A stretch of 64,000 nucleotides of DNA from Candidatus Methylomirabilia bacterium. GTDB taxonomy: Bacteria; Methylomirabilota; Methylomirabilia; Rokubacteriales; CSP1-6. The notes beneath the pieces are model-generated. The model was given only the letters and a program-made list of their open reading frames with translations. It had not been told where the DNA came from and did no database searches. The DNA lies in contig JBGPTW010000002.1 in the NCBI GenBank assembly GCA_041490825.1, positions 28,445 to 92,444 on the forward strand, given 5' to 3'. Positions 1-64,000 of this stretch are shown one piece after another. Within the stretch, counting starts at the first letter, position 1. Every line of letters begins with the position of its first letter. The position numbers were made by a program, and so were the translations under genes.

Positions 1-45
1 CTGAGGGAGCACTGGGGCGACGTGGAGATCATCCACCTTACCTGA
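1..45 (+). CDS. 3' end (14 codons, ...LREHWGDVEIIHLT*) of an upstream gene running off the window; function unknown
   Basis: Open frame from window edge to TGA at 43-45, followed by GAGGAG SD of next gene; too short to identify. Confidence 0.3.
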   Translation: MREHWGDVEIIHLT

Positions 46-100
46 GTCCGGGAGCGGGGCGGTCGCAGCACGCGACCAGCACGCATCTGAGGAGTGAGGA

Positions 101-3436
<3,336 letters not shown>

Positions 3437-3462
3437 GTGGGACTTCTTGGAGACGTAACAGC

Positions 3463-4426
3463 TTACAGCGCGCGACCCCAGATCATCGCCAAATTCTCTA
3501 GGAGCGGCAAAGGGAACGACGCGGCCCAGGCATCCCGCAGTCGAAAGGCGTCGCGTTCAAGCCGCTCGAACACCATGAGCGCCTCCGGCTGGAATATGAG
3601 CGGATTGCATCGGTCGTCATCGCGATAGGCCTCGAAAAGTTCATCGAGCTTCTGCCGGTTCCTGGCAACGAAACTCCGTATCAGCTCGCCGAACTCCTTC
3701 CGCTCGCGAGCATCGTAGAGTCCTTCGAGTACTGGAATGATGTCGAGCGACAGCTCCCGGTCATAGGGGCGAGCCACAAACTGGTAGAAATGTTGCTCTA
3801 TCTCTGCCAACACTCCGGCTTCCGGTGCTCCAGGCAGCATCTCAATTGCCTTTCGGGCGTCCTGCACGGTCTCATCGAACAACTCGATCAACGCCATCAA
3901 CCGGTAGATCCGCCGCTTAATTTCAATCGGAGTGTCTCGCGCCGGCTTGTAGAGAAGGCGATGCGACACATCGGCCCAGCAGTTCTGTGCTCGGGTGTGT
4001 ATCTGTACTTCCGCGATCAGACCCCGCCACTCAGCGCGCGCGACATCACCATCGTGGAGCGATACATCGAAGTGGACACCGAGATAACCCAGCTCGTGGT
4101 AATCAAGCCCGAGCGTCTTGTTCTCATATCGTTCGACAGCAAATCTTGCGCGAATGACTTCCTCCACGACTGGAACGTCGTCGACGAACGTCACGACAAC
4201 GCGAATCCCGGCTTTGTCGTGAATCTCTTCGTACGGCGCGCCGTATGATTTTCCTCAACACCTTCTTGAGAAGGCTGGCGACCTCCTTCGGTCTCGCATC
4301 AACCGAGCACGGTAGCCCGCGCCGCTGGAGGTCGGTTTTCAGGAGCGTGCGAATATGATCGCCGAGAGCTCCATAGACGGGGCGGTCAGCGATCCAGCGT
4401 TCACGGATCGGTTCGAGGTCGATCAT
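3463..4426 (-). pseudogene. RelA/SpoT-domain (small alarmone synthetase / toxSAS-like nucleotidyltransferase) gene interrupted by a 1-nt frameshift
   Basis: Two overlapping frames (4124..4426 and 3463..4194) together give a RelA/SpoT synthetase fold: N-part ...ARPKEVASLLKKVLRK, C-part ...YGAPYEEIHDKAGIRVVV...LDYHELGYLGVHFDV...AEVQIHTRAQNCWADVSHRLLYK. Frame switch maps to an A4/T4 run near 4246-4256. ATGA overlap with upstream gene. Confidence 0.75.
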
Positions 4427-5469
4427 CGCTTGCCGTGAACGCGATCCAATCGGTCTTCAATCTGAACTCGTGTCCGTCCATCGTCGAGCTCAGACATCTG
4501 GACATGATCGCGGAATGACTCCGGTGAGCCCAGGACCGCCAGCCCGCTAGAGGAGTCGAGCTGAAGGCGCTGAATCTGACCCGCGATGAGCGTCGTGTCC
4601 TTCTGAACTACCGTCGTTGAGACATCCTTCGTTTCGAGAAACGTGATGTAACGCTGGCGATCATCGAGTTCGAGATGGCGCTGAGCAAAATCGCGAGGCC
4701 GTAGTAGGGTGGCGGTATCGTTCAGCTCGGCGAGCAGGGCGATGTTGTAGCGGGCCTTGAGGATGGGATCATTCACCTGCGCGTTGATGAAGTCCTCGGT
4801 CGCATTGAAGAAGCGCTTGGTACTCACGTCGGGCGCCTCCAAGAGCGTGCACCCGAGGAACCGCTTCAGAAAGAAGTCAGCGACCTCGGTCTTTGGCAGG
4901 TAGCCGCGCTGTTTGTCAGAAACGGCCCCCGCGATGGTGTCACCGTCTCCATCGGGCTTGATGAAGAGGCCGATCTTGAAGACCTTCGTCTTTGCGTTTA
5001 ACATCAAGTCGCGCAGGTGTTCGATATTGAAGGTCCGCTTCTCCTCGACGCGGGCCTGTTCGACTCGTACGCCTTCCTCCTTCTCAACCTTCAGAATTGC
5101 GAGGGCGCGCCGGCCCCCCACCGCAACGCGTGCCACAATGACGAGGCCCGGGGGGTTCACGCCCGTCTGAGTCGCATATAGGTGCTGCGCAATGGCGACC
5201 GACTTCTCAACGAAGGAACGACCGTCGCCGAGATACCCGGTAACCAGGCCGGGTACGGGCGAGCCGGAGGTTGCATCGAACGCGACGTCGTATGCAGCTG
5301 TTGTCAGGCTGCCTACAATCCGCTCTTTGAAGTAGTTCTTCAGTTCTTGCGTAAGTGGGCTATCGATCTCGCTGAACACTGGCTTCGGCCCGCCGCCGCG
5401 CGCAGGACGGGGCGGCACCTCATGAACTATGAGGCGCTCGACGGCCAGTCGCCCGAGATCAATTTTCAT
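4423..5469 (-). CDS. NdpA/YejK-family (37-kDa nucleoid-associated protein-like) protein, 348 aa
   Basis: From internal Met260 of ORF 4423..6246: MKIDLGRLAVERLIVHEV... aligns with the YejK N-terminus (MSLDINQIALHQLI), and FFLKRFLGCTLLEAPDVSTKRF with the YejK FFMDFLGASEG region. The upstream 260 aa of the ORF is low-complexity and not coding. Region is visibly lower GC than flanks. Confidence 0.7.
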   Translation of the reverse strand: MKIDLGRLAVERLIVHEVPPRPARGGGPKPVFSEIDSPLTQELKNYFKERIVGSLTTAAYDVAFDATSGSPVPGLVTGYLGDGRSFVEKSVAIAQHLYATQTGVNPPGLVIVARVAVGGRRALAILKVEKEEGVRVEQARVEEKRTFNIEHLRDLMLNAKTKVFKIGLFIKPDGDGDTIAGAVSDKQRGYLPKTEVADFFLKRFLGCTLLEAPDVSTKRFFNATEDFINAQVNDPILKARYNIALLAELNDTATLLRPRDFAQRHLELDDRQRYITFLETKDVSTTVVQKDTTLIAGQIQRLQLDSSSGLAVLGSPESFRDHVQMSELDDGRTRVQIEDRLDRVHGKR

Positions 5470-5599
5470 GCGCGCGCCACAGCCTTGTGATTTTAGCAGG
5501 CCTGTGCGCCACCGGAGAACGGTGATGCTAACCGTCGCCGCCGCGGCCTTCGCCGTGCATGAGGCCGCACGGCCCGTCCGCGTGAACGCGCGCGGCTGA

Positions 5600-5827
5600 G
5601 CAACGCACGCGCGGCGATTCCACACTCGGCGCCGCGGCCAGGTCACATCGCGCCAACGCCACGTGCTGCGGATCGCGGCGGGCCGGGGTGCGGTTCGCCG
5701 TCGAGACCTCGTGTCGCGGTTCGGTATCTCGCGCGAGGCCGCGCCCGAGGACTTGGTGGCGCTCGTAAGAGCAGGGCTCCTGAGAAGATCGGGAACAGGA
5801 AGAGGCTCGACGTATTCGCCACCATGA
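5600..5827 (+). pseudogene. Orphan C-terminal winged-HTH fragment (RecG-like/HATPase_c_4-type DNA-binding tail: ...LVALVRAGLLRRSGTGRGSTYSPP*) lacking an N-terminal body
   Basis: 75-codon open frame with no ATG (only an internal GTG at 5663) ending in the characteristic L..LV..GLL.R.G.GRGT.Y motif; lies in the 590-bp divergent intergenic region. Confidence 0.4.
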
Positions 5828-6057
5828 CGCGCCCACCCCCACCACGGACTGCCCGTTACGGGGAAGGCGCCTGTGACGCTGTACCAGGTGTCGGCGCCGC
5901 CGACTGGGCCGGAGAGTTTTGCCCTGGTCGGGGAGGTTCGCCGCGAGGTCCGAAGTTGGCGCGGTGGCGGCGGAACCAAGCCTCTGGCCTTCGGAGCGGC
6001 CGGAAGAAGAGTGAGGAACCCCCTGGGCTCGTGTAGAGTCTGACTTCGAAGGACACC

Positions 6058-7044
6058 ATGGCGACCAAGGACCACGTCAGGGCGCTCGTCCAGAGTCACG
6101 CCGAGGGCGACGACGAGCGGTTCTACGCGATCGCGATGCAGGTCGCTGCTCAGGCGGCACGTCAGGGGCATACGAGATTCGCCCAGGAACTCCGTGACCT
6201 GGTCGATCAGGCGAAGGGTCGCACGAAGAACGCGTCGCCAGGACAACGGACCAGACCGGTGCCTGTCGTTCAGCCGCGAGGTGAACTCGCCGGCCTGTTA
6301 ACAGCGACCTACCCGAAGACTCGGCTCGGCGACATGGCCCTGGATGACGCGGTGAGGTCCCGAATTGACCGCGTACTCCTCGAGCAGCGCCAACGAGAGC
6401 GGATCCACGAGCACGGATTGTCGCCTCTCCGGAAGCTTCTCCTCATCGGCCCACCGGGGACCGGGAAAACGATGACGGCAGCCGCGATGGCGGGCGAGCT
6501 TGGGTTGCCGCTGTTCAGCATCCAGCTCGACGGGCTGATCACGAAGTACCTCGGCGAGACGGCCGCCAAGCTGCGACTCATCTTCGACGCGATACAGCAG
6601 ACTCGGGCGGTGTTCCTCTTTGACGAGTTCGACGCCCTCGGCGGGGAGCGCGCCGCGAGGAATGAGGTTGGCGAGATTCGCCGCGTGCTGAACTCCTTCC
6701 TCCAGTTTCTGGAGCAAGACGAGTCAGACAGCATCATCGTCGCGGCCACGAACCACCCGAAGCTGCTGGACCAAGCGCTCTTCCGGCGCTTCGATACGGT
6801 CATCGAGTACGTGCTGCCATCGCCAGGAATCGCGGAGAAGATCCTCCGCGGGAGGCTCGCGTTCCTGGGCACGTCACGCATCGAATGGCCGCAGGCCGTC
6901 GAGGCCGCCGAGGGCTTGAGCCACGCCGACATCACCCGTGCTTGCGAACACGCGGCGAAGAAGGCGATCCTCGCGCACCGTACAAGGGTCGAGACCGAAG
7001 AGGTCACGGAAGCGCTCAAAGAGCGACTGCCTGCGCGCGGATAA
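6058..7044 (+). CDS. AAA+ ATPase (classic AAA clade), first gene of ATPase + S8 protease pair (ietA-like)
   Basis: Walker A LLIGPPGTGKTM, Walker B VFLFDEFDAL, sensor-1 VAATNHP, arginine finger region LFRRFD; GAAGGA SD; followed 20 nt later by the protease gene. Confidence 0.85.
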   Translation: MATKDHVRALVQSHAEGDDERFYAIAMQVAAQAARQGHTRFAQELRDLVDQAKGRTKNASPGQRTRPVPVVQPRGELAGLLTATYPKTRLGDMALDDAVRSRIDRVLLEQRQRERIHEHGLSPLRKLLLIGPPGTGKTMTAAAMAGELGLPLFSIQLDGLITKYLGETAAKLRLIFDAIQQTRAVFLFDEFDALGGERAARNEVGEIRRVLNSFLQFLEQDESDSIIVAATNHPKLLDQALFRRFDTVIEYVLPSPGIAEKILRGRLAFLGTSRIEWPQAVEAAEGLSHADITRACEHAAKKAILAHRTRVETEEVTEALKERLPARG

Positions 7045-7064
7045 CTGCCGGGGTCGGTGACCAA

Positions 7065-9605
7065 ATGCCCGCTCGACGTAACCGACGGCACCTTATCGTT
7101 CCCACCCCTCCGGCGACGGAGGCGTATACCCCGCATGGTCGGAAGATCAAGCGGCCGTCTTTCCCGGAACCGGCGAACCGACGGAGACACGCCATTGCTC
7201 TGCGGACGGCCCTCACGCGAGCTCAGCAAGAGGCGACCAGATCCCGACAGACCGTGGGAATCGCGGTCCACGGAGCCCAACCCGGCTTGTACATTCAGTT
7301 CGAGAGCCCGCCCGGCGTGGAGCTGAAGCTTGAATCGTTGGAGGACCGCCGCAAAGGAATCGAGATCGTTGCGGTTCAGATGGTACGCCGGCCGGACGAG
7401 CCCGCGATTCAGTTCGCGACGGTTTTTGTTCCCGATGGTGCACTGAAGCACTTCGTCACGAGGTTTGAGCAGTACTCGGAAGAGCGGACCTCGAAAGGTG
7501 AGCCGCGACACAAGGACATGGTGGACCGTATCGCTGCCCTGCGCCGAGCGAGCCTCCGCGCACTTTGGACGGACGACCCTGAGGTCTACCCTGCGGCCGG
7601 CGAGTCAATCTGGTGGGAGGTCTGGTTACGCCGGCATGACGGTCGGGAGCTCGAGCGGATGCTGGAGTTCGCCAACCTCGTTCACCTCACGGTGGGCGAG
7701 CGCCGCCTGGCCTTCGACGACCGGCTCATCGTTCTCGCGCGGGGAACCGAGGAGCAGCTCTCGGGATCGCTCGACGTTTTGAATGACGTTGCCGAGGTCC
7801 GCAAGGCCAAGGAGAGCGCTGCGTTCTTCGTCGACGCTGCGCCTGACGAGCAGGCAGCGTGGACCGATGACCTGAAGCGACGGACGATCTTGCCCTCGCC
7901 GGAGGCCCCGGCAGTTTGCATTCTGGATAGCGGAGTGAACCGTGGCCACCCGTTGCTCGAAGACGTGATCGGGCCGAACGACGCAATGGCAGTCGACCCA
8001 ACATGGGGCGCTCACGACGACGGCGGAGGCCCCGATAACATGGGGCACGGCACCGAGATGGCCGGGCTCGCGGCGTACGGTGACCTCGCCGACGTGCTCG
8101 CCTCCGGCGCGCCCACCCGCCTGTGGCACTGGGTCGAGTCGGTGAAGATTCTCCCACCTACCGGGGCCAATCCGCCCGAGCTGTACGGCGCCGTGACAGC
8201 GCAAGCGGTGAGCCGTCCAGAGGTGAACACGCCGCAACGCCTGCGGGCGTTTTCGCTTGCGGTGACCTCGACCGACAAACGCGATCGCGGTGAGCCGACG
8301 TCCTGGTCGGCCGCCATCGACGCCTTGGCGGCTGGCCGCACGTTCGACCCGGCGAGCCACGGATTGGTGTATCTCGATCCCGCCGAAGAGCAGGCGCACC
8401 GTCTCTTCGTCGTCAGTGCCGGCAACGTGTCAGCAGATCGGCTCGACGTCGCCCACCTCGACCGCAGCGATGTGGAGCCCGTACACGATCCAGCGCAGGC
8501 GTGGAACGCGCTGACCGTAGGCGCATACACCGAGAAGGCAGCCATCACGGATCCCGCGTGGGATGGATGGTCTCCGATCACTCCGCCCGGGGACCTGTCG
8601 CCGTGGAGCACGACGTCCGTTGCATTCCAGGATGCGTGGCCAATCAAGCCAGACGTGGTGTTCGAAGGCGGGAACGCCGCCCACGACGGGACCACGATTG
8701 ACTTTCCGGTCGCTGAGCTTTGCGTGCTGTCGACGTATTACAAACCGACGGAGAGATCGTTCGTCCTGTCCTGCGCCACAAGCGCCGCGACGGCTCAGGT
8801 GGCCCACATGGCCGGAGTCATTCGTGCGGAATATCCTGAGTTGTCGCCGGAGACCGTCCGCGCTCTCATTGTTCATTCGGCCGAATGGACGAAGGCGATG
8901 CAGGCGCGCCTTCGGGGCGCGGGTGGTAAGCGCGCCCGGGCGAAGCTGGTGCGACGTTACGGCTTCGGTGTTCCGAACCTCGACCACGCCCTGCGGAGTG
9001 CCAGCGACGCGCTGACGCTCGTGGTGCAAGCCGAGATCCGGCCCTTTGCCGACGGGAAGATGCGCGAGATGCATCTTCACCAACTGCCGTGGCCGAAGGA
9101 GGTGCTCGAAGAACTGGGGCAAACGTTTGTTCGATTGCGCGTGACGCTCTCCTACTTCATCGAGCCGAACCCTGGCCGGCGGGGATGGACCAGGAGACAC
9201 AGGTACGCGTCACATGGCCTTCGGTTCGAAGTGAAGTCCCCGACCGAAACCATCGACGATTTCCGCAAGAGCTTGAACAAGCGAGCGCTGGAGGAGGAGG
9301 AAGGCAAACCGGCCACCGGTGGCGATTCCAGCGGGTGGTTTCTCGGTGAGCAGACCCGCTTCAAGGGCTCGATCCACTCGGATACGTGGAGCGGCACGGC
9401 GGTGGACCTCGCTGAGCGCGGCGTGATCGGCGTCTACCCAGTGTCGGGGTGGTGGAAGGACCAGCCCAAGCGAGACAGAAGCCAGCTCGGTGCGCGTTAC
9501 GCGCTCGTGGTCGGCATCAGCACCGAGGCTCAGGAGGTCGACATCTGGACACCGGTTGCGCAGCAGATCGGCGTGCCGATCCAGGAAACGGTGCTCGAGG
9601 TCTGA
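7065..9605 (+). CDS. Subtilisin-like S8 serine peptidase with long N- and C-terminal extra domains (ietS-like)
   Basis: Catalytic Asp (CILDSGVNRGHP), His (MGHGTEMAGLAAYG), Asn (VVSAGNVS) and Ser (SCATSAATAQVAHMAGV) motifs all intact; about 250 aa N-terminal and about 250 aa C-terminal non-catalytic regions; start taken at first ATG after the upstream stop. Confidence 0.85.
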   Translation: MPARRNRRHLIVPTPPATEAYTPHGRKIKRPSFPEPANRRRHAIALRTALTRAQQEATRSRQTVGIAVHGAQPGLYIQFESPPGVELKLESLEDRRKGIEIVAVQMVRRPDEPAIQFATVFVPDGALKHFVTRFEQYSEERTSKGEPRHKDMVDRIAALRRASLRALWTDDPEVYPAAGESIWWEVWLRRHDGRELERMLEFANLVHLTVGERRLAFDDRLIVLARGTEEQLSGSLDVLNDVAEVRKAKESAAFFVDAAPDEQAAWTDDLKRRTILPSPEAPAVCILDSGVNRGHPLLEDVIGPNDAMAVDPTWGAHDDGGGPDNMGHGTEMAGLAAYGDLADVLASGAPTRLWHWVESVKILPPTGANPPELYGAVTAQAVSRPEVNTPQRLRAFSLAVTSTDKRDRGEPTSWSAAIDALAAGRTFDPASHGLVYLDPAEEQAHRLFVVSAGNVSADRLDVAHLDRSDVEPVHDPAQAWNALTVGAYTEKAAITDPAWDGWSPITPPGDLSPWSTTSVAFQDAWPIKPDVVFEGGNAAHDGTTIDFPVAELCVLSTYYKPTERSFVLSCATSAATAQVAHMAGVIRAEYPELSPETVRALIVHSAEWTKAMQARLRGAGGKRARAKLVRRYGFGVPNLDHALRSASDALTLVVQAEIRPFADGKMREMHLHQLPWPKEVLEELGQTFVRLRVTLSYFIEPNPGRRGWTRRHRYASHGLRFEVKSPTETIDDFRKSLNKRALEEEEGKPATGGDSSGWFLGEQTRFKGSIHSDTWSGTAVDLAERGVIGVYPVSGWWKDQPKRDRSQLGARYALVVGISTEAQEVDIWTPVAQQIGVPIQETVLEV

Positions 9606-9796
9606 TCGATGGCGGTAGCCGCGTGTGTCGTCTTCGGCAGACGAACCCCCACTCGATCGATTTGGTTCGAGCGTGGTTCCAACTCACCCAAATTCAGTCG
9701 GCACAGCACGATGCAGGCCACCTCACCACCCCTCGGAATCTCGCGCGCTTGCATCGCCGTGCATGTCAGTGCGCGGGTCGCCGGGCTCACTGCCAG

Positions 9797-10208
9797 TCAG
9801 AAAGCGAGCGCCCGCTCGAGCGCGCCGGCCTCGACCTCTTCCAGCGCATAGCGGACACGAAGCATGGGAGGCTTCACGCGAAGCCTCCGGCGAAGGTCGA
9901 TGGGCGTGCCGAGCAACACGACGTCGCATGGCACGGCGTCGATCGTCTTCGCGAGGTCGTCGATCTGGGTCGTGCTGTACCCCATGGCCGGAAGGACGGG
10001 GCCGAGCGACGGGAAGGTGGCGAACGTGTCGCGCAGGCTTCCCGAGCACCCGGCGCCCCGCCAGCGGCACGTCACTCTCGAGCTGGACCGGCAAGCGTGT
10101 GTCGACGATGCGCGCGGTCGGATTGAGCGCGCGGATTGCCACGCGGGTGGCTTCGATCGCGGCCGCTGGCGCCGTGTCTTCTTTGACGACCACCGCGACA
10201 TCGGCCAT
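9797..10208 (-). pseudogene. Small hypothetical protein (about 137 aa) with an apparent frameshift
   Basis: Protein-like N-part MADVAVVVKEDTAPAAAIEATRVAIRALNPTARIVDTRLPVQLE in one frame and C-part SLRDTFATFPSLGPVLPAMGYSTTQIDDLAKTIDAVPCDVVLLGTPIDL...ERALAF in another; junction in a GC homopolymer-rich stretch near 10040-10060. Confidence 0.4.
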
Positions 10209-10445
10209 CCGGAGATTCGTTTCGCCCGGATGATAAGTGTCTTCGTCATGATGGCGACAGCCGAGAGCAACTCGAATGCCACGCTCGATTCCAGGAATTT
10301 CGCTGGATGAACGGGGAGTCACCGTCCCACCTGGGGCGGAGGTCCCCGGCCCCGGGCCGGTCATCCTGCCCATGTCCCTGAAATGGCGACGCGGCAAGCC
10401 TGGCACCGGGGTTGCTCATTGCTCGATGGACCGGAGGCCAAGGCG

Positions 10446-10886
10446 ATGAAGAGAATCCTTCACCCGACTGACTTCTCGGAGTGCGCGCAGAAAGCGCTGG
10501 AGGAGGCGACCGCGTTGATCCGCGCCTGCGGCGGGGAGCTGATCCTGCTCCACGTCTCCGTGGAAGCGCCGCTTTATAATGAAGCCATGTTCGGCCTCGC
10601 CAAGCCGCAAGCCGTCTACGAAGCGCAGCGAAAGTGGGCGGAAGCCGAGCTCGCCGAACGGGCGGCGAAGCTGACCGCAAGCGGTGTGGCCACCCGTAGC
10701 CTCGTGCGCTCCGGTGTGCCGTTCGAGGAGATCGTCGAGGTCGCGCAGAAAGAGGCGTGCGAACTGATCGTCATAGGCACCCACGGCTTCGGCGGCCTCA
10801 ACCGCTGGCTGCTCGGCAGCGTGGCCGATCGCGTCGTGCGGTTGGCGTCGTGCCCGGTGATGACGGTCAGGATGCCGGCCGCCTGA
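10446..10886 (+). CDS. Universal stress protein (UspA family, single domain)
   Basis: MKRILHPTDFSE...LILLHV...VIGTHGFGGLNRWLLGSVADRVVRLASCPVMTV: canonical Usp ATP-binding motif G-2x-G-9x-G(S/T); GGAGG SD. Confidence 0.85.
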   Translation: MKRILHPTDFSECAQKALEEATALIRACGGELILLHVSVEAPLYNEAMFGLAKPQAVYEAQRKWAEAELAERAAKLTASGVATRSLVRSGVPFEEIVEVAQKEACELIVIGTHGFGGLNRWLLGSVADRVVRLASCPVMTVRMPAA

Positions 10887-10905
10887 GATCACGACGATCG
10901 TTCCA

Positions 10906-11787
10906 ATGGCCATCGCCAAGTTCCCCATCGTCGTAGGCACGGACGGCTCCTCGACGGCCGGGGCTGCGCTCGCAACCATGCGGATGTTCCCCTGGCCGGA
11001 GGGCGCCAAGGTCCACGCTGTCGTGGCCCGGCGCACGCGCGCGACGGCGGGACGGCCTCGCTACGTCGTCATGGCCTTCGACCGGGCGTTTGCGAAGGCC
11101 GCGTCCGACGCGCGAGCGCTCCTCTCGCGGCGGTGGCCCGACGTCGGCGTCACCGTGCTCGACAAAAGGCCTGTCGAGGCACTCCTTGCCGAGGCCCGCC
11201 GGGTCGGGGCAAAAGCGATCGTCGTCGGCTGGCGCGGTCACGGTCCCATCGGCCGCTTGCTGCTCGGCAGCGTGTCGCGAGGCATCGTGCGGCACGCGAC
11301 GTGTCCCGTGCTCGTGGTGCGGCAACGGTCGAAGCAGGTCCGGCGGCTGTTGATCGGCATCGACGGATCAGACAACGCGCGTCGGGCCGTTGACCTTGTC
11401 ACGGCGTTTCCGCCGCCCGCCGGCGCGTCGGTCACGCTCGTGACTGCGCTCGAGCCGATCTCGCTGCCGTCGCGCGCACTGCTCCCGGCTCAGGTGCGCC
11501 ACAGAGTTGGCCAGGAGCTGATGGCGCTGAAGGCCGAGATGGCCAGCAACGCGAGGCGCGAGCTCGACAACGCTTCCGCGAGACTGCGCGACGCGGGCTG
11601 GCGAGTTCGCACGATCCTGTCGTCCGGCACGCCACTGGCCGTGCTCCTGACCGCGGTCCGGCAGACCCAGGCCGATGTCCTGGTGATTGGCGCTCGTGGC
11701 TCTACCGGGCTGCAGCGATTCGTCCTTGGCAGCGTCGCCGAAGGCGCGTTGAATCGCTGCGCGATCCCGGTGTTCCTCGTGCGCTGA
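10906..11787 (+). CDS. Universal stress protein with tandem Usp domains
   Basis: Two repeats each ending in ...VGWRGHGPIGRLLLGSVSRGIVRHATCPVLVV / ...IGARGSTGLQRFVLGSVAEGALNRCAIPVFLV. Confidence 0.85.
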   Translation: MAIAKFPIVVGTDGSSTAGAALATMRMFPWPEGAKVHAVVARRTRATAGRPRYVVMAFDRAFAKAASDARALLSRRWPDVGVTVLDKRPVEALLAEARRVGAKAIVVGWRGHGPIGRLLLGSVSRGIVRHATCPVLVVRQRSKQVRRLLIGIDGSDNARRAVDLVTAFPPPAGASVTLVTALEPISLPSRALLPAQVRHRVGQELMALKAEMASNARRELDNASARLRDAGWRVRTILSSGTPLAVLLTAVRQTQADVLVIGARGSTGLQRFVLGSVAEGALNRCAIPVFLVR

Positions 11788-12068
11788 GCCTCGGCGCCGC
11801 CGCGTCCCGCCTCTACCGCTCGAGCACCTGTTCCTGAGGCACCATGATGAGGCGCCCCCACCACTGCTCCGCATCGGCACAGGCGATATCCGGGGCGCTC
11901 CGGCTCTCGGTGGGGCCGGCACGCCACGATTGAGGCGGATGAGGGGCAGCCGATGGCGCCCAGGGTCTGGCCAAGCCCGCGAATTCTTCGGCGACGAGCT
12001 CGGCATCACCCATGCAGTAGTTCGACGTGTCGCTGAAGATGAGGCTCATGGCCTCGAAGGAGAGAACG

Positions 12069-12953
12069 ATGCGCGTGCTGCTGGCCACCGATGGATCCGA
12101 CGATGCGCGGACGGCGACCGAATGGCTGAGCGCGTTTCCCCTCGCGCCGTCGACGAAGGCGCTCGTCGTGACGGTGGCTCTACCGCCTCCGTCGGCGCTC
12201 GACATTCCCACCGTCCGGGAGTTCAAGCACGAGATGGCCGAAGCCGCTCGCGTCGTGGCCGAGAGCGCGCGCGTCGTCCTCGCGCGCCGATGGGATGCCG
12301 AGGCGGTCGTTCTCGAAGGCGATCCTCGCGAGACGATCGCCGCGACGGCGAACGCGTGGTCGGCCGACATCGTCGTGGTCGGCGCTCGAGGGCTCGGCAC
12401 CTTCAAGCGGTTTCTCCTCGGCAGTGTTTCGAGCGCCATCGCACGGCACGTGCATTGCCCCGTTCTCGTCGTGAAGGGCCGGCCGGCGTCGCTTCGTACC
12501 GCGCTCGTCGCCATCGACGGCTCGCCGGACTCGATGGCGGCAGCCCGGTTCCTGGCCGCGCTCCCACTCGAGCGAACACTGACGGTGCGATTGCTGACGG
12601 CCATCGAGGGTCCGCAGTACCCGAGCGCGATCCCCGGGATCCTGGCCAAGACGCTGCACGCGGCGCTGGACGAGCTGGTGCGGGAGCAGGCGGCCGACGC
12701 CGAGAAAATTCTCGCCCGGGTCGGATCGGATTTCGTCGGACCGGCCGCGGTGATTCGGCGTGACGTGGTCGTGGGTCCGGCGGCCGACGAGATCATCCAG
12801 GCCGCGGCGGACGCGGGCGTGGATCTCGTCGTGGTCGGTGCGCGCGGGCTCGGGCCCATCGGCAAGCTCCTGCTCGGCAGCGTGTCCGAGAAAGTGCTGC
12901 ATCACGTCGACTGCCCCGTGCTGATCGTGAAGGGGCGCGAAGGGATCCCGTGA
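12069..12953 (+). CDS. Universal stress protein with tandem Usp domains
   Basis: MRVLLATDGSDD...VVGARGLGTFKRFLLGSVSSAIARHVHCPVLVV and second repeat ...VVGARGLGPIGKLLLGSVSEKVLHHVDCPVLIV; AAGGAGAG SD 5 nt upstream of ATG. Confidence 0.85.
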   Translation: MRVLLATDGSDDARTATEWLSAFPLAPSTKALVVTVALPPPSALDIPTVREFKHEMAEAARVVAESARVVLARRWDAEAVVLEGDPRETIAATANAWSADIVVVGARGLGTFKRFLLGSVSSAIARHVHCPVLVVKGRPASLRTALVAIDGSPDSMAAARFLAALPLERTLTVRLLTAIEGPQYPSAIPGILAKTLHAALDELVREQAADAEKILARVGSDFVGPAAVIRRDVVVGPAADEIIQAAADAGVDLVVVGARGLGPIGKLLLGSVSEKVLHHVDCPVLIVKGREGIP

Positions 12954-12997
12954 AGTACACTGTTCGCCATTCCTGGCGCGGCTGAGAGAGGTGAGCC

Positions 12998-13114
12998 ATG
13001 GTCCACGCGATCCGTGATCAGTGGGTGATCGCGGTCGCGATCGTCGCGGTGCTGGCGATCGCCATCTGGCTGCTGGCGGACCAGTGGCTGACTCGCCGCC
13101 GAGGCGGCAGGTGA
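12998..13114 (+). CDS. Possible 38-aa single-TM peptide upstream of ftsH
   Basis: MVHAIRDQWVIAVAIVAVLAIAIWLLADQWLTRRRGGR; GAGAGAGGTGAG SD; hydrophobic core; below the ORF-track size cutoff. Confidence 0.3.
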   Translation: MVHAIRDQWVIAVAIVAVLAIAIWLLADQWLTRRRGGR

Positions 13115-13130
13115 CGACGCCGCGGTGACG

Positions 13131-14984
13131 ATGGAACCCAAGCAGCGGAGGTTCTCGATCGGCTACCTCGTGATCGCCCTGATCGCGATGGTCGTCCTGC
13201 AGTCGGTCCTGTTCGCCCCTCACGCGGAGACGCTGTCGTACAGCGAGTTCAAGACGCTCGTGAGGAAGGGCAAGGTCAGCAACCTCACGCTCGACAAGCA
13301 GACCATCAGCGGCTCGCTGGCCAGCGAGGGACTCGAGGGTCTCCTCCCGAAAGAGAAGCTCGATGAGCTGAAGCGCCTGGGGGCCGGAGCGCACCCGTTC
13401 GTCACGACGCGCGTCGACGATCCCGGGCTGGTGGCGGAACTCGAGCAGGCGAGCGTCAAGTTCACGGGACGGGTGGAGAACACGTGGCTCTCGGCCCTGC
13501 TCTCCTGGGTACTTCCCGCCGTGGTGTTCGTTGGCGTCTGGCTTCTCGTCATGCGGAGGTTCGGCCCGCAGCAAGGGCTCATGGCCATCGGCAAGAGCAA
13601 GGCGAAGGTCTACGTCGAACACGAGACGGGCGTGACGTTCAACGACGTCGCGGGCATCGACGAGGCGCGCGGCGAGCTGATGGAGGTCGTGGACTTTCTC
13701 AAGAACCCCGATCGCTACCGGCGCCTCGGCGGGAAGATCCCGAAGGGCGTGCTCATCGTGGGCGCGCCCGGCACCGGCAAGACGCTGCTGGCCAAGGCCG
13801 TCGCCGGCGAGGCCGGTGTCCCCTTCTTCAGCTTGAGCGGCGCCGACTTCGTGGAGATGTTCGTCGGCGTGGGCGCCGCGCGCGTGCGCGACCTCTTCGC
13901 CCAGGCCCAGGAAAGAGCTCCGAGCATCATCTTCATCGACGAGCTGGATGCCTTGGGGAAGGCGCGCGGCATCAGTCCGATCGTGGGCGGTCACGACGAG
14001 CGCGAGCAAACGCTGAATCAACTGCTCGCGGAGATGGACGGCTTCGACACCCGGAAGGGCGTCATGATCATGGCGGCGACCAACCGGCCGGAAATCCTCG
14101 ACCCCGCGCTGCTGCGGCCCGGCCGCTTCGATCGCCAGGTCGTGCTCGACCGGCCCGACCTCAACGGTCGGGAGAAAATTCTTCGCGTGCATGTCCGCGA
14201 CGTCAAGCTGGCCCCGGGCCTCGACCTAGGGCGGGTGGCGGCCCGGACCCCCGGCTTCGTCGGCGCCGATCTCGCCAACCTCGTCAACGAAGCAGCCCTC
14301 CACGCCGCCCGGCAGGAGAAGGACGCGGTCGACATGGCCGACTTCGACGAGGCCATCGATCGCGTGGTGGGTGGGCTCGAGCGCAAGTCGCGCGTGATCA
14401 ACCCGAAGGAAAAGGAGATCGTCGCCTACCACGAAGCGGGCCATGCGCTGGTCGCAGAATCGCGCGAGCACGCGGATCGCGTCGCGAAGATCTCCGTGAT
14501 TCCCAGGGGCGTGGCCGCGCTCGGGTACACGCAGCAGCAGCCGACCGAGGATCGGTACCTGATGACTCGCACCGAGCTCCTGGAGCGGCTCGACGTGTTG
14601 CTCGGTGGCCGGGTCGCGGAAGAGCTGATCTTCGGCGACATCTCGACGGGCGCGCAGGACGATCTCCAGCGCGCCACCGACATGGCGCGCCACATGGTCG
14701 CGCGCTACGGGATGAGCGAGGCGCTCGGCCTCGCGACGTTCGAGGCCCCACGCCAGGCGCTCTTCCTCAATGTTCCATCCCCGGCCCAGCGGGAGTACAG
14801 CGAGGAGACCGCGCGGCGCATCGACGCCGAGATCCAGATGCTCCTCGAGACGGCGCACGGGCGCGTTCGCGAGACGTTGACCGCCAAGCGTGAGGTGCTC
14901 ACGTCGCTCGCCAAGCTGCTCATCGAGAAAGAAGTCGTGAGCCGGGCCGACCTCACCGCGCTCCTGGCGTCCGCGAACCCCTGA
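13131..14984 (+). CDS. ftsH: ATP-dependent zinc metalloprotease FtsH
   Basis: N-terminal TM segments, AAA module [26 protein letters not shown] region, M41 zinc motif HEAGHALV; alternative GTG start at 13125. Confidence 0.95.
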
Positions 14985-15163
14985 CGCTCTGTTCTCTCGA
15001 ACGAAACGCGTGTCCGAGAACCACGGGAGTCGCTCCAGTCACATGACGTGATGAGGCGGAGGCGCGACACCGGGGCAACCAGACCCCAGCCGAGAACCTC
15101 GTGTCCCGGGACCCGTGAGGAGACCGTGAAGCAAGGAGACCAAACGGCTCCGATCGTGCTACG

Positions 15164-15182
15164 ATATCGGCTACCGATATCA
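15164..15182. promoter_or_regulatory. Perfect inverted repeat GATATCGG-CTA-CCGATATC overlapping the padR ribosome-binding region (candidate PadR autoregulatory operator)
   Basis: 8-bp arms are exact reverse complements, 3-bp spacer, 6 nt upstream of the padR ATG; unusually AT-rich for this genome. Confidence 0.4.
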
Positions 15183-15187
15183 ACGTC

Positions 15188-15553
15188 ATGCTGCGTGACT
15201 TCTTCCTCGGCTTCATCAAGATCCACATCCTCTACCATGCTGCCGAGGAGCCGCTCTATGGCCTGGCCCTCATCGAGGAGCTGCGTCGGCACGGGTATGC
15301 GCTGAGCGCGGGCACGCTCTATCCCATCCTCCACAGCCTCGAAGCATCCGGGTATCTGCGCCACGAGGATCGCGTGGTCGGCGGGAAAGTGCGGAAGTAC
15401 TACACGATCACCGCCGAGGGACACCGGGCCTTGACCGCGGCGCGGGCGAAGATCGTCGAGCTCATGGATGAACTGCTCGGGGGCCGGAGACCGGCCGCCA
15501 CGAGGATCAGCAGGCGCAATGCGCGGCCGCACCGGGCTGCGCATTCTCGATGA
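15188..15553 (+). CDS. PadR-family transcriptional regulator
   Basis: FIKIHILYHAAEEPLYGLALIEELRRHGYALSAGTLYPILHSLEASGYL...KYYTITAEG: PadR winged-helix signature; ATGA overlap with chrA. Confidence 0.85.
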   Translation: MLRDFFLGFIKIHILYHAAEEPLYGLALIEELRRHGYALSAGTLYPILHSLEASGYLRHEDRVVGGKVRKYYTITAEGHRALTAARAKIVELMDELLGGRRPAATRISRRNARPHRAAHSR

Positions 15554-16707
15554 ACTCGCCGAGCTCCCCGCCTTCCGGATCGGTCCGCGAAGTTGCGGAG
15601 CTGTTCGCGAAGCTCGGCCTGATCGCGTTCGGTGGCCCGGCGGCGCACATCGCGCTCATGCGCGACGAGGTCGTCAAGCGCCGGCGCTGGGTGACCGATC
15701 AGGAATTCCTCGATCTGCTCGGCGCGAGCAACCTCATCCCCGGACCCACGTCGACCGAGCTCGCGATCTATCTTGGCTACGTGCGCGCCGGATGGCGGGG
15801 GCTCGTGCTCGCTGGCACGCTCTTCATCGCACCGGCGACGCTGAGCGTCCTTGCCATCGCGTGGGTATACGCACGCTATGGGTCAACGCCTGGAGCGGAG
15901 TGGCTTCTGTACGGCATCAAGCCGGTCGTCATCGGGATCGTGATCATCGCCTTGTGGGGACTCCTCCAGACGGCGGTGAAGGGCGTGCTCTTCGGCGTCG
16001 TCGGTGTCGCCGCGCTCTCCTTGTTCCTGCTCGGCGTCAACCCGATCGTGGTTCTCTTCGGTGGTGGTCTGGTGATGCTGCTGGCGCGGCGCGTGAAACG
16101 ACTCGGCGGAATCAGCCTCGTGGCGCTCGCCTTGTCAAGCGTCGCGACGGGTCCGGCGAGTGCGTCGACTCCTTATAGCCTTGGCCTGCTCGCACTGTAC
16201 TTCCTCAAGATCGGCGCCGTCGTGTATGGCAGCGGCTACGTTCTGCTCGCGTTCCTGCGTGCCGACTTCGTCGAGCGCCTCGGCTGGCTCACCGACCATC
16301 AGTTGATCGATGCCGTCGCCGTTGGTCAGTTCACTCCAGGCCCGGTGTTCACGACCGCCACGTTCATTGGTTACCTCGTCGGGGGTGTTCCCGGCGCGGT
16401 CGTGGCAACGGTGGCGATCTTCATCCCGTCGTTTCTGCTCGTGGCCGCGATCTCTCCGCTCGTGCCGCGACTGCGGCGCGCGGCGGCGACGAGCGCGATC
16501 CTGGACGGCGTGAACGTGGCGGCGCTCGGCTTGATGGCCGGCGTCACGTGGCAACTGGCGCGCGCCTCCGTCATCGACGGCGTCACCGCAGCCCTGGCGC
16601 TGCTTGCAACGCTCGCCCTCGGCCGTTTCAGAATCAATTCCGTCTGGCTGATCGTCGCCGGTGCCGTGATCGGAGTCGCGGTGCACCTCGTCGGCTGGAC
16701 GAAATGA
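15550..16707 (+). CDS. chrA: Chromate ion transporter ChrA (full-length, two CHR domains)
   Basis: FGGPAAHIALMRDEVVKRRRWVTDQEFLDLLGASNLIPGPTSTELAIYLGY in first half and repeated FTPGPVFTTATFIGY in second half; about 10 TM helices. Confidence 0.9.
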   Translation: MNSPSSPPSGSVREVAELFAKLGLIAFGGPAAHIALMRDEVVKRRRWVTDQEFLDLLGASNLIPGPTSTELAIYLGYVRAGWRGLVLAGTLFIAPATLSVLAIAWVYARYGSTPGAEWLLYGIKPVVIGIVIIALWGLLQTAVKGVLFGVVGVAALSLFLLGVNPIVVLFGGGLVMLLARRVKRLGGISLVALALSSVATGPASASTPYSLGLLALYFLKIGAVVYGSGYVLLAFLRADFVERLGWLTDHQLIDAVAVGQFTPGPVFTTATFIGYLVGGVPGAVVATVAIFIPSFLLVAAISPLVPRLRRAAATSAILDGVNVAALGLMAGVTWQLARASVIDGVTAALALLATLALGRFRINSVWLIVAGAVIGVAVHLVGWTK

Positions 16708-16825
16708 CGCCCCAGCTGGGGCCGCCTTGCCCCTACGCTCGGTGGTGACGGTCCTCGTTAACTCGCGTCGCAATTGACATTCCCAACCGCGGCGATTGGT
16801 ACACCGCGTGCACCTCTCGGACGGC

Positions 16826-17254
16826 ATGCGGAAATCGATCGGGATCGTGATCGGGATCCTGGCTGTGCTCGGCGCGATGGCGGCATGGGCCGAAGACGTG
16901 AAGGTCGAGGCGCCTCCGCCGACGCGCGAGCCGCGCATCATCGCTCCAGGATTGCTCTACGAGCGACGTCCGACCGACGAGAACTACTACCCGGGCGGTG
17001 GTCCGGTCGTCCCCGACGATCCCGCCTTCATCCGACCATTCACGATCGCCGTGGAGACGCCTGACTCGACGGGACGCATGGGCCTCTCGGGCTGGACGTT
17101 GCCGAACACACCCGTCGGCCCCTCCGGCGCTGGCCTTCGCGAGAGCAACGGCTGGCTCGGTTTCGGCTTCACGTGGACGTGGGGCGGACCACCGCCGGGC
17201 TTGCGACACATCGGCCCGGCCGACAATCAACCGGGACGACTCAACGCTCCGTAG
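16826..17254 (+). CDS. Secreted Pro/Gly-rich hypothetical protein
   Basis: Signal peptide MRKSIGIVIGILAVLGAMAAWA; no recognisable domain. Confidence 0.5.
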   Translation: MRKSIGIVIGILAVLGAMAAWAEDVKVEAPPPTREPRIIAPGLLYERRPTDENYYPGGGPVVPDDPAFIRPFTIAVETPDSTGRMGLSGWTLPNTPVGPSGAGLRESNGWLGFGFTWTWGGPPPGLRHIGPADNQPGRLNAP

Positions 17255-17304
17255 ATCGCCGGCGCGATCAGCGCTGCCGCCGCGGCAAGAACAAGGAGAC
17301 CGCA

Positions 17305-17979
17305 ATGACCCAGGTGATGAAGAAGACTGATACGCAGATCCATCATGACGTGCTTGAAGAGCTCAAATGGGACTCCCGCGTCGACGAGACGGAGGTCGGA
17401 GTCGAAGTCGACCGCGGCGTCGTCACCTTGACCGGCACAGTGACGAGCTGGGCCAAGCGCGGCGCCGCCGAGGAAGCGGCCCATCGCGTGATCGGCGTCC
17501 TCGACGTGGCGAACGACATCGTGGTGAAGCTGCCGGGCGGGTACAGCCAGAGCGATACGGAAATCGCGCAGGCCGTGCGCCGGGCTCTCGAGTGGGACGT
17601 GTTCGTCCCAGAGGAGAAGATCAGCTCCACCGTCTCCGACGGCTGGGTCACGCTCGAGGGGACCGTCGAGCGCTGGAGTCAGCGCGAGGACGCAGCGCGC
17701 GCGGTCCGCAATCTCATGGGCGTGAGAGGCGTGGTGAACAAGATCGCGGTCACGCCCGCCAAGCCGGTGACCGAGGACGTCCGGAAGGCCATCGAGCAGG
17801 TCCTGGAGCGGCGCGCCGAGCGTGAGGCGAAGCGGATCCGCGTCGATATCCGGGACGGCACGGTGACGCTGACCGGACCCGTCCATTCGTGGGCGGAGCG
17901 AAAATCGATGCTCGCGGCCGCGCGCTTCACCCCCGGCGTCCGGGCCGTCGAGGATCATCTGCGCGTGGAACCGGTGTGA
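17305..17979 (+). CDS. BON-domain protein (two BON domains, OsmY-like)
   Basis: Repeated ...DSRVDETEVGVEVDRGVVTLTGTVTS... and ...IRVDIRDGTVTLTGPVHSWAERK... BON signatures; AAGGAGA SD. Confidence 0.85.
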   Translation: MTQVMKKTDTQIHHDVLEELKWDSRVDETEVGVEVDRGVVTLTGTVTSWAKRGAAEEAAHRVIGVLDVANDIVVKLPGGYSQSDTEIAQAVRRALEWDVFVPEEKISSTVSDGWVTLEGTVERWSQREDAARAVRNLMGVRGVVNKIAVTPAKPVTEDVRKAIEQVLERRAEREAKRIRVDIRDGTVTLTGPVHSWAERKSMLAAARFTPGVRAVEDHLRVEPV

Positions 17980-17988
17980 GCCGAGATC

Positions 17989-18351
17989 GTGGCCATGACC
18001 GCGACGACGCAGATCCGAATCGAAGGGAACGTGGGCCATCCGATCCCGCGAAGTCACATCACGACCCGGCTGAGCCGAGCGCTCGGCCGTCGACCACTCG
18101 CTCCGGTGACAGCTCACGTCACGTTCTCGGACGTAAACGGTCCCAAAGGCGGTGAGGATATCCGGTGCGCCGTGCTGGTGGAGGTGCCCCACCAGCCGGC
18201 GATCCGTGTCGAGCGAGTCGCCGCATCCCCGCGCGTGGCGTTCGACGAGAGCTGCGACCGGATCATCCGGCAGCTCGAGCGTTCCCGGGAGCGGTGGCAG
18301 GATGGCCGCCGGCATCCGAAGAAGTACTACGTGGCCAAGCGTTTGCTATGA
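17989..18351 (+). CDS. Ribosome hibernation factor HPF/RaiA-family protein
   Basis: TQIRIEGNVGHPIPRSHITTRLSRAL...VTFSDVNGPKGGEDIRCAVLVEV...RVERVAASPRVAFDESCDRIIRQLER matches the S30AE/HPF fold pattern (q-i-i-G-n, gpkgg-d-c-i-v, A-D-a-d-l-rqL). Confidence 0.75.
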   Translation: MAMTATTQIRIEGNVGHPIPRSHITTRLSRALGRRPLAPVTAHVTFSDVNGPKGGEDIRCAVLVEVPHQPAIRVERVAASPRVAFDESCDRIIRQLERSRERWQDGRRHPKKYYVAKRLL

Positions 18352-18387
18352 GCATGGCTACCCTGACCTGAGGCCAGGAAGAAGGAA

Positions 18388-18711
18388 GTGAATCACATGA
18401 AGCTGTGGACGATCGTGCTCGGTGTAGCGTTGACCGGCGCAGTCACGACGGCGTCTGCGCAGAGCGCGTCGCTGGTCGAGCAGGGCAAGGCGGCGTTCGT
18501 CAATCAGGGCTGTTACGGCTGCCACACGCTTGGAAAGACCGGGACGCCGATCGCTCCGGATCTGTTTCACGTCGGCGCGAAGCATGACCACGCCTACCTC
18601 ACGCGCTGGCTCCAGGACCCGTCGAGCCAGGAGCCGGCTCACATGCCGAAGCTCCAGCTCACCGAACCGGAGGTCGCTGCGCTGGCGGCGTATCTGTCGT
18701 CGCTCCAGTAG
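18388..18711 (+). CDS. Periplasmic c-type cytochrome (mono-heme)
   Basis: Signal peptide MKLWTIVLGVALTGAVTTASA, heme-binding CYGCH, distal Met (HMPKL). Confidence 0.8.
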   Translation: MNHMKLWTIVLGVALTGAVTTASAQSASLVEQGKAAFVNQGCYGCHTLGKTGTPIAPDLFHVGAKHDHAYLTRWLQDPSSQEPAHMPKLQLTEPEVAALAAYLSSLQ

Positions 18712-18761
18712 CGATGGCGTGATGATCACAGTGTCCGCGACCGAGATCGCAGGAGGGCAGC

Positions 18762-18911
18762 ATGGGAATCAGACGTAGCACCGTGCGGAACAAGAAATCG
18801 AAGCGACCGGCGGCTGCCATTGCCGTGAAGCGGGACGACGTGCTCCGGAACGCGACACGCGGGCAAGCGCGCGCGAGTGGCGGGCGGCGACGTCAAGCGT
18901 CAGGCCCGTAG
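18762..18911 (+). CDS. Possible 49-aa very basic small protein
   Basis: AGGAGGG SD 5 nt upstream of ATG; MGIRRSTVRNKKSKRPAAAIAVKRDDVLRNATRGQARASGGRRRQASGP; below ORF-track cutoff; speculative. Confidence 0.25.
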   Translation: MGIRRSTVRNKKSKRPAAAIAVKRDDVLRNATRGQARASGGRRRQASGP

Positions 18912-21382
18912 AGATCTTCGCTCGAGCACGGCGCGCCCTCGGCGCAGTGCCCGCGTCGCTGGACCCTCAGCATGAACCGGTCACTGGAGAGCGACAGACC
19001 GGCCAGCGCCAGCGACGCGGCGCCGAGCGCCGACAGTGCCATGATCGGCGTGGGCGGGACGACGTCGAAGAGCTCGCGCGTGAACGGTAGCGCGAGGACC
19101 ACGACGTAGATCCCGAAGAGAGCAAGACACAGCAGGACGATCCAGGCACGTCTCCACTGGCGTCCGTTGCCTTCCAGGACCAGCACGAGGTAGAGGCCCA
19201 CCAGGACGAGCGTCGTGACGGAGACGCTGCGCGCCTCGAGGAGCGGGAGACGCAGGACGTCGCGCGCAAACAGGAAGCTCGAGACGACCGCGAGACCGGC
19301 AGCAGTGCCGGCCGGGATCGAAAACCGGGCGATGTCGCGCAGGAATCCGGGATGCCGCCAGGCGCCGGCGCTCGGTGCCAGGGCGAGGAAGAACGCCGGA
19401 ATGCCGATGGTGAGCGCCGCGGCCAGGGTCAGATGTCGCGAGAGGAACGGGTACGCGTGGGGCGTGATCCCGACGGTGAGGATCACGAACGCCGCGAAGA
19501 CCGACTTCGTGACGAAGAGCTTGCTGACGCGTTGCAGGTTCCGGAGCGCCTGCCGCCCCTCGGCCAGCAGTGCGGGCACCGCGGCGAAATCGCCGCGAAT
19601 CAGCACGAGGTCCGCCACGGCCTTCGCCATCTCGGTGCCGGTGCCGGGGGCGATGGCGAGATGGGCCGCCTTGAGGGCTGGCACGTCATTGACGCCGTCG
19701 CCGACCATGGTCACGTGCAACCCCGCGTCGCGGAGCGATTCGACGAGACGGCGCTTGTCATCGGGCGAGGCTCTTCCGATCACGGATGCTCCAAGGGCAA
19801 GCGTGCGGAGCGCTCCGAGATCGGCAGGCAATGTTCGGCCGTCCAGCGCGCCAGCTTCGCACGGGATCCCGGCGTCGGCAGCAATCGCAGCGACGGTCTC
19901 GGGAGCGTCGCCCGAGATCACCTTCAGCGTGACTCCGGCATCGCTGAACTGTCGCACCATCTCTCTCGTGTCGGGACGCAACCGCTCGGCGAGGACGATC
20001 AGCCCGAGCACCGTCAGCCCGGATGATGGGAGCGTATCGCCGAGCATATCGACCCCCAGAGACGTCGTGCCGATCGCCAGGACGCGCCGGCCCGCTCGCA
20101 TCCGTTGATCCGCGATCTCGGCGAGCGTGCCGAGCGGAAAGAGCTCGGGCGCGCCCAGCACGAATCCTTCCGCGCCCAGCCGCAGAGCGCTCCAGCGTCG
20201 ATGCGAGGAGAACGGAATCTCCGCGGTCGGCGGCTCCGCGGCAGCGGGCCAGGCTGTAGCGACGGCGACGAGCGTCGTGTTCCGACTCCGCGCGCTGGCG
20301 GCGTACCGACCGCACGCGCGCTCGAGCGCTTCCCGGGCGACGCCGGGAGCCGGGATGGTTTCCGTGACGTGGAGCGCGCGCTCGGTCAGCGTCCCCGTCT
20401 TGTCGACACAGATGACGTCCGTCGAGGCGAGGGACTCGATGGCGCTGAGCTGCTGCGCCAGGACGCCGCGACGGGCCATGCGCAGCGCGCCGATCGCGTA
20501 CGTCAGCCGCGTGAGGAGCACGAGCCCTTCCGGGACGAGCGGCACGATGGCGGCCACCGCGATCGTCACGGCATCAGAGAGACTCGGCCTTCGCTGCCAG
20601 AGCGAGTAGCCGAGGATCGCGCCGAGGGGCAGCATCACGGACACGAGCAGGAGCAGCAGGCGGTTCATGTCCCGTTCGAGCGGCGAGAGCGGATGTCGGA
20701 ACCGGCGCGCCTCGCCGGTCACGCGTTCGGCGTAGCTGTCCGGGCCGACGGCCGTGACCTCCAGGATGCCGGCGCCTTCGAGAACGAAGGCGCCGGAGTG
20801 CAGAGCGTGTCCGGCCGATGTCACGACCGGCTGCGACTCGCCGGTGAGCACCGACTCGTCGATGACCAAACGCTCGGCGGCGCGCAGGCGGCCGTCGGCG
20901 CTGATTCGATCGCCGGCCTCGAGCCGGACGAGGTCGCCGACGACGACCTCGCTCAACGGCAGACGTCTCGCCGTTCCGTCTCGGATGACCGTCGCGCTCG
21001 GCGCGACCAGCGCCGCTAGGCGGTCGAGGGCTCGCTTGGCGCGCGCCTCTTGCAGGATGCCGAGGCCGGCGTTGGTGATCAGGATGCCGACGAAGAGCGC
21101 ATCCTCGGCGTCGCCGAACGCGAAGGTGAGGACACCGAACACCGCGAGCACCACGTTGAATGTGGAGAAGACGTTGGCGAGCACGATGCTCGTGTACGAG
21201 CGGCTCGTCGAAGGATTCACGCCGTGGTTCCGGACACCGAGCCCATCAGGCGCCCTCCCTTCAGCCACTCGAGCACGAGGACGGGCCACAGGACGGCAAC
21301 GATCGAGACGAGCCAGTCCGACGCGGACAGTGGAATCGAGCCGAGCAGCCGGCTCGCCGGCGCCCACGAGATCGCCCACCAT
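18893..21382 (-). CDS. P2-type cation-transporting ATPase (paralog a of three)
   Basis: TGESQPV, phosphorylation site DKTGTLT, PEGL motif (IVPLVPEGLVLL), hinge MVGDGVNDVPALKAA. N-terminus uncertain: the full ORF to 21817 is low-complexity, and Met146 (21382) overlaps paralog b by about 165 nt. Confidence 0.8.
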   Translation of the reverse strand: MVGDLVGAGEPAARLDSTVRVGLARLDRCRPVARPRARVAEGRAPDGLGVRNHGVNPSTSRSYTSIVLANVFSTFNVVLAVFGVLTFAFGDAEDALFVGILITNAGLGILQEARAKRALDRLAALVAPSATVIRDGTARRLPLSEVVVGDLVRLEAGDRISADGRLRAAERLVIDESVLTGESQPVVTSAGHALHSGAFVLEGAGILEVTAVGPDSYAERVTGEARRFRHPLSPLERDMNRLLLLLVSVMLPLGAILGYSLWQRRPSLSDAVTIAVAAIVPLVPEGLVLLTRLTYAIGALRMARRGVLAQQLSAIESLASTDVICVDKTGTLTERALHVTETIPAPGVAREALERACGRYAASARSRNTTLVAVATAWPAAAEPPTAEIPFSSHRRWSALRLGAEGFVLGAPELFPLGTLAEIADQRMRAGRRVLAIGTTSLGVDMLGDTLPSSGLTVLGLIVLAERLRPDTREMVRQFSDAGVTLKVISGDAPETVAAIAADAGIPCEAGALDGRTLPADLGALRTLALGASVIGRASPDDKRRLVESLRDAGLHVTMVGDGVNDVPALKAAHLAIAPGTGTEMAKAVADLVLIRGDFAAVPALLAEGRQALRNLQRVSKLFVTKSVFAAFVILTVGITPHAYPFLSRHLTLAAALTIGIPAFFLALAPSAGAWRHPGFLRDIARFSIPAGTAAGLAVVSSFLFARDVLRLPLLEARSVSVTTLVLVGLYLVLVLEGNGRQWRRAWIVLLCLALFGIYVVVLALPFTRELFDVVPPTPIMALSALGAASLALAGLSLSSDRFMLRVQRRGHCAEGAPCSSEDLYGPDA

Positions 21383-23814
21383 TGCGCCAGGGTCAGCGCG
21401 ACGAGAGCCGCCCACATCAATCCATTGCGCGGCAGGCGCCACCACCTGACCCGATCGGATCGGCAGTTCATCGCCTGGAACGGATGGATCAGGACGAGCG
21501 AGACGAACGCGACCGTGTTCGCCCGGACGCCGGCGCGGTCCGTGAACACGACGAGCAGGTACGCGCTCAGGACGCCGAGCGCCAGCAGCATGCCCTCCAG
21601 CACCATCCGGCCTCCGAAGCGCCACGTCACGATCGCTTCGCGGGGGTCGCGCGGTGGGCGCCGCATGACGTCGGGCTCCGCCGGGTCGCGAATCAGCGCG
21701 ACCGCCGGGAGGATGTCGGTGACGAGGTTGACCCAGAGGATCTGCAGCGGCAGCAATGGCGGCGGAAAGCCCAGAATGACCGCGGCGAAGATCGTCATGA
21801 TCTCCGACACGTTGCACGAGAAGAGAAAGTGGATGACCTTCCTCAGATTCGCGTAGATCACGCGGCCTTCCTCGATCGCGTTCACGATCGTCGAGAAGTC
21901 GTCGTCGGCCAGCACGACGTCGGCGGCCTCTCGCGCCATGTCCGTGCCACGCAGTCCCATCGCGATGCCGATGTCGGCGCGCGCCAGCGCCGGCGCGTCG
22001 TTGACGCCGTCGCCGGTCATCGCGACGATTTCTCCCTGCGCCTGCAGCCGGGCCACGAGCGCGAGCTTCTCCTCGGGGCTCATCCGGCTGCGGATCGCGT
22101 CAGCCGGGATGCCGAGCTCCGCCCCGACCGCCTCGGCGGTCGCGCGCTGATCGCCCGTCAGCATGATCGTGCGGACACCCGCGTCACGACACCGGACCAG
22201 CGCGTCCTTCACTCCCGCCCGCACCGGATCCTTCAACGCGAGGAACCCGAGGAACGTGAGCGCATCGAGCCCCTCACCGCGCTCGGCGCCTCTATGCCAG
22301 GCGACGGCGAGAACGCGCAGGCCTTGCCGCGCGAGCGCCCGATTCAGCTCGAGCGCAGCGTCGCGCTGCTCGCTGGTGAGCGGCACGGCGCCTCGCACCG
22401 TCGGCACGGCCGGACACCGGTCGAGCACGCTGTCCGGCGCACCTTTCACGAGCAACGCTCGGCGCCCGTCGGGCATGTCGTGCCACGTCGCCATGATCCG
22501 TGTCGCCGGATCGAACGGTCGTTCCATCCGCCGGGGCCAGTCGCGTCTCAGACGCTCCACGTCGATGCCCGCCTCGTGCGCGGCCCGGACGAGCGCGGTC
22601 TCGGTCGGATCGCCGATGAGGCGGACACCGTCCGGGCGCCGGTCGATCCCCGCATCGTTCACGAGCGCGGCGACGCTCAGCAGGTGCGCGACGTCCGGAT
22701 CATGGGCGTCTCGCGTGAGATCGACGAGACGGTCGTGCACGGTCGCGCGGACAACCGTCATACGATTCTCCGTCATCGTGCCGGTCTTGTCCGCGCAGAT
22801 GACGCTGGTGGAGCCGAGCGTCTCGACCGCGGGCAGGCGGCGGACCAGCGCGTGCCAGCGCGCCAGGCGCCACACGCCCGCCGCCAGCGCCATCGCGGTG
22901 ACGGCGGGCAAGCCTTCCGGGATCGCCGCCACGGCGAGACTGATCGCGGTCTCCAGCATCAGTCCGAGGGGTTCTCCGTGAAGGACGCCGACGATCGCGA
23001 CGAGGGCGCAAATCGCCAGCGCGATCCCGATCAGTCTCCGCCCCAGGCGCTCAATTTGCGCTTCGAGCGGCGTCGCGCGCTCCCCGGCTCCCGCCACGAC
23101 TTCACCGATCCGTCCAAGCTCCGTCTCCGCTCCGGTCGCGGTGACGATGCCGCGCCCGGTACCACGCAGCACCGCAGTGCCGAGATAGACCATCGTGACG
23201 CGATCGACCAGCGGCGCGTCGGCCGCCAGGCTCGCGTCGCAGCGCTTCTCGACTGGAGCGCTTTCTCCGCTGAGGCTCGCCTCGCTCACCTCGAGCGCTG
23301 CGCACGCGATGACGCGGGCGTCGGCAGGAACGAGCGCTCCGGCCTCGAGCACGATGACGTCGCCCGGCACGATATCGGCCGCTGGCACGCGCACGAGTCG
23401 GCCCTGGCGCCACGCGAGGGCTTCGGGGACGGCGAGCGCGCGGAGCTTGGCCAGAGACGTGCGCGCGCGCAACCCGGTCACGAACCCGATCGCCGCATTC
23501 AACATGACCGCGACCAGGATGGCGACGGCTTCGGCAGTTTCCCCCAGCACGGCGGCGGCGGTCGTCGCGCCGAGCAGGAGCAATACCACGACACTCCGAA
23601 CCTGCGCGAGAACGAGCAGCCACAACGAGCGCTCGTGAAGATCTCCGACGCGATTGGGCCCGGTCTCCGCGAGGCGCCGCCGCGCCTCGTCATCGGTGAG
23701 TCCGCGCCCGGCATCTGCGTCGAGCGCACGTGCGACCTCGCGGACGTCGAGTGCGTGCCAGGCGGGGCGACTCGCCAGTCGAAGAGGCGCGGGCCGGCCG
23801 CACGCCAACGTCAT
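21217..23814 (-). CDS. P2A-type (Ca2+/cation) transporting ATPase (paralog b)
   Basis: N-terminal GLTDDEARRRLAETGPNRV, TGES (SGESAPV), DKTGTMTEN, AIPEGLPAV, TGDGVNDAPALARADIGIAMG; start ATG abuts stop of paralog c. Confidence 0.9.
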   Translation of the reverse strand: MTLACGRPAPLRLASRPAWHALDVREVARALDADAGRGLTDDEARRRLAETGPNRVGDLHERSLWLLVLAQVRSVVVLLLLGATTAAAVLGETAEAVAILVAVMLNAAIGFVTGLRARTSLAKLRALAVPEALAWRQGRLVRVPAADIVPGDVIVLEAGALVPADARVIACAALEVSEASLSGESAPVEKRCDASLAADAPLVDRVTMVYLGTAVLRGTGRGIVTATGAETELGRIGEVVAGAGERATPLEAQIERLGRRLIGIALAICALVAIVGVLHGEPLGLMLETAISLAVAAIPEGLPAVTAMALAAGVWRLARWHALVRRLPAVETLGSTSVICADKTGTMTENRMTVVRATVHDRLVDLTRDAHDPDVAHLLSVAALVNDAGIDRRPDGVRLIGDPTETALVRAAHEAGIDVERLRRDWPRRMERPFDPATRIMATWHDMPDGRRALLVKGAPDSVLDRCPAVPTVRGAVPLTSEQRDAALELNRALARQGLRVLAVAWHRGAERGEGLDALTFLGFLALKDPVRAGVKDALVRCRDAGVRTIMLTGDQRATAEAVGAELGIPADAIRSRMSPEEKLALVARLQAQGEIVAMTGDGVNDAPALARADIGIAMGLRGTDMAREAADVVLADDDFSTIVNAIEEGRVIYANLRKVIHFLFSCNVSEIMTIFAAVILGFPPPLLPLQILWVNLVTDILPAVALIRDPAEPDVMRRPPRDPREAIVTWRFGGRMVLEGMLLALGVLSAYLLVVFTDRAGVRANTVAFVSLVLIHPFQAMNCRSDRVRWWRLPRNGLMWAALVALTLAQWWAISWAPASRLLGSIPLSASDWLVSIVAVLWPVLVLEWLKGGRLMGSVSGTTA

Positions 23815-26800
23815 CCCGGTCCCGACCACCACCGGACACACCACTTCCTCGCCTCCTCCAGCGCGAGCATCGCGGGCGGAAACAGCAGGAGGAGCTGCCA
23901 CTCCCGAAACGATGGCGGCACCAGACCGAAGACGCTGGGAAACGGCGGAACGAACATCAGCCCGAGCAGGATTCCCACTTCGGCGGCGATCCCGACGAGC
24001 ACCAGCCGGTTGGACGTGACACCGATCCGGAACAGAGAGTCGCGGTCGGTGCGACACGCGAAGACGTTGCCGATCTGGGCCGCCACGATACCCGCGAGCG
24101 TCATCGTGGTGGCGCGGCGATACAGCTCGCCGTCAGCGGCCATCGGGAGTCCCGGGCGCCAGCCCGCCAGCCAGTAGACCCAGAAGAACGCGAGCAGGGA
24201 CAACGCGGCTTCCGCCACGCCGAGGAAGGCGTAGGCGCGGAGTAGCCGCGCCGGCCCCAGCAGCCGCTCGTCTCGGGCGCGAGGCGAGCGGTCCATCACG
24301 CCGGGCTCCGGCTCTTCAGCGCCGAGCGCCAGCGCCGGAAGCAGATCGGTGCCGAGATCCACCGCGAGAATCTGCATCACGGTCAGCGGCAGCGGGATTC
24401 CGAGAAGAACGAACGCGAGAAACGGAACCAGCTCGGGCACGTTCGACGCGAAGATGTAGGTGACGAACTTGCCCATGTTGTCCCAGGTCGCGCGTCCCTG
24501 CCGGATGGCGGCCACGATCGACGCGAAGTTGTCGTCGGTGATCACCATCTCCGCGGCTTCCTTCGCCACGTCGCTGCCCCGCCGGCCCATCGCGACACCG
24601 ATGTCAGCCGCCTTGAGCGCGGGCGCGTCGTTGACGCCGTCTCCGGTCACGGCCACAACCTCGCGGAGCGCCTCGAGCGTCGAGACGATCGAGAGCTTGT
24701 GGGCCGGCGACACCCGGGCGAAGAGGACGTTCGGCTGCGCGATGAGATCGGCAAGCGCCGGGGGCGGCAGCCGATCCAGCTCCTCGCCGGTCACGACCTT
24801 GTCGACCGGCAGCCCGAGCTGGCGCGCGATCGCCTGCGCGGTGAGGCCGTAGTCTCCCGTCATCATGACGACGCGGACTCCGGCACGGCGGCAGAGCGCG
24901 ACGGCGTCCTTCACCTCCGGTCGAGGCGGATCCGAGAGCGCCACGAGGCCGAGGAATGTCAGTTCGCGCTCGACCGCCGCAGCCGGCCCTCCGATGAGCC
25001 TTTTCTCGACCGGACGCACGGCGACCGCCAGGATACGGAGCCCGTCGACCGCGAGCCGATCGTGGGCGCGGAGGATCTCGCTCCGGAGCTCGTCGGTGAG
25101 AGGGCGGGTCGCGGTGCCCCAGCGGATTCGGTCGCAGAGCGCGAGCGTTTCCCTGGGCGCGCCCTTCACGAATGCGACGGCGCTGCCGTCGATGGCGCGG
25201 ACGAGCGTCATTCGCTTCCGGAACGAGTCGAAGGGGTACGGCGCGAGCAGCGAGTGGGCGTTCCGCAGGTGTTCCGCTGCGATCCCCGCCTCGGCGGCGA
25301 GCGCGACGAGAGCCATCTCGGTCGGATCCCCGCGGTCAGCCGTCGCCTGGGACGCGAGCACCGCCACCTCGAGGAGCTCCCGCAGGTCGCCCGCCGGCTC
25401 CGGAAGGCTGTCGTCGACCGGGACCGTCTGTCCTGATGCCCACACGAAGCAGGCCCTCATGCGGTTCTGCGTGAGCGTGCCGGTCTTGTCGGTGCAGATG
25501 ACGGTCGTAGCGCCGAGCGCCTCGATGGCCGAGAGCCGCTTCACCAGGCAGCGCTCCCGAGCGAGGCGCTTCACGCCGAACGCGAGCGCCAGTGTGAGCG
25601 TGGGCAGGAGTCCTTCCGGGACATTGGCGACGATGACGCCGAGCGCGAAGACGAATCCTTGTGTCACTGTCAAGAGCCGCATCGACACCCCGAGGACGAA
25701 GAAACCGACGCCCAGTGAGACGGCCAATCCCGTCACGATCCGGGTCACGCGCACCATCTCGCGCTGGAGCGGACTCGGCTCTTCCGGCACCGACTGCGTG
25801 AGATGCGCGATGGTGCCGATCTCGGTCGCCATGCCCGTCGCCATGACGGCGAAGCTCGCGCTGCCAGCGACCACACCGGTGCCGGCGAACACGAGCTCGT
25901 GACGCTCCTGCCGGGGCACGCTCTCGCGCGCGTTCCCGACTGCGGGGAGCTTGAAGACGGGATGCGATTCTCCCGTCAAGGCGCTCTGATCCACCCTGAG
26001 CCCGGTCGCCGTCAGAAGCTGTCCGTCCGCCGGGATCTGATCTCCCTCGTCCAGCCGGGCCACGTCGCCGGGCACGATGTCCGTCGTCGCTGTCTTCGTC
26101 TCGACGCCATCGCGCAGCACGGTGATCTCGTGCGGCAGAAGCTCCTGGAGAGCCTCGATGGCTCTCTCGGCGCGGTACTCCTGAAAGAAGCTGAACACGC
26201 CGTTGACGACGATCACCGCGAATACCGCCCAGCCGAGCTCCGGCAGGTCGGCGAGTAACGCGAGGCCGCCCGCGACCCACAGGAGCACCGCGAAGAAGCT
26301 CAGAAACTGCGAGAGACACCGAACCAGCAGTGATCGCCGCGCGATCCGCTCCAGCCGGTTCGGGCCGCACCGACGAAGTCGGTCACGAGCCTCGGTCGTC
26401 GTGAGGCCCGCCGGGCTCGAGTGAAGCAGCGCGAGGAGCTCTTCCGTGCCGAGCACGGATTCTCCCGCACCTTCGTCGGCCGCGGCGAGGATGCGAACAA
26501 GCTCCTCGCGGGTGGTGGCCGAGAGAGTCCGCGTGATGATCGCAGCATCTCGTACGCAGGCCTTGAGACGCGCGACCAGGCGCAGAACGCGGCTGCTGGC
26601 GTCGATGGACGCGCTCACGACGAGGACGATCTCGACCGGCTCGTGGGCTTTATCCAGCGCCGAGGCATGCATCACGCGGGCCCACCGAAGCGTGACGCTC
26701 GTTGCCGCCGGGTCGAGCACGTGAATCAGCCCGACCCGCGGCGCAAGCGGCACATACGTGTGCTTCGCGAGCGGATCAAGACCGAACGCCACGACGACGT

Positions 26801-26879
26801 CCGATACGGACGTGACCTCGGACCCGAAGCGACCCGGATCGCCGGCAAGAAACGGGGAGATCGCCAGCGCGCGGACCAT
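23811..26879 (-). CDS. P2-type cation-transporting ATPase (paralog c) with about 130-150 aa N-terminal extension of unknown function
   Basis: GLTTTEARDRLRRCGPNRL, TGESHPV, DKTGTLTQN, VPEGLLPTL, TGDGVNDAPALKAADIGVAMG. First plausible ATG at 26879; alternative ATG near 26670. Confidence 0.85.
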   Translation of the reverse strand: MVRALAISPFLAGDPGRFGSEVTSVSDVVVAFGLDPLAKHTYVPLAPRVGLIHVLDPAATSVTLRWARVMHASALDKAHEPVEIVLVVSASIDASSRVLRLVARLKACVRDAAIITRTLSATTREELVRILAAADEGAGESVLGTEELLALLHSSPAGLTTTEARDRLRRCGPNRLERIARRSLLVRCLSQFLSFFAVLLWVAGGLALLADLPELGWAVFAVIVVNGVFSFFQEYRAERAIEALQELLPHEITVLRDGVETKTATTDIVPGDVARLDEGDQIPADGQLLTATGLRVDQSALTGESHPVFKLPAVGNARESVPRQERHELVFAGTGVVAGSASFAVMATGMATEIGTIAHLTQSVPEEPSPLQREMVRVTRIVTGLAVSLGVGFFVLGVSMRLLTVTQGFVFALGVIVANVPEGLLPTLTLALAFGVKRLARERCLVKRLSAIEALGATTVICTDKTGTLTQNRMRACFVWASGQTVPVDDSLPEPAGDLRELLEVAVLASQATADRGDPTEMALVALAAEAGIAAEHLRNAHSLLAPYPFDSFRKRMTLVRAIDGSAVAFVKGAPRETLALCDRIRWGTATRPLTDELRSEILRAHDRLAVDGLRILAVAVRPVEKRLIGGPAAAVERELTFLGLVALSDPPRPEVKDAVALCRRAGVRVVMMTGDYGLTAQAIARQLGLPVDKVVTGEELDRLPPPALADLIAQPNVLFARVSPAHKLSIVSTLEALREVVAVTGDGVNDAPALKAADIGVAMGRRGSDVAKEAAEMVITDDNFASIVAAIRQGRATWDNMGKFVTYIFASNVPELVPFLAFVLLGIPLPLTVMQILAVDLGTDLLPALALGAEEPEPGVMDRSPRARDERLLGPARLLRAYAFLGVAEAALSLLAFFWVYWLAGWRPGLPMAADGELYRRATTMTLAGIVAAQIGNVFACRTDRDSLFRIGVTSNRLVLVGIAAEVGILLGLMFVPPFPSVFGLVPPSFREWQLLLLFPPAMLALEEARKWCVRWWSGPG

Positions 26880-27215
26880 CCCGGTGCTGGGGTGCAAATG
26901 TTCTGCCCCGAGCGACGGACCGGTGATCTCCCCGCCGTGTGCATATACGCCTTGACGCTGGCGGATGAGCCGATTGCGCGCCGTGGGGCACTGGCTCCCC
27001 ACTGGGGCGGGCCAAAACACGGCGGATGCTCGGGCAGCAAAGGCGAATCCACGTGTTATACCCCGTGGCAGTCCAGTGAGCCGGGTCCGTGTATGGCATC
27101 CGCGATGCACTTCGTCAGTCGGAAGCGTGGGTTCACTCGCGCCGATCGTCACGGCAGGGCGGCAACGTGAGCCGAATGAACCACCTCGCTGAATGGGGCT
27201 TGCCGGAGGATTCGT

Positions 27216-27908
27216 ATGGTGCTCCGATCCGTGGCGCGCAGCGACGGGATGTTCGCCAAGAAGCGACGTCGCATGGTGGAGTCGCAGATCGCCGCGCGCA
27301 GCGTGCGCGACCCTGCCGTCCTCACCGCGATGGGAAAGGTCGCGCGCGAAGAGTTCGTGCCTGATCGCCTCGCGGTCGAGGCGTACGAGGACGGGCCGCT
27401 TCCGATCGGCGACGGCCAGACGATCTCCCAGCCGTACATCGTGGCCGTGATGACGGAGGCGCTGCGTCTCCAGCCGGGCGACCGCGTCCTCGAAATCGGG
27501 ACGGGCTCGGGCTACGCGGCCGCCGTGCTGGCGGAGATCGCGCTGGAGGTCTACTCGATCGAGCGCATCGCCTCCCTCGCAGACGCCTCTCGCCGTCGCC
27601 TCGCCGATCTCGGATATACCAACGTGCAGATCCTTCACGGCGACGGCACGCTCGGCTGGCCCGAGCAGGCGCCGTACGACGCGATCGTCGTCACGGCGGG
27701 CGGGCCCGACGTGCCGAAGGCGCTGCTCGAGCAGCTCACGATCGGTGGGCGGCTCGTCATCCCAGTCGGCTCGTTGCCGCGCTTCCAGCAGCTCCTGCGT
27801 CTCGTGCGCACCGGCGATGAGACGTACGAGCGCGAGGACCTTGGCGAGGTCGCGTTCGTCCCGCTCATCGGTCGGGAGGGCTGGCCCGACAAGGAGCCCG
27901 CGCGATGA
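27216..27908 (+). CDS. pcm: Protein-L-isoaspartate O-methyltransferase
   Basis: GDGQTISQPYIVAVMTEAL...VLEIGTGSGYAAAVLA...YDAIVVTAG: PCMT SAM-binding motifs; 4-nt overlap with next gene. Confidence 0.9.
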   Translation: MVLRSVARSDGMFAKKRRRMVESQIAARSVRDPAVLTAMGKVAREEFVPDRLAVEAYEDGPLPIGDGQTISQPYIVAVMTEALRLQPGDRVLEIGTGSGYAAAVLAEIALEVYSIERIASLADASRRRLADLGYTNVQILHGDGTLGWPEQAPYDAIVVTAGGPDVPKALLEQLTIGGRLVIPVGSLPRFQQLLRLVRTGDETYEREDLGEVAFVPLIGREGWPDKEPAR

Positions 27909-29113
27909 CGCTGATCGTCGAGGCGCTGCGCCAGCCACCGGTCGCCGAGCGGCGCGTGGAGCTGGTCGAGCGCAAGGGCCTCGGGCATCCCGACACGATC
28001 TGTGACGCGCTCGTGGAAGCGATCGCCGTCGCGCTCAACCGCATGTACCGCGAGCGAGCCGGTGGGATCCTGCATTACAACGTCGACAAGGCGCTGCTCG
28101 TCGCCGGCCAGTGCGCGAAGCGGTTCGGCTGGGGCGAGCTGACACGGCCGATGGAGCTGATCGTCGGCGATCGGGCCACGTTCGAGGTCGACGGGCTCAA
28201 GCTACCGGTCGAGGAGACGATGCGAGAGGCCGTCGACGGCTGGCTCGCCAGGCATCTGCCGCGCGTACGTCCCGGTCGCGATCTACAACTCCGGAGTGTC
28301 CTGGCGCCAGGATCCGCGGAGCTCCGCGGCATCTTCGGCGGCCTCGACCGCGCCGTCGCCTCGAACGACACGTCAGCCGGGTCCGGGTATGCGCCGCTCA
28401 GCCCCGCCGAGCAGACCGTCCTCGCGGTCGAGACCTTCCTGAACGGCGTCGACTTCAAGACGCGCTTCCCTGACACCGGGGAGGACGTGAAGGTGTTCGG
28501 CGTGCGCGAGGACGATCGCATGGCGGTGACTGTCGCGATGCCGCTCGTCTGCTTCGCCGTGCCCTCGGAGGCGTCCTACTTCGCGCGCAAGGAGGAGATC
28601 CTCGGAGCGCTCGCGACGCGCTTCCGTGACGCGCCGCTGGCCCTCGACTGGCGACTGAACAATCTCGACGCGCCAGGCCGCGGCGCGGACGGCGCGTATC
28701 TCACCGTCACGGGTACGTCGGCCGAAGACGCCGATTCCGGGCAGGTCGGCCGCGGCAATCGCGCGAACGGGGTGATCGCGATCGCGCGCCCGGTGAGCGG
28801 CGAGGCCACCGCGGGTAAGAATGCGGTCGCGCATGCAGGCAAGGTTTACAACCTCTTCAGCCACCACGTCGCCGGCGTCGTGCACGCGCGATGTCCCGAG
28901 CTCCGTGAAGTCTACGTGCATCTGATGGCGCGCATCGGCGAGCCCATCGATCGCCCGTGGACGTCGGTACAAGTCATCCTCCCCGACGGCATGGCGCTGG
29001 CGGACGTCGAGCCCGCCATTCGCGAGGTCGTGGAGGCCGAGATCGCACGGCTGCCCGCGTTTCGCGAAGCGCTTTGCACGGGAGCGTACGCCGCCCCGGA
29101 TCTCCGACCGTAG
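27905..29113 (+). CDS. Archaeal-type S-adenosylmethionine synthetase (methionine adenosyltransferase, PF01941 type)
   Basis: ERKGLGHPDTICDALVEAIAVALNRMY and overall about 400 aa layout match archaeal MAT, not bacterial MetK. Confidence 0.85.
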   Translation: MTLIVEALRQPPVAERRVELVERKGLGHPDTICDALVEAIAVALNRMYRERAGGILHYNVDKALLVAGQCAKRFGWGELTRPMELIVGDRATFEVDGLKLPVEETMREAVDGWLARHLPRVRPGRDLQLRSVLAPGSAELRGIFGGLDRAVASNDTSAGSGYAPLSPAEQTVLAVETFLNGVDFKTRFPDTGEDVKVFGVREDDRMAVTVAMPLVCFAVPSEASYFARKEEILGALATRFRDAPLALDWRLNNLDAPGRGADGAYLTVTGTSAEDADSGQVGRGNRANGVIAIARPVSGEATAGKNAVAHAGKVYNLFSHHVAGVVHARCPELREVYVHLMARIGEPIDRPWTSVQVILPDGMALADVEPAIREVVEAEIARLPAFREALCTGAYAAPDLRP

Positions 29114-29252
29114 GCCCGGGGCGCTCAACCTCACGGGGCGCCGATGTCCCAGGTGGTGAGTCGGCTCGCCCCGCGTGGGCCAGAAGTATCGAGAGTTTCA
29201 GCGCGCTCGCTTGGCAAAGCTGATGCACGACCATCAGAGCGAGTCTTGCATC

Positions 29253-29588
29253 ATGGTGAAAACGGCTCCGTGCTCGGTCTGTGTCGCGAAAGAGTTTCGA
29301 CGGAGGCTTCGCACGGCCCGCCGGCGCCTCCTCGATGTCGATGGAACGACGAACCCCGGCCGGCGCAGGGCGACGCAGGTGAAGGATCGCCCGACGTGGG
29401 CGGCCGGTATGGCGCGGCTCTCGCGGCTCAACGGCCGCGAGCGCCGTGAGCTCAGCGAGATCGCGGCAGCGGAAGCGCGCCTCGACACCGGGATGTTCGG
29501 GCTGTGCGAAGCCTGTCGCCAGCCCATCGCCTTGGCGCGCCTGCGCGCATCGCCGACGGCGCGACGATGCCGCCGTTGCGAGGCCTGA
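29253..29588 (+). CDS. DksA/TraR-family C4 zinc-finger protein
   Basis: C-terminal ...EIAAAEARLDTGMFGLCEACRQPIALARLRASPTARRCRRCE: CxxC-17-CxxC DksA/TraR finger; start chosen at internal Met27. Confidence 0.7.
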   Translation: MVKTAPCSVCVAKEFRRRLRTARRRLLDVDGTTNPGRRRATQVKDRPTWAAGMARLSRLNGRERRELSEIAAAEARLDTGMFGLCEACRQPIALARLRASPTARRCRRCEA

Positions 29589-29594
29589 CTGATC

Positions 29595-30023
29595 GTGGGA
29601 CAGTACGCGTTCCTCGACGCAATCGCGGTGGCGGACTGCGCGCTGGAGATCGAAGGCCGAAGTCTCGATGACCTGTTCGAGACGGCCGCGCGCGCGCTGG
29701 CGGAGGTGATGGTCGATCCCGCCACGATGACCGCCACGGTCGCGCGGAATCTGAGTCTGACGGCTCCGTCGATCGATCTCCTCTTCTACGACTGGCTGTC
29801 GGAGCTGATCTTCCTCAAGGATCGCGAGGAGCTCGTCTTCACCGACGCCGTCGTCCAGGTCCGGGAGGCCGGCGACTACCAGCTGACCGCGCGTGTGACC
29901 GGGGGCCCGATCGACCGGGAGCGCACGGGCCTGAGGGCCGACGTCAAGGCCGTGACCTTCCACCAGTTCGCGATCGAGCCGACCACGAGGGGCTGGCGCG
30001 CGCGCGTCGTCCTCGACATCTGA
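29595..30023 (+). CDS. Archease (RtcB ligase cofactor)
   Basis: MGQYAFLDAIAVADCALEIEGRSLDDLF...ADVKAVTFHQFAIEPTTRGWRARVVLDI: archease N-term and conserved C-terminal KAVTxH...VVLDI. Confidence 0.85.
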   Translation: MGQYAFLDAIAVADCALEIEGRSLDDLFETAARALAEVMVDPATMTATVARNLSLTAPSIDLLFYDWLSELIFLKDREELVFTDAVVQVREAGDYQLTARVTGGPIDRERTGLRADVKAVTFHQFAIEPTTRGWRARVVLDI

Positions 30024-30032
30024 GACGGATCG

Positions 30033-31508
30033 ATGACGACGCTGGCTGTCGAGTCCCGTTCGATGAAAACCGTGCCGGTCGGCGACTGCATCTGGGAGAT
30101 CCCGCAAAGCGAGAAGCCCGGGATGCAGGTGCCCGCGCGGATCTACGCCTCGAGGGCGCTCCTCGAGCAGATGGATCAGGGCGTGTTCGAGCAGGTGACC
30201 AACGTCGCCTGCTTGCCCGGCATCGTTCGCGCCGCGCTCTGCATGCCCGACGGTCACTGGGGCTACGGCTTCCCGATCGGCGGCGTGGCGGCGTTCCGGG
30301 AGGACACGGGCGTGATTTCTCCCGGGGGAATCGGCTTCGACATCAACTGCGGGATGCGGTTGATCGCCACCACGCTCACCGAGACGGAGATCCGGCCGCG
30401 ACTGCGGGAACTGGTCGACGCGTTCTTTGCGGCCGTTCCGTCGGGCGTGGGCGCCCAAGGATCCGTCCGGCTGTCCGAAGACGAATTCCGGGACGTCATG
30501 GTGCACGGCGCCGGCTGGTGCGTCGAGCATGGATACGGCTGGCCGGACGACCTTGCCACCACCGAGGGCGCGGGCTGCCTCCCCGGCGCCGGACCCGATC
30601 GAGTGAGCGATCGCGCGATCCGGCGCGGCCTGAACCAGCTCGGCACGCTCGGATCCGGCAACCACTATCTCGAGATCCAGGTCGTCCCGGCTGACGGGAT
30701 CCACGACCCGCACGTCGCGAGCGTGTTCGGCGTCACCGGACCGGGACAGGTGCTGGTGATGCTCCACTGCGGATCCCGGGGGTTCGGCCACCAGGTCGGA
30801 ACCGACTATCTCCGGAAGTTCGACCAGGCCATGCGCGCGTACGGCATCACGGTCAGGGACCGCGAGCTGGCGTGCGCGCCATTCCGCTCGCCGGAAGGGC
30901 AGGCGTACTTCGGCGCGATGAACGCGGCGGCGAACGTGGCATTCGCCAACCGACAGGTGATCACGCACCGCATCCGCGAGGTGATGGCGCGGGTCTTCGG
31001 CCGCAGCGCTCGCGAGCTCGGACTCTCGGTGGTGTACGACGTCTGCCACAACACGGCGAAGCTCGAGCGCCACGTCGTCGACGGTGAGGCGCTCCAGCTC
31101 GTCGTGCACAGAAAGGGCGCCACGCGGTCGTTCGGCCCCGGCGCGCCCGATGTCCCGCCGGCGTACCGCGACGTCGGGCAGCCGGTGATCATCGGCGGGT
31201 CGATGGAGACCGGCTCGGCGCTGCTGGTGGGGACGGCGCACGCCATGAGAGAGACGTTCGGCTCCACGGCACACGGGGCCGGACGGACGATGTCGCGGGC
31301 TCAGGCCAGGCGCAAGGTCCGGGGCGAGACGCTCATCGCCGAGATGGCGGCGCGCGGCATCGTCGTCCGGGCGGCGTCGAAATCCGGCGTCGCCGAGGAG
31401 GCGGGCTTCGCCTACAAGAGCCTCGCCGACGTCGTCGACGTCGTCCATCGCCTCGACGTCTCGCGCCGGGTCGTGTCGCTCACACCGATCGGTAACGTGA
31501 AGGGCTGA
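30033..31508 (+). CDS. rtcB: RNA-splicing ligase RtcB
   Basis: MPDGHWGYGFPIGGVAAF, GGIGFDINCGMRL, NHYLEIQVV, HCGSRGFGHQV: canonical RtcB metal/GTP-binding motifs. Confidence 0.95.
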   Translation: MTTLAVESRSMKTVPVGDCIWEIPQSEKPGMQVPARIYASRALLEQMDQGVFEQVTNVACLPGIVRAALCMPDGHWGYGFPIGGVAAFREDTGVISPGGIGFDINCGMRLIATTLTETEIRPRLRELVDAFFAAVPSGVGAQGSVRLSEDEFRDVMVHGAGWCVEHGYGWPDDLATTEGAGCLPGAGPDRVSDRAIRRGLNQLGTLGSGNHYLEIQVVPADGIHDPHVASVFGVTGPGQVLVMLHCGSRGFGHQVGTDYLRKFDQAMRAYGITVRDRELACAPFRSPEGQAYFGAMNAAANVAFANRQVITHRIREVMARVFGRSARELGLSVVYDVCHNTAKLERHVVDGEALQLVVHRKGATRSFGPGAPDVPPAYRDVGQPVIIGGSMETGSALLVGTAHAMRETFGSTAHGAGRTMSRAQARRKVRGETLIAEMAARGIVVRAASKSGVAEEAGFAYKSLADVVDVVHRLDVSRRVVSLTPIGNVKG

Positions 31509-31525
31509 TCGGGGCAAGGAGGGCT

Positions 31526-31741
31526 GTGGCCATGAGCGTCTGCGCGATCTGCGGAGGACCCATCGCCGGGAAGGCCGGACTGTGTGGGGGGCATGCACTC
31601 GGCGCCGATGCGCGGTGGGCCATGACGAACCGGGTCATGTGCGATCTGCTCCACCGAGGGAAGCTGCCGGTCCGGATCGGGACGGCCGATCTGGACGAAG
31701 AGTCGTACGAGTCCGTGCCCTGCGAGATCACGGTCGTCTGA
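31526..31741 (+). CDS. Small Cys-rich (zinc-ribbon-like) protein downstream of rtcB
   Basis: MAMSVCAICGGPIAGKAGLCGGHALG...: CxxC...CGGH; 18 nt after rtcB stop. Confidence 0.4.
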   Translation: MAMSVCAICGGPIAGKAGLCGGHALGADARWAMTNRVMCDLLHRGKLPVRIGTADLDEESYESVPCEITVV

Positions 31742-31751
31742 AACCGGGACG

Positions 31752-32237
31752 ATGGGGAACACGACGATGACGGTCAAAGAGGTGATGACGCGGCATCCGA
31801 TCACGATCGATCCGGATGCTCCGCTCGGCACGGTGACGGCAGTGATGATGGAGCGGGGAGTGCGCCATCTCCCCGTCGTCGACAGTCAGGGCCGACTCAT
31901 GGGAATGATCAGCGACCGCGATGCCCGCAGCGCTGTCGTGGCTCCCGCGATGGCCGAGTACCTGTCCGCCGCTGGCCGTCGGCGTCTTCGGAGCGTGAGC
32001 GAGACCCTCGAGAATCTTCGAGTGAAGGACGTGATGACCTGGGATGCGGTCACGATCGGCCCGGACGCGCCGGTGGCGCAGGCGGCCGCAATCATGTTCG
32101 AGGGCAGGTTCGGAAGCTTGCCCGTCGTCGAGCGCGACGTGCTGGTCGGCATCGTCACCGAGCGCGACGTCCTCAAGGCGCTCGCCGCGACGCTCCCCGC
32201 CGTGCGCGGTCTCGATCCAGACACGTTCCTTTGGTGA
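31752..32237 (+). CDS. CBS-pair domain protein
   Basis: Two CBS motifs: VMTRHPITIDPDAPLGTVTAVMMERGVRHLPVVD / VMTWDAVTIGPDAPVAQAAAIMFEGRFGSLPVVE. Confidence 0.85.
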   Translation: MGNTTMTVKEVMTRHPITIDPDAPLGTVTAVMMERGVRHLPVVDSQGRLMGMISDRDARSAVVAPAMAEYLSAAGRRRLRSVSETLENLRVKDVMTWDAVTIGPDAPVAQAAAIMFEGRFGSLPVVERDVLVGIVTERDVLKALAATLPAVRGLDPDTFLW

Positions 32238-32257
32238 ACCCGCAGGAGGGCACGCGA

Positions 32258-32818
32258 ATGAGACATCCGAAGCGATCCATCACGCGCGAGATGAGAACAC
32301 GCCGGCCGCTTCATCCCGGCCGCGAGCGCGATGAGCTCGAGGCGTTGACCTGGCCTGCGTCGGTGGTGGTTCGCGATCGGATGAACCGGTCGGTGGTCTC
32401 GATCCACGCCGACGCGCTCGCCAGAGGGGCCTCCGAGATGATGCGGACGCGAAGGATCCGCCACCTGCCCGTGGTCGATCACGGCGGCCGCCTGGTCGGG
32501 ATCGTGACCGATCGCGACCTGCGTCAGGTGATCTTCGACCCCGCGATCCAGCAGCGGGTCGGCAGCCTGAGCGAGGCGCTCAAGACCGTGACGGTGGCAG
32601 ACATCATGACCCGTGGCGTGATCACGGTGCGTCCTGGCACGGGCATCCGCGACGCCGCGCGTCTCATGCGCGAGCAGCGGATCGGCGCGCTCCCGGTCGT
32701 CGAAGGTGACAAGGTCGTCGGAATTCTCACCGAGGCCGACGTGCTGAAGACGTTCCAGGAAGTCATCGACGAGGCGAGCCTCGCAAAGCCCTATCGCTGG
32801 GCGCTGGCGTATCGATGA
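32258..32818 (+). CDS. CBS-pair domain protein
   Basis: IRHLPVVDHGGRLVGIVTDRDL... and IMTRGVITVRPGTGIRDAARLMREQRIGALPVVEGDKVVGILTEADV. Confidence 0.85.
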   Translation: MRHPKRSITREMRTRRPLHPGRERDELEALTWPASVVVRDRMNRSVVSIHADALARGASEMMRTRRIRHLPVVDHGGRLVGIVTDRDLRQVIFDPAIQQRVGSLSEALKTVTVADIMTRGVITVRPGTGIRDAARLMREQRIGALPVVEGDKVVGILTEADVLKTFQEVIDEASLAKPYRWALAYR

Positions 32819-33414
32819 GCCGGAGCCAGACGACGAAGCCACGAACGTCGCCTCGGGCACGCCAGCCGCTGGCGGTATGGTTCGAGCCAGCTCCGGTGCG
32901 GCAGTGGATGCGGCGGCCAGTCGTCACGGTCGAGGCCGATGCGCTCGTCCCGAACGCGGTCGCGATGATGAAGGCACACCAGGTTCGGCATCTGCCGGTG
33001 CTCGACGGCGGTCGGCTCGTCGGCATCGTGACCGACCGTGACCTGAGGCAGCTCGTGTTCGACCCGGCCATCCGGGCCCGGCTCGATCAGACGTCCTATC
33101 TTCTCAGCGCCCTTTCGGTGCGCGAGGTGATGACGTGGGGCGTCGTCACCGTGAGACCCGACACCGATATGCGCGAGGCGGTGCGGGTGATGCGCGAGCA
33201 GAAGCTCGGAGCGCTGCCCGTGGTGAGCGGCGGCAAGCTGGTGGGCATCCTGACCGAGCGTGACGCTCTGAAAGCTCTCGAAGCGCTGCTTCGCACGAAA
33301 GTCAGTCGTGTGCAGCCGTTGCCGGCGAGCCAGATGAGCGCGGAAGCGTACGATCACGGGTTCCTCGTCCCGGCTCGCGACGGATCATGGAGCAACGAGG
33401 GCCCCGGCAATTGA
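32815..33414 (+). CDS. CBS-pair domain protein
   Basis: VRHLPVLDGGRLVGIVTDRDLRQLVF and VMTWGVVTVRPDTDMREAVRVMREQKLGALPVVSGGKLVGILTERD; 4-nt overlap with previous CBS gene. Confidence 0.85.
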   Translation: MSRSQTTKPRTSPRARQPLAVWFEPAPVRQWMRRPVVTVEADALVPNAVAMMKAHQVRHLPVLDGGRLVGIVTDRDLRQLVFDPAIRARLDQTSYLLSALSVREVMTWGVVTVRPDTDMREAVRVMREQKLGALPVVSGGKLVGILTERDALKALEALLRTKVSRVQPLPASQMSAEAYDHGFLVPARDGSWSNEGPGN

Positions 33415-33431
33415 CCAGGCAGGAGGATCCG

Positions 33432-33635
33432 ATGACTGAACGAAACGGGCCGCCTCGACAGAGTCGATCACCGAAAGCCGGACGTCCGCCCGAAGAAGGC
33501 GTGGCACCCCCGAGAGTTCGGCGCCGTCAGAAGACGGCGCATACGGCGTTCCGGAAGGACACCATGATCTCCCAGGCGTCCCAAGGACCGCGCGTCATGT
33601 GGGGCGTGACGAAGCCGAAGGTCAAGAAGGGATAG
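33432..33635 (+). CDS. Possible 67-aa highly basic small protein
   Basis: AGGAGGA SD 5 nt upstream of ATG; MTERNGPPRQSRSPKAGRPPEEGVAPPRVRRRQKTAHTAFRKDTMISQASQGPRVMWGVTKPKVKKG; no domain recognised. Confidence 0.3.
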   Translation: MTERNGPPRQSRSPKAGRPPEEGVAPPRVRRRQKTAHTAFRKDTMISQASQGPRVMWGVTKPKVKKG

Positions 33636-36399
33636 CCTGGTCGAGGCGACGGGCGATCACGTCGCGCACGTGATCCCGGAGCCTCACCATCTCCCTCCAG
33701 CCGTCGTTCCCGGGAACGAGCGGGCCGCCGATCGTCACCCGGATCGCGCCCCGGCGCGGCAGCCAGGTGTCCGCGGGCAGGACGTCGCGCGTCCCGCGGA
33801 TCGCGACCGGGATCACCGCGCAGTGCGTGTCGACGGCGGCCTTGAACGCGCCGAGCTTGAACGGCAGAAGCCGCGGCGTTCGCAGGAACGTGCCCTCCGG
33901 AAAGAAGAAGAGCGAGCCACCGCGTCGCAGCAGCGCGCTCACCCGCTCGGCGTCGGCCACGCTTCGCGAGAGGTCGACGCGATCGACGGTGACGTGGCCC
34001 ATTCGTCTGATCATGGTGCCCACGATCGGCGTGGCCAGGAGCTCCTTCTTCGCGACGAACCGGAAGTCGGCCGGGATCGCCGCGAGCAGCGCGACGGCGT
34101 CGAGATAGCTCGAATGGTTGGCCGCATAGACCACTGCGCCCCCGCGCGGGATATTCTCCAGGCCTTGGACGTCGAGCCGGCAGCCGATCAGTCTGAGCAC
34201 GAGCCGACACCACAGCTTCACGGCCCGGCCCACCGCGCGACCGCCGGGCAACAGGGCGACGGCAGCGTAGAGGGGCGGCACCGTCGTGATCAACACGATG
34301 CCGGCCCGAGCCGCGAATGCCAGCCGGCCGGCGCTGCGAACGGTTTCGCGAACGCGTGCGCCCAGGTTTTCGAGCGCTAGCCGGAGCCGCTGCGTCCGGA
34401 TGGATCGACGGCGTGCCAGCCTACCCTCTACGTAGGCGTCGCGGGTCGCCGATCGCCGGATCTTGCCGCTGGACGTCTTCAGCACCGAGCCGGGCCGCGC
34501 GATGACGACCGTGTCGGGCGGAATCCCGACGGTTGTGACGACCCGATCGACGACCGACGCGCGAAGGCGCTCTCGGGCGTCGGGCCTCGTCTGCCGGCTT
34601 TCGGCCACGACGACGAGCCGCTCGGTTCCGATCGCGGGATCCGAGATCCCGAAGGCCGCCACGCACCCCTTCCGGATGCCGGGGACGTCGCCCACGATCT
34701 CCTCGATCTCTTGAGGATGAATGTTCCGGCCGCCCTTGATGATCACGTCCTTCTGGCGCCCGGTCACGTACAGCTCCCCGTCGGCCGCGTACCCCAGATC
34801 TCCGGAGTCCATCCAGCCGTTTCGCTGAACCGCGCGCGTGGCCTCCGGATTGCGGAAGTACCCGTGCGTCACCGATGGCCCGCGGAACAGGACATGGCCC
34901 TCGACGCGCTCACCCACCGTGTGGCCCGCGCCGGCCACGATGCGGACTTCGTGATCGGGGAGCGGACGGCCGCACGAGACGACCTGCAACGCGTTCGGAT
35001 CATCGGCGCGTGCCGGATCCGCCGTGCGGGTACGCTCGAAGCCCTGTCGCGCGATCCGGTCGACGCGCGGGCCGCGCCCGGGCGGTGTCATCGTCAGACC
35101 GACCGAGGACTCGGCGAGGCCGTACACGGGACACATCGCCGCGAGCGTGAATCCGTACCGCGCGAAGCGGCGCGTGAAGCGCTCGATCGTCTCCTCGCTG
35201 ACGGGCTCGGAGCCGTTGAGCGCGAGACGCCAGGCGCTGAGATCCAGGCCCTCGAGCTCGTCGTCGGTGATGCGCTTGACGCACAGGTCGAACGCGAAGT
35301 TCGGCGCGGGCGACAGCGTGCCGCGATGCGTGTGCAGCGCCCAGAGCCAGCGGGCGGGTCGGGCGAGGAAGGCCAGCGGCGACATGATGACGGTGGGCAC
35401 GCCGTGGTAGAGGGCCCCGAGCCACGCGCCGATCAGTCCCATGTCGTGATAGAGCGGCAACCAGCTCACGCACACGTCGTCCGGGCGCAGCTCGATCGCC
35501 TGCCCGAGCGCGCGGATGTTGGCGAGGATGTTCGCGTGCGTGAGCACGACGCCTTTCGGCTCTCCCGTGCTTCCCGACGTGTACTGGATGAGCGCGGGTG
35601 CGTCGGGAACAAGCCGAGGTGACGGTACCCAGCGCCCGCCGCCGGTCAGCTGATCCACGGCGATCACTTCCCGGAGCGAGCGGACCCGGCTCCGGAGCAG
35701 GCCCGCGATGCGCTCGGCCTCGCCAAAGGTCACGAGGCACCGGGTTGCCGCGTTGCTCAGGATTCCGGTCTGGCGCGCCGCGTATTCTTCGAGCCGGTCC
35801 GCGCGAAATGGTGGATAGATGGGAACCGGAATTCCACCGGCGACCAGGATTCCGAAAAACACCGAGAAGAACGCCTCCTCGGTCCTGAGCATGATGGCCA
35901 CGGACTCGCCGTCGTCGACGCCGCGCTCCCGCAAGGCACCGCCGATCCGCTCGGCCTCGCTCCAGAGCCTCGCGTAGCTGATCGGGCGCTCGAGCCCGGT
36001 CTCCGTTCTGAGGACGATGTGAGTTCGTTCGGGATCGGCCTCGGCGTGCCAGCGGAGAACCTCGGTGAGCGTCCGGGCCGAGGCGGGGGGAGCGGCGCCG
36101 CCTGGCAGCACCGGAACGACGGGAAGCGTCGCTTCCACGATACCGGGCTTGCTCGCGAGAACGGCGGTGACGAGGTCGCGAACCGTGTCGGCCTCGACCA
36201 TGACGTCGTCGCCGACGTGAACCCCGAACGCCTTCTCCAGACGAAGGAGCAGCTCCACCCGCTCGAGGCTGCCGATCGCCAGATCGCGGTCGAGCGAGTC
36301 CTCCAGGCTGACGGGACTCTCGGGCAGAGCGGTTCTGAGCTCCGCCACGAGCCCCGTGACGATCGCGAGGACTTCTCGCTCGACCGCCTGCGCGTCCAT
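33622..36399 (-). CDS. Tri-domain acyl carrier domain - fatty acyl-AMP ligase - lysophospholipid acyltransferase (Aas-like acyl-ACP synthetase/LPLAT fusion)
   Basis: N-terminal carrier domain with phosphopantetheine site (DLAIGSLERVELL); AMP-binding YTSGSTGEPKGV and A8/A10 motifs; C-terminal PlsC motifs NHSSYLDAVALL and FFPEGT. Start at internal ATG 36399, as the upstream 243 aa of the ORF is Arg-rich junk. Confidence 0.85.
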   Translation of the reverse strand: MDAQAVEREVLAIVTGLVAELRTALPESPVSLEDSLDRDLAIGSLERVELLLRLEKAFGVHVGDDVMVEADTVRDLVTAVLASKPGIVEATLPVVPVLPGGAAPPASARTLTEVLRWHAEADPERTHIVLRTETGLERPISYARLWSEAERIGGALRERGVDDGESVAIMLRTEEAFFSVFFGILVAGGIPVPIYPPFRADRLEEYAARQTGILSNAATRCLVTFGEAERIAGLLRSRVRSLREVIAVDQLTGGGRWVPSPRLVPDAPALIQYTSGSTGEPKGVVLTHANILANIRALGQAIELRPDDVCVSWLPLYHDMGLIGAWLGALYHGVPTVIMSPLAFLARPARWLWALHTHRGTLSPAPNFAFDLCVKRITDDELEGLDLSAWRLALNGSEPVSEETIERFTRRFARYGFTLAAMCPVYGLAESSVGLTMTPPGRGPRVDRIARQGFERTRTADPARADDPNALQVVSCGRPLPDHEVRIVAGAGHTVGERVEGHVLFRGPSVTHGYFRNPEATRAVQRNGWMDSGDLGYAADGELYVTGRQKDVIIKGGRNIHPQEIEEIVGDVPGIRKGCVAAFGISDPAIGTERLVVVAESRQTRPDARERLRASVVDRVVTTVGIPPDTVVIARPGSVLKTSSGKIRRSATRDAYVEGRLARRRSIRTQRLRLALENLGARVRETVRSAGRLAFAARAGIVLITTVPPLYAAVALLPGGRAVGRAVKLWCRLVLRLIGCRLDVQGLENIPRGGAVVYAANHSSYLDAVALLAAIPADFRFVAKKELLATPIVGTMIRRMGHVTVDRVDLSRSVADAERVSALLRRGGSLFFFPEGTFLRTPRLLPFKLGAFKAAVDTHCAVIPVAIRGTRDVLPADTWLPRRGAIRVTIGGPLVPGNDGWREMVRLRDHVRDVIARRLDQAIPS

Positions 36400-36446
36400 C
36401 GCGCTCGCTGCGGAGGCAGCGGGTGCCGTCTCTGCCGAGCGCCCGC

Positions 36447-36878
36447 TCAGGCCATCCTCGCCGGACGGTCGAGCTCGCGTGACAGGGCCGAGGCCACGAG
36501 CCCCATCTCCTGACCGAAGAGCATCAGCAGGTCGTCGAGCGCGATGATCCCGGTGAGCTTGCCCTTCTTGTCGACCACGGGCAGCCGTCTCACGCCGTTG
36601 GTGCCGAGCATCTTCGTGACGTCGAAGATCCCCTGATCCTCGCGGATCACGGCCGGGCGCGCGTGCATGACGTCGGCCACTGGCACCGTCGCCGGATCGA
36701 GGCCCTCGGCGACGACGGCGATCGCGATGTCGCGGTCGGTCAGGATGCCCTTCGGCTTCTCGCCGTTGACGACGACGAGGGCGCCGACGTTCTTCTGGCG
36801 CATCAACCGCGCTGCGTCGAGGACGGTCGCCGTCGGGGCGATGGTCACCACGGGCTTGATGCAGACTTCTCCGAGCAT
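36447..36878 (-). CDS. CBS-pair domain protein
   Basis: MLGEVCIKPVVTIAPTATVLDAARLMRQKNVGALVVV... and VMHARPAVIREDQGIFDVTKMLGTNGVRRLPVVDKKGKLTGIIALDD; GGAGGTG SD. Confidence 0.8.
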   Translation of the reverse strand: MLGEVCIKPVVTIAPTATVLDAARLMRQKNVGALVVVNGEKPKGILTDRDIAIAVVAEGLDPATVPVADVMHARPAVIREDQGIFDVTKMLGTNGVRRLPVVDKKGKLTGIIALDDLLMLFGQEMGLVASALSRELDRPARMA

Positions 36879-37113
36879 GGGAACACCTCCTTGGGTGTCT
36901 GGTAATTCTTCCGAGAAGAAGCAAGATGAGGGCCGACACGCCGACACGTAACTGTGCGAATCCGCGATCGTTCGGCCCGGCAAATCCGCGGAGGACTGTG
37001 GAGTGCCCGCCCCACGTGAGGCGCGCCGTCAACGACGAGTCTCGCGAACTCGTTGAATTCTCAGACTCGCAGTTCGGCATCCCAGATGCACGAGCGATCG
37101 GTGCACGTTGAGA

Positions 37114-37131
37114 CCAGTGCATTTTCACTGG
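37114..37131. promoter_or_regulatory. Inverted repeat CCAGTG-cattt-t-CACTGG in the divergent CBS / dksA-groEL promoter region
   Basis: Perfect 6-bp arms with 6-bp AT-rich spacer about 70 bp upstream of the dksA-like gene; not a CIRCE element. Confidence 0.25.
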
Positions 37132-37198
37132 GAACCCGGGGAAGCGCTCGATGGCGCGAGTCGCGACCGCCGCGCTTCAGAACGACGAGGATGAATAT

Positions 37199-37561
37199 AT
37201 GGGGAGCAGAGGCGGCCTGAAGCCGGACGTGCTCGGCGAATTCCGGAAGAAGCTGAAGCGCGAGCGTGGACGGTTACTGCGGACGGTCGCACGGACCGAC
37301 GAGGAGCTCGCCACGCTCGAGGCGCACCAGCCAGGCGCGGCCGCGGAGGACGCTGCGACGCAGCTCGCAACGGCGATCCTGTCCCGGCTGGAGGGCCAGG
37401 AGCGGCACGAGCTCGACGAGATCGACGCTGCCCGGGCGCGACTGGAGACCGGCACGTTCGGCACATGTGAGAAGTGCAATCGACCGATCCCGCTCCGGCG
37501 TCTCCGGGCGGTGCCGATCGCCCGCTACTGTCTGTCCTGCCAGCTCGAGGAAGCGGAATAG
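37199..37561 (+). CDS. DksA/TraR-family C4 zinc-finger protein
   Basis: ...EIDAARARLETGTFGTCEKCNRPIPLRRLRAVPIARYCLSCQ: CxxC-17-CxxC; precedes groEL by 12 nt. Confidence 0.75.
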   Translation: MGSRGGLKPDVLGEFRKKLKRERGRLLRTVARTDEELATLEAHQPGAAAEDAATQLATAILSRLEGQERHELDEIDAARARLETGTFGTCEKCNRPIPLRRLRAVPIARYCLSCQLEEAE

Positions 37562-37573
37562 GAGGAAGCTGCG

Positions 37574-39193
37574 ATGGCGCACAAACAAGTGTTGTTTGGA
37601 TCCGAGGCGCGCGAAAGGATTCTCCGCGGCGTCAATGCCCTTGCGGAAGTCGTGCGCGTCACGCTCGGTCCGAAGTCGAAATGCGTGCTGATCGAGAAGA
37701 AGTTCGGCGCGCCGGTCGTCTGCAACGATGGCGTCACCATCGCCAAGGAGCTGAGCCTCGCCGATCCGGCGGAGAACATGGGCGCCAAGATGATCCGTCA
37801 AGCGGCGGAGCGGACCGGCGAGGCCGTCGGCGACGGCACCTCGACGGCGACGGTGCTCGCGCAGGCCATCTTCACCGACGGTGTCCGCAACGTGGTCGCC
37901 GGCGCCAGCGCCATCGATCTCAAGCGAGGGCTCGACCGGGGCGCCAGCGTCGTCGTCGGCGCGCTCCGGGGGCAGTCACGTCCGGTGAAGAGCCGGCTCG
38001 AAAAGGCGCAGGTCGCCGCGATCTCGGCCCACAACAACACGACGATCGGCGATCTGGTCGCCGACGCGATGGAGAAGGTCGGCGACGAGGGCGTCATCAC
38101 GGTGGAGGAGTCGAAGACGACCGAGACCCAGCTCGAGGTCGTGGAAGGTCTCCAGTTCGATCGGGGCTACGTGTCGCCGTACTTCGTGACGGACGCCGAG
38201 AAGATGCAGGCGGTGCTCACCGACGTGCGCATCGTCCTGAGCGACCGGAAGATCAGCGTGATGAAGGATCTGCTTCCCCTGCTCGAGCAGGCCGCGCGGG
38301 CCGCGCAGCCGATGCTCTTCATCGCCGACGACATCGAGGGCGAGGCGCTCGCCACGCTCGTGGTCAACAAGCTGCGCGGCACCCTTCAGTGCGTGGCGGT
38401 CAAGGCGCCGGGGTTCGGCGACCGCCGCCGCGACATGCTGGAGGACATCGCGGTGCTGACCGGAGGCCAGGTGGTCACCGAGGCGCTGGGGCTCAAGTTC
38501 GAGAACCTGCAGCTCACCGAGCTCGGACGGGCCAGCCGGATCGTGGTCGACCGCGACACCGCGACGATCATCGGCGGCGCCGGAGACAAGAAGGCGATCG
38601 AGGGCAGGAAGCAGCAGCTCCGCCAGCAGATCGAAACATCGACCAGCGACTACGACCGCGAGAAGCTGGAGGAGCGTCTGGCGAAGCTGTCGGGCGGCGT
38701 CGCGGTGATCCGCGTCGGCGCGCCGTCAGAGGCGGAGATGAAGAGCAAGAAGGAAGCGCTGGACGATGCGATCGCCGCCACCAAGGCCGCGGTGGCCGAG
38801 GGCATCGTACCGGGCGGCGGGCTCGCCCTGCTCAGAGCCATCGACGCGGTCGAGAAAGAGGAGGCGAAGTCCGAGGGCGACGAGCGCACGGGTCTCCAGA
38901 TCCTTCGCCGGGCGCTCGAGGCCCCGACGCGCCAGATCGCCGAGAATTCTGCCGTCGACGGCGGCGTCGTCGTGGACCGGATGCGCAAGGGCACCGGCAG
39001 CTACGGCTTCGACGCTGCCCGCAAGGAATGGACCGATCTCGTCGAGGCCGGCATCATCGATCCCACGAAGGTGGTCCGCGTCGCCCTCGAGAACGCGGTG
39101 TCGGCGGCCAGCCTGCTCCTCCTGACGGAGGCGACGCTGACCGATATCCGCGAGAAGTCGAAGAGGGAGGAGGCGGAGAACCTCTCCGACTAG
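37574..39193 (+). CDS. groL: Chaperonin GroEL (Cpn60) paralog, no adjacent groES, atypical C-terminal tail
   Basis: VLFGSEARERILRGVNALAEVVRVTLGPKSKCVLIEKKFGAPVVCNDGVTIAKE...AVGDGTSTATVLAQAI...: full-length Cpn60; ends ...REKSKREEAENLSD instead of GGM repeats; AGGAGGAAG SD. Confidence 0.95.
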   Translation: MAHKQVLFGSEARERILRGVNALAEVVRVTLGPKSKCVLIEKKFGAPVVCNDGVTIAKELSLADPAENMGAKMIRQAAERTGEAVGDGTSTATVLAQAIFTDGVRNVVAGASAIDLKRGLDRGASVVVGALRGQSRPVKSRLEKAQVAAISAHNNTTIGDLVADAMEKVGDEGVITVEESKTTETQLEVVEGLQFDRGYVSPYFVTDAEKMQAVLTDVRIVLSDRKISVMKDLLPLLEQAARAAQPMLFIADDIEGEALATLVVNKLRGTLQCVAVKAPGFGDRRRDMLEDIAVLTGGQVVTEALGLKFENLQLTELGRASRIVVDRDTATIIGGAGDKKAIEGRKQQLRQQIETSTSDYDREKLEERLAKLSGGVAVIRVGAPSEAEMKSKKEALDDAIAATKAAVAEGIVPGGGLALLRAIDAVEKEEAKSEGDERTGLQILRRALEAPTRQIAENSAVDGGVVVDRMRKGTGSYGFDAARKEWTDLVEAGIIDPTKVVRVALENAVSAASLLLLTEATLTDIREKSKREEAENLSD

Positions 39194-39208
39194 CCGCGGT
39201 GTGATGCG

Positions 39209-39661
39209 ATGACCCGATCTCGTCCGATCCTCCATGCGGCGGACTTCTCCGCGGCGTCGCGCCCGGCGTTCGCACTGGCCGTCAAGTGGGCGAAGCGGAC
39301 CCGGGCGCCGCTGCTGCTGATGCATGTCACCGCGCCGCCACTGGTGTTGCTCGAGCACGATGGCGCGTTGGCGGAGAGTTTGGCGCTCTCCACGCTGCGC
39401 GACGCGCACTCGAGGCTCGACCGGCTGGTCACCACGGCCAGGAGGGCCGGCGTGAGGGCCTCGACGATCGTGCAGAGCGGCGTGCCCGTCGAGCAGATCG
39501 TCCGCGCAGCTCGCGGGAGCCGGGCTGGCGTGGTGATCATCGGCACCCACGGTCGCACCGGGTGGCCGCGGATCGTGCTGGGAAGCGTCGCCGCTCGTGT
39601 CATTACCCTCGCGCCGTGCCCAGTCGTGACCGTTCGCGCGGGGCCACGCCGGGGTCGCTGA
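39209..39661 (+). CDS. Universal stress protein (UspA family)
   Basis: ILHAADFS...LLLMHV...IIGTHGRTGWPRIVLGSVAARVITLAPCPVVTV. Confidence 0.85.
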   Translation: MTRSRPILHAADFSAASRPAFALAVKWAKRTRAPLLLMHVTAPPLVLLEHDGALAESLALSTLRDAHSRLDRLVTTARRAGVRASTIVQSGVPVEQIVRAARGSRAGVVIIGTHGRTGWPRIVLGSVAARVITLAPCPVVTVRAGPRRGR

Positions 39662-40608
39662 TGGTGCAGCACGAGCTCGCCGAGCAGCGGGACGGACAGA
39701 TGCCGGTCACGGCAGCGCCGGCGAGCGATCGCGCGTTCCCCCGCACCATCGACGCGCTTCTCCCTCCGGACATGGCCCGGCGTGCCGAAGAGCTCGGCAT
39801 CGCGAAGGCGGCGATGCCCGCCGCCAGATTGCTGACGCTCGCGGTGCTCGCAGGCGCATTCATCGCGCTCGGTGGAGTGTTCTCGACGGTGGCCATCGCC
39901 GGCACCAGCGGCGCCCCGTGGGGACCCGTTCGCGTGCTGGCCGGTGTCGTCTTCAGCCTCGGGCTGGTTCTGGTGATCGTCGGAGGCGCCGAGCTCTTCA
40001 CCGGAAACAATCTGATCGTGATGGCATGGGCCGCTCACCGGATCGGGACCGGCGCCGTGTTGCGGAACTGGGCGATCGTCTTCGCGGGAAACTTCGTCGG
40101 GGCGCTCTCGGTCGCCGGCCTTGTCTTCGTCGCGCGGACGCACGAGCTCGGGAGCGGCGCCTTCGGCGTTGCCGCGTTCGTGATCGCCTCGGCCAAGCTC
40201 AGTCTGAGGTTCTCGCAAGCGGTCGCGCTCGGCGTGCTCTGCAATGTGCTCGTCTGCCTCGCCGTGTGGCTGACGTTCAGCGCCCGCAGCACGACGGACC
40301 GCATTCTGGCCATCGTCCCGCCGATCGCGGCGTTCGGTGCCGCCGGGTTCGAGCACTCGATCGCGAACATGTATTTCGTCCCGCTCGCGTGGCTCATTGC
40401 CACGTTCGATCCCGGCTTCCTTGCCACGCGAGGATTGAGCGGCCAGGCCGAGCATCTCGGTTGGGCCGCCTTTCTCCGTGACAACCTGCTGCCGGTCACT
40501 CTGGGCAACGTGATCGGCGGCGCCGTGCTGGTCGGTGTCGTGTACTGGTTCGCGTACCTGTGGACGGGCGCCGGGGAGTCGGCGGCCGAGCGGGGAGACC
40601 GTTCGTGA
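39661..40608 (+). CDS. Formate/nitrite transporter (FNT) family channel
   Basis: Six TM segments, [37 protein letters not shown] signatures; TGATG overlap with usp. Confidence 0.85.
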
Positions 40609-42383
40609 GCTGGCCATCGATCGTCAAGCACCCGGGCCCCGGCGGCGTCGTCCCGAACCTGGAAGACTACGAACGCGGGCGCGCCGAATTCTCGTGGGAC
40701 GAGGCGCGGGCCGAGCTGGACGGGCTCCCGGGCGGCCAGGGTCTCAACATCGCGCACGAGGCGGTGGACCGCCACGCGGCGGGTGCGCGTGGGCAGCATC
40801 TCGCGCTGCGCTGCCTCGGGAAGGACGGCGAGATCCGCGACTACACGTACGCTCGCCTCGCCGAGGTGACCAGCCGCTTCGCGAACGTGGTACGCGCGCT
40901 CGGCGTGGGCCGCGGCGACCGCGTGTACATCCTCGCCGGCCGCATTCCCGAGCTCTACATCGCCGTGCTCGGCACGTTGAAGAACGGGAGCGTCGCCTGC
41001 CCGCTGTTCTCCGCGTTCGGCCCGGAGCCAATTCGCGCGCGCATGACGATCGGCCAGGCGCGCGTGCTGGTCACCACCGAATCGCTGTACCGCCGCAAGG
41101 TCGCGGACCTGCGCTCCGCGCTGCCCGATCTCGAGCACGTCCTGCTCGTGGCCGATCGCCCGCGTCCGGTCGAGGTGCCCGGCACGCGCGACTACCACGC
41201 GCTGATGGCCGAGGCATCTCCACGCTTCACCATCGGCCCGACCGACCCCGAGGACATGGCGCTCCTGCACTTCACGAGCGGAACCACCGGCACGCCGAAG
41301 GGAGCGGTGCACGTCCACGACGCGGTCGTGGCTCATCACGTCACGGGGAAACTGGCGCTCGACTTTCACCCCGACGACGTCTTCTGGTGCACCGCCGATC
41401 CTGGCTGGGTCACGGGGACCTCGTACGGGATCATCGCGCCGCTGACCAACGGCGTGACGAGCATCGTCGACGAGCGGGAGTTCGATGCCGAGCGATGGTA
41501 CGGAATCTTGCAGTCGCAGAACGTGTCCGTCTGGTACACGGCGCCGACCGCGATCCGGATGATGATGAAGACCGGGACAGCGCTGGCCCGGAAGTTCGAT
41601 CTCGCGCGCCTGAGATTCCTGTCGAGCGTCGGCGAGCCTCTCAATCCCGAGGCCGTCGTCTGGGGTGAGGAGACCTTCGGCCATCCGTTCCACGACAACT
41701 GGTGGCAGACGGAGACTGGCGGAATTATGATCGCCAACTTCGCCTCGATGGAGATCCGGCCGGGTTCCATGGGCCGGCCGCTCCCCGGCGTCGAGGCCAC
41801 CATCGTCCGGCGGATCGATCGCGACCGTGTCGAGGTGATCGAGGAGCCGGATCGACAAGGCGAGCTCGCGCTGCGCGCGGGCTGGCCGTCGATGTTCCGC
41901 GGCTACTGGCGCGAGCCCGAGCGCTACCGCAAGTGCTTCGTCGACGGTCTCTATCTCACGGGGGATCTCGTTCGGCGGGATCGGGACGGCTACTTCTGGT
42001 TCGTCGGACGCTCGGACGACGTCATCAAGACCTCGGGCCACCTGATCGGCCCCTTCGAGGTGGAGAGTGTGCTGATGGAGCATCCGGCGGTGGCGGAGGC
42101 CGGCGTCATCGGCAAGCCCGACCCGGTGGCGATGGAGACGGTGAAGGCGTTCGTCTCGCTCAAGGACGGCTGGGAGCCGACGCCGGAGCTCCGGCGTGAG
42201 CTGCTCGCACTCGCGCGGACGCGCCTTGGCGCTGTCGTGGCGCCCAAGGAGATCGATTTCCGCCCGAGCCTGCCGAAGACCCGGAGCGGCAAGATCATGC
42301 GTCGCTTGCTCAAGGCGCGGGAGCTCGGTCTTCCCGAGGGTGACATCTCGACCCTCGAGGACGACACCGGGGAGTCCGGATGA
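40605..42383 (+). CDS. AMP-forming acyl-CoA synthetase (acetyl-/acetoacetyl-CoA synthetase-like)
   Basis: [28 protein letters not shown]...[43 protein letters not shown]; GTG start overlapping FNT stop (alternative ATG at 40560). Confidence 0.85.
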
Positions 42384-43363
42384 TGGAAGACCCGCCCGTG
42401 GAGCGAGAGCACGCGCTCGCGCTGCTTCGACAGATGCTGCTCATCCGCCGCTTCGAGGAGAAGGCAGCCGAGGTCTACACGCTCGGCAAGATCCGAGGAT
42501 TCCTCCACCTCTACATCGGCGAAGAAGCCGTCGCCGTCGGCGCCATGCAGGCGTTCACGCCGGACGACGCGATCGTCGCGACCTATCGCGAGCACGGCCA
42601 GGCGCTCGCGCGCGGGATCCCGCCCGGGTCGTTGATGGCGGAGATGTACGGCAAGGCGAACGGGTGCAGCCGGGGCCGCGGCGGCTCCATGCACTTCTTC
42701 GACGTCTCGCGCCGGTTCTATGGCGGCCACGCCATCGTCGGGGGCGGACTCCCGATCGCGGTAGGCCTCGCGCTCGCCGACAAGCTTCAGGAGCGCAATC
42801 GCATCACCGCGTGCTTCTTCGGGGATGGCGCCGTTGCCGAAGGCGAGTTCCACGAGTCACTCAATCTCGCAGCGCTGTGGAATCTGCCGGTGCTTTTTCT
42901 CTGTGAGAACAACTTCTATGCGATGGGGACGGCGCTGTCGCGTCATCAGGCGCAGCCCGACATCACGCTCAAGGCGACAGGGTATGGCGTCCCCGCCGAA
43001 GGGGTCGACGGCATGGACGTTCTCGCCGTTGAAGCAGCGACCCAGCGAGCCGCAGACGTGGTGCACGGCGGCCCCGGACCGTTCCTGCTGGAGGCGCGCA
43101 CGTACCGGTACCGGGCTCACTCGATGGCCGATCCCGAGCTGTATCGACCGAAGCAGGAAGTGGAGGAGTGGAAGACGCGCGATCCCATCGTGACGTTCAC
43201 CGCTCAGCTGCGCGCGTGGGGACTCTTCACCGAGGCGGATTCGGCGGCCATCGAAGCGGAGATCGCGACCGAGATCGATCGAGCGGTCGCGGTCGCGGAA
43301 GCGGGACCCTGGGAGCCCGTCGAGGACCTCACCAAGGACGTCTACACGCCGGTGAGTCGATGA
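42380..43363 (+). CDS. Pyruvate/acetoin dehydrogenase E1 component alpha subunit (TPP-dependent)
   Basis: [18 protein letters not shown]-binding [37 protein letters not shown]. Confidence 0.9.
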
Positions 43364-44341
43364 CGACGAAGAAGATGACCTACCGCGAGGCGGTGCGCGG
43401 CGCGCTGCGCGAGGCGCTCCGGAGCGATCCGCGCGTCTTCGTGATGGGCGAGGACGTCGGCCGCTACGGCGGCTCCTTCGCCGTCACGCATGGTCTTCTC
43501 GAGGAGTTTGGCCCCGAGCGTGTCCGGGACACGCCGCTCTCGGAGTCGACGTTCCTCGGGGCCGGCATCGGCGCCGCGCTCGGAGGGATGCGGCCGATCG
43601 TCGAGATCATGACCGTGAACTTCGGTCTCCTCGCGCTCGACCAGATCGTCAACAACGCGGCCACGCTGCGGCACATGTCAGGGGGCCAGCTCAGCGTGCC
43701 GCTCGTCGTGCGCATGGCGACCGGCGGCGGACGCCAGATGGCGGCCCAGCACTCGCACAGCCTGGAAGGCTGGTACGCGCACATCCCGGGGATCAAGATC
43801 CTCGTGCCGGCGACGGTCGCCGACGCCAGAGGCCTGCTGGTGGCAGCGCTCGACGAACCCGATCCGGTCTTCGTCTTCGAGCACGCCACGCTCTATCCGC
43901 TCGAGGGCGAGATCGATCTCGACGCGGGCCCTGCCGATATCGGAAAGGCCGCGGTGAGGCGCGCCGGCGACGCCATCACGCTGATCACCTACGGCGGCAC
44001 GCTCGGCAAGACGCTCGAGGCGGCGGACCGTCTCGCGGCCGAGGGCATCGACGCCGAGGTGATCGATCTGCGCTCGCTCCGGCCGCTCGACACGCCGACG
44101 ATTCTCGTCTCGGTCGCGAAGACGCACCGAGCGCTGATCGTCGACGAAGGCTGGCGCACCTGCAGCTTCGCGGCCGAGGTCAGCGCGCAGATCATGGAGC
44201 GTGGCTTCTACGACCTCGACGCCCCGGTCGCGCGCGTGTGCAGCGCGGAGGTGCCGATGCCCTACGCGAAACACATGGAGGATGCGGCACTGCCACAGGT
44301 CGCCACCATCGTCGACACGGCGCGCGCGATCCTGAAACCGC

Positions 44342-44349
<8 letters not shown>
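43360..44349 (+). CDS. Pyruvate/acetoin dehydrogenase E1 component beta subunit
   Basis: [46 protein letters not shown]...: transketolase-like pyrimidine-binding and C-terminal domains; ATGA overlap. Confidence 0.9.
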
Positions 44350-45459
<1,110 letters not shown>

Positions 45460-45463
<4 letters not shown>

Positions 45464-45711
45464 CGAGAGACGAGCTCCGGGCCACGGTGATACGCGTGCT
45501 CGGCGACATCGCGCCGGAGATCGACGCCGGCTCGCTCGAGCCGAGCGTCGCGTTGCGCGAGCAGCTCGACCTGGACTCGATGGACGTCCTCAACTTCATG
45601 GTCGGGCTTCATGCGGCGGTCGGCATCGACATTCCCGAGACGGATTATCCAAGGCTCTCCACGCTCGAGGGGTGCGTGGAGTACCTGGCGGCGAAAGACC
45701 GCGGTCCATGA
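45460..45711 (+). CDS. Acyl-carrier-protein-like small protein
   Basis: 83 aa; [15 protein letters not shown] carrier-domain Ser motif; GTG start overlapping E2 stop (GTGA). Confidence 0.6.
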
Positions 45712-45717
45712 CGAGAC

Positions 45718-46218
45718 GTGGAGGTTGCCATGGCGATTACGGAACGGCTCAAGCGTGTTCTGGATGCCGAGCGGGTTCGTTACGAGGTCCTGCCGCACCA
45801 CGAGGAGTTCACGGCCCAGAGAGTCGCGGCGGCGAGCGACGTCCCCGGCCGGCAAGTCGCGAAGGTGCTGATCTGTCGTGACGATGCCGGACGCTCGCTG
45901 ATGGCCGTGCTTCCAGCGGCCTGCCGCATCGACCTGATCGCGCTTCAGGCAGCGGCCGGGACGGGGAAGCTCTCGCTGGCCACCGAGGCGGAATTCGAGC
46001 CGCTGTTCCCGGACTGCGAAACCGGAGCGATGCCGCCGTTCGGGACCCTGTGGAACATGCCGCTCTACGTCGACGCCTGCTTCCCGCGGGCGAAAGATTT
46101 CGTCTTCCAGGGCGGGAATCATCACGAGGTGGTCGTCATGCCGTACGAAGCGTACGAGCGGATCGCGAAACCCGTCGCCGGCGAGTTCTGCCTCGAGAAA
46201 CGGGTCGCCGCCGCCTGA
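45718..46218 (+). CDS. YbaK/ProX-like aminoacyl-tRNA deacylase domain protein
   Basis: ...LPHHEEFTAQRVAAASDVPGRQVAKVLIC...GAMPPFGTLWNMPLYVD... pattern of YbaK/aa-tRNA-synthetase-associated editing domain. Confidence 0.65.
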   Translation: MEVAMAITERLKRVLDAERVRYEVLPHHEEFTAQRVAAASDVPGRQVAKVLICRDDAGRSLMAVLPAACRIDLIALQAAAGTGKLSLATEAEFEPLFPDCETGAMPPFGTLWNMPLYVDACFPRAKDFVFQGGNHHEVVVMPYEAYERIAKPVAGEFCLEKRVAAA

Positions 46219-46249
46219 GTCAGGGACGAAACGCGGGACGCGAGCCGGA

Positions 46250-47308
46250 GTGCGAGACGCGGCCCCTACTGAGGCGCCTGTGCTAGCGCTCGACGCCTCA
46301 CACGGTGAGGGTGGCGGCCAGATCGTGCGCACCGCGCTCGCACTCGCGGTGGCCCTGCGTCGGCCAGTTGCGCTGGAGCGCATCCGCTTGCGGCGGCCGA
46401 AGCCCGGGCTCCAGCCGCAGCACCTCACGGTGGTCCGGGCCCTGGCGGCGATCAGCGACGCGCAGGTCGACGGCGATCAGCTCGGCTCGACGGCGCTGTC
46501 TTTCGCGCCGCGCACTCTCCACGCGGGCGACTGGCACTTCGACATCGGCGCCGTCAAGGGCAGCGCGGGCTCGGTGTCGCTGCTCTTCCAGTCATTGCTA
46601 CTCGCGCTGGCATTCGGTAGCGCACCATCCCGGCTGACGCTCGTCGGCGGCACGCACGTGCCGTGGAGCCCGACGGTGCATTACCTGACCGCGGTCTTCG
46701 TGCCCGCGCTGGCGCCGCTCGGATTCGCCGCCGACGTGCGCCTGCGGCGCTGGGGCTGGTATCCGGCGGGTGGTGGACAGATCGAGGCCACCGTCACCCC
46801 GGCGAGGCACATGGCCGGGGTGACGGCGACGAACCCGCCACGTCCACTCGCGATCGCCGGCGTCTCCGCGGTGTCGCACCTGCCGCGCTCCATCGCCGAG
46901 CGCCAGCGCCGGCAGGCCGAGGCGCGCCTCGAGGCCGCGGGCCTGAGCGCCGCCATCACGATCGAAGAGGATGCCGCCGCGCACGGCCCAGGCACCGTGC
47001 TGTTCCTCGGAGTCCACGGCCGGGGCGGCTTCTCCGGGCTGGGTCGGCGCGGCCTGCGCGCCGAGCGCGTGGCCGACGAGGCCGTGGACGCGCTGCTCGA
47101 CTGGCGGGCGAGCGGCGCCGCGATCGACGTGCACCTGGCCGATCAGCTGGTGCCGTTCCTCGCGCTCGCCGAGGGTCCGTCGTCATTCACGTGTCCGCGG
47201 CTGTCGGACCACCTGCGTACCGTCGCGTGGGTCGTGCAGCAATTCCTGGCGGTCGACATCGTCCTCGACGACGAGCGCCCGGCCCGGGTGGAGGTCGTGC
47301 CGATATGA
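46250..47308 (+). CDS. rtcA: RNA 3'-terminal phosphate cyclase RtcA
   Basis: LDASHGEGGGQIVRTALALAVAL, HLTVVRALAAI, GSAGSVSLLFQSLLLALAF, His site region LADQLVPFLALAEG. Confidence 0.85.
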   Translation: MRDAAPTEAPVLALDASHGEGGGQIVRTALALAVALRRPVALERIRLRRPKPGLQPQHLTVVRALAAISDAQVDGDQLGSTALSFAPRTLHAGDWHFDIGAVKGSAGSVSLLFQSLLLALAFGSAPSRLTLVGGTHVPWSPTVHYLTAVFVPALAPLGFAADVRLRRWGWYPAGGGQIEATVTPARHMAGVTATNPPRPLAIAGVSAVSHLPRSIAERQRRQAEARLEAAGLSAAITIEEDAAAHGPGTVLFLGVHGRGGFSGLGRRGLRAERVADEAVDALLDWRASGAAIDVHLADQLVPFLALAEGPSSFTCPRLSDHLRTVAWVVQQFLAVDIVLDDERPARVEVVPI

Positions 47309-48456
47309 CGTCTCCACTCACGCTCTTCCTCTGTGGCGACGTGATGACGGGCCGCGGCGTCGACCAGGCGCTTCCGCATCCCGGCGATCCGCGCATCCAC
47401 GAGCCGCACGTGAAGAGCGCCGAGCGGTACGTGGAGATCGCCGAGCGGGCGAACGGCCCGATTCCGCGCCCCGTCGAATTTTCCTACATCTGGGGCGACG
47501 CGCTCGAGGAGCTCGCGCGCGTGCGGCCGAGCGCGCGAATCGTGAACTTAGAAACCAGCATCACGCGAAGCGACGACTACTGGAGGGGCAAGGGGATCAA
47601 CTACCGGATGCACCCGCACAATGTTCCCTGCCTCACGGCCGCGCGCATCGACTGCTGCGTCCTCGCGAACAACCACGTGCTCGACTACGGCTACCCGGGC
47701 TTGATCGAGACGCTCGAGAGTCTACAGAGGCTTGGCGTGACGACCGCGGGCGCGGGCCGGAATCTCGCTGAGGCGCGAGCACCGGCCGTGATCGACGTTC
47801 CAGGGCAAGGACGAGTGATCGTCTTCGCATTTGGAACGGAGACGAGCGGGATCCTCCCGGGCTGGGCGGCAACGGAAGACCGGCCCGGCGTGAGCTTCCT
47901 GCAGGATCTGTCGGACCAAACCCTGGAACAGGTCGCCGAGACTCTGCGGAGCGTCAAGCGACCCCGCGACGTCGTCGTCGCGTCCATCCACTGGGGTGAC
48001 AACTGGGGATTCGCCGTTCCAGAGGACCACGTCCGCTTTGCGCATGGTCTCATCCACGCTGAAGTGGACATCGTCCACGGACACTCCTCGCACAACGTTC
48101 GCCCGATCGAGGTGTTCGAGGGGAAGCTCATTCTCTACGGGTGCGGCGACTTCCTCGACGACTACGAGGGCATCGGCGGCCACGAAGAATTCCGGGACGA
48201 CCTCACGTTGATGTACTTCCCGACCGTGGACCCTCTCACCGGTCGGCTCTCCGACCTGCGCATGACGCCGATGCGGATCCGGCATTTCAAGGTCAACCGC
48301 GCGTCGCGCGAGGAAGCCGGATGGCTGAGCGACACGATTACTCGCGAGAGCGAGCGGTTCGACTTCCGGCTGGAGCTCCGCGAAGACCACCGCCTCGAGC
48401 TTCGGTGGGCCTACGACGGCTGCGCTAGAGACGACAGGCGCCGGGATCGCACGTGA
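47305..48456 (+). CDS. CapA/PGA_cap-family metallophosphatase-fold protein (poly-gamma-glutamate synthesis CapA-like)
   Basis: LFLCGDVMTGRGVD, NLETSITRSDD, VLANNHVLDYGYPGL, HWGDNWGF, VHGHSSH; ATGA overlap with rtcA. Confidence 0.8.
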   Translation: MTSPLTLFLCGDVMTGRGVDQALPHPGDPRIHEPHVKSAERYVEIAERANGPIPRPVEFSYIWGDALEELARVRPSARIVNLETSITRSDDYWRGKGINYRMHPHNVPCLTAARIDCCVLANNHVLDYGYPGLIETLESLQRLGVTTAGAGRNLAEARAPAVIDVPGQGRVIVFAFGTETSGILPGWAATEDRPGVSFLQDLSDQTLEQVAETLRSVKRPRDVVVASIHWGDNWGFAVPEDHVRFAHGLIHAEVDIVHGHSSHNVRPIEVFEGKLILYGCGDFLDDYEGIGGHEEFRDDLTLMYFPTVDPLTGRLSDLRMTPMRIRHFKVNRASREEAGWLSDTITRESERFDFRLELREDHRLELRWAYDGCARDDRRRDRT

Positions 48457-50260
48457 CGAAGAACTCCCGCGCGTTCGGATCCTCGTCGACTCCGAGCGTC
48501 ACGACCTGGCCTGCCTTCGACCCCCAGCGATAGACCGTGAGCCCCTTGAGCCCGAGCTCCCAGCCACGGAGGAAGGCGTGCGCGACGTCCTCCTGTCCGG
48601 CGTCCTCGGGGAGGTTGATCGTCTTGGCGACCGCGTTGTCGACGTGACGCTGGAACGCCTGCTGGATGGCCAGGTGACCATCGACGGGAATCTCGGTGGC
48701 GGTGACGAAGAGCCGCTGCACCGGCTCGGGAACGTTCGCCACGTTCCGAATGCTTCCGGTCGCCAAGATGGGCTCGACGACGCCGGGGCTCTCGAGCCCC
48801 CGATCGGCGAGGCAGCGAAGCAACATCGGGTTCACCTCGCCGATCGGCGGGCCGCCCAGCGCGTGCTCGCGCCGGTACGCGAGCGCGAAGAGCGGCTCGA
48901 TGCCGCTGCTCGTCCCGGCGATGATGCTGATCGTTCCCGTGGGCGCGATGGAGAGCAGCGTGGCGTTCCGCACGCGCTCGCCGCGCTCCATGTGCACGCT
49001 GTCGGCGAACCGTGGGAACACCCCGCGCGCGGCCGCCAGCTCGCGTGAAGCATTCCGCGCTTCGGTCGCGATGAACGCCATCAGTCGATCAGCCCAGCCG
49101 GCGGCGTTCTCGCAATCGTAGGGAACGCCGAGGCGGATCAGGCACTCTGCGAAGCCCATCACGCCGAGGCCGATCTTGCGGGTGGCCCGCGTGGCGTCTC
49201 CGACCACAGGGAGCGGATCACGGTTGACCTCGATCACATCGTCGAGGAATCGCACGCCCGTGCGCACCGCGTGGCGCAGACGATGCCAGTCGACGTCGGG
49301 CGCCCCACTGGCGTTTCGCACCATGTGGGCGAGGTTGACCGAACCGAGGACGCAGCTCTCCCACGGCCGGAGTGGGACCTCGCCGCAAGGATTGGTCGCA
49401 TCGATGTCGCCGAGGGCGCGGAGAGGATTGGCGCGATTGATCGCGTCGAGGTAGAGCAGTCCGGGATCACCCGCGCGCCACGCCCGATCGACGATCCGGT
49501 CGAAGACACGCCGCGCCCCGAGCCGCCCGACGACGTGCCGATCCCGGGGGTGAAGGAGCTCGTAGCTGCCGCCCTCTCGGGCGGCGCTCATGAAGTCGTC
49601 GGTGACACTCACCGAGAGATTGAAGTTACGAAACCGCTCGCCCGAGAGCTTGGCGTCGATGAATTCCAGGATGTCGGGATGGTCCACGCGAAGCACGCCC
49701 ATGTTCGCGCCGCGCCGGCGACCGCCCTGCTTGATGCTCTCCGTCGCCGAGTCGAAGACACGCATGAACGAGACGGGGCCCGAAGCATCACCGCCGGTCG
49801 AAGCCACCACGTCGCCCTGCGGGCGGAGGCGCGAGAACGAGAATCCGGTGCCGCCCCCTGCCCGCTGCAGGAGCGCCATCGCCTTGAGCGACTCGAAGAT
49901 CCCGTCGATCGAGTCCTCGACCGGCAGCACGAAGCACGCGGCGAGGACGCCGAGCCGAGTGCCGGCGTTCATCAGCGCCGGCGAGTTCGGGAGGAAGTCC
50001 AGGGACTCGAGGAGCCTCTGGAACACCTCCTGCCAGAGATCGGCGTCGCGCGCCTTCCCGAACGCGAGCTCGGCCTGGGATACCGCCCGGGCCACGCGGT
50101 GGAAGAGCTCCGGAGGCGTCTCGATGACCCGTCTCTCCGCATCGCGCCGCAGGTAGCGCGCCTCCAGCACTCGAAGCGCGGTCGCGGACAGATGCGCCGC
50201 GGTCTCCACGGCGCTCACGGTGCGCCGTGGCGCGCCATCACCCCTTGCCTTCGTCCTCAT
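48425..50260 (-). CDS. nrdJ: Class II (adenosylcobalamin-dependent) ribonucleotide reductase (NrdJ/NrdZ-like)
   Basis: Active-site [21 protein letters not shown], glycyl-less class II architecture, C-terminal CDPGAC redox tail; start at internal ATG (upstream ORF part low complexity). Confidence 0.9.
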
Positions 50261-50670
50261 CAGCCGCGCGTCGCTCGAGATGCCAGTAATGCCGGTCCCG
50301 CGCTCGGAGGATCTCGTCGGACGTGTGGACCTCGGCGTCGGATTCTTGCTCGACACCGAGCGCGTGGCCGAGCTCGTCGACGACGTCCTGGTCCGGCGTC
50401 GCCACGCTGCCGCCCACCGTCTCTTCGCCCGAAGCCTCCGCACGCCGCCAGTCGGCGTCGACGTCGCCGCCGCTGAGGGCCGGGCTGGTCTCGGGGTGAC
50501 GCAATCGCTCCTCGACGAGATCAACCGCCGCGCCACCCTGTTCGGGGATGGCGCCGGTCGGCGCCGGGCGCTTCCGAGGGCGCCGCGCCTTGGTGGATCG
50601 CCGCCGCTTGTTCGAGCTTCCCCGTGGACTCATTGCCGCCCTCCATCGCGACGAAGATGTGATCGGCACT

Positions 50671-51357
50671 TCAGGCGCCGTAGTGATAGGGGGTCTCTGC
50701 CCTCGTGACGAGCCGATTCTCGACGCCCCGAGAGCTCTCGATCGCACGCGCCATCGTTTCGAGCGCGGACCGTTCCGGCTCGCTGAGCACGAGGCCCCAG
50801 AGCGAGATGACGCCATCCTTGGCGCCGACCAACACGCGGACCGTTGAAGTCCATGGCTCGCGCGCCATCCGAGACTTCATCTCGGCCACGAGCTCGACGT
50901 CGGAGCGGGACAGCGTCGACGGCACCGCCGCGGCCAGGGCCTTGACGAGGTCGCCCCGGCTCACGATGCCGACCAACTGGCCATCGCGCATCACTGGCAG
51001 GCGGCGGATGCCGCGGGCCTCTAGAATTGCGGCGGCCGTCTCGATGTCGAACACGGGGCTGATCGAGATCACAGCGCGTGTCATCACCTCGCCAGCAGTC
51101 GTGCCCGCGGCCTTTTGGTACTCGCGGGCGAGCCACTCTCCGCTCTCGAAGAACGAACGCCACCACGGGCGCTTTCCCCGCGGCTTCTGACGAAGGATCA
51201 GGTCCCCGTCGCTGAGGATGCCAACGAGCCGCCCGTCGGCGCCGATGACGGGCAGGCCGCTGACGCCGTGGTCGACCATCAGTCGAGCGGCCTTCGCGAT
51301 CGGCGTCTCAGGGCTCACCGTGATGACGTCGCGACTCATGATGTCTTCGACAGTCAT
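50671..51357 (-). CDS. CBS-pair + BON domain protein
   Basis: IMSRDVITVSPETPIAKAARLMVDHGVSGLPVIGADGRLVGILSDGD and VMTRAVISISPVFDIETAAAILEARGIRRLPVMRDGQLVGIVSRGD, then BON-like ...VRVLVGAKDGVISLWGLV. Confidence 0.8.
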   Translation of the reverse strand: MTVEDIMSRDVITVSPETPIAKAARLMVDHGVSGLPVIGADGRLVGILSDGDLILRQKPRGKRPWWRSFFESGEWLAREYQKAAGTTAGEVMTRAVISISPVFDIETAAAILEARGIRRLPVMRDGQLVGIVSRGDLVKALAAAVPSTLSRSDVELVAEMKSRMAREPWTSTVRVLVGAKDGVISLWGLVLSEPERSALETMARAIESSRGVENRLVTRAETPYHYGA

Positions 51358-51643
51358 CGCCGTCCCCCACGCGCGGTCGCCGCGGTGCGGCCCGGCCGCT
51401 TCGGGCCCGCGCGCCACCGCGTCCGCAACGTCCCGGCGACCGCGCCTGCCGCCACGAGGGACCCGGCGACGGTGAATTCACCGAGGCGTGGCGCGGCCAG
51501 GCGGCGGTACTCGGCGGAGCGCATCCGCACTGCGGTCTCGGCATCCCCGGCGGGCATCGTCAGATCCCGCAGCTGGAGAACCGCGCGATCAACGAACGTG
51601 GGGATGCCGAGGAGGGTACGGAGCTTCTGATACATCGTCGTCG

Positions 51644-52045
51644 TCAGTCCTTCACCTGCGCTTCAGTCCAGACTTCCTTGAGGTCCTTCGGGAGCTGCGC
51701 GAGCACGTCGTCCGCCTCGCCGGAAGAAATCTGCGCCTTGAGCGCTGCGAACACCGCGACAGTTGCCCAGCGCGCCTCTCGTGTCGTCGCAAGCCCGGCA
51801 TCCGCCTTCACCCGCTCGTAGAATCGCTCGCGGTCCATCCTCGAGGGCTTTCGATCCGTCCGCTCGCCCTCCTCCCACACGTTCTTCAGCTCAGTAGGCA
51901 GCTGAGCCATGACCTGGTCGGCCTCCTCGGGTGTCAGACGGTCACGTAGTGCGTGGAAGACCGCGGCGGTTGCTCGCTTGGCAGCCTCCCGGTTGCGGTC
52001 GCCGCTGGTGTCCATGACTGTTCGATAGAACGTCTGGGTCGTCAT
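51644..52045 (-). CDS. DUF2267-family protein (two repeats)
   Basis: Repeated ...AAKRATAAVFHALRDRLTPEEADQVMAQLPTELKNVW / ...ARWATVAVFAALKAQISSGEADDVLAQLPKDLKEVW; GGAGGAGGAG SD. Confidence 0.7.
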   Translation of the reverse strand: MTTQTFYRTVMDTSGDRNREAAKRATAAVFHALRDRLTPEEADQVMAQLPTELKNVWEEGERTDRKPSRMDRERFYERVKADAGLATTREARWATVAVFAALKAQISSGEADDVLAQLPKDLKEVWTEAQVKD

Positions 52046-52644
52046 GGTGCTCCTCCTCCGGGCCCGAAAGGAGGTGCATCGCCGGTGCCAGGCCAAAGCC
52101 GTTCGATTTCAAACGCACCATAGCCTCATCTTGCTGCTGGACCTCGAGCGCTTCGTCGCGCGGATGCGCTGGGCGCGAGAACAAGTTGCACACGATCTTG
52201 CCGGGGCACTTGGGATCGATCTTCATCAGGCCGGACTGGGATGGGGCAGGAGCGCAACAGTCGGGGTAACCGAGTCCCAGGCCGGCGGCCCAACGAGGAC
52301 GCGATCGCCACGCAAGTTTTTGATCATCCGGGGACTGGCACGCCCCACTGAACCACTGAAGTGAGAACCATCGTTGAGGCAACGCCCTGTAAACACAGCG
52401 TTGCGCCCTCGGCACACTCGATGCACCAAAGCAGCCGAAGCAAAACACTCGCCGCACCCGGGGGGGAGTGCGAATGGACGATCAGCATGAGCTCGACGAC
52501 AGGAGATTCGCCGCTACACTCGCGACTCTCGAGAGCAGATCGTCCCAGGAAGATCGACCGCGTCATCGACTACGTCGGCGAGAGATCTCGCGTTTTCGGC
52601 AATCATCCTCGCCGTCCGTCGTACGCGGGAGGGAGCAAACAGCG

Positions 52645-52899
52645 ATGCGGTTCTTTCAGCCTGAGGTCGAAGTTACGCTGAAGACTCTCGGCATCCTGAT
52701 GCTGCTGGCTCTGGTCGCGTGGCCTATGACGTGGGGTTACGAGCAGCGGCAGCGAGCAAGGGACTGGCAAAACATCGCGTGCGCCTACCGTCTCCGAGAA
52801 GCGCAGCTTCAGATGCCAATGCTTGTGGACCTCAAGGATCGTGGCGACGCGTGTGAAACGATCGATCGGCTCGGCCTGGACTTCGTCACGCCGCGATGA
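52645..52899 (+). CDS. Small membrane protein (84 aa) of unknown function
   Basis: GGGAGGGAG SD; one TM (LGILMLLALVAWPMTW). Confidence 0.4.
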   Translation: MRFFQPEVEVTLKTLGILMLLALVAWPMTWGYEQRQRARDWQNIACAYRLREAQLQMPMLVDLKDRGDACETIDRLGLDFVTPR

Positions 52900-52990
52900 G
52901 CAACGACAACGGGCCAGCGCCTCGCCGAACGTGGAGCGATCCTGTCGGACCGAGAACGAGCGTGTCGCTTTCGAGAGGATGGAGGAACGT

Positions 52991-53284
52991 ATGCCGACTT
53001 ACGTGATGCTCACGCGCCTCACACCGGAAGCTGTGAAGACTCCTGGCCATCTGAAGCAACTCGAGCAAGCCGTCGCCGATCATGTCCGCAAAGATTGCCC
53101 CCAGGTGAAGTGGGTCGCGAACTACGCCATCCTGGGGCGGTACGACTATCTGGACATCTTCGAGGCGCCCGACGAGATGATCGCGGCGAAGGTCGTGATG
53201 ATCATCCGATCGTACGGCCACGGACAGACCGAAACATGGACGGCGATGCCGTGGGAGCGCTTCGAGATCGTGCTGCCCAGCTGA
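52991..53284 (+). CDS. GYD-domain protein
   Basis: MPTYVMLTRLTPEAVKTPGHLKQLEQAV...YAILGRYDYLDIFEAPDEMIAAKVVMIIRSYGHGQTETW: GYD family signature; GGAGGAA SD. Confidence 0.7.
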   Translation: MPTYVMLTRLTPEAVKTPGHLKQLEQAVADHVRKDCPQVKWVANYAILGRYDYLDIFEAPDEMIAAKVVMIIRSYGHGQTETWTAMPWERFEIVLPS

Positions 53285-53292
53285 GGTTGGCC

Positions 53293-54477
<1,185 letters not shown>

Positions 54478-54509
54478 GGCCCGTACCCTCTTGGCGGTGC
54501 ACGCGCGAG

Positions 54510-55541
54510 TCAGCGCGCTCGGTGTCCCGCATAGCGGCGTGTGACGTTCGGGACGAGGTATTCGTTGAACGTGCGGTCGAGGTCATACCCTGGCCGGAAG
54601 TTCCAATCGCGACGGGCGCGCGTGTCGTCGACGTCCTCCGGCCACGAGTCCACGATAACTTGACGCCGAGCGTCGGGATTGAACGTGAGCTGCTCCGCCG
54701 GGAAGGCCTTGCGCACCATCGCGGCGATCTCGGCCGCGCTCACATTGAAGGCGGTCACGTTGTAGACCACGCTCGTCAGCGACTCCGCGGGTGCCTCGAG
54801 CAAGCCGAGCAGCGCCGCGATCGCGTCGGGCATCGCCATGAACGGAATGCGCGTGTCGTCGCGAACGAAACAGGCATAGGGACGACCCTGTGCTGCGGCG
54901 TGAATCATCTCCGGCGCGTAGTCGCTCGTCCCACCGCTTGGGACCGTGAAGGCGGAGATCAGTCCGGGGAACCGGATTGCGCGAAAGTCCACGCCGCTCG
55001 CTCCCTGCGCGGCGAGCTGACGGTAGTGGCGCGCGACATAGCGGCCGAGGTGCTCGCAGTAGAGCTTGTTGCAGCCGTACATCGTGATCGGCTGGAGCCA
55101 CTGCTCCTCGCTGAGCCGGCCCGCGCCGCGCTTCGTAGCGAGGTCGGGAAGACCGTAGACCGCGATCGAGCTGGGGAAGAGGAATTTCACCGGGCCGCCA
55201 TGCGAGCGGGCTTCCTCGACTGCCAGGTGGAGGAGGTTCAGCGTGCCTTGCACGTTGATCTCGTGCGCCGCCTCGGGGACGAACTCGGCTCGCGTCGAAA
55301 GGATCGCGGCCAGATGGAAGATGGCGGAGATCTCGAACTCGCTCATCAGCGCATCGAGCAGACGGCGATCGAGCACATCGCCAACGCGTGTTGCCGCGCA
55401 CTGCCGAGCGAGTTCAGGGTCGAGAGGCCGGACGTCGCACGCCAGGACATCGAACGAGCCGAGCTCGGCGAGGCGACGGATCAAACCGTGCCCCACCTCG
55501 CCGCCAGCGCCGGTCACGAGTACCGCGGGCTTGCGTGCCAC
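54510..55541 (-). CDS. tdh: L-threonine 3-dehydrogenase (SDR/epimerase-family type)
   Basis: [14 protein letters not shown] Rossmann motif, YGCNK catalytic Y-x3-K; 30 nt downstream of kbl stop; GTG start with GGAGAGGG SD. Confidence 0.85.
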
Positions 55542-55745
55542 GCCAATGTCCCTCTCCGAGAGTCTACGCTGTGCCTGATTCCAACGTCCTGGGGTAACGC
55601 CGGGACACCGATGGGGCAGCGTCGCAACGCTGCGGCAGCATAACCGTCCGAGATCCTTGATGCGCCTCGTGGCACCCCGGATGCACGTGTGCATGAGATC
55701 CAGATTCAGCCGGAGCGGAACGTCCAAGGACCCAGGAGATCAGTG

Positions 55746-56183
55746 ATGGCGAAACGATTCCTCGTTCCACTCGACACCAGTCCGGAAGCCGAACACCTGA
55801 TCCCGCTCGTCGCCGACGCGGCGCGCGCGACCGGTGCGACCGTGCGGCTGCTCCATGTCGCTCCGGTGCCCGGCAACGTCGTGAGTCCCGAGGGACGGAC
55901 CGTGGCGTATGCCGACCAGGAGATGACTCGGCTCGAGGCGGAATACACGAGCTACCTTCGCGGTCTGGAGGCCGAGCTCAGCGGCGTCGCCGTGGAGGCG
56001 GTGGTGAGGTTCGGCAAGCCGGCCGAGGAAATCCTGCAAGAGGCGGAGGCGTTCGGAGCCGACGTCATCGCGGTCACCACGACCTGCCGGAGCGCCGTGA
56101 AGCGAGCCCTGCTCGGGAGCGTTGCCGAGCAGCTCGTCAAGCAGGCGCGCCCGACGGTGATGCTGGTCCGGCCTGCCATGTGA
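55746..56183 (+). CDS. Universal stress protein (UspA family)
   Basis: MAKRFLVPLDTSPEAEHL...VRLLHV...IAVTTTCRSAVKRALLGSVAEQLVKQARPTVMLV; AGGAGA SD. Confidence 0.85.
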   Translation: MAKRFLVPLDTSPEAEHLIPLVADAARATGATVRLLHVAPVPGNVVSPEGRTVAYADQEMTRLEAEYTSYLRGLEAELSGVAVEAVVRFGKPAEEILQEAEAFGADVIAVTTTCRSAVKRALLGSVAEQLVKQARPTVMLVRPAM

Positions 56184-56427
56184 GTCGACCGGTGGCTCGG
56201 ACTGGATGATGCAGAACTGACCCGTGACGTCGAGCCCCGCGTGAGTCGGAAATACATTCCGTACGACAGCGGCTGCTCTACGCTTTGGCGCATTTGCCTC
56301 ACGAGTGGATCGGAATGCCGTGGCCCGGGCGCCCCATGTGGGGCCGGACGGCGCGCCTCACTCGGAACGCTCACACGCATTGTTCACGACTTCGGCTCCG
56401 GCGCGACTCTTGCTGCCCCAATACGCC

Positions 56428-57729
56428 ATGAGATTCCACGACCGTACCGACGCCGGCAAGAAGCTGGCGGACGCGCTCGTCCCGGTCATCAGGCCGCCCT
56501 GCGTCGTCGCCGGCATCCCGCGCGGCGGGGTCGCCATTGCGTTGCCCATCGTCGAGCGATTCGCTCTGCCGCTCACGGTCGTCTATGCGCGCAAGCTGAC
56601 CGCTCCGGTGGCCCCGGAGTTCGCATTTGGCGCGATCGACGAGGACGGTCACACGATCGTCGACTCGCGCTCCGTTGCAATGCTCGGACTCTCGTCGGCC
56701 GACGTGGACGAGGCGAAGGGGCGGGTGTCGAAGGAGATTCGACGTCGCATGACGACCTACGGCGTGCCCGCGCTCGGACACTACCTCCCCGACGCGGCTG
56801 TGGTCCTGGTGGACGATGGCCTCGCGACGGGGCTGACGATGCGGGTGGCGCTCGAGTACGCGCGCCGTCACGGGGCCCGCGAGATCATCGTCGCAGTCCC
56901 GTGCGCTTCCGAGCCCGCAGCGCGGGAATTCGAGCGCGCCGCGGACCACTTCGTCAGCCTGCTGGTGGACCCCGACTTCATGGCCGTCGGCCAGTACTAC
57001 ACAGATTTCGCGCCCGTGTCGGACGACGAGGTCATCGCGATGCTGAGCGGCGCGTTGGAACCAGGCGCCAGCGCTCCCCGCGCGGTCGACCGGAGCGACG
57101 CGCGCATTGTCTTCAAGAATTCGCGTGGTTTCACGCTGGCGGGTCGGCTCCTCGTGCCGTCGTCCTCCGGGCCTCACCCGGTGGTCGTCTTCGCGCACGG
57201 CTGGGGCAGCGGCAAGGACAGTCCGCGTAACACGGCGGTCGCCGAGGCGCTGCGGCGTCTCGGTTTCGCCGCGTTCCTGCTCGACTTCACCGGCCACGGC
57301 GAGAGTGAAGGGAAACCGGAGGATTCGACGCAAGAGCAACAGGTGGACGATCTCGCCGCCGCGCTCGGCGCGCTCGAAGGCCTTGACGAAATCGATGGCC
57401 GCCGGCTCGGCGTCGTCGGCGCGAGCTCCGGGGCTGCCGTGGCGGTCCTCGCCGCGGGACGTGACACGCGGATTCGCGCGCTGGTATTGCGATCTCCCAA
57501 CCTGACGGGTGTTGAAGGGGCGGTGTCGCGCGTGCGCGTGCCGGCGCTCCTCGTGGTCGGCGAGCACGACGCGCCGATTCGCGCTGCGCTCGCGCCCGTG
57601 GTCGGCCACTTCGGCGGTCCGCGCGCGCTCGAAGTCGTTCCGGGCGGCGACCATTTGTTCGAGGATCCCGCGGCGCTGGCATGCGCAACAGCGGCGACCG
57701 TCGCCTGGTTCAAAGACCACCTCAAATAG
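56428..57729 (+). CDS. Phosphoribosyltransferase (type I PRTase) fused to alpha/beta-hydrolase (dienelactone-hydrolase-like) domain
   Basis: PRTase PRPP-binding motif VVLVDDGLATGLTM; C-terminal hydrolase with VVFAHGWGSGKDS, nucleophile elbow GASSGAAVA, His (GGDHLF). Confidence 0.8.
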   Translation: MRFHDRTDAGKKLADALVPVIRPPCVVAGIPRGGVAIALPIVERFALPLTVVYARKLTAPVAPEFAFGAIDEDGHTIVDSRSVAMLGLSSADVDEAKGRVSKEIRRRMTTYGVPALGHYLPDAAVVLVDDGLATGLTMRVALEYARRHGAREIIVAVPCASEPAAREFERAADHFVSLLVDPDFMAVGQYYTDFAPVSDDEVIAMLSGALEPGASAPRAVDRSDARIVFKNSRGFTLAGRLLVPSSSGPHPVVVFAHGWGSGKDSPRNTAVAEALRRLGFAAFLLDFTGHGESEGKPEDSTQEQQVDDLAAALGALEGLDEIDGRRLGVVGASSGAAVAVLAAGRDTRIRALVLRSPNLTGVEGAVSRVRVPALLVVGEHDAPIRAALAPVVGHFGGPRALEVVPGGDHLFEDPAALACATAATVAWFKDHLK

Positions 57730-57959
57730 AGCGATCACGCGCCCGCGCACTCCCACGATGATCCGCGCGCTGGAGCTGCTCTACTTCATGGCGCCGGCCT
57801 ACGCGGCGAACATGGCACCGCCGTTCACGAGGTACCGGCGCGGATGGAACGGCCCGCTCCCGCTCCCGTGGGCGAAGAGGACGACGCCCCGGCTGGCGTC
57901 CGGAACGCTCAGGTTTCTTCGAGCGTCACCCGACCCGCCGGAATGCTCATGGAGCTCCT

Positions 57960-58889
57960 TCAAGATGCCGCCGCGCTCCCTGTCCTGGCGGCGCCGGCCG
58001 TGAATCGTGTGTCGAGCCATGCGGCGAGCAGCGGTACCGCGGAGACGATGACGATGCGAGGCGACGCCGCCCGAGCCGGAAGCGGCGTGGTGTCGGTGCA
58101 GTAGATCTGGCTCACGCCGAGCGACCAAAGGCGCTCCCACCGGGTTCCGGTGAAGAGGCCGTGCGTCGCTATGATGACGATCTCGCGCACGCCCGCGTTT
58201 CGAAGTGCCTCCGACGCCGAGATCAGCGTGCCTCCCGTGTCGAGGATGTCGTCGACGATGACAGCCACGGCGCCGGCGGCGCCGTGGAACGCCGAGTGGC
58301 TGACACCCGTTCCCGTTCGAGTCTTGGTGAACCAGGCGAGCGGTCGGTCGATGCCGGCGGCGTGACGCACGGCTTCGCATCGCGCGCGCGCGCCCTCGTC
58401 TGGCGCCACCACCGTCGGGTCCCGTAATCCCAGTGCGCGCAGCGTGTCGGCGAAGAGCTGGGCCGGTGACAGCGACGTCAGCGGAACGGGGACGAGCTGA
58501 TGGATCCTCGAGCTGTGGACGTCCACGGTGACGATCTCGTCGACCCCGGAAGCACGCAGAAGCTCGCCGAGCCACGCGGCGCCGAGACTCTTGCCGGGCT
58601 CGTCCCGGTCATGGCGCGCGTAGCCGAGGTAGGGCAACAGGGCCACCACACGGCTCGCGCCTGCCCGGTCGAGCGTGTGCGCGAGTAACAACGTCGCCAG
58701 TAAGTCCTCATCAGGCGGCGCAACCGCGCCAAGAAGCATGGCCTCATCGCCGGTGACCGGTGAGTCGACCGTGGCGTGCAGCTCTCCGTTCGAGAATCGG
58801 TCGATCGTGAAGCGGCCCGGCTTCACACCGGCGAGTCTCTCGAGCGTCGCGCCGAGGTGCGCGTGTCGAGGCAGGCTGAACAGCAGCAC
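57960..58889 (-). CDS. prs: Ribose-phosphate pyrophosphokinase (PRPP synthetase) family protein
   Basis: ...DRFSNGELHATV..., PRPP-binding VAVIVDDILDTGGTL; GTG start with GGTGAGGGA SD. Confidence 0.85.
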   Translation of the reverse strand: MLLFSLPRHAHLGATLERLAGVKPGRFTIDRFSNGELHATVDSPVTGDEAMLLGAVAPPDEDLLATLLLAHTLDRAGASRVVALLPYLGYARHDRDEPGKSLGAAWLGELLRASGVDEIVTVDVHSSRIHQLVPVPLTSLSPAQLFADTLRALGLRDPTVVAPDEGARARCEAVRHAAGIDRPLAWFTKTRTGTGVSHSAFHGAAGAVAVIVDDILDTGGTLISASEALRNAGVREIVIIATHGLFTGTRWERLWSLGVSQIYCTDTTPLPARAASPRIVIVSAVPLLAAWLDTRFTAGAARTGSAAAS

Positions 58890-58893
58890 GTGT

Positions 58894-59142
58894 TTATCCC
58901 TCACCGAAAGATCGGTATGGACAGGGGGTGCAACCTCGCTGCCACGACGTGGGCACCGCGGAGGACCTTCCAAGTGACAGGGAACAAGAGGAGGTCAGAG
59001 AGGTCGACTTCGCGGTTCTGCCGTCGGCGTCTGACCGCGACCCGCCTTGGCCCGGCTGGAAGTGTTCGCACGGACAATCAGGGACGCGGCACCTCCCGCC
59101 GAGCACGTGCTCCCTCTCGAGATGACCGCAGATGCAGTGCAT
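58894..59142 (-). CDS. Small Cys/His-rich putative metal-binding protein (82 aa)
   Basis: GGAAGGAGG SD 4 nt before ATG; MHCICGHLEREHVLGGRCRVPDCPCEHF...; immediately upstream of prs. Confidence 0.4.
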   Translation of the reverse strand: MHCICGHLEREHVLGGRCRVPDCPCEHFQPGQGGSRSDADGRTAKSTSLTSSCSLSLGRSSAVPTSWQRGCTPCPYRSFGEG

Positions 59143-59419
59143 GTTGCCTCCTTCCGCGTCGTGCGCCTCGCGGCCAGTTACGCCAGCAACCTTCCTGCCA
59201 GAGCTTGAATCGCGGGAAGCGTCCTTCGATCCTGGCACTACTCGAGGCATCTCGCCGCCGGCGATTGGTCGCGGCCGAGGCGTTCCGCGCGACGCTCGCG
59301 GGACCCACCGGTGTGCACGTGCACGTGGAGCCCATGCACGTCGACGCGGAACGCGATGGGCTCAGGCGAGCTGACCTTGCAGGCGGACGTGGAGTCGGCG
59401 ACGATTCCGAGCCGCCGGA

Positions 59420-60832
59420 CTAGTTTTCGATGAAGCTCCGGAGCGCCTTGGCGCTGACCGGCTGGCGCAGCTTGCTCAGTGCCCGGGTCTCGATCTGGCG
59501 GATCCGTTCGCGAGTGAGCGCGAAACGCGTTCCGATCTCTTCGAGTGTCTGGGGCTCGGTGTCACCGAAGCCGAAGCGGAGCCGCAGCACCCGCTGCTCC
59601 CTCTCCGTGAGGTTGGTCAGCGCGCGCGCGACGTGGAGCGAGAGGTCTTCTGCCAGAACTGGGTCGGTCGGCGCACCGGTAGAGCGGTCCTCGAGCACGT
59701 CGCTGAGCAGCAGGTTCTCACCGATCGGGGTCTCGAGCGACAGCGGCTTCGGCGCGGCGTTGAGGACCAGCCGGACCTTCTTGGCCGGCAGCCGGGTGCG
59801 CCGCGCGATCTCTTCCAGCGTGGGCTCCTTGCCAAGCTCGCTGGCCATCTGCCGGCTCGCTCGCGAAACGCGATTCAACGTCTCGACCATGTGGACCGGG
59901 ATCCGGATCGTCCGGCTGCGGTCGGCGATGGCGCGCGTGATCGACTGCCGGATCCACCATGTGGCGTACGTCGAGAACTTGAAGCCGCGACGGTACTGGA
60001 ACCGGTCGACCGCCTTCAAAAGTCCGAAGTTCCCGTCCTGGACCAGGTCGAGAAGCGGCACGCCGCTCGATCGGACGTAGCGCTTTGCGATGGAGACCAC
60101 CAATCGAAGGTTGGCTTCGATCATCTCGCGCTTGGCCTGGTTCACCGCGGCAGCGTTTTCATCGATCTCGGCCAGCAGCGCCTGGAGGCGCGGGCGGGAC
60201 ACGCCGACTTCTCGCTCGAGCGCCCGGAGCTCGCGCCGGGCGCCGGCCTGGGTCCGGTCGAGCCCGGCCATCCGATCCGACAGCCGGCGGACGCTCTCGA
60301 CGAAAGCGTCGACGAGGACGGGTTTAAGGGGCAGGTCGGCGACGAGCCTCTCGAGCCGAGCGCGATTCGCGGCGGTCGTCTTCGTCTGAGCCGTCCGGAG
60401 CCGCCGGATCTGAGCGAACGAGCGCTGGATCGGGGCGAGCGCTCGGGCATCCAGCTCTCCGCCTTCCGGCAGGACGATCACATTCTCCGCGGCCACTTCG
60501 CCGCGGCGGAGCCGCTCGCCGGTCTCGACGAGCCCTCGGAGGGCCATCGGGATGCGGGCGAGGGCACGGCGGAGGCCGATCTGACCGGCCTCGATACGCC
60601 GCCCGATTTCGACCTCCTGCTTGGCGGTCAGGAGCGGAACTTTCCCGATGTTGCCGAAGTAGAGGGCCACGAGATCCTCGCCGAGCTCAGCCGGCCGCCC
60701 TTCCTCGGCGAGGAGTGTGTCGCCGGCCTCCGGGTCGTAAGCCAGCGCGGCGCCGTCGTCGAGCAGCCCCGCTGGATCCCGTTCGATGCCGTGATCGATG
60801 TCGTCGTGAACCTCGGCGCTCTTGAATGTCAT
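59420..60832 (-). CDS. RNA polymerase sigma-70 family factor (RpoD-like, group 1/2)
   Basis: Region 2 ([43 protein letters not shown]), region 3, region 4.2 ([28 protein letters not shown]). Confidence 0.9.
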
Positions 60833-60945
60833 GTGTCCTGATTCCTGCTATTTAGATGCTCGAGCCCGGCGAATCGTTTCGGCAGGGCATGCCGGTTACG
60901 TCCATGGGCCGAGGCGCCACGGAGGCGTCGCCACGGAGGCGTCGA

Positions 60946-61176
60946 ATGAAGAAATCGCTCCTGCTCATGTTGCTACCGCTGACGTTTCTCCCCGGCTGCT
61001 TTGGCACCGCGTGGCCGCGCGGCACCTGGACCCGGGCGGCCACCGCCAGTGGGCAGCAGCTCCACGACCAGTACGAGTGCGAGCGGCAAGCAGCCCGGTA
61101 CCGGGCCGCCGGACTGTCACCCGAGACGGTCTACGCCGACTGCATGCGCGCCCGCGGCTACGAGCGTGTCAGGTGA
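60946..61176 (+). CDS. Small lipoprotein
   Basis: MKKSLLLMLLPLTFLPGC lipobox. Confidence 0.5.
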   Translation: MKKSLLLMLLPLTFLPGCFGTAWPRGTWTRAATASGQQLHDQYECERQAARYRAAGLSPETVYADCMRARGYERVR

Positions 61177-61260
61177 GCCGCTCGTATGCTCCCGGCCAGG
61201 AATCGCATCGCGACCCGTTCCTGCGGCCGGCCCCGGGTCCGCCCTTCTCGACGCGCGCGT

Positions 61261-61482
61261 CTATGCGCTCACGAGCTGCACCTCGGCACCCGTGCCGAGA
61301 TGCTCCTTGAGGTGCGCGACGATGCGCTGGAGCTGCTGCTCATCGGTCTGTTGCATGTAGCTCCAGATCTGCTGGCAGTCCGGGCATGACTTCGCGTCAC
61401 GATGGAACGTTCCGTATCGATGCAGTCCCTTGGACAGCACTGCCGCCGTCTCCATGAGGTCATACGTGCTGTTATTGAGCAT
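61261..61482 (-). CDS. Small hypothetical protein (73 aa)
   Basis: GGGGAGAG SD 6 nt upstream of ATG; MLNNSTYDLMETAAVLSKGLHRYGTFHRDAKSCPDCQQIW...; no domain recognised. Confidence 0.4.
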   Translation of the reverse strand: MLNNSTYDLMETAAVLSKGLHRYGTFHRDAKSCPDCQQIWSYMQQTDEQQLQRIVAHLKEHLGTGAEVQLVSA

Positions 61483-61904
61483 CGCGTTCTCTCCCCTCGA
61501 GACCGTGTGGCTCGAGTCTCATGTGAGTAAAACGTGCTGATATCTCGGCTCAGGCAGAGCGCCGTGAGCGTAGCCAAGGATGTGGATGAGCGCTGCAACG
61601 ATGCTGCCACGGCAACTTGCGCCCGAGGAACATCGCTAAGTATCCACCGATCGCGAGCCTGCCTTCACCGGACAGTGGCCGCTCGTTTGCGGTCACCGGA
61701 GAGGTCGTGGGGAGCGGCCGACTCACCTGGGGTGAGCGAGGGACAACCAAGCGACGACCACCGGAGAGAGCCCGGAGCGTAAGCACCATCAAGGCATCAA
61801 AATGTCTGGGGCCTTTCCTGGCACCTCCGATGCACCTTCCCGCAAGAATTCCAGGAGGTCCACTTCACGTGAGTGGCGGCCTACCGGAACTCGAGGGAAG
61901 GACG

Positions 61905-62381
61905 ATGACCACCGTGCGCCGGATTCTCCACGCGACCGACTTTTCCCAGGCCTCACGCCCCGCTTTCGCCAGGGCGCTCGAGTGGGCGAAGCGCGGTCGC
62001 GCTGCGCTCCTGCTCGTCCACGTCCTGCCCCCGGTGAGGCCGGTCCTCGAAGACAGCTACATCCCGGCCACGATGTACCGGGACGTGGAGGCGGCGGCTG
62101 ACCGCCGTGCCGAGCACGAGCTCGGCGCGCTGGCCGCACGAGCGAGAAAGGCGGGGATCCGCGCTTCGGTCATGGTCCTCCACGGCGCGCCGTTCGAGCA
62201 GATCGTCCGCGCGGCGCAGCGACAGCGCGCGGGGCTCGTCGTGATCGGCACCCACGGGCGCACCGGGCTCTCACGCTTCGTCATGGGCAGCGTCGCCGAG
62301 CGAGTGGTCACGCAGGCCGGATGCCCGGTTCTCACCGTCCCCGCGAACGCGTCATCACGAACGGTGAAAGCCGGACGATGA
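61905..62381 (+). CDS. Universal stress protein (UspA family)
   Basis: RRILHATDFSQASRPAF...LLLVHV...VVIGTHGRTGLSRFVMGSVAERVVTQAGCPVLTV; GGGAAGGA SD. Confidence 0.85.
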   Translation: MTTVRRILHATDFSQASRPAFARALEWAKRGRAALLLVHVLPPVRPVLEDSYIPATMYRDVEAAADRRAEHELGALAARARKAGIRASVMVLHGAPFEQIVRAAQRQRAGLVVIGTHGRTGLSRFVMGSVAERVVTQAGCPVLTVPANASSRTVKAGR

Positions 62382-62653
62382 TGGTTGCCGATCCAATTCG
62401 CTCGCCGATTCTCGTGGTACGCCTCATGAGCGATCCGTGCCTGTGGTCCTGGGAGATCCGTGAGGTCGACGACGCGCTCGTCGAGAGCGGCTGGATCTCC
62501 ACGTGGGAGGCGTACGACTCGCGGGAAGCCGCCGAGGCCGCGGGCCGGCGACGCCTCAACGAGCTCGTCGCCGGGGATCGCCTTGCCCCAGATACGAGAC
62601 GGCCTGCTGCTCGTATCATCCCCGCGCGTTCTACACTCGACCGGGCGAGCTGA
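62378..62653 (+). CDS. Hypothetical small protein (91 aa) translationally coupled to usp
   Basis: ATGA overlap with usp stop; MMVADPIRSPILVVRLMSDPCLWSWEIREVDDALVESGWISTWEAYDSREAAEAAGRRRLNELV... Confidence 0.35.
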   Translation: MMVADPIRSPILVVRLMSDPCLWSWEIREVDDALVESGWISTWEAYDSREAAEAAGRRRLNELVAGDRLAPDTRRPAARIIPARSTLDRAS

Positions 62654-62667
62654 TCTCGACGACAGGA

Positions 62668-64000
62668 ATGAGCCGCGTGGACAACCTTGCGCGGATGTTC
62701 TGGCAACGGGTCCAGGAGAGCGGGGGCGCCGACGCGCAAATGGTGAAGCGCGCGGGCGTCTGGCGGCGGCTCACCTGGACCGAGGTGGGGAATGGCGTTC
62801 GCGAGATCGCGGTGGGCCTCCTCGCCCTGGAACACCACCCCGGCGATGCAGTCGGGCTCCTGTCCACGAGCCGAGCCGAATGGGTCCAGACGGATTTCGC
62901 GATCCTCTCGACCGGCGGCGTCACCGTACCGATCTACGCCACGTACACGCCCGAGCAGATCGCATACATCGTGAACGATGCCGAGGTCCGGATGCTGATC
63001 GTGGAGAACGCGAGCCAGCTCGCCCGCGTGCTCGCCATGCGTCAGAAGATGCCGCGACTCCAGCACATCGTGGTCATCGACGACGACGAGACGTGCGGAG
63101 CGGCGCTGACCGGACAGGACCTTCGCCGGCTCGGGCGCGATCACGCCAGTGCGCTGGAACGAGCGCTCGCCGAGCGCGTGTCCGCGCTGGATTCGGCCGA
63201 TGTTGCGACGATCGTGTACACATCAGGGACGACGGGCGAGCCGAAGGGCGTCGTGCAGACCCACGCGAACCACATGGCGACGCTCGCGGCTGTCGCCCAG
63301 ATTCCCGGGGTCCAGCCCGGGGACGTTCACCTGCTCTTTCTTCCGCTCGCCCACTCCTTCGCCCGCCTCGAGGCCTTCATGGGCGTGCATCGGGGACTGG
63401 TCACCGCGTTTGCCGAGAGCGTGGATGCGCTGCCCCACAATCTCCGCGAGGTACGACCTGACTTCGTCTTCGGCGTTCCGCGCGTGTACGAGAAGGCGCA
63501 GGCGAGAATCCAGGCTGCTGTCGAGGTGAGCCCGCCTGTCGCTCGGCGCCTCTTTGCCTGGGCTCTGCGCGTCGGTCGCGCGGTATCCCGGTACCAGCAG
63601 AAGAGGCAGCCTGTCCCCGCTCGGCTCGCCCTTGCTCACCGCGTCGCCCGGCGTGCCGTGTTCTCGAAGCTCCACGAAGCCTTTGGCGGGCGGCTGCGCT
63701 TCGCCGTGTCCGGCGGCGCTCCACTCTCGCAGGAGACCGCGGAGTTCTTCCACGCCGCCGGCATTCTCATCGTCGAAGGCTACGGTCTCACCGAAGCCTG
63801 CCCGGCGCTGACGTTCAACCGTATCGACTTCTTCAAGTTCGGCTCGGTGGGGCAAACGATCCCCGGTGTCGAGATCCGGCTCGCGGCAGACGGCGAGATC
63901 CTCGCGCGCGGGCCGAACATCGCGACCCGCGGGTACTGGAGGAAGCCGGAAGCGACCGCCGAGACATTCGGGACGGACGGTTGGCTCCGCACCGGCGACA
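62668..64000 (+). CDS. Long-chain fatty-acid--CoA ligase (AMP-dependent synthetase), 5' partial (runs off window end)
   Basis: Open frame from ATG 62668 to window end, not in the ORF track because no stop; YTSGTTGEPKGV AMP-binding motif, EGYGLTEA, GYWRKPEAT...GWLRTGD. Confidence 0.85.
   Translation, partial: MSRVDNLARMFWQRVQESGGADAQMVKRAGVWRRLTWTEVGNGVREIAVGLLALEHHPGDAVGLLSTSRAEWVQTDFAILSTGGVTVPIYATYTPEQIAYIVNDAEVRMLIVENASQLARVLAMRQKMPRLQHIVVIDDDETCGAALTGQDLRRLGRDHASALERALAERVSALDSADVATIVYTSGTTGEPKGVVQTHANHMATLAAVAQIPGVQPGDVHLLFLPLAHSFARLEAFMGVHRGLVTAFAESVDALPHNLREVRPDFVFGVPRVYEKAQARIQAAVEVSPPVARRLFAWALRVGRAVSRYQQKRQPVPARLALAHRVARRAVFSKLHEAFGGRLRFAVSGGAPLSQETAEFFHAAGILIVEGYGLTEACPALTFNRIDFFKFGSVGQTIPGVEIRLAADGEILARGPNIATRGYWRKPEATAETFGTDGWLRTGD

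What the first reader, a model, noticed from the sequence alone, without database searches (positions are those of the whole stretch)
37199..39661. GroES-less GroEL paralog co-operonic with a DksA/TraR zinc finger and followed by usp
A full-length Cpn60 begins 12 nt after a DksA/TraR-like gene. It has no groES upstream and ends in a charged tail (REKSKREEAENLSD) instead of the Gly-Met repeats. It is followed 15 nt later by a usp gene. This looks like a stress-regulon-dedicated chaperonin paralog, not the housekeeping groESL.
Basis: partly seen in the sequence, partly recalled or inferred. Interest (0 to 1): 0.5.

Follow-up and report, generated by a model that had tools for sequence, protein, structure and literature searches.

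The report
Stress-island GroEL paralog with DksA-like leader
This is an extra copy of the protein-folding machine GroEL, from a widespread lineage of GroEL genes that lack their partner gene groES and sit among low-oxygen or dormancy survival genes; here, in a soil Rokubacterium, it follows a small DksA-like zinc-finger gene and a probable sigma-54 promoter.

Summary
A DksA/TraR gene (37199-37561) is followed after 12 nt by a full-length GroEL (37574-39193, tail REKSKREEAENLSD, no Gly-Met repeat). A usp gene (39209-39661) follows after 15 nt. No groES or CIRCE element lies in the 64-kb window.

The organism is a Methylomirabilota (Rokubacteria) bacterium. Its GroEL belongs to a distinct clade found in many phyla:
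- Within the clade, identity averages 73%. Identity to groES-linked GroELs averages 56%.
- No member has a neighbouring groES or a GGM tail.
- Members sit among Usp, Hsp20, CBS, BON, hibernation-factor, P-type ATPase and acetyl-CoA synthetase/2-oxoacid dehydrogenase genes.

In Proteobacteria, 30 of 60 members carry an FNR/FixK box upstream. In Bradyrhizobium, groEL5 is FixK2-dependent. Here the operon instead follows a sigma-54-type -24/-12 motif. The window holds 11 such motifs against 1.8 expected, all co-oriented with stress genes.

The DksA-like gene belongs to a Rokubacteria-specific expansion. Its members also precede usp, cytochrome c, ATPase and archease-RtcB genes.

One gap remains: a housekeeping groESL in this genome could not be shown directly. 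Stand-alone, low-oxygen-regulated GroELs are already known, so this is a new variant of a known kind, of moderate interest.

The parts
37010..37021 (.). Candidate upstream activator site, an imperfect palindrome CCCCACGTGAGG (consensus CCCCA-N1-2-TGGGG), 60 nt before the -24 element
   Evidence: Perfect copies occur 3 times in the window against 0.14 expected. A copy with at most 1 mismatch lies 60-95 nt upstream of 4 of 12 sigma-54-type promoters, against a random mean of 0.3. This is suggestive only.
37076..37090 (+). Sigma-54-type -24/-12 promoter motif GGCATCCCAGATGCA, upstream of the dksA-like-groEL operon
   Evidence: GGCA-N7-TGCA occurs 11 times in the window against 1.8 expected, and 0 of 100 shuffles reached 11. 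All 11 are co-oriented with, and 25-110 nt upstream of, the next gene. The same motif lies before the dksA-like gene in L001 and L029, and directly before groEL in L002, L066, L053 and L057.
37199..37561 (+). DksA/TraR-family C4 zinc-finger protein, 120 aa (alternative start 37151 gives 136 aa)
   Evidence: PF01258 E=1e-11. The NCBIfam DksA equivalog scores fall below their cut-offs (69 vs 105 bits, 62.5 vs 115.5 bits). PDB sequence matches are 2KQ9 at 3e-11 and E. coli DksA 1TJL at 2e-7. The AlphaFold model (pLDDT 77.5) is a helical hairpin plus zinc ribbon. Its best fold matches are DksA2 4IJJ and DksA 1TJL, with TM about 0.52 and probability 1.00.
37574..39193 (+). GroEL (Cpn60) of the stand-alone, stress-island clade, 539 aa, with a short charged tail
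   Evidence: ATPase residues D52, D87 and D398 are kept, as are apical residues Y199, S201, Y203, F204, L234, L237, L259, V263 and V264. It carries the clade-specific equatorial changes T90S, K105R, E434G, E461D and S463G.
39209..39661 (+). Universal stress protein, 150 aa, with the ATP-binding-type motif G-x2-G-x9-G-S (GTHGRTGWPRIVLGS)
   Evidence: PF00582 E=1.5e-24. The motif was read from the translation.
39661..40608 (+). FocA-like formate/nitrite-family channel, 315 aa. Its ATG overlaps the usp stop (TGATG).
   Evidence: PF01226 E=1e-72; TIGR04060 scores 261 bits, below its cut-off of 290. The start was read and matches the gene call in L137.
40605..42383 (+). AMP-forming acetyl/acyl-CoA synthetase-like enzyme, 592 aa
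   Evidence: PF00501 and PF13193. Coordinates come from the L137 gene calls. The same gene follows the stand-alone GroEL in L004, L026, L085, L087, L096 and L105.
42380..45463 (+). 2-oxoacid (pyruvate/acetoin-type) dehydrogenase: E1 alpha 42380-43363, E1 beta 43360-44349, E2 44342-45463
   Evidence: PF00676; PF02779 and PF02780; PF00364, PF02817 and PF00198. The genes overlap one another. The same set lies near the stand-alone GroEL in Rhizobium, Paracoccaceae, Gemmataceae and Pseudomonas loci.
45460..48456 (+). Possible continuation of the operon: ACP-like 45460-45711, YbaK-like tRNA_edit 45730-46218, RNA cyclase RtcA 46280-47308, PGA_cap 47305-48456
   Evidence: Gene calls on the near-identical contig L137 and Pfam. 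All are on the + strand, with gaps of at most 61 nt.
29213..31508 (+). Sister module: sigma-54-type motif 29213-29227, second DksA/TraR paralog 29253-29588, archease 29589-30023, RtcB 30024-31508
   Evidence: (63% identity to the first paralog over 57 C-terminal residues).
36447..36878 (-). Divergent CBS-pair protein, 143 aa, bordering the promoter region
   Evidence: PF00571 E=1e-27; gene call in L137.

Best explanation
**What it is.** The GroEL at 37574-39193 is an accessory chaperonin in a Methylomirabilota (Rokubacteria) genome. It belongs to an old, widely dispersed clade of stand-alone GroELs. These travel with a low-oxygen or dormancy-type survival gene set: Usp, Hsp20, CBS, BON, ribosome hibernation factor, eRF1-like 'host attachment' proteins, P-type ATPases, an acetyl-CoA-synthetase-like enzyme with a 2-oxoacid dehydrogenase, and others.

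**What is shown here.**
- GroEL is the second gene of a tightly packed operon: dksA-like, groEL, usp, focA-like, acs-like, E1 alpha, E1 beta and E2, possibly running on to rtcA.
- A sigma-54-type -24/-12 motif precedes the operon. It is one of at least 11 such motifs in front of stress and repair genes in the window.
- The ATPase residues and the apical GroES/substrate-binding residues are intact.

**What is inferred.**
- The operon is silent during growth. An enhancer-binding activator, not encoded in the window, switches it on together with the rest of the regulon during energy or oxygen limitation.
- GroEL then works as an ATP-dependent folding cage, using GroES encoded elsewhere with the housekeeping groESL. 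It maintains or refolds proteins during growth arrest or resuscitation.
- The clade-wide changes at the nucleotide loop, the ring-ring contacts and the tail may alter ring communication or keep it from mixing with the housekeeping GroEL.
- The DksA-like protein is a regulon-level factor, not a GroEL-specific partner. It most likely binds the RNA polymerase secondary channel, so that induction of any of these operons also reprograms transcription, for example by destabilising sigma-70 open complexes and favouring sigma-54 and stress promoters.
For: **Identity and lineage.** The closest homologs are named Rokubacteria or Methylomirabilota, and all top 120 share the short charged tail.

**A separate clade.**
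- 63 loci lacking groES share 62-97% identity (mean 73%). Against 14 canonical GroELs the mean is 56% and the maximum 62%.
- Together with three groES-less Myxococcota sequences, they form one clade that contains no groES-linked GroEL.
- Plasmid hits are bimodal: 21 records at 66-71% identity and 1,769 below 60%.
- None of the clade members has groES upstream, while all 13 GroELs at 57-60% identity do.

**Recurrent neighbours.** These were found by clustering and Pfam and in annotated R. johnstonii pRL9. The same holds in other Rokubacterial subclades.

**Regulation elsewhere.**
- An FNR/FixK/Anr box lies within 350 nt upstream in 30 of 60 clade members, all Proteobacteria, against a background of 0.07 per 350 nt.
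- pRL9 groL has an anaerobox at -93.
- B. diazoefficiens blr4635 (groEL5) has a FixK2 box and is 29-fold down in a fixK2 mutant (PMC9104804).

**Regulation here.**
- The sigma-54 motif is enriched, 11 against 1.8 expected, and all copies are co-oriented with their downstream gene.
- The motif is conserved in L001, L029, L002 and L066.
- An NtrC-type activator lies beside a DksA-like/HPF locus in L108.
- No CIRCE was found.

**Functional residues.**

**GroES dependence and paralog status.** Stand-alone GroEL2 of M. xanthus needs GroES. In genomes with a single groEL, groES is always adjacent (PMC5406781).

**The DksA-like gene.**
- Its fold is DksA-like.
- The family has 615 homologs, and those with names are almost all Rokubacteria or NC10.
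- Downstream partners are GroEL (11 loci), cytochrome c with Usp (about 15), Usp (3), P-type ATPase (3) and archease (1).

**Window context.** The window also holds six Usp genes, five or six CBS-domain genes, two BON genes, HPF, FtsH, PCMT, RtcB/RtcA, a ribonucleotide reductase and three P-type ATPases.
Against: - No housekeeping groES-groEL of this genome, or of any Methylomirabilota genome, was retrieved. The GroES profile search returned only Deltaproteobacteria. 'Paralog' therefore rests on clade membership and a published survey.
- No rpoN gene and no enhancer-binding protein lie in the window. The one activator found nearby in a related contig has an atypical GAFSDA loop.
- Only 6 of 51 metagenomic DksA-like loci have the strict sigma-54 motif upstream, and about 11 have a relaxed one. 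The candidate activator site fits only 4 of 12 promoters.
- The inducing signal in Rokubacteria is inferred from the gene content and from proteobacterial relatives. There are no expression data.
- The DksA-like protein lacks the first Asp of the DxxDxA tip and scores below the DksA equivalog cut-offs.
- That blr4635 belongs to the same sequence clade is inferred from synteny. It was not checked by alignment.
Confidence: 0.7

Rival explanations
1. It is the only, housekeeping GroEL of this lineage, and groES is encoded elsewhere in a split arrangement.
For: No canonical groESL from Methylomirabilota was recovered with the tools available. The gene has the highest third-position GC in the window (0.91), which may indicate high expression. 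All functional residues are intact.
Against: In 4,861 genomes, a single groEL was always next to groES (PMC5406781). The gene lies in a clade that is an extra copy in genera I know to carry a canonical groESL. It sits mid-operon behind a sigma-54-type promoter with usp and fermentation-type genes. It has no CIRCE.
Confidence: 0.05
2. It is a GroES-independent or single-ring chaperonin or holdase. Its changed equatorial domain and tail give it a different mechanism from the classical double-ring cage.
For: There are 30 clade-specific substitutions, all in the equatorial domain. They include the nucleotide loop (DGTST instead of DGTTT) and the ring-ring contacts K105R, E434G, E461D and S463G. 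The GGM tail is lost in every member. Some stand-alone Cpn60s, such as those of M. tuberculosis and Anabaena, form lower oligomers (cited in PMC5406781).
Against: The apical residues that bind GroES and substrates are conserved across the clade, and so are D52, D87 and D398. The stand-alone GroEL2 of M. xanthus, whose lineage branches next to this clade, strictly needs GroES (PMC5406781). The substitutions are conservative (K to R, E to D, T to S), apart from E434G.
Confidence: 0.15
3. The GGCA-N7-TGCA elements are operators of a palindrome-binding regulator, not sigma-54 promoters. In that case the operon is transcribed by a sigma-70-family holoenzyme.
For: Several copies are near-perfect palindromes, for example GCATC-N3-GATGC at 37077 and 27096. 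No rpoN or enhancer-binding protein lies in the window. A sigma-70-family gene lies at 59420-60847.
Against: The pattern is asymmetric (GG at -24, GC at -12, with exact spacing). All 11 copies point towards the adjacent gene and lie 25-110 nt before its start. Variants in related loci match the classical TGGCAC-N5-TTGC consensus, for example GGCACGGGGCTTGC in L107 and L135 and GGCACGGCAGTTGCA in L053. The sigma-70 consensus scan found nothing before the operon.
Confidence: 0.15
4. The DksA-like protein is a dedicated partner or autoregulator of this GroEL, such as a zinc-finger co-factor or an operon-specific regulator, rather than a general RNA-polymerase factor.
For: The pair is kept as a unit, with 11-21 nt gaps, behind at least three different upstream contexts: ligA, a PolX/PHP gene and a sigma-54 promoter. 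DksA/TraR genes also lie beside canonical groESL in two Desulfobacteraceae loci (L077, L078).
Against: The same subfamily more often precedes usp, cytochrome c, P-type ATPase or archease-RtcB genes. 7 of 12 Rokubacterial stand-alone GroEL loci, and all proteobacterial ones, lack it. Its fold and its conserved tip residues Glu-Asp-Ala match secondary-channel factors.
Confidence: 0.1

Closest known systems
Bradyrhizobium diazoefficiens GroEL5 (blr4635), a FixK2-activated stand-alone groEL next to hspC2, usp and a host-attachment protein (PMC9104804)
   Same: It has no groES and lies among Hsp20, Usp and eRF1-like 'host attachment' genes. It belongs to a low-oxygen regulon, so it is an accessory copy rather than the housekeeping one.
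   Different: It is activated from an FNR-type FixK2 box, not a sigma-54 promoter. It has no DksA-like leader and is monocistronic. Its membership in the same sequence clade is inferred from synteny with L047 and L136, not verified by alignment.
Rhizobium johnstonii 3841 plasmid pRL9 groL (RL_RS26085)
   Same: 68.9% identical to the window GroEL, in the same clade and with no groES. Its neighbours are USPs, BON, a HlyD/RbbA transporter, a host attachment protein, an APH-like kinase and AdhP.
   Different: It has an anaerobox TTGATATCGGTCAA at -93 and six more anaeroboxes in the 25 kb around it. It is plasmid-borne, next to the fixK/hfixL/fixNOQP genes (PMC7888657). It has no DksA-like gene.
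Myxococcus xanthus GroEL2, a stand-alone groEL (PMC5406781)
   Same: It is a groEL without groES in a genome that also has groESL1. It was shown experimentally to still require GroES. Myxococcota stand-alone GroELs branch next to this clade.
   Different: About 61% identical. It is not in a Usp/CBS island, and it is regulated with the heat-shock system.
Burkholderia cenocepacia lxa locus and the Mycobacterium tuberculosis DosR regulon (PMC3721108)
   Same: These are comparable at island level. They have many USPs, alpha-crystallin, BON ('phospholipid-binding') proteins, a ribonucleotide reductase and a cation ATPase. They serve survival of growth arrest under anoxia.
   Different: Neither is reported to include a GroEL. 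Their regulators are FNR-like (the lxa motif) or DosR, not sigma-54.
E. coli DksA, P. aeruginosa DksA2 and TraR (RNA polymerase secondary-channel factors)
   Same: It has a coiled-coil hairpin plus C4 zinc ribbon, with a conserved acidic residue and Ala at the tip.
   Different: It is shorter (about 114-120 aa) and lacks the first Asp of DxxDxA. It scores below the DksA equivalog cut-offs. It is multi-copy, embedded in stress operons and restricted to Methylomirabilota.
E. coli rtcBA (sigma-54/RtcR-dependent) and B. japonicum groESL3 (sigma-54/NifA-dependent; recalled from Fischer et al. 1993, not checked here)
   Same: These are precedents for sigma-54 control of RNA-repair genes and of a chaperonin paralog.
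   Different: groESL3 keeps its groES. The rtc operon of E. coli has no DksA-like or archease gene. The activator here is unknown.

Membership tests
Group I chaperonin GroEL/Cpn60 | Full-length match to the GroEL equivalog model above its trusted cut-off | tested here: met
   TIGR02348 scores 742 bits against a cut-off of 582. NF009489 scores 832 bits against 464.
Group I chaperonin GroEL/Cpn60 | ATP-binding and hydrolysis residues (D52, D87, D398, and the GDGTTT loop) | tested here: met
   D52, D87 and D398 are kept. The loop reads GDGTST, with T90S in 59 of 63 clade members. The E. coli reference sequence was recalled from memory, but the positions were checked against 13 groES-linked sequences.
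Group I chaperonin GroEL/Cpn60 | Apical hydrophobic residues that bind GroES and substrates (Y199, S201, Y203, F204, L234, L237, L259, V263, V264) | tested here: met
   All are identical in the window protein and conserved or conservatively replaced across the clade.
Housekeeping groESL operon | groES immediately upstream | tested here: not met
   No GroES was found by tblastn in the 64-kb window. No Cpn10 lies within 10 kb either side on the near-identical contig.
Housekeeping groESL operon | C-terminal Gly-Gly-Met repeat tail | tested here: not met
   The tail is REKSKREEAENLSD. All 120 closest homologs and all clade members lack GGM.
Housekeeping groESL operon | Heat-shock operator (CIRCE/HrcA) | tested here: not met
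   No CIRCE in the window with up to 3 mismatches, or in 36400-37600 with up to 5. It is absent from all 64 stand-alone loci checked. Sigma-32-type promoters were not tested.
Stand-alone 'low-oxygen island' GroEL clade (pRL9 groL / blr4635 type) | Falls inside the clade of groES-less GroELs, separate from groES-linked ones | tested here: met
   NJ tree and identity distributions. The window protein carries 29 of the 30 clade-specific residues.
Stand-alone 'low-oxygen island' GroEL clade (pRL9 groL / blr4635 type) | Neighbourhood of Usp, CBS, BON, HPF, Hsp20, ATPase and Acs/2-oxoacid dehydrogenase genes | tested here: met
   No Hsp20 gene was identified in this window.
Stand-alone 'low-oxygen island' GroEL clade (pRL9 groL / blr4635 type) | FNR/FixK/Anr box upstream | tested here: not met
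   No such box was seen in the intergenic sequence before the operon, and none lies upstream of GroEL in any Methylomirabilota locus scanned. It is present in 30 of 60 clade members, all Proteobacteria. A sigma-54 motif takes its place here.
Stand-alone 'low-oxygen island' GroEL clade (pRL9 groL / blr4635 type) | Induction by oxygen or energy limitation | not testable with these tools
   No expression data exist for this organism.
DksA (RNA polymerase secondary-channel factor) | C4 zinc finger (CxxC-N17-CxxC) | tested here: met
   C90, C93, C111 and C114 are invariant in 72 homologs.
DksA (RNA polymerase secondary-channel factor) | Coiled-coil hairpin that reaches into the secondary channel | tested here: met
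   The model has helices 9-42 and 47-84. Its best fold matches are DksA2, DksA and the DksA-RNAP complex.
DksA (RNA polymerase secondary-channel factor) | DxxDxA motif at the coiled-coil tip | tested here: inconclusive
   The tip reads HQPGAxxEDA. In the HMMER alignment, E. coli D74 pairs with the conserved Glu-Asp (E50-D51), and an Ala follows. D71 aligns with Gly/Ala.
DksA (RNA polymerase secondary-channel factor) | Score above the NCBIfam DksA equivalog cut-offs | tested here: not met
   NF033459 scores 69 bits against 105. TIGR02420 scores 62.5 bits against 115.5.
DksA (RNA polymerase secondary-channel factor) | Binding to RNA polymerase | not testable with these tools
   This needs biochemistry.
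Sigma-54-dependent promoter | GG at -24 and GC at -12 with exact spacing, correctly placed and oriented | tested here: met
   GGCATCCCAGATGCA at 37076-37090. The window has 11 copies against 1.8 expected, all co-oriented with their genes.
Sigma-54-dependent promoter | Enhancer-binding activator, upstream activator site and rpoN in the genome | tested here: inconclusive
   No GAFTGA protein in the window. An NtrC-type activator lies in related locus L108. The candidate palindrome is found at 4 of 12 promoters. rpoN could not be searched for.

The most novel reading that the evidence does not exclude
A single ancient 'dormancy and repair' gene kit has spread across bacterial phyla while swapping its master switch. 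The kit comprises a dedicated GroEL lineage with a remodelled ring-ring interface, plus Usp, CBS, BON, a hibernation factor, eRF1-like proteins and fermentative acetyl-CoA enzymes. The switch is FNR/FixK/Anr in Proteobacteria and sigma-54 in Rokubacteria, some Acidobacteriota and Deltaproteobacteria-labelled genomes. In Rokubacteria the kit has also gained a lineage-specific family of DksA-like polymerase factors, seeded as leader genes into many of its operons. Switching on any operon would then feed back on RNA polymerase and lock the cell into a growth-arrested state.
Probability: 0.25. Interest if true: 0.65.

Novelty: new variant of a known kind. Interest (0 to 1): 0.45.

Why it matters
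Stand-alone groEL genes make up about 15% of all groEL genes, but most have no assigned role. This case links one coherent GroEL lineage to a conserved low-oxygen or dormancy gene set in many phyla. It also shows that the same set is wired to different regulators in different lineages.

For Rokubacteria, an abundant and uncultured soil phylum, it points to a large sigma-54-type stress and repair regulon and to a lineage-specific expansion of DksA-like factors. Both predictions can be tested with metatranscriptomes and simple biochemistry.

The clade-wide changes at the GroEL ring interface suggest how two chaperonins might coexist in one cell without mixing.

Tried and rejected
- **Exact-sequence look-ups.** Look-ups of the window GroEL and of P0001 found nothing. 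P0002 located near-identical contigs.
- **Search for a Methylomirabilota groES.** A GroES profile search of the 5.8-billion-protein set returned only Deltaproteobacteria-type GroES. No GroES lies in any of the 54 metagenome loci. The canonical-copy test therefore stayed open.
- **Standard regulatory elements.** CIRCE, Rfam families and the sigma-70 promoter and terminator scan gave nothing relevant upstream of the operon.
- **Mis-specified motif.** A first sigma-54 pattern with the wrong spacing (N8) was not enriched. The correct N7 spacing was.
- **Activator in the window.** A search for GAFTGA, ESELFGH and Walker A signatures found no enhancer-binding protein.
- **Shared activator site.** k-mer and dyad counting gave only the CCCCA-N1-2-TGGGG palindrome, which fits 4 of 12 promoters.
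- **Literature.** Searches for DksA with GroEL/RtcB/Usp, or for Rokubacteria with GroEL, found nothing. The lxa-locus paper mentions no GroEL.
- **Gene-calling artefact.** My GC3-based gene caller mis-called two + strand ORFs at 19091-21019. The real gene there is a P-type ATPase on the minus strand.
- **Recent transfer.** This was considered and set aside, because the GC content of the operon (0.67-0.69) matches the rest of the window.

Full report
**1. The observation**

- The DksA/TraR zinc-finger gene ends at 37561. It most likely starts at the ATG at 37199, which has GAGGA 7 nt upstream. An automatic caller prefers 37151.
- GroEL runs from 37574 to 39193 and usp from 39209 to 39661.
- All three have strong family matches.
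- The gaps are 12 and 15 nt, and a GGAGGA ribosome-binding site fills the first.
- GroEL ends ...TDIREKSKREEAENLSD.
- No GroES is detectable anywhere in the 64-kb window.
- A near-identical contig annotated with Pfam shows no Cpn10 within 10 kb.

**2. The operon is longer than reported**

- The usp stop overlaps the ATG of a FocA-like channel gene (39661-40608).
- That gene overlaps an AMP-forming acetyl-CoA-synthetase-like gene (40605-42383).
- Next come the E1 alpha, E1 beta and E2 genes of a 2-oxoacid dehydrogenase (42380-45463).
- Small + strand genes then run on to RtcA and a PGA_cap gene.
- No terminator-like site or sigma-70-like promoter interrupts this string.

**3. Organism**

The nearest proteins are about 100% identical copies from a JGI metagenome and from NCBI assembly GCA_041482695.1. 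After those come homologs at 79-83% identity; most of those that carry a source name are labelled Candidatus Rokubacteria or Methylomirabilota.

**4. The GroEL belongs to a distinct clade of stand-alone GroELs**

A scan of GTDB species genomes returned 80 loci.
- Every locus at 66% identity or more lacks groES. These loci come from Rokubacteria, Binataceae, many Alphaproteobacteria (including Mesorhizobium, Bradyrhizobium, Ensifer, Sinorhizobium and Rhizobium), Pseudomonas and Stutzerimonas, Burkholderiaceae, Acidobacteriota and Gemmataceae.
- At 57-62% identity, 13 loci have groES immediately upstream. Three Myxococcota loci in that range do not.
- In an NJ tree, all 66 groES-less sequences form one clade, set apart by a long branch. 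Within-clade identity averages 73%; identity to canonical GroELs averages 56%.
- Plasmid records show the same gap: 21 at 66-71% identity and 1,769 below 60%.
- All members carry short acidic or proline-rich tails and the motif ...LLLTEATMTE-PE... instead of ...LLTTEAMV..GGM.

There are 30 positions where the clade and the canonical set each have their own conserved residue. All 30 lie in the equatorial domain. They include T90S in the phosphate loop and K105R, E434G, E461D and S463G. From my own knowledge of the E. coli structure, the last four are ring-ring contacts.

The catalytic residues and the apical GroES/substrate-binding residues are unchanged. I therefore infer a GroES-dependent cage with possibly altered ring communication. 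The stand-alone GroEL2 of M. xanthus was shown to need GroES (PMC5406781).

**5. The neighbourhood is conserved across phyla**

I clustered the ORFs of all loci and ran Pfam on representatives. This gave a recurring set:
- single and tandem Usp, Hsp20, CBS, BON, and a hibernation factor (sometimes fused to a cold-shock domain);
- a LonC-like protease, a P-type ATPase, a Zn-alcohol dehydrogenase, a Crp/Fnr regulator and PEP synthase;
- PRPP synthetase, a phosphoribosyltransferase, a dienelactone-hydrolase-like protein and an APH-like kinase;
- the same Acs-like and E1/E2 genes that follow GroEL in the window.

The annotated pRL9 plasmid of R. johnstonii 3841 shows this directly: groL lies among USPs, BON, HlyD/RbbA, a host attachment protein and AdhP. 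Other Rokubacterial subclades show GroEL with Crp/Fnr, CBS, HPF, baeRF/host-attachment, archaeal-type SAM synthetase and PolX-like genes.

The gene content resembles the B. cenocepacia lxa locus and the M. tuberculosis DosR regulon, which are not reported to contain a GroEL (PMC3721108).

The window itself is one such island from about 10.3 kb to its end. It holds:
- six Usp genes, five or six CBS-domain genes and two BON genes;
- HPF, a small cytochrome c and FtsH;
- three tandem P-type ATPases;
- PCMT and SAM synthetase;
- archease-RtcB and RtcA;
- a YbaK-like editing protein, a ribonucleotide reductase, PRPP synthetase and a phosphoribosyltransferase-hydrolase fusion.

**6. Regulation**

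*In Proteobacteria.* 30 of 60 clade members have TTGA-N6-TCAA within 350 nt upstream, mostly 64-160 nt before the start. The background is 0.07 per 350 nt.
- pRL9 groL has an anaerobox at -93, and there are seven anaeroboxes in the 25 kb around it.
- B. diazoefficiens groEL5 (blr4635) has a FixK2 box and is 29-fold lower in a fixK2 mutant. Its neighbours hspC2 and usp and a host-attachment gene behave the same way (PMC9104804).
- A low-oxygen regulon role for a stand-alone GroEL is therefore already documented.

*In the window.* There is no such box and no CIRCE. Instead GGCATCCCAGATGCA lies at 37076-37090.
- The pattern GGCA-N7-TGCA has the sigma-54 -24/-12 spacing. It occurs 11 times against 1.8 expected, and 0 of 100 shuffles reached 11.
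- All 11 copies point at the adjacent gene and lie 25-110 nt before its start. The genes are tandem Usp, the P-type ATPases, PCMT-SAM synthetase, the second dksA-like-archease-RtcB module, DUF2267, GYD, Usp-PRTase, PRPP synthetase, a small ORF and another Usp.
- A twelfth variant (TGGTAC...GTGCA) precedes BON-HPF-cytochrome c.
- The motif also lies before the dksA-like gene in L001 and L029. It lies directly before groEL in two Methylomirabilota loci, one locus labelled Deltaproteobacteria and one Bryobacteraceae locus.
- A palindrome CCCCA-N1-2-TGGGG lies 60-95 nt upstream of four of these promoters, including this one with one mismatch. It is enriched but does not explain the rest.
- No activator gene is in the window. 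An NtrC-type one sits beside a DksA-like/HPF pair in metagenome locus L108.

Sigma-54 control is therefore a well-supported inference, not a demonstration.

**7. The DksA-like gene**

- It matches DksA structures by sequence (2KQ9 at 3e-11, 1TJL at 2e-7).
- Its model is a helical hairpin plus zinc ribbon. The best fold matches are DksA2, DksA and DksA bound to RNA polymerase.
- The four Cys residues are invariant. The tip reads HQPGAxxEDA across 120 homologs. It keeps the counterpart of E. coli D74 and the following Ala, but not D71.
- It scores below the DksA equivalog cut-offs.
- The subfamily has 615 detectable members. Those with names are almost all Rokubacteria or NC10.
- A second copy lies 8 kb upstream in the window, before archease-RtcB.
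- In 54 metagenome loci, the gene after it is GroEL in 11, a small cytochrome c followed by Usp in about 15, Usp in 3, a P-type ATPase in 3 and archease in 1. The DksA-like gene is itself often preceded by a CBS gene.
- 7 of 12 Rokubacterial stand-alone GroEL loci lack it.

It is therefore a regulon-level module rather than a GroEL partner. Its proposed role, reshaping RNA polymerase activity when the regulon fires, is an inference from the family.

**8. What stays open**

I could not retrieve a canonical groESL from this or any other Methylomirabilota genome. The paralog status rests on two things:
- clade membership;

The inducing signal in Rokubacteria is inferred from gene content and from proteobacterial relatives.

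**9. Verdict**

Stand-alone GroELs are common, and a low-oxygen-regulated one is known in rhizobia, so the core finding is not new in kind.

What appears undescribed in the literature I could search:
- the recognition of one coherent GroEL lineage tied to this island across phyla;
- its equatorial signature;
- the swap from FNR-type to sigma-54-type control;
- the Rokubacteria-specific DksA-like leader genes.

I rate it a new variant of a known kind, of moderate interest.

Noticed in passing
window 12002, 16797, 26893(-), 27095, 29213, 37076, 52075(-), 52411, 55671, 58929(-), 61594(-), 61820: A dense set of sigma-54-type -24/-12 motifs (consensus yGGCAy-N5-GATGCAc): 11 strict copies against 1.8 expected, plus one variant. 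Each points at a stress or repair gene. This looks like one large regulon covering most of the window.
   Followed up: partly
window 27095-31508: A repair operon: protein-isoaspartyl methyltransferase (27180-27908), archaeal-type SAM synthetase (27821-29113), a second DksA/TraR paralog (29253-29588), archease and RtcB. One sigma-54-type motif lies at its head and another before the dksA-like gene. RtcA lies separately at 46280-47308.
   Followed up: partly
window 18893-26800 (-): Three P-type cation ATPase genes in tandem on the minus strand, with a sigma-54-type motif at 26893 and a perfect CCCCACTGGGG palindrome at 26997 shared with the divergent PCMT promoter.
   Followed up: partly
window 98-9605: The first 10 kb looks like a defence region, not part of the stress island. 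It has an HmaC AAA+ ATPase with an N-terminal Swt1-like HEPN domain (98-3436, PADLOC 1183 bits), an NA37 nucleoid-associated-like protein (4423-6297, -) and an IetS-like subtilase (6666-9605). GC drops to 0.62 at 4-6 kb.
   Followed up: partly
GroEL alignment of 63 stand-alone vs 14 canonical sequences (window 37574-39193): All 30 clade-defining substitutions lie in the equatorial domain. They include DGTST for DGTTT and changes at the ring-ring contacts K105R, E434G, E461D and S463G. None lies in the apical domain.
   Followed up: partly
L011-L061 (proteobacterial loci), 64-230 nt upstream of groEL: FNR/FixK/Anr boxes (TTGA-N6-TCAA) lie before half of all stand-alone GroELs, including three Pseudomonas species that share the same box TTGATAAAAGTCAA at about -84.
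   Followed up: partly
L078 4220-4519 and L077 3641-3799: In two Desulfobacteraceae genomes, a distant DksA/TraR gene lies right next to the canonical groES-groEL operon. It is upstream of groES in L078 and about 1.1 kb downstream of groEL in L077.
   Followed up: no
L108 1779-3197: An NtrC-type response regulator with a sigma-54 interaction domain, but an atypical GAFSDA loop, sits about 700 nt from a DksA-like gene and a divergent hibernation factor in a Rokubacteria-like metagenome contig. It is a candidate regulator of the regulon.
   Followed up: partly
window 59420-60847 (-): A 475-aa sigma-70-family factor with regions 1.2, 2, 3 and 4 lies inside the stress island. It could be an alternative principal-like sigma factor for stationary phase.
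   Followed up: no
window 48425-50629 (-) and 50671-51477 (-): A ribonucleotide reductase large-subunit-type gene is followed by a CBS-BON fusion protein. This echoes the reductase found in the lxa and DosR low-oxygen regulons.
   Followed up: no
window 33622-36399 (-): A 925-aa fusion of an acyl-AMP ligase, a carrier-protein domain and a glycerolipid acyltransferase domain lies between the CBS genes and the GroEL operon. It is a possible lipid-remodelling enzyme of the island.
   Followed up: no

Follow-up and report, generated by a model that had tools for sequence, protein, structure and literature searches.

A conserved five-gene module linking acetate-CoA-ligase-type and 2-oxoacid dehydrogenase E1/E2 genes to a stand-alone acyl carrier protein

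Gene content and organization of the locus

In the window (the whole 64,000-nucleotide stretch of Candidatus Methylomirabilia DNA that was analysed), seven plus-strand genes were linked by stop/start overlaps of 1 to 8 nt, encoding a universal stress protein (USP), an FNT channel, an AMP-forming synthetase (ACS), E1 alpha, E1 beta, E2 and an acyl carrier protein (ACP). The junctions, as read from the sequence, were TGATG (1 nt), GTGA (4 nt), ATGA (4 nt), ATGA (4 nt), an overlap of 8 nt, and GTGA (4 nt), in chain order. Gene calls matched independent calls on the near-identical JGI contig L011, and each family assignment in the chain was supported by Pfam and NCBIfam. The overlapping chain of the original prediction was thus recovered, and translational coupling is probable. 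Downstream of the ACP gene the spacing opened (18 nt before the YbaK-like gene, ATG at 45730, and 31 nt to RtcA), while RtcA and CapA overlapped by 4 nt. The features were as follows:

33622..37128, minus strand: Aas-like tri-domain protein (PP-binding, AMP-binding and PlsC acyltransferase domains by Pfam), maximal ORF
39209..39661, plus strand: USP, 150 aa, first gene of the chain (PF00582, 87.6 bits); its stop and the FNT start share 1 nt
39661..40608, plus strand: FNT-family (FocA-like) monocarboxylate/anion channel, 315 aa (PF01226, 246 bits)
40605..42383, plus strand: ACS, AMP-forming acetate-CoA-ligase-type synthetase, 592 aa, core gene (NF003313)
42380..43363, plus strand: E1 alpha, ThDP-binding, 327 aa, core gene (PF00676, 292 bits); ATGA overlap with ACS
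43360..44349, plus strand: E1 beta, 329 aa, core gene (Transket_pyr and Transketolase_C); ATGA overlap with E1 alpha
44342..45463, plus strand: E2 dihydrolipoyl acyltransferase, 373 aa, core gene (PF00364, PF02817, PF00198)
45460..45711, plus strand: stand-alone ACP, 83 aa, core gene (PF00550); GTG start within the E2 stop (GTGA)
45730..46218, plus strand: YbaK/ProX-like tRNA_edit-domain protein, 162 aa (PF04073, 83.5 bits)

In sequence, ACS and E1 both resemble standard enzymes of the CoA pathway. ACS scored 916 bits against NF003313 (cut-off 729), with acetyl-CoA synthetase as its closest structure (PDB 9g79, 580 bits), and carried the A10 Lys in RSGK (residue 563) and a WWQTETG motif from residue 366, the Trp of which presumably closes the acetate pocket. 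E1 alpha scored 450.7 against TIGR03182 PDH_E1_alph_y (cut-off 393.85), with the ThDP motif GDG...NN at residues 148-178, and E1 beta scored 400 against NF006667 (cut-off 321). E2 contained lipoyl (Lys42), peripheral-subunit-binding and catalytic (His348, Asp352) domains, and K42, H348, D352 and H354 were at least 97% conserved among 61 sequences. E2 retains the lipoyl Lys and the catalytic His and Asp, yet diverges from canonical E2: it reached none of the E2 equivalog cut-offs (TIGR01349, 245.5 against 445). The AcoC model NF011457 matched its lipoyl domain only (75 against a cut-off of 307). A near-invariant His-Arg directly behind the DHRxxDG motif (DGHRG) formed a signature of the family, whose fixed C-terminus (...LLQEPARL) is 2-4 residues shorter than those of solved 24-mer and 60-mer canonical E2s. 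In canonical E2, this C-terminal region provides the 'knobs and sockets' helix of the trimer-trimer contacts (10.1101/2020.07.24.212647).

The 83-aa ORF had been described as carrier-protein-like, and it exceeded the PF00550 gathering cut-off (27.0 bits against 20.8). Its score against the AcpP model TIGR00517 was under the cut-off (27.6 against 70.45), which ruled out the housekeeping AcpP of fatty acid synthesis (FAS) as its identity. Ser40, in the motif QLDLDSMD, is the predicted phosphopantetheine attachment site and, together with the surrounding DLDSMD, was invariant in the family. In the AlphaFold2 model (pLDDT 91.3), helix II began at residue 40; the best Foldseek match was the Thermus thermophilus ACP 1x3o (TM 0.84; FAS-type ACPs), and many ACPs serving as fixed subunits of non-FAS complexes were among the best structural matches. 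Homologues numbered 497 in one search and 963 representative clusters in another. By all sequence and structure-model tests, the ORF is a genuine, competent PP-binding carrier protein.

The lack of a local E3 was borne out. When the window and 91 related loci (1.14 Mb) were scanned in six frames for the E3 redox-disulfide signature, C....C.P[STK]K, there was no match. Across the 91 loci, neither the operon nor the adjoining 8-10 kb contained an E3 gene, and Pyr_redox_2 was not found among the window ORFs scanned with Pfam. Operons that lack E3 are not rare, since one E3 is often common to several complexes. In one Methylomirabilota clade, an OsmC gene was translationally coupled downstream of ACP, and one natural ACP-OsmC fusion was found behind E2. 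The dihydrolipoyl groups of E2 act as reductants for Ohr/OsmC peroxidases (PMC5384416).

Conservation and genomic setting of the module

The ACP subfamily was found in more than 545 species genomes. Its start position was conserved, with ATG in most orthologues and GTG here, so that the ORF was not an artefact of GTG start calling. The E2-ACP adjacency of the original prediction was also conserved, E2 lying immediately upstream of ACP in 66 of the 71 loci with enough sequence; the other five belonged to a separate KS-linked ACP subfamily. The ACP start overlapped the E2 stop as ATGA or GTGA (4 nt) in approximately 70 of 75 loci from at least 10 phyla, and the phyla and classes with the pair included Methylomirabilota, Nitrospira, Binatia, Planctomycetota, Acidobacteriota, Actinomycetota and Myxococcota. 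ACS was found upstream of ACP in 47 of 54 testable loci (62-82% identity, counted over alignments spanning at least half of the protein), E1 alpha in 53 of 58, and E1 beta in 57 of 62 (57-85% identity). Altogether, ACS, E1 and E2 were about 60-85% identical across phyla and travelled together, as expected for one functional cassette. ACS was missing in two loci (L026 and L067) and frameshifted in a third (L035). In L008, a histidine-kinase gene split ACS from E1 alpha while E2 and ACP remained coupled. E2-ACP is the tightest link of the module.

The unit originally proposed, which began with the FNT channel and was followed by the YbaK-like, RtcA and CapA genes, was narrowed by these comparisons: ACS-E1 alpha-E1 beta-E2-ACP stood as the conserved core, whereas FNT, YbaK-like, RtcA and CapA are lineage-specific and were not kept with the module outside close relatives. 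FNT (262.6 against TIGR04060 focA, below the cut-off of 290.1) was present among relatives only in some Methylomirabilota loci, namely L011, L014 (directly behind ACP) and L008 (4 kb downstream). The YbaK-like protein was not a YbaK equivalog (TIGR00011, 38 against a cut-off of 153), and L030, near-identical contigs aside, was the one locus where its gene was found, at 5 kb upstream of the module. USP genes accompanied the module in 25 of 80 loci, as a recurrent but not fixed neighbour. The Aas-like gene, called by JGI at 925 aa, is divergent from the operon region, and its true start probably lies downstream of that of the maximal ORF. The same architecture adjoined the module in L011 and L008; in L015, only a weak ACS-like tblastn match was seen, upstream of the module and on the minus strand. 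The protein may have an acyl-thioester or lipid-remodelling role beside the module. Gene islands of the stress or dormancy type surround the module, which is therefore probably used under starvation, hypoxia or oxidative stress. No description of it was found in the literature searched. The coupling of an ACP to E2, which had been called unusual, is so relative to textbook PDH operons, yet the arrangement is widespread in environmental bacteria.

Proposed acetyl transfer to the carrier protein and competing explanations

As a tentative preferred reading, E2 would pass acetyl to the ACP thiol, in a widely distributed five-gene module, one copy of which lies in the window, with a heterotetramer-type ThDP E1 (alpha and beta) and a dedicated ACP translated in step with E2. 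E1 would decarboxylate pyruvate (or a close C3/C4 analogue), reductively acetylating the lipoyl-Lys42 arm of E2, and the E2 catalytic domain (His348/Asp352) would then move acetyl to the phosphopantetheine thiol on ACP Ser40, yielding acetyl-S-ACP and replacing, or adding to, transfer to free CoA. ACS would supply acetate to the same acetyl-thioester pool, and in this lineage the FNT channel may carry a monocarboxylate substrate or product across the membrane. The dihydrolipoyl arm would be re-oxidised by an E3 encoded elsewhere or, in the Methylomirabilota relatives with ACP-coupled OsmC, perhaps by a lipoyl-dependent OsmC peroxidase instead. Acetyl as the cargo is presumed, as are the flux direction, what becomes of acetyl-ACP and a role in stress. 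In favour of this transfer are the tight E2-ACP link, a competent carrier that is not AcpP, the divergent E2, an E3 that was never co-located, the cassette behaviour, and biochemical precedent: in QncN/L/M and SclQ1-4, a set of E1alpha-like, E1beta-like and lipoyl/acyltransferase E2-like proteins loads a small ACP with a C2 acyl unit (PMC6335953, citing Peng et al. 2012 PNAS). Because of this precedent and the E2-ACP conservation, the suggestion of a carrier protein as acyl acceptor, in place of free CoA, appears more plausible. Against it, the retained peripheral-subunit-binding domain is consistent with a normal E1/E3-binding complex, and the conserved neighbours of the module included neither a PPTase nor a ketosynthase, nor any other evident user of acetyl-ACP.

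An ordinary CoA-dependent PDH and an acetyl-CoA synthetase, both making acetyl-CoA, are fully compatible with the equivalog scores of ACS, E1 alpha and E1 beta and with the structure closest to ACS. ACP would then be co-expressed as the private carrier of a fatty-acid or lipid pathway active under stress, and would receive its load from enzymes further along (of the FabD or FabH type, for example) instead of from E2, in keeping with the sister ACP subfamily, which adjoins KS and KASIII genes, and with the Aas-like lipid acyltransferase neighbour in Methylomirabilota. This explanation is nevertheless unlikely: it accounts neither for an ACP fixed to the E2 stop codon in approximately 70 loci, with no FAS genes alongside, nor for the family-specific signature and shortened C-terminus of E2.

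ACS and E2 alike act on pantetheine thioesters, and the module has no extra thiol carrier besides ACP. ACS might itself load ACP (acetate to acetyl-AMP to acetyl-S-ACP) as an ANL-type adenylation/carrier pair, with E2 exchanging acetyl between ACP and lipoyl. In the opposite direction, pyruvate would give acetyl-ACP and then acetate and ATP by reversal of ACS, with FNT exporting acetate, as channelled substrate-level phosphorylation for anoxic survival. The frequency of ACS among the loci, the FNT channels and PPDK that adjoin the module in some relatives, and the surrounding stress or dormancy-type genes are in line with such schemes, but ACS is the first gene and ACP the last, ACS was lost, frameshifted or separated where E2-ACP was intact, ACS is very like the CoA-using AcsA, and AMP-forming ACS running in reverse is, to our knowledge, documented in a few anaerobes only. 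Loading by ACS is accordingly quite doubtful.

Slightly less likely still is that ACP accepts no acyl group and serves the E2 core as a structural or regulatory subunit, as with the ACP subunits in respiratory complex I, EmbA/B-AcpM and MmpL5-AcpM. Translational coupling would imply stoichiometric co-assembly, the structural matches to ACPs fixed in non-FAS complexes point the same way, and a bound partner could complement the shortened trimer-trimer interaction region; the invariant Ser40 and DLDSMD argue that the prosthetic group matters, weakly, since structural ACPs keep the motif too. Very improbable is a private octanoyl-ACP donor to LipB- or LipM-type transferases lipoylating the adjacent E2: octanoyl-ACP is described as the natural donor in protein lipoylation (PMC9307952), and L007 had a BPL_LplA_LipB gene 8 kb upstream of the module, but lipoyl-transferase and LipA genes were not conserved module neighbours, ACS keeps WWQTETG, so that octanoate loading is unlikely, and housekeeping AcpP already does this job. 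With E2-to-ACP transfer as the preferred reading, conservation of the module over hundreds of species and many phyla suggests an undescribed machine handing acetyl to a protein-bound thiol.

Comparison with known systems

Lipoyl-dependent antioxidant systems (Ohr/OsmC with lipoylated E2; mycobacterial Lpd-DlaT-AhpD-AhpC) resemble the module through the OsmC gene coupled behind ACP in one Methylomirabilota clade; OsmC is absent from the window, and the link is lineage-specific and indirect. In citrate lyase, the AMP-forming ligase CitC places acetyl on the thiol of CitD, a small carrier protein dedicated to it, a functional analogy for loading of ACP by ACS. Unlike ACP, CitD has another fold, 2'-(5''-phosphoribosyl)-3'-dephospho-CoA as prosthetic group and no PF00550 homology, and citrate lyase lacks 2-oxoacid dehydrogenase components. 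Acetoin dehydrogenase (AcoA/AcoB/AcoC/AcoL), often induced in stationary phase, shares E1 alpha/beta, a lipoylated E2, a C4/C2 substrate and an acetyl thioester product; the module has no AcoL (E3) and only a lipoyl-domain match to AcoC, while the Aco system has neither ACP nor ACS. Canonical PDH of the E1 alpha/beta type (Bacillus/mitochondrial pdhABCD) is matched by the E1 subunits, which pass PDH cut-offs, and by the lipoyl domain, peripheral-subunit-binding domain and catalytic DHRxxDG of E2, whereas the module differs in having no E3 nearby, an E2 below the equivalogs with DGHRG and an early C-terminus, an E2-coupled ACP and an ACS leading the operon.

A close likeness is to the PDH/transketolase-hybrid E1-E2 systems that load C2 units on ACP, QncN/QncL/QncM (quinocarcin), NapB/NapD and SclQ1-4 (scleric acid). 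As matched by description, a ThDP E1alpha-like protein, a Transket_pyr/Transketolase_C E1beta-like protein, a lipoyl and acyltransferase E2-like protein of approximately 380 aa and a stand-alone ACP of the 76-aa class are encoded together, and the acyl group of the lipoyl arm goes to the ACP thiol (PMC6335953). Those systems alone belong to NRPS clusters with a PPTase, use ketose phosphate substrates and supply the NRPS with glycolicacyl-ACP as a building block, whereas the module described here, found without NRPS, PKS or PPTase, is distinguished by its attached acetate ligase, true-PDH E1 scores, stress context and occurrence in at least 10 phyla.

Gene chain and carrier protein

The real genes lying between 39.2 and 45.7 kb of the window (64 kb, G+C about 68%) were all located on the forward strand, and a near-identical 145-kb JGI contig, whose genes had been called independently, agrees (L011; related loci used for comparison carry L numbers).

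Genes of the overlap-linked chain, with the basis of assignment
39209-39661, +, USP (Pfam/NCBIfam)
39661-40608, +, FNT channel (Pfam/NCBIfam)
40605-42383, +, ACS, an AMP-forming synthetase (Pfam/NCBIfam)
42380-43363, +, E1 alpha (Pfam/NCBIfam)
43360-44349, +, E1 beta (Pfam/NCBIfam)
44342-45463, +, E2 (Pfam/NCBIfam)
45460-45711, +, 83-aa ACP ORF (PF00550)

From USP to ACP, successive genes were joined by TGATG (1 nt shared), GTGA, ATGA, ATGA, an 8-nt overlap and GTGA, respectively. The chain ended after the ACP ORF, with gaps of 18 nt to a YbaK-like gene and then 31 nt to RtcA, which overlaps CapA by 4 nt. The original prediction of an overlap-linked unit running from an FNT channel to an ACP-like gene, with no E3, was correct as written, since the junctions, the gene families and the absence of E3 in the window could all be reproduced. 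The channel belongs to the FNT family by Pfam (246 bits), its score against TIGR04060 (FocA) being 262.6, below the cut-off of 290.1. Scans of the window for promoters and terminators, Rfam families and tRNAs returned nothing informative.

The 83-aa ORF, described earlier as carrier-protein-like, scored 27.0 bits against PF00550 (gathering threshold 20.8) over residues 5-76 of 83, and Ser40, within QLDLDSMD, was invariant in alignments of 12 and 33 sequences and across 80 loci. Its AF2 model (pLDDT 91.3, pTM 0.81) has a helix at residues 40-54 (helix II) that begins exactly at Ser40, and the top Foldseek matches were all ACPs, the best of them FAS-type and mitochondrial (for example T. thermophilus 1x3o, TM 0.84, rmsd 1.7). 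The score against the AcpP equivalog TIGR00517 was 27.6, the cut-off being 70.45, and all 13 NCBIfam ACP models were far below their cut-offs. Judged by profiles and model, the ORF is a real carrier protein, distinct from the housekeeping AcpP, with predicted phosphopantetheine attachment. An artefact of GTG start calling was rejected because the orthologues share the overlapping start position, where most of them use ATG.

A homologue search with the ACP returned 497 proteins of 79-95 aa and about 65-99% identity, labelled in their sources as acyl carrier or phosphopantetheine-binding proteins of Rokubacteria/Methylomirabilota. In a profile search over 1.84 billion representatives, 963 clusters reached E<=1e-10, and almost every one was a stand-alone protein of 80-110 aa. 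No E2-ACP or ACS-ACP fusion was present, and the sole real natural fusion was ACP-OsmC. An apparent 355-aa 'fusion' (P0255) proved to be a frameshifted read-through. No PPTase was detected among the 30 window ORFs scanned with Pfam, and the precomputed gene calls of L011 added none.

Conservation and genomic setting of the cassette

When one genome per species was searched with the ACP alignment, at least 600 candidate stretches were obtained, of which at least 545 were confirmed as relatives by tblastn. The best 80 of these were compared, with taxon names as deposited, and upstream genes were sought by tblastn with the window proteins, counting only loci with enough upstream sequence.

Module genes found upstream of ACP among the best 80 of at least 545 loci
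E2: 66/71 loci
E1 beta: 57/62 loci
E1 alpha: 53/58 loci
ACS: 47/54 loci

The order ACS-E1a-E1b-E2-ACP was constant, and in about 70 of 75 loci the E2 stop and ACP start overlapped as ATGA or GTGA, so that the E2-ACP adjacency first noticed in the window held in its relatives; E2-ACP is the tightest and most conserved link in the module. ACS was absent in two loci (L026 and L067) and frameshifted in a third (L035), and in L008 a histidine-kinase gene was inserted between ACS and E1; E2-ACP was intact in all of these. FNT, YbaK-like, RtcA and CapA were rejected as core members because they were not conserved with the module in the compared loci. In the Chloracidobacterium MAG locus L026 (5235-8258), E1 beta-E2-ACP is kept with no E1 alpha or ACS detectable upstream, and a 201-aa ORF without a Pfam match occupies the place upstream of E1 beta; this arrangement could be a mis-assembly or a variant.

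Module loci were found in Methylomirabilota/Rokubacteria, Binatia, Nitrospira (including the complete genome of Ca. N. defluvii, L050), Planctomycetota (Pirellulales, Isosphaerales), Acidobacteriota, Myxococcota, Gemmatimonadales, beta-proteobacteria and Actinomycetota (the cultured Cellulomonas soli, L038, as well as Thermoleophilia, Gaiellaceae and Acidimicrobiia). ACS, E1 alpha and E1 beta were about 60-85% identical to the window proteins in distant phyla (L012-L089); across phyla, identities were 62-82% for ACS (in alignments over at least half of its length) and 57-85% for E1 beta, which was 80% identical between the window and an Isosphaerales MAG (L040). Cross-phylum identity of this order exceeds that of typical housekeeping proteins. 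Because the identities are so high, the cassette is probably under strong constraint, and we infer that it has probably been transferred horizontally as a unit.

Five loci without E2 (L083, L086, L087, L088 and L090; Lentisphaeria, Bacteriovoracia, Kiritimatiellota, Victivallales and Opitutales) carried a distinguishable ACP subfamily (DSMDFLDIVMELRK), a sister subfamily of PVC-group bacteria and Bacteriovoracia at 46-51% identity. The Opitutia locus L091 has the same subfamily and was left out of the count, its upstream sequence being too short. In L086 and L090 this sister ACP has a ketosynthase on one side and an FAD amine-oxidase/desaturase-like gene on the other, and in L086 a KASIII-like gene comes after it; ORF sizes in L083 and L091 match the same layout, and in L091 the presence of the FAD oxidase was verified. 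By gene content, the sister-ACP loci are a type II FAS/PKS-like cluster.

The window as a whole looks, from its gene families, like a stress or dormancy-type island, the genes of which flank the module.

Island genes of the window
10906-33414 and 48425-57729: stretches flanking the module
56305-57729: phosphoribosyltransferase/alpha-beta-hydrolase fusion

The island includes two tandem-USP genes, FtsH, BON proteins (one of them triple-BON), three adjacent P-type ATPases, Archease and RtcB, three CBS-pair proteins, an Aas-like gene, a DksA-type zinc finger and GroEL; after the module come RtcA, a class-II-like ribonucleotide reductase, CBS+BON, DUF2267 and GYD. We take this content to resemble the mycobacterial DosR regulon, as a likeness of gene set and not as proof of regulation. 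Recurrent neighbours in other phyla were identified by clustering and mostly named from representative sequences, with OsmC, HSP20 and PolX also called by Pfam on L007, L008 and L010.

Recurrent neighbours of the module in other phyla
Tandem USP: 25 loci
Phosphoribosyltransferase: 18 loci
HSP20: 15 loci
CBS: 12 loci
RtcB: 8 loci
OsmC: 7 loci
GroEL: 6 loci
PolX: 6 loci

Several further genes in these neighbourhoods were recorded. RNA-repair genes recur beside the module: Archease and RtcB at 29595-31508 and RtcA at 46250-47308 in the window, RtcB in the eight other-phylum loci, and, in Nitrospira (L050, 8243-8923), an RlaP-family nucleotidyltransferase gene that overlaps the ACP stop. The large Aas-like protein of the window (33622-37128, minus strand) combines PP-binding, AMP-binding and PlsC acyltransferase domains, an architecture also found beside the module in L008 and L011 (L015 has a weak ACS-like match on the minus strand); its domains suggest a possible role in lipid re-acylation, linked to the module. 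The protein encoded after ACP (45730-46218) has a tRNA_edit (YbaK/ProX) domain, scores 38 against the YbaK equivalog (cut-off 153) and, in a Binatia MAG (L030), has a homologue of 48% identity encoded upstream of the module; proofreading of acyl- or aminoacyl-thioesters or esters is conceivable. An archaeal-type SAM synthetase (PF01941, 428 bits) is encoded at 27905-29113 in this bacterial genome, and the family also occurs near the module in L007. The 1111-aa product of 101-3436 combines a Swt1-like HEPN domain at its N-terminus with DUF499 and has the look of a defence or RNase-type protein; next to it on the other strand is an NA37-like protein (4423-6246), and after that a subtilase (6885-9605).

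Catalytic components and possible recycling of the lipoyl arm

ACS exceeded the cut-off of the acetate-CoA ligase model NF003313 (916.2 vs 729) and aligned over its full length with the acetyl-CoA synthetase structure 9g79 (580 bits). It carries WWQTETG at residue 366, the Trp of which closes the acetate pocket, and the A10 catalytic or acetylatable Lys of RSGK at 563. E1 alpha exceeded the cut-off of TIGR03182 (450.7 vs 393.85), with the GDG-x-NN ThDP motif at residues 148-178, and E1 beta that of NF006667 (400 vs 321). These canonical scores of ACS and E1 speak for an ordinary CoA-dependent PDH and ACS with a co-expressed lipid ACP, a reading that we consider rather unlikely.

E2 has a lipoyl domain (Lys42), a PSBD and a catalytic domain (His348, Asp352), and K42, H348 and D352 were conserved in at least 97% of 61 sequences (the window and 60 orthologues). 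It scored below every E2 equivalog cut-off (TIGR01349, 245.5 vs 445), and the AcoC model NF011457 matched the lipoyl domain only (75 bits vs 307). E2 is the most divergent component of the module. The residues directly following DHRxxDG, Ala-Val-Gly in human E2p, are a near-invariant His-Arg-Gly here. Its C-terminus is always ...LLQxPxxL, and the solved cage-forming E2s 8x03 (human), 3duf (which we take to be from B. stearothermophilus), and 7b9k and 1c4t (both presumably from E. coli) extend 2-4 residues past the aligned end. The C-terminal 3-10 helix provides the 'knobs and sockets' contact through which 24- and 60-mer E2 cores are assembled, and in actinobacteria its alteration results in trimeric E2p (10.1101/2020.07.24.212647).

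A six-frame scan for the E3 redox-disulfide signature found no match, either in the window or across 91 loci (1.14 Mb), which extends the earlier 'no E3' to related loci; no Pyr_redox_2 protein was present among the 30 window ORFs scanned with Pfam, and none was added by the precomputed calls of L011. Only 64 kb of the genome is visible, so its remainder may encode an E3, a PPTase and also a second PDH.

OsmC, absent from the window, follows ACP in a Methylomirabilota clade, with a 4-nt overlap in L015, L017, L020, L032 and L035 (ACP coordinates against OsmC match positions) and after a short gap in L008, L010 and L013; in one lineage the natural ACP-OsmC fusion lies directly after E2 with an ATGA overlap (protein P0209, locus L092, 518-1237). 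Lipoyl groups on 2-oxoacid dehydrogenase E2s are proposed biological reductants of Ohr/OsmC peroxidases (PMC5384416). Because OsmC is coupled or fused to ACP and OsmC/Ohr enzymes are lipoyl-dependent, the association hints at a lineage-specific way to re-oxidise dihydrolipoyl-E2 without E3.

The acyl acceptor and comparison with known systems

PDH-type complexes are textbook CoA-dependent enzymes, and to our knowledge the only examples of an E2 passing its acyl group to a carrier protein come from a few Streptomyces natural-product clusters. NRPS condensation domains, which act on carrier-bound thioesters, share the fold and mechanism of the E2 catalytic domain. Both are also common to that domain and chloramphenicol acetyltransferase (10.1101/2020.07.24.212647). 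Because the E2-ACP link is the tightest in the module, because the Qnc and Scl natural-product systems provide a precedent, and because of this kinship in fold and mechanism, E2-catalysed acetyl transfer to holo-ACP is favoured, tentatively and at somewhat less than an even chance. ACS would then supply acetate to the same thioester pool and FNT would move the monocarboxylate.

An ACP loaded by ACS, or the reverse, ATP-yielding route, is unlikely, and a structural or regulatory role of ACP is judged quite unlikely. Octanoyl donation by ACP for lipoylation is very improbable, since the module's surroundings include no conserved LipB, LipA or LipM gene and the module ligase appears to be of the acetate type.

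Transfer from E2 to ACP could also form part of a wider reading, doubtful when all its parts are taken jointly, of a hitherto unrecognised, horizontally spread class of 2-oxoacid dehydrogenase in Nitrospira, Methylomirabilota, Acidobacteriota, Planctomycetota, Actinomycetota and others, in which ACP would replace free CoA as acceptor and there would be no dedicated E3. With a truncated inter-trimer helix, E2 may form an open, non-cage core in which ACP could reach the channel from its CoA side; stress enzymes such as the lipoyl-dependent OsmC peroxidase would recycle the dihydrolipoyl arm; and the module would couple pyruvate or acetate to acetyl-ACP supply and peroxide detoxification in dormancy-like states.

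If E2 does load ACP, the module would be a new route to acetyl-ACP, central carbon metabolism would be tied to shared stress or dormancy gene islands, and for many environmental bacteria the PDH annotation would have to be revised, and with it the metabolic models. In public annotation, CBK43525-CBK43529 of N. defluvii are PDH E1/E2 and a 'putative acyl carrier protein'; full-text searches of the literature found no description of an ACS-PDH-ACP module.

As described in PMC6335953, QncN/QncL/QncM and SclQ1-4 comprise E1alpha-like and E1beta-like proteins, a lipoyl/acyltransferase E2-like protein and a 76-aa ACP, and in these systems a C2 acyl unit is assembled on the lipoyl arm before being passed to ACP; the module likewise encodes E1alpha-like, E1beta-like and E2-like proteins together with a small ACP. 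The likeness seen is one of architecture as described there; the reference proteins QncN/QncL/QncM are AFJ11255-7, and the donor in that system is a ketose phosphate. Unlike Qnc/Scl, the module is not part of an NRPS/PKS cluster with a PPTase, none being present in the window or among the conserved neighbours. E1/E2-to-ACP chemistry is thus already known from secondary metabolism, and the same logic recurs here in a cassette kept in at least 545 species genomes of many phyla, among them the nitrite oxidiser Nitrospira defluvii and cultured Cellulomonas. What is new is the cassette with its acetate ligase, PDH-grade E1 and signature E2 and no local E3, and also its stress-island context and very broad distribution.
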